A stretch of DNA of 38,058 nucleotides from Octopus sinensis (taxonomy: Eukaryota), in contig NW_021835365.1 in the NCBI RefSeq assembly GCF_006345805.1, positions 1 through 38,058 of the forward strand. Reading direction: 5' to 3'. The position numbers and the translations under genes were made by a program. The notes beneath the pieces are model-generated. The model was not told where the DNA came from. It did not search any database and was given only the letters and a program-made list of their open reading frames with translations. This document shows, piece after piece, positions 1 to 38,058 of this stretch. Every line of letters begins with the position of its first letter. The first letter of the stretch is position 1.

Positions 1-384
1 TTATTTGTTATTAGGCATTACATTTTTTACTTTTCTTTTTTCTTCATCAAATCTATGTTGTTTCAATGAAAATTCTTTCCATAATATTTCGATTCAAACC
101 TAAACTGTTCCTATTTAACTATACCTTATTCTCTATTCTAAAATCATATTTTTACTTTTCTACCCCTATCTTTTTATTCATTCTTTTAAAATGAGATGAA
201 CTCATGTTGGACGAGTAAATTGAAAATTTTATAAGTTGTTTCTAAAAATAAATACATTGTAAATTTATCATTCAGTTTATCTTGGACAAACGATGCCTAA
301 TTATTTTCATCTAAATAATAAATGAGATAAAAATTTATTATTTCATGAATCACAGTGTTAATTCCAGAAATATTACTAAACTTT

Positions 385-960
385 TCGAAGGTTTCATTGA
401 TCACCGAGTGATATGTCGTATTATACGAATAAGTTACTTTGTTTAAAAAATAGTTTCCGTTTTTTTAATTTTTTCCATCAGTTTTGCCATACTTTATTTC
501 AATGTCTGTTTAAAGCGGTCAATCACACCTTCATTCAGTTAAACTTATAAACTTGTGACTGGGAATAATTTTTTTTCCATAAATATTTTTGATTTTATTT
601 TTTTTGCTTATTTGATCCATCAGTTGTTTTTTGAATTCCACTCCGTTGTTGGAAACTCGAACATAAATTGTTCTGGAACATTATGATAACTGATTTTGTA
701 AATAAAATTCTCATCCGTTGTCTGTTTGTAAAATTTGGCAATATCAAATTTGACAAAATTTTTTTAAATTTATTTATAGCTTCTAAAATAAGTATCAGCA
801 AAAGCAGTTTTATTTTTTAAGAATTTGCAGACTCCGAATCTGTTGTAAATGTTGATAATTGTTTGTTAAAATATTTATATTTGTTAACATCAAACGGATT
901 CCCTCTGAATCTTTCATGTGGATTTCTTGCAGTTACATGGTAATTAGAATCAATACCTAA
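385..960 (-). pseudogene. Decayed rve-type integrase (Ginger/retroviral-like DDE) fragment
   Basis: Minus-strand manual translation gives the integrase core motifs ARNPHERF, QILQTDNG*EF (~705-738), NEGVIDRFKQTLK (~495-535) and VTYSYNTTYHSVIN (~390-435) in the right order, with stops and frameshifts. Confidence 0.65.
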
Positions 961-1089
961 GTATATTTATTTGAAAATACTTTTAATGGCTTGGCAAATT
1001 TACAAATTTCCCAGTCTTTTATAATTTGTTCAATAATTAGCGTTTCGCAGTAAAAAGAAATTTACTACATTTGTATAAAGTTTTTGTAT

Positions 1090-1385
1090 TCCCCGGCGGC
1101 ATTCTGGTGAATAGCGAATTCGAGTGTCCGCGTAAAACAGCCAGCAAGATCCTCTGAATAAGGAATATAAATTCCCTGAAATCTTTGGATCGACAGACGG
1201 CCAAGTTTCTTAAGATGAGCAAACGTCTTGGCTCCAAAAATACAGGAAGTGTCGACGGCAATTGCCCAAAAGCAAAATCGATCGCGTAAATCCTTGTATT
1301 TTGTCAATTTCGTGAATTCGGTTTCTCGGCCGACGAACCGTGTTGATAAAGCGTGGAATTCAAGGCTCCGTGGAATACTAAATTA
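1090..1385 (-). mobile_element. CRE-clade (RLE) non-LTR retrotransposon, 3' end fragment
   Basis: KYKDLRDRFCFWAIAVDTSCIFGAKTFAHLKKLGR, then after a frameshift KDFREFIFLIQRILLAVLRGHS. This matches the CRE C-terminal pattern KY..L...F.FVP.AVET.G..G......L..LG....GD.RE..FL.QR.S.A..RGN. Confidence 0.7.
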
Positions 1386-1429
1386 ACCAAATTTCTAACA
1401 ATAAAAAATTTCTAAAAATAGAATACTAT

Positions 1430-2480
1430 CGATCCCGCTTATTGGGGCATTTTTTTAATAATTTTAAATAAAATTTTTATGCATTATTTTATTTTAAATA
1501 ATAGCGTGTCGTTTAGTGGTTATCCTAAAAAAACTTTCTTGTGGTTTAAGGAAAAAAAATTTTGTGCTGTTGGCAATTCTATATTCGAAAGCGAAATATC
1601 CAAGATGTTTAAAATTGGAAAGGGAACAGTATTTAGAATAAAAATGGAAACTAAACAAGGATTTTATTCAAATCCTATTACTGACGCAGTTCTATACAGA
1701 GACTATGAATCAGATTTATCATTAAAACTCGATCGTCTGGTTTTTGAACTTTTCAAGCATCAGAGACAAGATGGAATTTCAGTTTAATTAAAAAATTGCT
1801 AGAAATATTGCGATTCGGATAAATTTTAGTAGCTTTAAAGGCTCTAATGCAGGGTTTCTTAACAGGGGGTACATGTGCCCAGGGGGTACGCGGAACAATT
1901 TTTTGATTATTCAGATATGTTTCAATTCTTGCACACTTATGGAATTTTGGAGTAAAATGATTCCAAAGTATTCGTTATTGACTATGGCTAGTATGCAATA
2001 TTTAAATTAAAATCGATAGGGGGTATGCTGGGTCCATTTTTAACCTTAAGAGGCACAATTTATCAAAAATTTGAAAAAGGTTAAGAACCGCTGCTCTAAT
2101 AGATAGCTAGGCCGCTTTAAAAATGTAATGAACTATCTTTTAGAGCAATTTTTGGTGAAAAGAATTCCTCCAACAAAAATTTAATTAAAAAATTTATGAA
2201 TAAGTTCAACATGGAAGACATTTTTAATTATAACGAAACCTGCCTTTTCATTAAAAAAAGAAGCCGAATAAATTATTTGTCATTGATGATGAAAATTGCT
2301 TTGGTAGAAAATTCTGTAAAAAATAGCAATCCTTCTTTTATGCTCTTCTATGGATGGATGACAAATAATATTTTAATCAATTGGTTCAACTGTATTGTGA
2401 TAACCAAATGCTTTTATTTAAACGTCTACAAAATCAAAAAATGTAACCGGTTCCATATGCGTAATGGCTGTCACATAATA
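1430..2480 (+). mobile_element. Decayed pogo/Tigger transposon interrupted by a hAT MITE
   Basis: TIR-like CCCGCTTATTGGGGCA near 1433. HTH segment SEISKMFKIGKGTVFRIK, FKGSN motif split by the MITE, then RAIFGEKNS and MEDIFNYNET (degenerate first catalytic D motif). Confidence 0.75.
1850..2093. mobile_element. hAT (Charlie/Buster-type) MITE, 244 bp
   Basis: TIRs CAGGGTTTCTTAAC and GTTAAGAACCGCTG (12/14 match). 8-bp TSD CTCTAATG (1842-1849) / CTCTAATA (2094-2101). No coding capacity. Confidence 0.9.
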
Positions 2481-3324
2481 TACCACTAATTAATGTATTC
2501 GGCAAAAGTCCTTTCAAAGTACTGAATTACTTTACTCAGTGTTTTTAACAAACATCTGAAAACCATTTTTTCAATGATTAGACTGACCGTAGTAAAGATT
2601 TGGTTAAATTTATTGAAAATTGGGAATAAGAAAAAAAAGTAATTAGCAGCACAAATCATTTTCGTCGCTGAGAGCATGATAGTTCTGGACTGATATTTGA
2701 ATGGGAGAAATGAAGATCTGACTTAGAAAAAATCCAACCAAAACGGCCGAGCACAGATAATAGTTGAGAGACATGAATATTAACATTAAAATGTAATTTA
2801 TTCCGAGTCGAATTGTGAGAATTGCGGATTTGCCCAAATGAACATAGCGATAATTTATTTTACCGAATCTGCCGTATTTAAACGTCACATTTTTTTCTAA
2901 AACAAGCAGCAACTCTGATAACATTGTTAGAAACACCGTTGCGAAAATTGCGAGCCATAGGTCTTCAAATTAAATGCAGGAATAATACGTTTTTGTGATT
3001 GCAGAGTGAACCTTTGAAAAAATAAAGTAATTCCTTTCCATTTTGTATTGAATAACATGATTTCCATCAGAAAAATTAATTGAATGTGACACAGTTAATT
3101 TTTTTAAGTAAAAAAATACTATTTAAATTATAAATAATTAAAATATTGTGAGATACAAATATGTCGCGTTCTATGTCTATACTGGCAAAATCCTTTGCCC
3201 TTATAATTAGTCAATAATGGGGAAACAGTCCAAAATGATGGGGTCCTTCAATAATTTTAAAAATCCAACGTATTAAGAATATCCTCGATGATGAGGTCCT
3301 TAGAACCTTTTTGCCAAAAAATTA

Positions 3325-3540
3325 TTTTCGGCATTTTAGTTAACTGACGCGTACAACTTTGTCCCAATTGCGGTGGAGAGAGGTGGTGTGATTGGGCCGG
3401 CCAGGAAGAGGATTCTGTCTATAATTGGGAAACTGGTCGGAAAGAAAATTTTTGACCACCGGGAAACCAGCCGGCTCTACCAGAGAATATTTATAGCAAT
3501 CTTATCAGGTAATTCGTTTGTTATTCGCGATGAAGCTACT
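3325..3540 (+). mobile_element. CRE-clade RLE retrotransposon extreme C-terminus
   Basis: LTDAYNFVPIAVERGGVIGPARKRILSIIGKLVGKKIFDHRETSRLYQRIFIAILSGNS is the CRE terminal motif. Confidence 0.8.
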
Positions 3541-3869
3541 GGCAAATCCCAATTGTTTTCCCTTTCTATACTTTGGAATAATGAACTTATATTACAAAAA
3601 AAGTTACCATAATGCTTTTGTTCTTCGATTTAAACTTTATTTAAATCAGAATGTGTTTTATAAAACAAAAAACACTCTTCTGAAGAAATGGCCATTGAAA
3701 GCTTACTTGCAAACGACGCTACACGCAATAAATTTTGTAAAAAGTCGACACATTTGTCCAAATATTCACCTGAGGATAATTGTTACAATCAATAGAAATA
3801 AAAGACGAAATATTGCATTCTATTAATACGTTATGAGTGTGTTCCGAGTCGATCTTTTCGATAATGATG

Positions 3870-4510
3870 GGTATGCAATTTAGACTACCACTTAATTCTG
3901 GCGTAGCTGGTCTAAGATCTGTTTTGGATTTTGTCCTACCGGCCTTTCTGTCCTCTCACTCATTCTTCTAAAGGTAATCCTGAGAGATTCTACATAAATC
4001 CCCCGAATCGTATTCGGACAAGTTTTTTGAAGATCGGTGTATACTGTGGAAGGATTCAGGATTAAAATTTCAACTCCAAACATCACTCCAACGGAGGTAG
4101 ACAATTTATACTGCGAATCCACCTCAAACAATTTTGCAATGAGGCTTGACCAGCATCGCCTCATTTGTTTACGCTCTGCAGCTGTGCCACACAACGGGTA
4201 TAGCTGAATACTATCTCAATTGCTGGTCTCGGAACATTATTAGAGGATGACTGCATACGCATCGGTACTGTTCTGAGACTCGGACTTGACATCGGCAAAC
4301 AACATTGTTGCAGATGTGGAAAAATGGTCGACGATTCACCCACTTTTTTGCAAATAAAGTGCTGTGAGAACTACTCGGGACTCCGCTGCCAATGTTATCT
4401 TACGAGCTATTGAATCAGCGAGCTTCCCTTCGGTGCCAGAGCCAGTGGGTATAGATCGTGGAGATGAGAAAAGATTCGATGGATGACCACCAATCCTTAC
4501 TCCTCCGGAA
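3870..4510 (+). mobile_element. CRE-clade RLE retrotransposon fragment (post-RT region, CCHC knuckle, start of RLE)
   Basis: RLPLNSG.AGLRS; *LNTISIAGLGTLLEDDCIRIGTVLRLGLDIGKQHCCRCGKMVDD / HPLFC; AANVILRAIESASFPSVPEPVGIDRGDEKRFDG. Stops and frameshifts keep it out of the ORF track. Confidence 0.85.
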
Positions 4511-4519
4511 ATTCGTTGG

Positions 4520-5975
4520 TTTGAGATCAATGTGTTTTGACTCCCATTCGATATATTCATTTATTTTACATGTATCTTCTTTGAAATCGAGTTTTCTCAG
4601 AAAATTGTATGCTTTTTGGATAGAAAAGTTCCTTGACTCAATTTTACTAAGAACATCAACGAGTGGGGAATATTGATTCCATATCTCCTTTAAATCATTA
4701 AGAAGTCCTTCATTTTTTATTGATTCCATTGCTCTCCGAATCAATATGGATTCTCCTTTTAGCGAATTGCATATTTCCAACACTCTGGGAAAATTTTCCG
4801 CGTAGTACTTGATTGCTCGGAGCCAGCTTCCCCATCTAGTAACAATAGGTTCTGGAGGTAGTCCTATTTCAGCAAATAGTGTCCTTCGACTATTATTTTT
4901 CAAAACAAGTTTTTTTATAGAGTCAATTAAGTTATCCACTACAGGATAATTTAGTTTTATCCTTAATGCACAATTGTGAATTAAATGTGCAATACATGTT
5001 ACGTGGAATAAATTAGGATACAAATTTTTTAGTGTTTTTCCGGCTAAAATCATATACTTTGCCGCGTCGGTTAATAACAAATAAAAATTTTTCCTCTCAA
5101 CATTTGCACATCAAATCGTATCATCCACAATCTGACATAGAATTGATGCATTAAGCGAAGAATTTAATGGTACACAACCAATAAGATAGCTGATTTGGGG
5201 ATCCGTTATTTTCCCAATAAGAATATTTACATATTTTTCATTACCAGCGTCAGTCTTATCCACGATAAAAAAATTTTTTTCATTAATTAACAAGCTGATT
5301 ATCTCATGGACACGTCTTTCGGCCAAAATTTTGACATTATTTCGGCATTTGGATTCTGAGGGTAACTCGAATCCGATAGCATTGAAAAAATTGATTAATG
5401 CAGGATTCCTTAGTTTATATAAAGGAATATTTGCTGAAACAAATGCTTCAGTCAGATTTAGTGAAAAATCAGTGTTATGGCTCATAACACTAGCAGAGCC
5501 CGCATGTCTTGTTTTGGCTGTCAATCTCGAATTGGCTCAGCATTTGAATGCAGTGAGACACTTTTCGAGTGATGGGGGAATTGATTTGACGTCCAAAGAG
5601 GAGTTTGATGAGTTCTATGCCGGATTTGAGTACCCCACACTTGAGGAGGGATTTGTTGCTGTCACTGAACATCAATTTGTCTACGATCCTTCAGCGGATA
5701 GCAAAAAATTGTTCAAATATTTTTACACTTTGTGATTTCAAGTTTTTCGATACATTTTGTAGGCCTCGACTAATTAATTATTTGAAGAGAAAGTTTTCCA
5801 CTGTATTAGTGATCTGTTGGTGCACTGCAAATAGAGAGAGAGCTTGTTTGCATTACTTGTTCTACACAAAAGGACTTCAAAACACTTAAATAGAAATCGA
5901 AGGAATAACCATGTTCATTCTTATTTACAAAACGTAAGAATTTCTCATTCTGGTGGTTTTGTATCATGAATTTGA
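4520..5975 (-). pseudogene. DUF659/CGGBP1-like hAT-related transposase, decayed and 3'-truncated
   Basis: EAFVSANIPLYKLRNP, FFIVDKTD, LLTDAAKYMILAGKTLKNLYPNLFHVTCIAHLIHNCA and PPEPIVTRWGSWL. ORFs 5111..5524 and 4415..5080 are in frame and separated by one TGA. The N-terminal extent is uncertain. Confidence 0.8.
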
Positions 5976-6478
5976 CAAAATGAAAGCTTCACTTCGAGTT
6001 TATCTGTTTATTGCACGTATTGGTGTGGGCAATTTTATTGATACATGCAATATAGATATAGACTGTAATTACATTAACTATTAAAGTTAATTGTCACCAA
6101 AAATGATTCCATTATTACAATTATTTTTTACAAGAAATTAATTTGTGTTAAAAAATCACATTCAGGTTGATCAAATCTCTAACGAACATCTCAGTCCGAT
6201 TCATGTGGGCAGGATCAAACTTTTCAGAAGGATCTCCCTCGCTTGAATCGGGGATCACGCGGATTATTATAATTAACTGGCTTACCCTGGTTTTTTGGTC
6301 AATAAATAAATGCATGAAGCAACTTAATTAGTTGTGTAATATTGTTTGTTGCACATGCCGGGCTATAAATAAATTGTGCTAATAATAAATTGCGCCTGGA
6401 CATTTAGAACTTTAATACAATCAAATAAATGAAATAATTTTTTTGTTATCAATTGTTAATTTCCCAATAGGATTATGT

Positions 6479-6590
6479 TTATGGTAGATATGTAGCCTGG
6501 CGGAATGCCAAACTGTTTCCCCGGATGATGGCAATCGAGAACCGTTGCATTAGCCAGTTCGCCTCCCGAGGATCATGGGTGCGCATTGAG
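6479..6590 (-). mobile_element. CRE-clade retrotransposon 3' tip (~110 bp)
   Basis: SMRTHDPREANWLMQRFSIAIIRGNSLAFRQATYLP* is the CRE terminal motif. It lies just downstream of MEX3. Confidence 0.75.
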
Positions 6591-6728
6591 AATGAAATAA
6601 TTATTTTCATAAAATTCCACTTTTTTTAAACACTTTTTAAAAGATTGTGGCGTCTAAGTAAATTAAAAAATAGTAAATAACTTAAGAAATAAAAAGAAAT
6701 TAAAATTTTATTCCAGCCAAGCGTTACT

Positions 6729-7557
6729 TTATTCATAACAAAGTTGCGAATTGAAAAAGTGGATATAGCACATTGTCTCCAAGTACTGCAAGTAGGAGAA
6801 CATATAAAGCGACGGGTCATAATACCCACAAAATAGAATTCCGTAAAATGGTCTATGCAAACATGATTCATAGGTGATATCCCAAGATTGATCACTGGGC
6901 GAAGTCGAGCCCCTACTAGGAGGAGTCGTGTTTTTAAGGGTGATATCCTTGCACTGTTCCTCGTCACCCGACTCAATGGACTTGCTATGAATAGTCTCCA
7001 TTTCCTCAATCGTTAGGAACATACATCTTCTGATGTCTCCCTCATTCACCCCTGTTCTCGTCTGAACGTGTGCTTTGATTTTATCATAGGCACAGGTCAC
7101 ATCACTGGTCTTCCCAATGATTTTGAAAACGGGCTCCTTCCCTCGAGTGGGCGAGACAATGTATGTGCCCGTCTCGCGCTGTATTCGTGTGATCGTCATT
7201 CCCCCATACCCCACAATCAGTCCCACCAAGTGGTCAGGTACCTTCACGTACGCCACCACCTGTTCATCTCCCACGAGTTGTGTCGACCGGATTTTTGAAA
7301 AATGTTGAGCAGCACATTTGATTTCGTTGATGGCCTTTTCGACATCCTCAGGCTCCCCAGTCACGCAGAAGATTGGTTCTTCTCCTCTGGTGGGATTCTG
7401 AATGAATGTGTTTGTGTCTTCGCAAATGGCTTTGATTTTTGACCCTGTCGGTTAATATTCACGCAGCACCTTGTTTTCCGACTATTTCTGCCGTATACTG
7501 GCAATTGGGGACTCGGATAGATATAGTGATATTTTTAGGATTATGAAAAGAAAACAT
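6729..7557 (-). CDS. MEX3: MEX-3 family KH-KH RNA-binding protein (2 exons; 25-nt intron at 7445-7469)
   Basis: Spliced: MFSFHNPKNITISIRVPNCQYTAEIVGKQG|SKIKAICEDTNTFIQNPTRGEEPIFCVTG...AAQHFSKIR...VKVPDHLVGLIVGYGGMTITRIQRETGTYIVSPTRGKEPVFKIIG. These are the two tandem KH domains of MEX3. The C-terminal RING is degenerate or absent. Confidence 0.9.
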
Positions 7558-7989
7558 TTTATAAACAAATAAACAGAAATCAAACTCAAAACGGCAATCA
7601 AGTATAAATACTTATCGGTCGCGTCAATTCACGTTCGTCTATTCACGTGTCAACCTACCCGCATTATTTCTTTACTAAATCATTCTCAAATTAAATGGCT
7701 GCTAATTATTTTAGTGCACTTTGTTGCTAGAATTGTCATAAATATGAATATATTACTTATCCCAGAACTCTTTATTGATGAGATGAGAAGAGTGTATAAA
7801 TTATTACAGAAAAAATTTATTTGAAAAGTCCAGATAAAATTGATTTTTAATTATTGCGTCTGCATTCAGTCGATTCTCCTCCTCTTCGAGCCCGAGCAAG
7901 TGTCTTCGACGGGTACACTTATCCATTTTACAGGGCAGGCCACTTTTGTGGTTGTTCTCGAGTCCGATTTAATTGCATGCTTCGCCGCT

Positions 7990-8205
7990 GTAGGAAGGAG
8001 TTTATACTCCGGGCGCATGCTTTCCAATGTTCTCTTGATCACGATTGACTGGATATAACCTCGCGTAGATTCCTGGACTTGTAAGGAGTTCTGGTAGTGT
8101 TTATAGAATCTGGATGTTATTCCATCCCACGTAATAACCAACGGTACGACATTCACCTTTGCATTATGGTTAGTTAGTTAGTTAATGCACGTTCGTGTTG
8201 CCAGT
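7990..8205 (-). mobile_element. RLE-type (R4/Dong-like) non-LTR retrotransposon C-terminal fragment
   Basis: KVNVVPLVITWDGITSRFYKHYQNSLQVQESTRGYIQSIVIKRTLES resembles the P.V.TWDG...YIQS.VLK.TLES tail of R4-like RLE ORFs (recognised from memory). Confidence 0.6.
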
Positions 8206-8214
8206 AAACAAAGT

Positions 8215-8510
8215 TCATGGTTTCGCTTGTGCCATGTTATTAACTATTCTTGTCGTTAGCCTCTTCCATCCCTTCCGTCGTCTTGCCCTCTTTCCGATTT
8301 CGTCCAGATCGTCTGCATCCATCAATCGGCCTCCGATCATAACATATTCCTTCGTAAGTATTCCGGGAAAACAGTCTCTTGGACGTCCTCTATATTTAGA
8401 GTATTCAGTATAGCCGAAAAATTCTTCCATGGCCATATTGCAAGGTGTTTCTTTCTTTTTTCGTAAAATATGTCCAAACAGGCGCCACCGGGTTGCATTA
8501 TGGATTAATT
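8215..8510 (-). mobile_element. RTE-like LINE ORF2 C-terminal fragment
   Basis: RWRLFGHILRKKKETPCNMAMEEFF...KYRGRPR matches the R..WFGH..R......RGRP motif after the RT thumb of RTE-type LINEs. Confidence 0.6.
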
Positions 8511-8859
8511 TATTACAGATAAAATGAACGTTTTAAATGGTGCTAAAACACTTTACCTATTAACAGTATTTATGTTTCTTTACTTCTTATCGAGACTTAG
8601 AGAATTGCCACGTCTAATTTAATTTCTCGCACAACCCTCTTAATAGTACTGAGTATTCATTGGCACTAAAATCTTGAGTTTTTCTTGGCTATAGAATGCG
8701 GAAAGATAGGCTAGTTCTGAAGATTAAAAAGTCTTTCGGCTGGGTGGTAAAGTGCTTTCTCCTAAAAAAATAATAATTTATTTACTTTTTTTTATTTACT
8801 AGAGAACTATAATTAAATCGTTTATTTTTAAAAACCTAAAAAAACAATAAAATAATTTC

Positions 8860-9791
8860 AAACGAGACTGGATAAATTCACAGGCGATTCCGAGGAGAAG
8901 AGACTGTTCGAGTCAAAATACGAAATGCGGGATATATTAGGACGGTTCGGTTGTCTTAATTATTGAAGGGGAGAGAGCAGTGTAATCGTCCGAGTTATCG
9001 AACGCTGTACAGGGAGTGAATTTGCTGCTAAAATAGTGGACAGAAGCAGTGGAAATAATGGTTGGAATCCATCTAACCCGCGTAGAAAGGACTGCATTGG
9101 AGAAATGCTCAGGGATGGCTCACATCAGTTAATGAGCATGTGACATTGTAGTGGCTGTTCACGATGTGTTTGAGACAGAGACAAGTTCATGTTTAATATT
9201 GGACTTGTTGGTTTGGGGGTGTATTGTTTTAGATATGAAGCGGCACACTACTCGACCACAATGTCCGATACGCCTCCTCGCAGGACCAGACGAGGTTTCC
9301 TTGTGTGTGTTGATTAGAAGGATCTTTATGAAGCAAATATTGACTGCGGTTAGTCAATTGCATTCCATCGGTATAATCCACCGTGACCTGAAGGTATTTT
9401 TTATGCATTAAAACCGCAGCTCGAGAACGTGCTCATGACCAATGAAGGCAAACTTTGTGTCGCAGATTTTGGCTTGTCTAAGATCCTACAACCTGATGAG
9501 CAACTGTTTGGTTCCTCGTGGGTTGAGAGGAATAGATTCTTGCGGGACCCTCCTCTACATGGCCCCCGAGTTACTGCGGTGTAGCATGGACGAAGATCCC
9601 TCGGGGTATGGAATGGAGAGGCTGAGAATGTAGGTGTGTGTCCTTCACTGTTTAGATGGGCATGTGGAGTCATTTGCTACATGCTGTAATGCAGTCCTTT
9701 CCATTACAGGAAACCTGATTCGAACAAGCTTATGAAAAATGATAGTTGTCCGCCTTGTGGCTTCTCATTACATTGTTCTACCTCCGTCTAA
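8860..9791 (+). CDS. PHKG: Phosphorylase kinase gamma-like Ser/Thr kinase; multi-exon, start not resolved, C-terminus apparently truncated or frameshifted
   Basis: Spliced: YEMRDILGR|GESSVIVRVIERCTGSEFAAKIVD ... IIHRDLK|LENVLM...VADFGLS ... CGT..YMAPELLRCSMDEDPSGYG (PHKG-type SM.ED..GYG insert) ... WACGVICYML. Micro-introns at 8945-8968, 9061-9085, 9295-9317, 9394-9419 and 9511-9535. Needs 2 or more single-base corrections. Confidence 0.75.
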
Positions 9792-9899
9792 CTTAAACAC
9801 TGCGGCTCCCACTGCCCATTGCAATCGTCTTTCCAAAAACATATGGTGTTAAATATACACACAAAAACAATAAAGGATTCTTTTTAAACAACCACAAAA

Positions 9900-11412
9900 T
9901 TAAATACTGTCGGTCCATTTGAGCAACTCAATCTTAAAAATGTATGAATAACAGAATACAGAGACGTCAACTTTAAAGTCAGAGTCGACAATCGTCGCAA
10001 CCTGAATAAGGCTCACATTCCCAAAAGAATTCGGAAATACGTCCACATCTTTGTCTTGTTCATAGTAAAACACGATCTGTCTGGCACTGTTCAGTCCACT
10101 GACCAGCAACTTGGCATCAATCACTAATCTAATTTCGTAATGAATTGGCCGGTCTCTCAGAATCAACAAAAATCTAAACAGTCACAAAACATTCCCACCT
10201 TTCGACAGCAACCTCATTTTCAAAATTGATCTCAAAAAACCCATTTTTCACAATTTTGATTCCAGAAATTTTAATTTTACTACTTCCAGCAAACCCGATT
10301 GCCCCCATACAATCAACACTGTGTCCCCCAGGGGAGTAGTAGACACATGACTTGATAGGAATGTCTACCAGGCATGACCTCACGACCTTATTCTACCCAT
10401 GAAAACGGGAAACTCACTCTCAACTCCTGAACCTTGTATTTATACGACGAAGAAAATCCGTAGTGGTCAAACACTTCCGATTTCTGTAAGATCGGCAGCT
10501 TATTCAAATCCTGAAAATGAAATTGTCTCCACTAACAGCAAAGGCGATCATTAGGTGGTCAGTGGGTAGCAGGTGTCTCTCAAAATAGAAGTACTCGATG
10601 ATTTTCTCCATTATATTCCTGTTGGGAACTTTGGCTGCAAATCCCCACCAGGAAACTCAACCGACTGAGCCGTACCGACAGAATGAAATGAACGAGAATT
10701 TTGCGGTCGATTCGTAGACCTTCTGAGTATTTCTAATCACGACATCCGCGTAGTTTGTGCTTGGAATCACGTCGTCCTCCAACTGGGATAACACTGAGAC
10801 CATACCCAGACACAGTCTTCCGCCCTCGTTTGACAGTACTTCATCAAAAATACAAAATCCACGTTCATTTTTGTTTGCCAAGCCAACTTTCTTATCAATA
10901 CTCAACAATTGATTACGTAATCGGCTCAACGTCCATTTTTGGGTGACTTTTAAAATCAAAATCTTTATAGTTTTCTGGGGTGGTCGAAATAATCTCGAGA
11001 TCCCCGCTTTCAATTTGTGGTCCAAATCTACATTAGCGGAGAAACTAAACCTCTTTCTAAGTATTTCCACATATTGGTGATTCTACGGATGTTACAAAGA
11101 CAATACATCCAAGATCATCGCAATGAATAGGATGCCCTCACCTTTTTGTGGTGCCAGTCGAAAAAACCAGTTCAGAGTATGCTCGGCGTAGAACCTCTTT
11201 CGTGTGGAAATGGCCAGACAAAATGCTGTCTTGCCTTAGTCATGTAGTTGTGTAAAAATACGTTTTAATTTGCTCAAAGATGCGTTTTCTATTCTTAGAT
11301 TCACGATCTTGCCGTCGGGAAGTGACAATGTGGTAAGTATGGTGTTCATTCGAGGGGATTCGGGTAGTTTTGGTACCATTTGGATACCAGGGGGATTTGG
11401 CATCATTTTTTT
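9900..11412 (-). CDS. Unidentified multi-exon protein (~400-450 aa)
   Basis: ORFs 10657..11070, 10174..10383 and 9900..10169 plus a short exon join in frame through GT-AG micro-introns at 10635-10661, 10511-10536, 10393-10417 and 10174-10198. The 5' end (11412 or ~11240) is uncertain. I recognise no domain. Confidence 0.65.
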
Positions 11413-11849
11413 CTTCCCCGTGAGGAAATTAGTGCCTGGTGGTTCAATTTAAAAACTCACAGATGTAAAACGTGGTATAGAAAATTAGGACAATGATCAA
11501 TATTTTAGATCTGGAAGTAACGATCATTTTAAGGTTAAATAATTTATTTTTTATTTTAAAGATATTAAATTATAAATTATTTTTTTCCATTTAAACAAAA
11601 TATAATTAAACTGTAAATTAAGAGAATCTGCAGGATGTTGCAATCTAATTTGTTTTAAACTAAAAAGACAACCTCACTCGGTATGCAAAAATGTTGTTTA
11701 TTTCATTTTCCAAAAAGAGGGTTAAATGAATGAATTAGTTGGATTAACAATTAGATTCAATCATATTAATGCATATCGGTTAATTGCATAAATAGGTTAT
11801 TTGCATAAATTTATGTTTAAAATCATAATTTATATGCTTTCCATTCAAA

Positions 11850-12245
11850 GTATACTCAGTTTCAAGGATTTTGAAGAATGAGGAATAGAAATCGGCGAAG
11901 ATATATTCCATAAAGAAGTCGTGGAAGAATTTAATAATATTGAAAATGAAATAGCGATGGATGTTGCTAATGAGTAGGACGAATGTATCGGAATCATGTC
12001 CGATGATGAAATATGTTTAATGTCAAGAGATATTTCTTGTGAAGACGATGGGGATGATGAAAATTTCATATCCGTGAAAATAACCAGTTCGGAAGCTATG
12101 GGTGCATGCAGATTGATACGCCAGTTTCTTACTAACAGCTATTTAACAAGTGAAATAGATATGGACAACTTTTATGAACTAGAAAAAAGCGTCCTACGTC
12201 TTTGCCAGAAGACTAGGCAGTCTAAAATTAATGATTTTTTAAACG
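11850..12245 (+). mobile_element. Tigger/pogo transposase C-terminal remnant
   Basis: Acidic SDDEIC...EDDGDDE tract, ITSSEAMGACRLIRQFL, and terminal RQSKINDFL (KQ..I.DFF motif of Tigger-type proteins). Confidence 0.6.
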
Positions 12246-12269
12246 TTTTTAATTATTGTGACCGGTTTT

Positions 12270-12942
12270 ATTTTGGACCAGGTTTTATTCCGGAATATCC
12301 AAACATAGTTATGAAATTGAGATCTGAATTTTCATCACGTTTTATGGATTTAAATAAAAAATTTTTCAACATTTTTTCAATCCCATTTGATGTTGAAATT
12401 GAGACAGTACCAGATTGTTATCAAATGGAATTACTTGAAATTGCGACACTAAACTTAAATCAAAATATTTTTCTGAATTAGATATTTTGAGCTTCTACAA
12501 AAATTTTGTATGTGTCACAAAATATCCACAATTGACCGACAATGTTAAGAAAATGGCTTTTATATTTGGAAACACATTTTTTATGTGAACAGTTATTCTT
12601 CAAAATGAATAATGTAAAAAATTGTCTGAGAACGAGAATGACCGATTCACATCTTAACGATATATTACGTTTAGCAAAAGTCAGATTAATGAATAAAATA
12701 AATTCACTTCTTTGTAATCATTTTTAACTAATAAATCTGCAAGCGTTGCCCTGGAACGGTTCGTTCCAAGCAAAACAGATAGTTTGTGCGTAATCTTTCA
12801 CGATTGCAAATGCTATGTCTCAGGAAGAGAATTCTCGTATATCGTGATTTTTGTGACCGATAAGGATTTTTTCTTGTTTAGCCCGGATCGCATACAAAAA
12901 TAAAATTTTGGGCCGCAAAGACAAAAATCCTTCCGACCCCTG
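12270..12942 (+). mobile_element. hAT Buster/SPIN (GTF2IRD2-like) transposon 3' half with right TIR
   Basis: LRSEFSSRFMDL, FSIPFDVEIETVPDCYQMELLE and FLCEQLFFKMNNVKNCLRTRMTDSHLNDILRLA (hAT dimerisation region). Ends in TCCGACCCCTG (12932-12942), the reverse complement of a CAGGGGTCGG hAT TIR. Confidence 0.8.
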
Positions 12943-12972
12943 CTTTAAATTCTCACAATATTGTACCACATA

Positions 12973-13905
12973 CAGTGCAACCCCTTATTGGGGCGACCCC
13001 GGACGTGGGGCATCCTCGGGTTTTGGGGCAATTTGAATTTCTATTAGGAGTTTTTCTGTTTATTCTTTATAAGATAAACCCCGTTATGGGGCATTTAATA
13101 TTATATATATTTTTTAGTTATAATTTTTGAATTTTATTTTATAATAACTAATAATAACGTGTTTCTGTTGTTATGCCGAAGAGAATTTCTGTCAAAGACA
13201 AATTAGAGATTGCAAAGGCTTTAAAAACGAAAAATATGTCTGAAAGACAAGTTTTAAACAATTTCAAGACAAGCAAAGGGACTATTTCTAGAATCAAACG
13301 AGAAATATGTAATTTTGATGGATGTGAAGGTTCTGAGGGCTTCAGAGAACCCGATAATAGTGATAAACATTCATTTCTCGACAAGGTCGTTTTTACTTCA
13401 TTTCAAAAGTAATAATTAACTATGCATAAATTTCTATAGATTAAGAAATGATAATTTAGTAGTTTCCGGACCATTATTACAATCTACTACCAAGAAAGCA
13501 GCTCAAATTTTAAATTTACCAGAATTTAAAGCTTCCAATGGATGGCTTGATCGTTTTAAGAAACGGCATCAACTTTTTTAAAAACAATTTCTGGTGAAAA
13601 AAAGTCATGTGACACATCCATGCTGAAAAGCTTCTTTAAAACTTATGATAATCACATGGAAGCATATTCCAGCAAGGATATCTTCAACTACGATGAGACT
13701 TGATTATTTGTCAAAAAATCCGACTGTAGATCCTTCGTAGAGTTAACGGACACTTCTAGTGGTGTCAAAAAAAATAAAGAAAGAGTTACCGTTCTTTTAT
13801 GTACAAATTCAATTGGTGAGAAAATGAAACCTTTGGTAATCGGAAAATACAAGCCTCCTCGTTGTTTGAAAAATTTTAATATTGAATAGCATAATGTATT
13901 ATATA
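12973..13905 (+). mobile_element. pogo/Tigger transposon, 5' half (interrupted by Tc1)
   Basis: TA then CAGTGCAACCCCTTATTGGGGC TIR. MPKRISVKDKLEIAK...KTSKGTISRIKR (HTH), FKASNGWLDRFKKRH, DIFNYDET, KERVTVLLCTNSIGEKMKPLVIGK. Confidence 0.9.
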
Positions 13906-14615
13906 CAGTGGTCGTCAAAAAAAATTGCTCACCAATGTTTATGTCTTTATATAGCATTATTCTGATTTATTTTTTTTGTAAACATCTTTAAGTAGTATTT
14001 TATTATTATACCTTAATTTTTATAATAAAATTTGTCTTTTTTATTTACAAACTTAAACAAAACAAAAAATTGCAAGACAAAAAACATTAGCACAAATTGG
14101 AAATCTCATTATCAGTAATTAATATGTCCTCCCCTTGCTAAATATAAAGAATAACTCCTTTTTTTCATTGAATTTACTAAGTTTTGTAAAAAACTTTTAG
14201 GAATTGACTGCCAATTTTCATAATATTTGTCTTTAGATCTTTTTTACTTTTCGGGGATTTTTAGCTAATTCTCTTTTCATAAAGCACCTACATGCTCTAT
14301 TGGGTTAAGATCCGGTGATTGCGATGGCCAATCAAGAATAATATATTTTTTGGTCTCAAAATATGCCTAACCATACGAGATGTATGGCATGAAGCATTAT
14401 CCTGTTGAAAAATAAACGAGGATAAGCCCATTTTTTCAGCTGATTGGTCCAGATTATTAGACAGTAAAGTTATATATATCCAGAGTTCATAGTTTCTACG
14501 ATAAAAACCAAATTGCCTACACCACTATACGATATACAGCCCCAAATCATAACTCTCCTAATCCGAACTTAACAGTCGGCAGCAAATGTGCATTTTTTAA
14601 CTCCGTTTTATTTTT
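13906..14615 (-). mobile_element. Tc1-family transposon, 3' half (DD34E domain) with terminal TIR
   Basis: TA then CAGTGGTCGTCAAAA TIR at 13906. Minus-strand VMIWGCISYSGVG, FQQDNASCHTS, DWPSQSPDLNPIEH and RGGHINY. Confidence 0.9.
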
Positions 14616-15115
14616 TCTGTAAACAAGCTGATGTTTTCTGACTTGTCTCGTGCTATAGAGAGGGCTTTCTCCATTGCCCAAGACTCAACCCTCGCTACAT
14701 ATTCCCTCAGCCTTTTCCAAGAGAGGTCCTTAGATCGCGACAGATCCGTAACCAATATGTCGTCCGCATAGATAATTAGTAGACTCTCCGGATTTACTGG
14801 TTTCGGGATGTCGGCAACGTATAAGTTGAAAAGTAGAGGGCTCAGGACCGACCCTTGAGGCACTCCCCTCCTTAGATTGATTGTATCCGAGGTCCGGTTA
14901 CCACATCTGATAAAAGACTTTCGCATGTGTAAGAAATTCTCTAGCCATTTGACAATCCTTTGCCCCGGATGGATACTGATGATCCTTTCCAGGAGGCCTA
15001 GGTGCCAAACGCTGTCGAACGCCTTTGAAATGTCCAGACAAACAGCTGTCATCCCCATCTTGTGTGTAAGGGCCCTCGAGATTTGCGTTTCCAGTTGGGC
15101 AAAGCAGTTTCCACT
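14615..15115 (-). mobile_element. Non-LTR (Jockey/CR1-like) reverse transcriptase fragment
   Basis: AVCLDISKAFDSVWH, GVPQGSVLSPLLFNLY and YADD, i.e. RT domains 3-5. Confidence 0.93.
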
Positions 15116-15359
15116 TAAATTTTTGAAAAAATGATGTTTTATATTTGAACCATGTTTGCTTTAAAATAGTAAAATTATTTACAACATTAGCAAATTATAA
15201 TGTGAATTATTTTTATTTTTGATATTATAAATTGCAACATTAGCAAATTACAAGTTTGTAACAACTTTAACTCTAATCTTAACTTTAACTCTAACTATAA
15301 ATGATTTCAACGTTATTTATAAACATATTCATCATAAAAAAGACACTAAAGAAAACAGA

Positions 15360-15558
15360 CCCTAACCCTAATCCCTGACCCTGACGCTGACCCTGACGCT
15401 AACCCTGACGCTAACCCTGACGCTAACCCTGACGCTAACCCTGACGCTAACCCTGACGCTAACCCTGACGCTAACCCTGACGCTAACCCTGACGCTAACC
15501 CTGACCCTAACCCTGACCCTAACCCTGACCCTAACCCTGACCCTGACCCTAACCCTAA
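15360..15558. repeat. Interstitial telomere-like hexamer array (CCCTAA/CCCTGA/CGCTAA)
   Basis: About 33 hexamers: canonical CCCTAA at both edges, nine CCCTGA-CGCTAA 12-mers in the core, then CCCTGA-CCCTAA units. Source of the VRVRVS ORF. Confidence 0.95.
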
Positions 15559-15661
15559 TATGATTTAACGGCATTCACGCCATTTAACGGCTCGTATTCA
15601 ACCTGGGCTCGTATTCAACCGGTCACAATTATTATTAAACACCAAATAAAGTTTTAATTAA

Positions 15662-15810
15662 TTAGCATGACCCGAGGATAGCGTGTGAATTTCCGCGGAC
15701 AATTGCACACGAAATCCTTGGAAGAGCCACGACGTCTCCCGCGGATCACCTGTTTTTTTGGAGATTAGACCACCCAATCTTTGAATGAACGAGAAACTCT
15801 CTGTTCCAAA
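15662..15810 (-). mobile_element. CRE-clade retrotransposon 3' tip
   Basis: FIQRLGGLISKKTGDPRETSWLFQ / ISCAIVRGNSHAILGSC* (one frameshift). Confidence 0.8.
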
Positions 15811-15959
15811 GACTCCAGAATTCATTTTATTCATTACATTTTAATTCATTTTATTTTGATCATTGACTTTTCAATTTTTTTACCCCAGTCGCATCAAAAA
15901 ACAAATCAACCTCTCCAGAATATTTACCAATGTGGTGGACTCAGAAAAGAATATTTCTA

Positions 15960-17867
15960 CAGTATAACCTCCATTTGGGGCAGACCTCTGGCTTGGGGAA
16001 CCTCTATTTTTGGGGAAACCTCTATTTTTGGGGTAGTTTGAAAAGGATATAATTTTTATGCGGTAATTTCCAAATTTAGAAATTACCGGAACCTCTAAGT
16101 GGGGCACAGGATTTTTAATTTATATACATATTTGCTATTAAAATTAAAATTAATTATATAAAATTTCATTGGAAGCCTCGTGTAATTTTTGTATTCTTGT
16201 TGTTATGGCTCGTAAGCTTAGTCTTGAGTTAAAGATCAAAATTGCCAAGGAATTAAGTGAAAATAAACATCTTACTGAACGAGATATTGTAGATAAGTAC
16301 AAAATTAGTAAAGGTTTTTTATTAATGTAAGTTTTTAGGCGCTGTGTCACGTATTAAAAAAAATTATCTCAATTTTTTAATACTGGGGCTGTTCAAACAG
16401 ATTTTCCCAGAAATATTCAACGCTCTCCTCATACTTTACCCCAAAAATTGGATAAAATTGTTTTTGAGGCTTTCACCAAGACAAGGGAAGAATTTATTCC
16501 TGTGTCCGGTCCTCTTTTAAAAAATATTGCTTCCAAAGTAGCAAGGATGTTGAATTATTCGGCGTTCAAAGGGTCCAATGGCTGGTTGGAAAAATTTAAG
16601 AAAAGACATATGTTGTCATTTAAGACAATTAGTGGAGAGAAAAACTCTTCCGATGTTTCTTCGCTTGATATGTTTTTTTTCCAAGTATGATGAATACGTA
16701 AAAGAATATGGTCTTCAAAATATTTTTAATTGCGACGAAACTGGGTTATATATTAAAAGGATACCTTCAAAATCATTTGTAAGTTCGGATGAAGATTGTT
16801 TCGGAATAAAAGGAGTAAAGAAAAATTCACTATTCTTTTGTCGGTCAGTGCTTGTGGCGAAAAATTGAAGCCATTGTTAGTAGGAAAATATAAATCCCCA
16901 CGTTGTATGAAAAACTTTAACCCTGAAGAACATGGAGTTTCATATTCATCATCTAAAAACAGTTGGATGACATCAGAAATATTTATTACATGGCTCACCA
17001 TTACAAATGAACAAATGATTACGCAAAAGAGAAAAATTGTTTTGTTACTTGATAACGCAAGCTGTCACAAATATATCCATCTTCCAACATTGAATTGTTT
17101 TTTCTCTCTCAAAAAATACAACCTCATTAATTCAACCGTTAGACATGGGTATTATTAAATCTTTCAAGTCCAATTATCTTAACGCTTTATTGGATTTTAC
17201 TCTTTATTTTGAGGACGTTGAGTTACAATTGTTAATTTAAAAAAAATAAATCTTCGTCATGTCATAATAATTGTTGGAAAAACATGGCAAAATTTAAATC
17301 CTGAAACAATAACGAATTGTTGGGAAACAATTAATAACTGTCGGCAACAGATTCCTAGTTCAATTTTTTAGTTAACAGTGAGAAAGAAATTTGGACACGA
17401 TAATTGCAGACGTAATTGCTGAAAATGAAGAAGAAAATAATGATGAGTCAATATATGACCAAACTGAATGCAACTGTTCACACTTGGACACGATAACAGC
17501 AATGAATAACCTTGAAGAGAATATTCACCGTTTGTTTCCCGATGCGTTAAAAGACTATTACAATTTCAGAAAAATATTGGGCATACATATGAAGAAATCT
17601 GCAACAGGAAACAATAACAGATTATTTTCGTGTATAATAGAATAAAAATTTTTTCTACTTGAAAAAATCTAATTATCAATAAAATTAGTGGAAAACATGT
17701 TTAAATGTTCTTAAAAATACTTTATTTATTTATAAATTAATGAAAAATATGCTAAAACTATTAAAATTTTTATAAAAATAAAGAAAATTTCAGACCTCCA
17801 TTTTTGGGGAAACCTCTATTTTTGGGGCAATTTTTCAAAATTGATGCCCCAAATGGAGGTTATACTG
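15960..17867 (+). mobile_element. Full-length pogo/Tigger transposon (1908 bp) with intron-containing transposase
   Basis: Perfect 23-bp TIRs CAGTATAACCTCCATTTGGGGCA with TA on both sides. Transposase from ATG 16205 with a 25-nt intron (16314-16338). Motifs FKGSNGWLEKFKKRH, FNCDETG, LDNASCH and QPLDMG. Several 1-nt indels. Confidence 0.95.
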
Positions 17868-17949
17868 TATAAAGATCCGATGTTAAGAGACGGAAATACA
17901 GAGAAATGATAGGTTTCTTTATGGGTAATACATTTTATGAATTGGCCTC

Positions 17950-18900
17950 CCCGTCATAATGGATGCAGTTTAAAAGTTACAATATTAACATAAGTACCAT
18001 TCTTTTACATCTCAAATTGGATTTTTTTGAGAGTTTTTTGACTAAGAAAAATCTTTTTTAATTTAAATTAATGGATTATCAACGGACACTCCGAAACAAA
18101 TAAATATTGTTACCTAGGACATATTATAGGATCTCAAACTGCTATAAGAGCTTCATTGTATTAAATTGATAAGACTACTTGGAATAGGATCCATTTCATC
18201 TTAAGCAGACGAAAAAGCGGACAAGACCGCATCTACTTTTTCCTAGCATTCAAGAAAAAAAGATGCCGTCTTGGAGTCAGACTAAGTCACAATTCACGTA
18301 CAAATTATCAAAAAACAGTTTTAAAATTTACAAAACATTGCAGCTTCAGAATTGACCAAAACAAAGTCAAAAAAATTTCAAATTAACCAATCAAAAAAAG
18401 ATCGGGAAAATTTTAGACGAGGACTCGTAAAGTCCTATGTTTTCCTTGTACAACAAATATTAGGAAAAATGAAATAAAAAACCAAGAAGACATATCTTTC
18501 AGAGAAATTGATACATGGGTTAGTCTGAATTGCACAACTTAGGAAATACCACTACTACATAAACAACGGGATCGACACTCAGCACGTCGCATCACTAGAC
18601 AGATAAGTCCTGGACAGCGATTTTAAAAGACTTTAAAAGGAATCGGAAAAATGTGAACAGAATTATCAATATAACCAACACCTGTCTCATCAAACTGCCA
18701 TGCCAGTGGAAAGGATCATACGGGTGTACACACTAATTGGATTATTGTACTAGCATTCTGAGGTTCATCGGCACAGAAGGACTTAATAGACCAATCGAAC
18801 TAAAAGACTTTTATAAGCACTGTCTCCAGAGCATCGAGTGCGTCAAGGACACATTGCTCAAAAAGTATTGCATGTCATTCTACCACGTGGCTCTTTCAAG
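17950..18900 (+). mobile_element. Heavily decayed non-LTR retrotransposon-like sequence (tentative)
   Basis: Only KYCYLGHII (RT domain 7-like, ~18100-18125) and vague downstream patches. No long ORF. Confidence 0.3.
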
Positions 18901-19989
18901 TTCAGAACGTGTTTCTCGAAGGAAATAAAAAAGCCAGCTTCCTTCGAACAAGACAAAAGCAAGATTTAGTTCATTTTTTAACTTGACTGCCATGCTAATG
19001 AGAAATCTCCTCCAAGAAATGCTAATCCAGAGTTTGGAAAGTTATTCAAAGATGATATTGACGCCCGAGGTAGACAGCAGTTTCTAGGAGTCGGGCTTAG
19101 AACGGTTTTGCATTATAATCAGACTCGTAGGATGACAAAATATCATTTGAGCCCAGCCACAAAAATTCAAAGACACGATCCTGCAAGTCTTGAAACTCAT
19201 CATTATAGAAATCGTGAATCTAAAACCAATCAACACGAGAAAAATTTTATATGAAAAATTCAAAATTTTATATAAGCATGAACATATTTATACAATATGG
19301 AACATTTGACTGTCATACAACAAAATTTTTAAGAACTCGTTTCATTTAACTTATTTTAAACCAAGAGGTATCTGCATGAAGAATGCACTGCAAACCTGAA
19401 CGCTTTTCACATGCAACACCTAAAATCCCTACTGAAGATAAATTTAAATCTAAATTCTTGAAGACCACTATAAGGAATGTTCAAACGAATGTCTACTCTT
19501 ATGGGATACCAGATGTCCCTTCGACAAAATAATAACCTCTTGCACCACTATTTCTTTAAGTGGTGCAACAATTTTTCAATGGATCGTGCAGATCCCTCCA
19601 ACTCTGGGGTTAGTTTAGATTTTAAATACAAACCATGCACCAATTTAATGGCATATCTTCTCCAAAAATTCAACGTGTTTCCTTCCTTCACAGGTTTTGA
19701 ACCATCTTTAAAATCCATAGATCAGAAAAGGCTCTATGAGTTTACCAAAATCATATAAGAGCTTATAACATTGCAATAGCATTGTTCTTTCTGTTGATTA
19801 GATTAGTTTTAACTGATCTATACATCCACAATTATTCCTAAATATGTTAGATTTTTCACGGATTTTGTAACTCCGTGTTAATATAAAGATCAGGTTTCCT
19901 TTTGTTCTTGCCAATCCAGCAAACAGTACTTTTTTCAAAATATAACGAAAAGTTTTTATTCTCATACAATTTGGCAATTTTTTTAGTTA

Positions 19990-21295
19990 GTTACCCGACC
20001 TCTCTAGCTTGTAGGAGGCCGGCTGTCCTCAGGCGCTCAGGAGCTAGTGGTGGGCGCTTCCGTAAGTCCATAATGCCCACCGGAGGCCCCTGGACGCTGT
20101 GTTTCTCACGGCGACTAAAAGACCCTCTATACTCTCCCCATTGGATCCCTTGGATCTTCTGGCTGTCCTCGAAGTGGCGCTTAGCCTCTTCCATGAGTCA
20201 CTTTCCCTCTCCGGGGATTTTGAACCCAATCCGGGACCTTCGAACTGCCTCATCATTCTACAAATAAACATTAATGGGATCTCTTGTAAACAAGATGAGA
20301 TAATGGAATTCTTACCCTCTCATGATGTGGACATCGCCTTAATACAGGAAACCCGCCTGATATCGACACGTCCTACCCCTCGATTCAAGGGATTTTCAAC
20401 TGTCCATATGGACCGCCCTAACGGACTCATCACTCTCATCCGTGACAACATTCCCTTCACTAACACTACCAATTCCATACGTTCCACATTTCCCCCGACG
20501 GCCACTTGGAGTTCCTCACAGTACTAATAACAATCAATAATGTTGCCTACACAATCGTCAACCTGTATATTCCTCATCCTACAAGTTGTTCGAAAGGCTA
20601 CATTCCAGACCTCTCCTGGATCTTGCCATTAAAGAACACAATTGTGTGTGGAGACTTCAATGCTAAAAACCCATCATGGTTTAATGAAGGGAAACTAGAT
20701 CAACGGGGGGAGTATATCTCCGCGGAGCTCGACCACCTTGTTGCCCTAAACGACCCACACCAGCACACACGTACTGCCTTGCGAACTGGCTTTTGGACAT
20801 TCTGGTCGGTTGCTTACGACCTTCCTTCTGACCACAATCCCGTACTTTTGAAGATCAAAAAATACTTCCAAAGTTCTATAACCAAAAAGATATTTGTCAA
20901 CTACAAACACGGTCTGTGGTCGAAATTCCAACAAGAAACAGATCAGTATCTCTTAAACTTCTCAGTCCTAAATTTTAAATCGATCGATTACACAATAAAA
21001 CACTTCAACAATTGCATAATCTCTGCAGACCGAAAACACATTCCCAAAGGATTTATCCGTGGGGCAAAACCACTTTTTACAAAGGAGATCATTGACCTCA
21101 TAAAAGAGAGACGTGCAATAAAGAGGAATGGCGTCCGGGACTCCAACTCGGGCTCCAGATTATCAAGTATTAACGGGATAATCACTGACCATATTCTACA
21201 AAACAAAAGAGCCAGGTAAAAAAAGTTTGTATCTAGATTGGATCATCGCACCAAGCAAACTGAATTTTGGAACGCATTGAAATCTATTTGTTTGA
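19990..21295 (+). mobile_element. APE-type LINE 5' portion (2A-like peptide + endonuclease + linker), 3'-truncated
   Basis: SLSGDFEPNPGP, then ILQININGI, ALIQETRL, VNLYIP, CGDFNAKNPSW and DLPSDHNPV (APE motifs), followed by the W.KF...T linker. Frameshifts present. Confidence 0.9.
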
Positions 21296-21299
21296 AATA

Positions 21300-21460
21300 G
21301 ATTTGGGCCAAAAGTTGGTTATAATATGCAGCATTCATTTTATCATCGATGAAAACAATTCTGCCAACGCCTTTAGACGAAATACAGCCCCATAACATTA
21401 TGTTCCCACCACCGTGTTTGACAGTATGGAGAATGTTATCTGAATTATAACGTTCTTTAA
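21300..21460 (-). mobile_element. Tc1 transposase fragment
   Basis: ILHTVKHGGGNIMLWGCISSKGVGRIVFIDDKMNA. Confidence 0.85.
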
Positions 21461-21752
21461 AAAATAAACTGAGTTACAAATGGCAAAGTATTCCAGTCAT
21501 AAGATCTGCAATTAATTAGACTAGCCAGATCAATGTGATTAAATTCTCATATTTTGAAAAAAATATAAAATATAGTGCCAGATTATGTGCGGTCAAAATC
21601 TCACAAATTTATTATCAAAACCAAATATATTTAATCATAAAACAACAAATAATAACATAAAAGGTGTTAAATCCAGGGCCAAATTTGAGGAAAAGGAAAA
21701 TAATAAAAAAAATTTGCAACCCCAAAATACCCCAAGAGACACCTGCCGATTG

Positions 21753-22349
21753 CTATTCGATCTCCTCAGGGAAAATCACAGCCTTTGGAGCAATCAAAAG
21801 TCGGGGATCGTCGACCAAGGCCTTCCTCATGTCTAAATGAATTGCCACAATAAACCCAAGGCATCCTCGTCAGTATAATAATCAGTCACAGTCCTGTAAA
21901 GAACGTACCCCAACTTCTCGTACATCGCACGGGCCACCAAATTGGACTTTCTTACATACAAGTCGACAAACTGGCACCCCTTCCTGCATGTTATTAGATT
22001 GGGACAACTCTGCGGATATATCCTCCAAATATTTCATCAATTTCTTGGCAATTCCGCATTTTCGGTATTCTGGGTCCACGGAAATGGCAGTCACGTGTCC
22101 GTGGTAGTCGGAATCCCCCTCGTCCTTGCCTATCACGTACCGACGATTTGGCCGGACATATTTTCGACAACTAGGAAATTTTTGGGTAAAGGCAAAAGTA
22201 GAGCATGTAGAAGGATATGTCAAACTAGGCCATTACAAGGGAGTCTACATTTTCGGTGAAGGGGTCGAGATTGCTTAAATTAGTGTATAATTATACATGT
22301 TATTTATCTTGAAAAGATCCTCCCATTTGACACACCTCACTGTAAACAT
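21753..22349 (-). CDS. NAA20: N-alpha-acetyltransferase 20 (NatB catalytic subunit), 5 exons
   Basis: Spliced: MFTVRCVKWEDLFKINNI|NLDPFTEN|FDISFY...YVIGKDEG..YHGHVTAISVDPEYRKCGIAKKLM..LEDISAE|KGCQFVDLYVRKSN..A..MYEKLGY..YRTV..YY.DEDAL|DMRKAL...PEEIE*. Introns at 22274-22296, 22225-22248, 21984-22008 and 21833-21855. Two 1-nt gaps in exon 3. Confidence 0.92.
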
Positions 22350-22409
22350 TTAAATATTTATTAAAAATAGTCATTAATCAAAAAAACCAATAGTCACCAA
22401 CCATCAAGA

Positions 22410-24650
22410 GGACCTCTCTCTGGACAGCACTCTTGCAAAACCGAAGCCTCCTTTCTGTTGCTATTGTCTGGAGATGTTGAACAAAATCATGGACCAAAGA
22501 AATTCTTGAACGTTATGAGTTTAAACATAAATGGCGTCAGAGGAAACAAAGACTTCAATATGTACATGGAAAGAAAGAATATCGATATTTGCCTGCTACA
22601 AGAAACGAAGTTATCAGTAATGGCCAGCACTCCAAGATTCCATGGTTATAACGTTGTAAGACAGGATCGACCCACGGGTCGAGGTGGGGGCTTAATGACC
22701 CTTGTCAGGAAGGGAATTGGATTCACAAAAACTCATGAAATCTTTACAAAACTGGCCCAAGATGCTAACTCTGAAGTCATGGGGCTTACTATTCATACCT
22801 CCAATGGAATTATTACTATTGGAAACTTATATATTCCCCCCCGGGGTCATGCGCCAAAGGATTTACTGTCGATCTGTCTAGCCTTACTGCTTTCCGGAGA
22901 TTTTAATGCCAAGCACCCTCTGTGGTTTCAGAAACAACCGGCGGAGGAAAACTCATTATTTTCCAATTCAAACGACTGTCCATTATGAACGATCCAAAGA
23001 AAAATACAAGGACGCCATATAACGGAAAAGAATCGATCACATCTCCAGACTTAACATTTTGTTCCTCGAAATTAGCAGCAATTATTTTTTTGGACGGTAA
23101 ACTATGACCTACAGAGTGATCACAATCCAATCATTATACGAATAAACGGTTCTCCAATGACCCGAGAGAAACATGATTTCTACTACGATTATAATAATGC
23201 AAAATGGTCGGCTTATAAGAAATACGTCGATACGAAACTTTCCACATTCTATCCGGAACCCAACTCCCTCGATAGGGCAGTCAAATACTTCAATAAAGTG
23301 ATATTCGTGAGAAGGAAATTATATGTCCATAAACGTTTCCGGAAATATCAGAAAGAAAACAAAACCCAGAAATTATCAGACTATAAAGGAAAGAAACTTC
23401 CTAAGCGCAAAAAATTTCTAACCAAAAAAACAACAAAGAGAATAAGGACACTGAATAAGGCGATCCGGAGTAGACAGTCAAAAAAGCAGAAGCTGGGGAG
23501 GATATCATCAGCTATGAAAAGGAATAGTCCACTATCTGTGGAAGATGCTACGTAAATTTCGGGACTATGATGCACAGACAAGTGTGAACCTGGTGAATCA
23601 CTAAATTTAAACAAATTTATGAACCACTGTGTCTCAATCAGCTACAAACCATATCAGAAACACAATAGGCCACCAAATTCTTTACGAAAACCAAAAAAGG
23701 GACAGCTATCAACCCCTTTTCTACCTGATCAAGTCATATTAGTAATCCACACACAATGAATACAATTTCCTGTGGTCCAGACGGAGTACCAATGATTCTG
23801 CTCAAGAAAGCAGAAAATTTACTCGTTGAATATGGTTACCATATTTAAAACTATGGCTCGCCAATTTTCTGAATGGACGTCGGGGTAGAATCTACAAGGG
23901 CAATCGAAGATCTGCATCGAGGCTACTACTGAATGGAGTGCCACAAGGTTCCCCCTATCCCCCGTATTATTCAACCTAATGTTGAACGATATGCTTTTTC
24001 CTGAAAACAAGAATGACATTTTACTATCATATGCGGATGATATAATAGGTATGGTCAGTAAGCAAGCAACAAGAAGATTACAAAAAATATAAATAACCTG
24101 TGTATATGGCCAGAAAGGTCTGAGCTAACCTTTTTTACAACTAACAAAAGACTGGGAATTTGTCGATAAATGTGACCATGGAAGGAAATCAATTCCTCAA
24201 AATAAAACTCTAAAGATACTAGGAATCACCTTTGACACCTCTCTAACCCTTACTCCCCATACGGAAAACGTGTTGACGAAATGCAATAAGAAACTAAACT
24301 TTCTTAAAGCATTTCTTGGAAAATTGGAAAACGCCAAAGGAACTTACAGATTAGAATCTCTATACACCCAATACATTAAATTGACAATTGGTTACGAATG
24401 TACAGTATGGGGATGCAATCTAGCATATACAAATGTCAAAAAATCGACAATATTCAAATGGAGATTGTAAACCTCCTACCGAATGTCACGGAGAACAAAA
24501 TTCAACCAAAGGGATTAGAATAAATCGTTAAAGAAAACGGTGGAGACCTCAGAAAAAAAGTCCATGTTCAGGATCGCCGACCTCTTAGGCAATGCGCTGA
24601 AGAACACAGAGAGAAGATGCGAAGGTTTCTAAAAGAGGCTGGGATCACCT
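22410..24650 (+). mobile_element. APE-type LINE (endonuclease + RT), decayed with internal deletions; degenerate 2A-like N-terminus
   Basis: FLLLLSGDVEQNHGP, SLNINGV, LLQETKL, DRPTGRGGGL, GDFNAKHPLW, SPDLTF, SDHNPI. RT motifs GPDGVP, GVPQGSP, YADDI and KILGITFD. 3' end approximate. Confidence 0.88.
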
Positions 24651-24831
24651 GAAATAGTTAATTATGGTTATGACGGTGTTTTTGGTCATAATAAATAAAT
24701 AAAAATAAAATTCGAAAACGTGACAATAAATCCCAGTTCCCGCCATTTTGTAATATTTCACAAACAGTAAAAATACCAAATTAGGAAATAAATGATAATA
24801 TAAAGAAAAGTAAAAGAAAATAGTTCCGGAA

Positions 24832-25268
24832 ATGTTTTGGATGGCATTCCTGGCGGTGTCGAACGTGTTGATGATGATAGGTGCAGTAATTTAAATATTA
24901 GATTAGTGCAGGTGATAATGGGGACAGTCCCCTACATGCTCCCCAAGCCTAAAGTGTTCATGGAGGACATTCCCCCCTGCAGACGAGTCGAAATAGTCTT
25001 TGGAGATAATATCGTGGATTTGTTCATCAAAGGACAATCCCCCTCCAAATGGGCCATCTACAAGACTGTCCACTCGGGGGAAATATTTTATTTGGGACTC
25101 ACTTCCGACGTGCCGGGGACAGACGGCGACGGAGTCTACCTCCAAAAACTGGCGAATAAACCCGTGGACGAGACTGTCGACGTCAGCATTTACACTGTTC
25201 ATAACAAAAACCTGTTCAATGGGTACATTAAGGAAAAAGCACAATATAAATGTATTACTACAGCCTAA
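24832..25268 (+). CDS. Predicted secreted protein, 136 aa (26-nt intron at 24881-24906)
   Basis: ATG 24832 MFWMAFLAVSNVLMMI joins across a GT-AG intron in frame to VQVIMGTVPYMLPKP...KCITTA*. The hydrophobic N-terminus looks like a signal peptide. No recognised domain. Confidence 0.6.
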
Positions 25269-25390
25269 CAGAGCTGTCTTGAAGTCACCCACATGAAGGC
25301 GATTGTTTTTTTATTTTAAATTATATTTTTATGTTATATTTTTTAATTTGTGATAAATAAAATCCAAAATTTCAATATTATTTTGTGGGC

Positions 25391-25855
25391 ATGGAAAACT
25401 CGAAATCATCACTAAAGACAGTGATTTCCCTCGTCGAAAAGCCTTCTGTCATTTCTAATGGACCTTTCTATTTACTTAGAAAACTTCCAGGTAATAAAAA
25501 ACATAAAAACAAGTCAGAACCCGATTTGATCTCAGGTTACAACAATCTCCTAAAATACTATGAATTGGACACAATATTCGACAAATACTCAAATAAACGA
25601 ATAGATCAAAGCCTCACAGCTTACTTGCCTCGACTTTTGGGACATATGGACCTCACCTGGCAGCCAGAAGGCAGTTCACTGAGACAAATTCTAAACCAGA
25701 GGCCAGAAGTGGCCAAATCTATCAACCCTCTCTCAGAAAACGACTTGGAGTCGTTTAGATTGGAGGAAGGCCATCTGCCGCCTGAGTATTTAGAAATATT
25801 TGCAGTCAAAGATCCTGTAAACGATTCTGTCCCTAAAAGACGAAAATTGATATAA
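25391..25855 (+). CDS. MED19: Mediator complex subunit 19 (probable 27-nt in-frame intron at 25491-25517)
   Basis: GPFYLLRKLP, NLLKYYEL, LPRLLG.MDL, SSLRQIL and FRLEEGHLP match the Med19 core (GPFYL.R.LP...SSLR.LI...FRL..G.LP). Confidence 0.88.
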   Translation: MENSKSSLKTVISLVEKPSVISNGPFYLLRKLPGNKKHKNKSEPDLISGYNNLLKYYELDTIFDKYSNKRIDQSLTAYLPRLLGHMDLTWQPEGSSLRQILNQRPEVAKSINPLSENDLESFRLEEGHLPPEYLEIFAVKDPVNDSVPKRRKLI

Positions 25856-25935
25856 TTTATTAAAATATAATTTTAGTTGTATTATTATTAATTTGAATTT
25901 AATAGTATCTAAGTAATCTGTAGTTTGTGGTCATT

Positions 25936-27119
25936 ATGAGTCTCAACACTATATCAATGAAGTATCCTCCACTTATTGACCCATCTCGGACACCCATAGC
26001 CTACGGACGGCAGTCTTTCTATCAACTGGTTTGAGTATATTTGACCAACAGAACATTCAAATTCATTCCAACTCAATAATAACCCAACAACGTGCACTGA
26101 GAGCCCTCTCTGACCTAGTCCATGATCCTGAACATACTTACACGTGTATTAAAATAGGACTAGCCACCAACCTGACCTCCTTCCTTACCAATGTGGACAA
26201 TGTTTTGCGGTCTCTGGCAGTGCAGTGTGTCTTCACGTTGGCAGGTTGGACATTGACTTACCCAGGGCACTGCTGTGGGCGGAAATTCATCATTTCTGAA
26301 GGTCTAATCCAACCAATTGCCTTGTTGACTGAACAGAACGAATTAGAGAACATCCGACAATTAGCTCAGGGGACACTCCAGAGGGTTTCCTGTCTGCAGG
26401 AAGGCTCGGAGTGTATGATTGTAGAAGGAATGATCCCCCATTTGTGACTCAGACGGCTGAGGAGGTCGAGGGGATTAAAGTAGTCGGTCAGGGGGATTGT
26501 AGGTTATTGTTTTGGACACTCTCCACAACTGTTTGAGAGTCAATACTTCACTGGCCATCGAAAACGGAGCCATCGGAGTGTTTTTTGTGTCTGTTGGCAG
26601 TCATCTTTACACAATACGTTTTCGAGCAGCCAGGAATTTGATGGATTTGGCGTATTTTGAGTTAGTTAATGTCAGTGTGTCTCTGGATGGGAAGAACAAG
26701 GCAGTGGAGGAGGGGTCTATCCCTCTCCTTTTAAAGTTGTTGAATGAGAAACAATGAGGTCAAAGGGCATGTCTGTGGGGCTCTCATGCTGTAATATTTG
26801 TTGACTATTCCAGGCTAACCGTCATTACTAAAGGAAAGTTTGTGGCTGTTGATAATGGGGCAGTCGACCTTCTTTTGCCTCTGTTAGAAAGCCAGTCAGA
26901 TCACGTCAAGACGAATGCACTGAAGGTAGTTCTGGATTGTCATTTTAGTGTTTGACGTGTTTGGCAGAAGTTCCTTCTGTTAGAAAACATTGCTGAATCA
27001 CCTCGATCGGGTATACATCAAGGGAATGAGTGTAGATATGCCATTTGATCGAAACGGAGGAAAATTACGTTTCCAGAGCGGCTAACATTGCAAAAAGAGT
27101 GATTACGTGGACTCCATAA
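25936..27119 (+). CDS. RSPH14: Radial spoke head 14 homolog (armadillo repeats)
   Basis: PPLIDPSRTPIAYG, QRALRALSDLVHDPEH, LDTLHNCL, RAARNLMDL, DGKNKAV, VITKGKFVAV, KTNALK..TCLAE and RAANIAKRVITWTP*. Micro-introns at 26029-26051, 26245-26265, 26480-26502, 26652-26675, 26791-26813 and 26926-26948. Needs 2 or more 1-nt corrections. Confidence 0.85.
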
Positions 27120-27663
27120 GTCATTCATCACTAACACTACTATGTTTACTTACACTGAAACCTCACTAACTAAATTTATTTGGCCAATTCTGATGAATTC
27201 TTAACTGCTACAAATATTAATGTACAAAGAAATTATTCTGATTACGAATAAAAGTGATCACTTTTCAAACTTTTAACTCATTTTCTTAAAGAAACTGTTA
27301 GTTAAAAACGATTAATTTGAAAATACGTTACATGCAAAGGTGACAAAAACTTATCCGAGTGTCGAGTCATCAAATAATTACAAGTTAATCAATAAGACTT
27401 TTAAATTGTAGCATTTTAACTGAAAATATCAAGTGGCTGAAAGGCTAGTCGAGACCCTACTGGTCAGCTTGACAACGCCGCACTGCGTATTTTAAATTAT
27501 TATTATTATTTCGCAAACTAAACTGGAGACCACGGTGATATAAATAGTTTGAAACTTATATAAACATTTAACAAAATTACATTTTTTAACTTTATTCATA
27601 GTAACTATCTTAGATTTTATTTTTTAACTTGATCTAAATGTTTGGAAAAACACTAACCATTTA

Positions 27664-29577
27664 CAGTCTTCCCTCTATTGCTCGCCATTTTTGGGACCAA
27701 GCCAAAATTGCGACTAAGAGAATTGGCGAGTAAGAAAAATAATTAATATCCTATTTTCTATCAACAAAAATTTCTATAATTTTTAACTATCTAAACATTT
27801 AAATAAATAGCCGAAACATTTATTTAAAAAACCAAAATTTAAGTAAAGTAATCATTTATAGTTTTTTTGTATGATCTTTTCTCTATATTTTTTGCATTTT
27901 TAATAAACTTTCTAGCATATTCACATCAAAATTATCGTCATGTGAAAAATATTTTTTGAGGTCCGAAATACATTTTATCGCATCTCGATGTGTAATACAG
28001 TTGTTTCTTTCACAATCTTCAGTAATTGAACTGTCTAAAATTGCATTTTCATCGTTATTTTCATAGTTATTGTTTTGAACAAATTCATGAAGTTCGTCAT
28101 TTTCAGAGTACGTAAAGTCTATAAACTCCTCTTTTATGGGATCTGTGATCATTAATTTTTCTATAATTTGTTCGAAATTTTTTATTTTATGGTCTCCCAT
28201 AATAGGTTCTTCAATTCTGTTTTCCCATTTGGCGTGCTGAAAACATTTTGATATTGTATCCACTGACACATCTTTCCAGGCTAGATAAGAAAATAAGACT
28301 GCATCTTTCAGGGTTAATTTTTTATAGCATTCAATAGTTGCGTCACCGTAGTTTATTTGTTTAATTATATGTTTTAATTTAAATTTGTTGAAATGAGATT
28401 TGAATGATCTAATGATTCGTGATCCATCGGTTGAAGCACAGTAGTCGTGTTTTTTGGTAAATATAAAACTTCTATCATACTTAATTCGATTGTTGTTCTA
28501 TGCGAAGGACAATGGTCTACAACCAAAAGTATCTTTTTTTGTTTTTGTTGAGAGTCTTGTTCCAATTATACAACCATTCGTTAAATATTTCCATGTTCAT
28601 CCAAGCCTTTGAAGAATTCCGGTATTGTAAATATTCATCAACGTTCAAGTTTTTAAAACACCTTGGTTTCTTAAACTGCCAGATCATCAAAGGGGTTCTT
28701 TTATCGGATCCAGTCATATTTGCGCAAAGCATTAATGAAAATCTGAAAATTGGCTAAAAATGTTAAACCTATCTTTAAGTAATTTTTGTCCTGATCGGCG
28801 TTTCCTGCAGACACTTTTTGATGGAATGGTCTTGTAAAATACGCCGGTTTCGTCGGCATTATAAACATTTTCTGAACCATATTCATTTATTTTAGAAGGG
28901 ATAATTTTTTTAAAGTCTTCGATTTGGTCTTTGAAGTCTTCGATCCCAATTCACCATGAAAAATTCTTAGTTTTACATTGTGCCTTTTTTTGAACTTTTC
29001 AAGCCATCCTTTACTGGCTTTAAATTCGAAGAGACCGTTTAACGCAGCAATTTCAGTTGCTTTCGACAAAATTATCTCATCATTGAGGCAAACTCCAATA
29101 GATTCCATGTAATCTATCCAGGCAATGATTTCAGAATCAATTGCTGAATATCTAAGTTTCGAAAAACGAGAACTTCTCCCATAAATTGGATTAATTCCAA
29201 GAATCTTCTGTTTGTTCAATTTAAGATCGTTAATTGCACGTCTCGAAATTGATTTTTTGAAACGCGACGAAAAAATTTCTGAAACACGCCTTAGACTTAG
29301 AGAAGAATTATCAATAAGATAATTTATAATTTCTCTTTTTTGATCATAAGATAATCTTGAGCACTTCCTCATGTTACAAAAAAAACACGCGGTATAAATA
29401 TTTGAAAAAATTATTTTTTTTAATAATAAATTTTAATTTTTTAATACTAAAACGTGGCGAGTAAGAGAATTTGGCGAGCAATGGAATTTCCTTAGTAAAA
29501 ATGGCATTTTTTCTAAAAAAGTGGCGAGTTATAGAAATGGCGAGCAATAGAATTGGCGAGCAATAGAGGGTAAACTG
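27664..29577 (-). mobile_element. Full-length pogo/Tigger transposon (1914 bp)
   Basis: TIRs CAGTCTTCCCTCTATTGCTCGCCA and TGGCGAGCAATAGAGGGTAAACTG (22/24) with TA on both sides. Minus-strand transposase 29372 to 27883: FKASKGWLEKFKKRH, YNADETG, VVDHCPSH and QPMD, with frameshifts. Confidence 0.95.
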
Positions 29578-29959
29578 TATTTGTTATCAGGCATTACATT
29601 TTTTACTTTTCTTTTTTCTTCATCAAATCTATATGTTGTTTCAATGAAAATTCTTTCCATAATATTTCGATTCAACCCAAACTGTTCCTATTTAACTATA
29701 CCTTATTCTCTATTCTAAAATCATATTTTTACCTTTCTACCCCTATCTTTTTATTCATTCTTTTAAAATGAGATGAACTCATGTTGGACGAGTAAATTGA
29801 AAATTTTATAAGTCGTTTCTAAAAATAAATACATTGTAAATTTATCATTCAGTTTATCTTGGACAAACGATGCCTAATTATTTTCATCTAAATAATAAAT
29901 GAGATAAAAATTTATTATTTCATGAATCACAGTGTTAATTCCAGAAATATTACTAAACT

Positions 29960-30535
29960 TTTAGAAGATTTCATTGATCACCGAGTGATGTGTCGTATTA
30001 TACGAATAAGTTACTTTGTCTAAAAATAGTTTCCGTTTTTTGATTTTTTCCATCAGTTTTGCCATACTTTATTTCAATGTCTGTTTAAAGCGGTCAATCA
30101 CACCTTCATTCAGTTAAACTTATAAACTTGTGACTGGGAATAATTTTGTTTTCCATAAATATTTTTGATTTTATTTTTTTTGCTTATTTGATCCATCCGT
30201 TGTTTTTTGAATTCCACTCCGTTGTTGGAAACTCGAAAATAAATTGTTCTGGAACATTATGATAACTGATTTTGTAAATAAAATTCTCATCCGTTGTCTG
30301 TTTGTAAAATTTGGCAATATCAAATTTGACAAAATTTTTTTAAATTTATTTATAGCTTCTAAAATAAGTATCAGCAAAAGCAGTTTTATTTTTTAAGAAT
30401 TTGCAGACTCCGAATCTGTTGTAAATGTTGATAATTGTTTGTTAAAATATTTATATTTGTTAACATCAAACGGATTCCCTCTGAATCTTTCATGTGGATT
30501 TCTTGCAGTTACATGGTAATTAGAATCAATACCTA
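29960..30535 (-). pseudogene. Decayed rve integrase fragment (copy B)
   Basis: Duplicate of 385-960. Confidence 0.62.
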
Positions 30536-30664
30536 AGTATATTTATTTGAAAATACTTTTAATGGCTCGGCAAATTTACAAATTTCCCAGTCTTTTATAA
30601 TTTGTTCAATAATTAGCGTTTCGCAGTAAAAAGAAATTTACTATATTTTTTATGAAGTTTTTGT

Positions 30665-30963
30665 AATCCCTGGCGGCATTCTGGTGAATAGCGAATTCGA
30701 GTGTCCGCGTAAAACAGCCAGCAAGATCCTCTGAATAAGGAATATAAATTCCCTGAAATCTTTGGATCGACAGACGGCCAAGTTTCTTAAGATGAGCAAA
30801 CGTCTTGGCTCCAAAAATACAGGAAGTGTCGACGGCAATTGCCCAAAAGCAAAATCGATCGCGTAAATCCTTGTATTTTGTCAATTTCGTGAATTCGGTT
30901 TTCTCGGCCGACGAACCGTGTTGATAAAGCGTGGAATTCAAGGCTCCGTGGAATACTAAATTA
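30665..30963 (-). mobile_element. CRE retrotransposon 3' end (copy B)
   Basis: Duplicate of 1090-1385. Confidence 0.7.
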
Positions 30964-31007
30964 ACCAAATTTCTAACAATAAAAAATTTCTAAAATAGAA
31001 TACTATC

Positions 31008-32060
31008 GATCCCGCTTATTGGGGCATTTTTTTAATAATTTTAAATAAAATTTTTATGCATTATTTTATTTTAAATAATAGCGTGTCGTTTAGTGGTTAT
31101 CCTAAAAAAACTTTCTTGTGGTTTAAGGAAAAAAAATTTTGTGCTGTTGGCAAATTCTATATTCGAAAGCGAAATATCCAAGATGTTTAAAATTGGAAAG
31201 GGAACAGTATTTAGAATAAAAATGGAAACTAAACAAGGATTTTATTCAAATCCTATTACTGACGCAGTTCTATACAGAGACTATGAATCAGATTTATCAT
31301 TAAAACTCGATCGTCTGGTTTTTGAACTTTTCAAGCATCAGAGACAAGATGGAATTTCAGTTTAATTAAAAAAATTGCTAGAAATATTGCGATTCGGATA
31401 AATTTTAGTAGCTTTAAAGGCTCTAATGCAGGGTTTCTTAACAGGGGGTACATGTGCCCAGGGGGTACGCGGAACAATTTTTTGATTATTCAGATATGTT
31501 TCAATTCTTGCACACTTATGGAATTTTGGAGTAAAATGATTCCAAAGTATTCGTTATTGACTATGGCTAGTATGCAATATTTAAATTAAAAATCGATAGG
31601 GGGTATGCTGGGTCCATTTTTAACCTTAAGAGGCACAATTTATCAAAAATTTGAAAAAGGTTAAGAACCGCTGCTCTAATAGATAGCTAGGCCGCTTTAA
31701 AAATGTAATGAACTATCTTTTAGAGCAATTTTTGGTGAAAAGAATTCCTCCAACAAAAATTTAATTAAAAAATTTATGAATAAGTTCAACATGGAAGACA
31801 TTTTTAATTATAACGAAACCTGCCTTTTCATTAAAAAAAGAAGCCGAATAAATTATTTGTCATTGATGATGAAAATTGCTTTGGTAGAAAATTCTGTAAA
31901 AAAATAGCAATCCTTCTTTTATGCTCTTCTATGGATGGATGACAAATAATATTTTAATCAATTGGTTCAACTGTATTGTGATAACCAAATGCTTTTATTT
32001 AAACGTCTACAAAATCAAAAAATGTAACCGGTTCCATATGCGTAATGGCTGTCACATAAT
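31008..32060 (+). mobile_element. Decayed Tigger with hAT MITE (copy B)
   Basis: Duplicate of 1430-2480. Confidence 0.75.
31429..31673. mobile_element. hAT MITE (copy B)
   Basis: Same TIRs and CTCTAATG/CTCTAATA TSD as 1850-2093. Confidence 0.9.
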
Positions 32061-32906
32061 ATACCACTAATTAATGTATTCGGCAAAAGTCCTTTCAAAG
32101 TACTGAATTACTTTACTCAGTGTTTTTAACAAACATCTGAAAACCATTTTTTCAATGATTAGACTGACCGTAGTAAAGATTTGGTTAAATTTATTGAAAA
32201 ATTGGGAATAAGAAAAAAAATTAATTAGCAGCACAAATCATTTTCGTCGCTGAGAGCATGATAGTTCTGGACTGATATTTGAATGGGAGAAATGAAGATC
32301 TGACTTAGAAAAAATCCAACCAAAACGGCCGAGCACAGATAATAGTTGAGAGACATGAATATTAACATTAAAATGTAATTTATTCCGAGTCGAATTGTGA
32401 GAATTGCGGATTTGCCCAAATGAACATAGCGATAATTTATTTTACCGAATCTGCCGTATTTAAACGTCACATTTTTTTCTAAAACAAGCAGCAACTCTGA
32501 TAACATTGTTAGAAACACCGTTGCGAAAATTGCGAGCCATAGGTCTTCAAATTAAATGCAGGAATAATACGTTTTTGTGATTGCAGAGTGAACCTTTGAA
32601 AAAATAAAGTAATTCCTTTCCATTTTGTATTGAATAACATGATTTCCATCAGAAAAATTAATTGAATGTGACACAGTTAATTTTTTTAAGTAAAAAAATA
32701 CTATTTAAATTATAAATAATTAAAATATTGTGAGATACAAATATGTCGCGTTCTATGTCTATACTGGCAAAATCCTTTGCCCTTATAATTAGTCAATAAT
32801 GGGGAAACAGTCCAAAATGATGGGGTCCTTCAATAATTTTAAAAATCCAACGTATTAAGAATATCCTCGATGATGAGGTCCTTAGAACCTTTTTGCCAAA
32901 AAATTA

Positions 32907-34092
32907 TTTTCGGCATTTTAGTTAACTGACGCGTACAACTTTGTCCCAATTGCGGTGGAGAGAGGTGGTGTGATTGGGCCGGCCAGGAAGAGGATTCTGT
33001 CTATAATTGGGAAACTGGTCGGAAAGAAAATTTTTGACCACCGGGAAACCAGCCGGCTCTACCAGAGAATATTTATAGCAATCTTATCAGGTAATTCGTT
33101 TGTTATTCGCGATGAAGCTACTGGCAAATCCCAATTGTTTTCCCTTTCTATACTTTGGAATAATGAACTTATATTACAAAAAAAGTTACCATAATGCTTT
33201 TGTTCTTCGATTTAAACTTTATTTAAATCAGAATGTGTTTTATAAAACAAAAAACACTCTTCTGAAGAAATGGCCATTGAAAGCTTACTTGCAAACGACG
33301 CTACACGCAATAAATTTTGTAAAAAGTCGACACATTTGTCCAAATATTCACCTGAGGATAATTGTTACAATCAATAGAAATAAAAGACGAAATATTGCAT
33401 TCTATTAATACGTTATGAGTGTGTTCCGAGTCGATCTTTTCGATAATGATGGGTATGCAATTTAGACTACCACTTAATTCTGGCGTAGCTGGTCTAAGAT
33501 CTGTTTTGGATTTTGTCCTACCGGCCTTTCTGTCCTCTCACTCATTCTTCTAAAGGTAATCCTGAGAGATTCTACATAAATCCCCCGAATCGTATTCGGA
33601 CAAGTTTTTTGAAGATCGGTGTATACTGTGGAAGGATTCAGGATTAAAATTTCAACTCCAAACATCACTCCAACGGAGGTAGACAATTTATACTGCGAAT
33701 CCACCTCAAACAATTTTGCAATGAGGCTTGACCAGCATCGCCTCATTTGTTTACGCTCTGCAGCTGTGCCACACAACGGGTATAGCTGAATACTATCTCA
33801 ATTGCTGGTCTCGGAACATTATTAGAGGATGACTGCATACGCATCGGTACTGTTCTGAGACTCGGACTTGACATCGGCAAACAACATTGTTGCAGATGTG
33901 GAAAAATGGTCGACGATTCACCCACTTTTTTGCAAATAAAGTGCTGTGAGAACTACTCGGGACTCCGCTGCCAATGTTATCTTACGAGCTATTGAATCAG
34001 CGAGCTTCCCTTCGGTGCCAGAGCCAGTGGGTATAGATCGTGGAGATGAGAAAAGATTCGATGGATGACCACCAATCCTTACTCCTCCGGAA
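32907..34092 (+). mobile_element. Two CRE retrotransposon fragments (copy B)
   Basis: Duplicate of 3325-3540 and 3870-4510. Confidence 0.8.
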
Positions 34093-34099
34093 ATTCGTT

Positions 34100-35555
34100 G
34101 GTTGAGATCAATGTGTTTTGACTCCCATTCGATATATTCATTTATTTTACATGTATCTTCTTTGAAATCGAGTTTTCTCAGAAAATTGTATGCTTTTTGG
34201 ATAGAAAAGTTCCTTGACTCAATTTCACTAAGAACATCAACGAGTGGGGAATATTGATTCCATATCTCCTTTAAATCATTAAGAAGTCCTTCATTTTTTA
34301 TTGATTCCATTGCTCTCCGAATCAATATGGATTCTCCTTTTAGCGAATTGCATATTTCCAACACTCTGGGAAAATTTTCCGCGTAGTACTTGATTGCTCG
34401 GAGCCAGCTTCCCCATCTAGTAACAATAGGTTCTGGAGGTAGTCCTATTTCAGCAAATAGTGTCCTTCGACTATTATTTTTCAAAACAAGTTTTTTTATA
34501 GAGTCAATTAAGTTATCCACTACAGGATAATTTAGTTTTATCCTTAATGCACAATTGTGAATTAAATGTGCAATACATGTTACGTGGAATAAATTAGGAT
34601 ACAAATTTTTTAGTGTTTTTCCGGCTAAAATCATATACTTTGCCGCGTCGGTTAATAACAAATAAAAATTTTTCCTCTCAACATTTGCACATCAAATCGT
34701 ATCATCCACAATCTGACATAGAATTGATGCATTAAGCGAAGAATTTAATGGTACACAACCAATAAGATAGCTGATTTGGGGATCCGTTATTTTCCCAATA
34801 AGAATATTTACATATTTTTCATTACCAGCGTCAGTCTTATCCACGATAAAAAAATTTTTTTCATTAATTAACAAGCTGATTATCTCATGGACACGTCTTT
34901 CGGCCAAAATTTTGACATTATTTCGGCATTTGGATTCTGAGGGTAACTCGAATCCGATAGCATTGAAAAAATTGATTAATGCAGGATTCCTTAGTTTATA
35001 TAAAGGAATATTTGCTGAAACAAATGCTTCAGTCAGATTTAGTGAAAAATCAGTGTTATGGCTCATAACACTAGCAGAGCCCGCATGTCTTGTTTTGGCT
35101 GTCAATCTCGAATTGGCTCAGCATTTGAATGCAGTGAGACACTTTTCGAGTGATGGGGGAATTGATTTGACGTCCAAAGAGGAGTTTGATGAGTTCTATG
35201 CCGGATTTGAGTACCCCACACTTGAGGAGGGATTTGTTGCTGTCACTGAACATCAATTTGTCTACGATCCTTCAGCGGATAGCAAAAAATTGTTCAAATA
35301 TTTTTACACTTTGTGATTTCAAGTTTTTCGATACATTTTGTAGGCCTCGACTAATTAATTATTTGAAGAGAAAGTTTTCCCACTGTATTAGTGATCTGTT
35401 GGTGCACTGCAAAATAGAGAGAGAGCTTGTTTGCATTACTTGTTCTACACAAAAGGACTTCAAAACACTTAAATAGAAATCGAAGGAATAACCATGTTCA
35501 TTCTTATTTACAAAACGTAAGAATTTCTCATTCTGGTGGTTTTGTATCATGAATT
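34100..35555 (-). pseudogene. DUF659-type transposase (copy B)
   Basis: Duplicate of 4520-5975 with the same in-frame TGA and one K>E change (VLSEIESR). Confidence 0.8.
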
Positions 35556-36060
35556 TGACAAAATGAAAGCTTCACTTCGAGTTTATCTGTTTATTGCACG
35601 TATTGGTGTGGGCAATTTTATTGATACATGCAATATAGATATAGACTGTAATTACATTAACTATTAAAGTTAATTGTCACCAAAAATGATTCCATTATTA
35701 CAATTATTTTTTACAAGAAATTAATTTGTGTTAAAAAATCACATTCAGGTTGATCAAATCTCTAACGAACATCTCAGTCCGATTCATGTGGGCAGGATCA
35801 AACTTTTCAGAAGGATCTCCCTCGCTTGAATCGGGGATCACGCGGATTATTATAATTAACTGGCTTACCCTGGTTTTTTGGTCAATAAATAAATGCATGA
35901 AGCAACTTAATTAGTTGTGTAATATTGTTTGTTGCACATGCCGGGCTATAAATAAATTGTGCTAATAATAAATTGCGCCTGGACATTTAGAACTTTAATA
36001 CAATCAAATAAATGAAATAATTTTTTTGTTATCAATTGTTAATTTCCCAATAGGATTATG

Positions 36061-36172
36061 TTTATGGTAGATATGTAGCCTGGCGGAATGCCAAACTGTT
36101 TCCCCGGATGATGGCAATCGAGAACCGTTGCATTAGCCAGTTCGCCTCCCGAGGATCATGGGTGCGCATGAG
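36061..36172 (-). mobile_element. CRE 3' tip (copy B)
   Basis: Duplicate of 6479-6590. Confidence 0.72.
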
Positions 36173-36310
36173 AATGAAATAATTATTTTCATAAAATTCC
36201 ACTTTTTTTAAACACTTTTTAAAAGATTGTGGCGTCTAAGTAAATTAAAAAATAGTAAATAACTTAAGAAATAAAAAGAAATTAGAATTTTATTCCAGCC
36301 AAGCGTTACT

Positions 36311-37136
36311 TTATTCATAACAAAGTTGCGAATTGAAAAAGTGGATATAGCACATTGTCTCCAAGTACTGCAAGTAGGAGAACATATAAAGCGACGGGTC
36401 ATAATACCCACAAAATAGAATTCCGTAAAATGGTCTATGCAAACATGATTCATAGGTGATATCCCAAGATTGATCACTGGGCGAAGTCGAGCCCCTACTA
36501 GGAGGAGTCGTGTTTTTAAGGGTGATATCCTTGCACTGTTCCTCGTCACCCGACTCAATGGACTTGCTATGAATAGTCTCCATTTCCTCAATCGTTAGGA
36601 ACATACATCTTCTGATGTCTCCCTCATTCACCCCTGTTCTCGTCTGAACGTGTGCTTTGATTTTATCATAGGCACAGGTCACATCACTGGTCTTCCCAAT
36701 GATTTTGAAAACGGGCTCCTTCCCTCGAGTGGGCGAGACAATGTATGTGCCCGTCTCGCGCTGTATTCGTGTGATCGTCATTCCCCCATACCCCACAATC
36801 AGTCCCACCAAGTGGTCAGGTACCTTCACGTACGCCACCACCTGTTCATCTCCCACGAGTTGTGTCGACCGGATTTTTGAAAAATGTTGAGCAGCACATT
36901 TGATTTCGTTGATGGCCTTTTCGACATCCTCAGGCCCCAGTCACGCAGAAGATTGGTTCTTCTCCTCTGGTGGGATTCTGAATGAATGTGTTGTGTCTTC
37001 GCAAATGGCTTTGATTTTTGACCCTGTCGGTTAATATTCACGCAGCACCTTGTTTTCCGACTATTTCTGCCGTATACTGGCAATTGGGGACTCGGATAGA
37101 TATAGTGATATTTTTAGGATTATGAAAAGAAAACAT
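36311..37136 (-). CDS. MEX3: MEX-3 family protein, copy B; as assembled, frameshifted in KH1 (1-nt deletion ~36991 giving a premature TGA, 2-nt deletion ~36934)
   Basis: Duplicate of 6729-7557. TTTGTG becomes TTGTG and GGCTCCCC becomes GGCCCC relative to copy A. Could be a pseudogene or consensus error. Confidence 0.7.
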
Positions 37137-37432
37137 TTTATAAACAAATAAACAGAAATCAAACTCAAAACGGCAATCAAGTATAAATACTTATCGGTCG
37201 CGTCAATTCACGTTCGTCTATTCACGTGTCAACCTACCCGCATTATTTCTTTACTAAATCATTCTCAAATTAAATGGCTGCTAATTATTTTAGTGCACTT
37301 TGTTGCTAGAATTGTCATAAATATGAATATATTACTTATCCCAGAACTTTTTATTGATGAGATGAGAAGAGTGTATAAATTATTGCAGAAAGAATTTATT
37401 TGAAAAGTCCAGATAAAATTGATTTTTAATTA

Positions 37433-38058
37433 CAGTCCGACCTCTAAATGGGGCACTAAGTGCCTCAAATCAGAGGTTTCCCCAAAAAAGAGGTTTTTCA
37501 AAAAGCTCAATAAATAAAGAAAAAGAACATTATTTTTTAAAATAATCAGTTAATTTTTCTCCATATTTATATTTATTTTTAATTCCTAACAACACTTTCT
37601 TTCTGAATTTATAAAAATCATGAAGAGAATCTGGAATCAAATCAAAGATGTTTGTCTCCCATCAAACTTAAAATTTGTGATATTGATGGTTCGCAGCTTA
37701 TATTCTCATAGATATTTGGATCATTATCTTCTATTTCGTCAAAACATTCATCAATAACATTATTAAATATTTCTTCAGATGATTCATTTATGCAACTCGA
37801 GTCTGATGGAGGTTGTCGAAAAACCTTTTGCCAGCAGTTATAAATAATATCCGCAGATACATTATTCCAAGCATCTGAGATTATTGTTACCACTTGCCGC
37901 AAATTTAATTTAAATAAAGACTCTATAAACAAATCCTGGTCGTCTTGAAAACATAAAAAATCAATTAGACAATTCAAATAATTATCCTTGAAATTTTTAA
38001 TGATTCCAGCATCCAATGGTTGAAGTATTGGTGTCGTATTTTTTGGTAAAAATAAAAA
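37433..38058 (-). mobile_element. pogo/Tigger transposon, 3' end (runs off the window)
   Basis: TA then CAGTCCGACCTCTAAATGGGGCA TIR. Minus-strand NTTPILQPLDAGIIKNFK...AWNNVSADIIYNCWQK. Confidence 0.9.

Follow-up and report, generated by a model that had tools for sequence, protein, structure and literature searches.

Introns in cut-and-paste transposases are known, if uncommon, and so are the ultra-short introns of dicyemid host genes. Drosophila pogo, described by Tudor and colleagues in 1992, is the element on which the pogo/Tigger group was founded. It is flanked by a TA duplication, has short TIRs and encodes a CENP-B-type HTH together with a DDE_1 domain, and a small host-sized intron is spliced out to join its two ORFs. 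The element described here belongs to the same superfamily, and its intron of 25 nt compares with one of reportedly ~55 nt in pogo, the minimal class in the fly. The transposases of C. elegans Tc1 and Tc3 contain introns as well.

Two large and recent surveys of the pogo superfamily leave introns unmentioned. For Lemi1, a pogo-like element of Arabidopsis, it was proposed that the frame is restored by splicing of one intron with host-type signals (PMC1636448). That intron lies near codon 385 in the catalytic part, is of plant size and was described in a single-copy element, whereas here the first HTH is interrupted, at codon 37, and the intron is found in multicopy families. The Drosophila P element resembles the family studied here in being a DNA transposon which needs intron removal and in which retention leads to a premature stop (PMC5443660). 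However, the P element is placed in another superfamily and contains three introns, and the tissue-regulated retention of the third yields a 66-kDa DNA-binding repressor, whereas retention here would leave a stub of 41 aa. Introns in class II elements were called "rare and rather exceptional" in a study on the Tc1-like TLEWI elements of bivalves (bioRxiv 10.1101/656579), and spliceosomal introns were also found in the transposase gene of Tc1/mariner elements of Sclerotinia (PMC4188875). TLEWI elements are low-copy, domesticated-looking and without TIRs, whereas perfect TIRs, TA duplications, multiple near-identical copies and introns of 25–30 nt are present here.

Introns of the same class (22–30 nt, GT..AG, reduced splice motifs) occur in dicyemids and myxobolids (PMC6736024, PMC13644364, PMC2222250). 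These were reported for host genes, whereas the intron described here lies inside a transposon, and no report of a transposon-borne micro-intron in dicyemids or myxobolids was found in a limited literature search. As far as found, no transposon-borne intron of the ultra-short animal class (25–30 nt) had been described before. New is the multicopy Tigger lineage with intact ends that carries a conserved intron of the shortest animal class. The discovery is a modest one, as this kind of feature is known and the size of the intron follows from the host.

The transposon and its 25-nt insert

Within the window, i.e. the whole stretch of 38,058 nt that was analysed, we characterized one pogo/Tigger-type transposon copy. 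Its features are as follows.

15960-17867: pogo/Tigger-type transposon copy, the ends given by 23-nt TIRs and the TA duplication
15958..15959, no strand: left TA target-site duplication, sequence TCTA followed by CAGTATAACC
15960..15982, + strand: left TIR, 23 nt, CAGTATAACCTCCATTTGGGGCA, perfect match to the right end
16000..16039, + strand: left subterminal repeat of ACCTCTATTTTTGGGG units, recurring near the right end
16205..16313, + strand: transposase exon 1, with the ATG at 16205, 36 codons and the first base of a Gly codon
16314..16338, + strand: putative GT..AG phase-1 micro-intron, 25 nt, GTTTTTTATTAATGTAAGTTTTTAG, with a TAA in the frame of exon 1
16339..17645, + strand: transposase exon 2, degenerate, with helix 3 of the HTH, HTH_Tnp_Tc5, DDE_1 and a C-terminal tail; its stop is the TAA at 17643-17645
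17794..17833, + strand: right subterminal repeat, matched by the right-end repeat of copy L001
17845..17867, − strand: right TIR, 23 nt, perfect match to the left TIR
17868..17869, no strand: right TA target-site duplication

The perfect TIRs and the TA on both sides had been noted before and were confirmed, the TIRs being 23 nt long; shuffled sequence gave 0 TIR matches like the observed perfect pair. The right-end repeat of L001, a second copy of the element, matches 16000-16039 and 17794-17833 of the window to 92.5%, and the subterminal repeats are possibly candidate binding sites of the transposase. The TA duplication, the TIRs and the combination of DDE_1 with a Tc5/CENP-B-type DNA-binding domain assign the element to pogo/Tigger (IS630-Tc1-mariner group), and the best named database matches of its transposase bear the annotation Tigger-derived protein 6. 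A Pfam search of the spliced family protein detected DDE_1 with an E value of 5e-39 (full-length match, 1-177/177) and HTH_Tnp_Tc5 with 3e-11, and the first HTH stayed below the curated Pfam threshold, with a weak match to HTH_23 (E 0.003). In the window copy the DDE_1 and HTH_Tnp_Tc5 pieces are scattered over several frames.

Exon 1 translates as MARKLSLELKIKIAKELSENKHLTERDIVDKYKISK plus one G and is identical in the window copy and in the two other copies of the family, L001 and L005. Without splicing, the frame continues through ...KGFLLM and reaches a TAA, i.e. it stops after 41 codons. Joining 16313 to 16339 instead leads to ...KYKISK-G-AVSRIKKNYLNF. Thus, the ATG at 16205, the 25-nt GT..AG segment at 16314-16338, the motif KISK-G-AVSRIKK restored by its removal and the early stop of the unspliced frame are all present in the sequence as originally predicted. 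The exon context of the insert is AAAG/GT...AG/GC, and the equivalent site in intronless relatives reads AGTAAAGGA. A host-size intron in an AG/G context, as had been proposed, also agrees with the introns of host genes in the window, which are 23-26 nt long and GT..AG.

The 25-nt intron splits a Gly codon that, in our reading, lies in the turn joining helix 2 to helix 3 of the first CENP-B-type HTH. In the spliced proteins of this and of a second intron-bearing Tigger family the junction aligns free of gaps with 16 uninterrupted homologues, and the spliced N-terminus matches the CENP-B DNA-binding domain (PDB 1HLV residues 6-130, E 2.3e-9), again gap-free over the junction. The segment therefore has GT/AG ends and a length within the host range, its removal restores the frame and a conserved motif, and its position and phase are conserved in the diverged second family while the sequence between the splice sites varies. 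Its base composition counts against an intron: the GC content of the transposon introns is 16–17%, compared with a mean of 38% in sampled host introns. Taken together, the 25 nt at 16314-16338 very probably represent a real phase-1 spliceosomal GT-AG micro-intron. Judged from sequence comparison, this is likely a two-exon transposase gene from which the host spliceosome would remove an intron of 25 nt (29-30 nt in the second family), and only the spliced mRNA would encode the transposase. Upon removal of the intron by the host spliceosome, a transposase of ~472 aa could be made, whereas RNA left unspliced would be terminated at codon 42; constitutive splicing is the simplest assumption.

The intron contains a branch-like motif, TTAAT, 13 nt from its 3′ end. 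Since YTRAY occurs in merely seven of 16 host introns, a branch motif is not diagnostic in this host genome. Inspection by eye of the intron and exon ends for a tandem duplication of an AGGT segment, as a possible origin of the intron, gave no convincing similarity.

Transcript-derived proteins or contigs with the spliced junction were looked for and not found. Protein searches with the N-terminus of the spliced product yielded distant matches alone, and when the products of both families, spliced as well as unspliced, were looked up as exact sequences, there was no match. Among 1.8 billion representative proteins, the sole near-identical match to the spliced N-terminus was P0001, which is mis-modelled. 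A junction pattern allowing a gap of 0-25 nt had no match among metagenome contigs.

Copies of the family and a second intron-bearing family

Three copies of the family were found, namely the window copy, L001 and L005. All are flanked by TA and lie at different loci with different flanks; L001 is 97.6% and L005 98.8% identical to the window element. The original prediction named a private insertion with degenerate GT/AG ends as the finding that would speak against an intron; in all three copies the 25-mer is the same. When it is removed from L001 and L005, the frame is open for ~338 codons from the ATG through the HTH, HTH_Tnp_Tc5 and DDE_1. Spliced L005 needs nothing but a change of A7 to A8 to encode 472 aa up to the stop. 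As assembled, each of the three copies has at least one other defect.

With 87% identity, a RefSeq model under the name Octopus sinensis is the best protein match of the window transposase; its contig is L001. This NCBI model jumps from KISK to DFPRN, by which helix 3 of the first HTH is deleted, because the 25-nt intron is unusable by the model. More generally, standard gene finders mis-model micro-intron genes, and in the NCBI models of related copies the first HTH is left out or cut short.

The window copy itself carries the following lesions.

16373..16378, + strand: T6 run (T7 in L001 and L005), the first frame break past the splice junction
16673..16680, + strand: T8 run (T7 in L001 and L005), the second frame break
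near 16806, 17081, 17103-17104, 17230, 17386, 17612 and 17633-17634: further indels private to the window copy
near 17361: indel common to the window copy and L001

After splicing, the window copy would stay in frame for 13 more codons, and the frame is then lost at the T6 run; with T7 restored at this position the reading is ...NYLNFFNTGAVQTDFPRN... In comparison with L001 and L005 it shows ~11 private indels, of which ~9 lie in coding sequence and the majority in homopolymer runs, and the recognisable pieces of the transposase (HTH_Tnp_Tc5, DDE_1 and the C-terminal tail) change frame repeatedly. The expectation that removal of the 25 nt restores the gene therefore holds for the motif and fails for the ORF of this copy, which is broken by the T6 run and ~8 further frame-breaking indels. 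With these ~9 indels in the coding sequence the window copy is not an intact, autonomous copy; as assembled it is defective, and no transposase is possible from it, spliced or unspliced. The suggestion that the element is young was based on its perfect TIRs and would fit the identity of 97.6-98.8% among the copies, yet it does not agree with ~11 private indels and the lack of an ORF in the window copy.

Part of these indels may be assembly errors. The window contains a direct duplication of 7.85 kb (2-7853 and 29578-37432) whose copies are 99.44% identical and differ by 19 indels and 23 substitutions, 16 of the indels being single bases in homopolymer runs. In the conserved NAA20-like host gene, too, the frame is broken twice by 1 nt at short runs. 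With ~6 indels per kb, the element is still well above this background in the duplication and in the NAA20-like gene.

A 32-nt GT..AG candidate for a second intron at 17340-17371 was rejected. Its would-be 5′ site is CT in L001 and AT in L005, in L005 a single additional A leaves the frame open across the site (CRQQIPSSNFLVNSEKENLD), and homologues carry a spacer of similar length at this position.

Within each family the copies are at least 97.6% identical, and for this reason conservation inside a family is weak evidence by itself; the argument is carried by comparing families. A second Tigger family, 53.7% identical to the window family at the amino acid and ~67% at the nucleotide level, is represented by five copies on other contigs of the same assembly (L002, two in L003, L006 and L007). 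In all five, the same Gly codon (K-(T/S)-K-G, followed by TISRIK) is interrupted behind its first base by an insert of 29 or 30 nt. The insert, GTATCTTTTT(T)AACTAATTATTAATTACAG, again has GT and AG at its ends and an in-frame TAA inside, and its sequence is unrelated to the 25-mer. Spliced L006 is an intact ORF of 466 aa, and its unspliced frame is interrupted by the in-frame TAA. Such an intact ORF was found in the second family only (L006) and in none of the copies of the window family. Position, phase and GT..AG ends are thus kept while sequence and length have changed, and a frame of 430 codons is open downstream, which is the behaviour of an intron and not of a lesion. It follows from the position kept across two diverged families that a selfish element can depend on the unusual splicing of its host.

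Introns of host genes and the source of the DNA

For comparison with host introns, the genes of NAA20-, PHKG- and MEX3-like proteins, the three host genes in the window, as well as TOP1 and UAP56 on related contigs, were read by hand against conserved motifs. The introns in the window are located as follows.

8945-8968, 9394-9419, 9511-9535, 9630-9655 and 9686-9709, + strand: introns of the PHKG-like kinase gene, placed by conserved motifs
21833-21855, 21984-22008 (25 nt), 22225-22248 and 22274-22296, − strand: introns of the NAA20-like gene
7445..7469, − strand: intron of the MEX3-like KH gene, 25 nt, with a duplicate copy at 37024-37048

The lengths are 24, 24 (phase inconsistent), 26, 25, 26 and 24 nt in the PHKG-like gene and 23, 24, 25 and 23 nt in the NAA20-like gene. 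Removal of the 26-nt intron at 9394..9419 joins HRDLK to LENVLMT in the kinase, and removal of the MEX3-like intron joins VGKQ-G to SKIKAICED. Similar lengths were read from the related contigs: 27, 25, 29 and 27 nt for the introns of TOP1, on the 500-kb contig behind L003, and 24 nt for a single intron of the UAP56-like gene on L001. All 16 host introns are GT..AG and 23–29 nt long (median 25), with weak signals beyond GT and AG; 5′ ends reading GTTTTT are found in host TOP1 introns as well. The description of the transposon intron as host-style is independent of the name of the host, because it is based on these measured lengths.

The GC content of the window is ~35%, and its DNA is transposon-rich, with several other Tigger families, non-LTR retrotransposon fragments and a weak match to DUF659. 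A protein search with the MEX3-like product gave a single match, at 45% identity. Among animals, introns below 30 bp in length are described for Dicyema and myxobolid myxozoans only (PMC13644364). Dicyema japonicum, whose habitat is the renal sac of Octopus sinensis, has a genome with 36.7% GC, 49% repeats and a mean intron length of 38 bp (PMC6736024). Introns of ~25 nt, a GC content of 35%, the richness in transposable elements and the source of the related contigs all match D. japonicum. Most likely, therefore, the window DNA stems from a dicyemid such as Dicyema, and the related contigs in the GenBank assembly of Octopus sinensis (GCA_006345805.1) probably represent dicyemid contamination. 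The large micro-intron contigs filed under this species are hence flagged here as probable parasite DNA.

Retention, lesion, recent gain and artefact

Beyond simple splicing, the micro-intron might restrict the element to its host. If it were removable only by spliceosomes adapted to ~30 nt or less, it would act as a host lock on the transposase, perhaps combined with different retention in the germ line (axoblast) and in somatic cells; we regard this extension as rather unlikely. If it held, the element would be silent once transferred to the cephalopod host or to another animal, and axoblast versus somatic retention would amount to control as in the P element, evolved separately in the pogo group. 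The 25-nt intron is a compact natural substrate for studying what such introns need for splicing.

It is unlikely, too, that regulated retention of the intron serves as an on/off switch of the transposase between germ line and soma or between life stages, in the manner of the third intron of the P element. Control of the P element by IVS3 retention is established (PMC5443660). In the Tigger families the introns of 25, 29 and 30 nt all bring in an in-frame TAA or a frame shift and, if retained, a premature stop, which makes splicing a possible control point. The sequence, however, offers no regulatory hint, as the splice signals are minimal and like those of ordinary host introns. Moreover, the retention product would be just 41–44 aa long and would end inside the first HTH, before helix 3, and the 41-aa unspliced product had no match in Pfam. 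Such a product could hardly act as a DNA-binding repressor like the 66-kDa P protein, and we consider this role unlikely for the 41-aa stub. In-frame stops are a general trait of tiny introns in micro-intron genomes such as that of Paramecium and thus no sign of a switch.

That the 25 nt are a disabling insertion, intron-like by chance and spread from a dead master copy mobilised in trans, is very improbable. Such an origin would fit the additional defects of all three copies as assembled, and the identity within the family is too high to show selection. It would have to be reconciled, however, with a second family in which an insert of different sequence and length again has GT..AG ends at the same codon and phase, and in which an ORF of 466 aa is still intact after ~33% nucleotide divergence. 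According to a rough estimate for this base composition, a random insert would have GT and AG ends in ~0.3% of cases, and this would be needed twice at the same site. Such a chance insertion is contradicted by the comparison between families.

The age of this intron was judged from other Tigger elements. The uninterrupted motif which had been noticed in the Tiggers at ~12973 and ~1600 was located at 13266-13298 (KTSKGTISRIK, with the TIR starting near 12971) and at 1611-1643 (KIGKGTVFRIK, duplicated at 31189-31221). The intron is absent from these window Tiggers, at 1587 and 12971, from a family at L007:2643 and from the genomic relative L004, whose TIR is similar and which was assembled from run ERR3671687. 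It was claimed that sister elements lack the intron. The intronless Tiggers of the window, however, share only 33-45% protein identity with the intron-bearing family and hence represent different families, whereas all three true copies carry it.

In a neighbour-joining tree of the transposases, both intron-bearing families and the intronless L004/P0002 form one cluster, with bootstrap values of just 14-28%, so that the tree is too weak to decide whether L004 lost the intron or branched first. Pairwise identity (53.7% versus 47%) favours the two intron-bearing families as sisters. Because the intron occupies the same codon and phase in families at 54% amino acid identity, it is, on this comparison, older than their split and would have been present in their common ancestor. 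The most economical reading is a single gain in that ancestor; gain followed by loss is possible, as is an ancestrally longer intron that shrank along with the host introns.

A recent intron gain, as originally suggested, is not compatible with this shared position. Intronless Tiggers within the same window and genome, and the grouping of the intronless L004 near both intron-bearing families, would speak for a gain private to the window copy or family, but the intron is common to two families at merely 54% protein identity and occurs in L001 and L005 as well, which makes a recent, private gain extremely improbable. An assembly or sequencing artefact is almost certainly not the explanation, for the noise in homopolymer length seen in the 7.85-kb duplication and the NAA20-like gene might suggest one, but here three contigs, drawn from at least two assemblies, share the same non-homopolymer block of 25 nt.

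Finally, a ciliate genetic code, in which TAA and TAG specify Gln, would open the unspliced frame. This possibility was rejected, as the standard code gives clean host exons and transposon ORFs and the host genes belong to the metazoan type.

Micro-intron contigs in the octopus assembly

Host genes with very short introns were found on further contigs, which belong to the GenBank assembly GCA_006345805.1 of Octopus sinensis. These contigs include two carrying other copies of the studied Tigger family (L001, VCDQ01006390.1, and L005) and four carrying the second intron-bearing Tigger family (L002, VCDQ01013367.1; L003, VCDQ01002911.1, 500 kb; L006 and L007). Their host genes contain GT..AG introns of 24–29 nt, as for example at L003:1056-2116. 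The TOP1 introns measure 27, 25, 29 and 27 nt, a UAP56-like gene has one intron of 24 nt, and several repeat families are common to these contigs and the window. Most likely, the micro-intron contigs represent dicyemid parasite DNA within the host assembly. In that case, the RefSeq models named "tigger ... 6-like [Octopus sinensis]" (XP_029654418, XP_029655427, XP_029656090 and others) would be mislabelled.

The automatic gene models P0001 (L001:2730-3828) and P0003 (L003:6001-7201) could not use introns of 25–30 nt. P0001 jumps from KISK to DFPRN, by which helix 3 of the HTH is lost from the model, whereas the start codon chosen for P0003 is a spurious ATG further downstream.

Host genes within the window

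Host-type genes with micro-introns in the window include:

21833-22345, minus strand: NAA20-like N-acetyltransferase gene with four micro-introns (23, 24, 25 and 23 nt)
8900-9800, plus strand: PHKG-like kinase gene with five or six micro-introns

The NAA20-like gene shows two 1-nt frame breaks, one near 22185 at a run of five A (A5) and the other near 22137 at GG, reflecting either homopolymer errors or a pseudogene. The PHKG-like gene has one out-of-phase junction (9128-9151) and lacks a recognisable C-terminal half of the kinase domain; this gene may be decayed or truncated.

Tigger relatives and other mobile elements

The following additional elements were identified in the window:

27662-29579, minus strand: another pogo-type element of ~1.9 kb with its own TIRs, HTH_Tnp_Tc5 and a DDE_1 remnant
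12971-13910, plus strand: Tigger with several in-frame stops
1587-2282 and 31165-31862, plus strand: Tigger
37533-38058, minus strand: Tigger continuing past the window edge
14600-15160 (minus), 20464-21216 (plus) and 22371-22985 (plus): non-LTR retrotransposon fragments with RVT_1 and endonuclease domains

The TIRs of the pogo-type element at 27662-29579 (TACAGTCTTCCCTCTATTGCTCGCCA...) match at 90%, and its transposase pieces are spread over several frames. The three extra Tigger families or fragments (12971, 1587/31165 and 37533) share 33–45% amino acid identity with the studied element. The non-LTR fragments (RVT_1, E 3e-25) agree with the LINE-rich D. japonicum genome, 49% of which is repeats (PMC6736024).

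Outside the window, a Logan contig of 1631 nt (L004; run ERR3671687, 27.6% GC) encodes an intact 467-aa Tigger without the intron, which is 47% identical to each of the two intron-bearing families and has a related TIR (TA followed by CAGTGTCATGC...CCACTTTGGGGCA). In a separate Tigger family on a micro-intron contig (L007:2643-3925, MDYETKLKIAKEILKKNLSERQLMKKYNTSKGTISRIKRN...), the HTH site is not interrupted by an intron.

Direct duplication of 7.85 kb

Window positions 2-7853 and 29578-37432 form a direct duplication (99.44% identity) containing a MEX3-like gene, DUF659-type ORFs and a Tigger fragment. The copies differ by 23 substitutions versus 19 indels, 16 of which are single bases in homopolymer runs, a pattern that suggests either noise in the assembly or a repeat that was collapsed or expanded.
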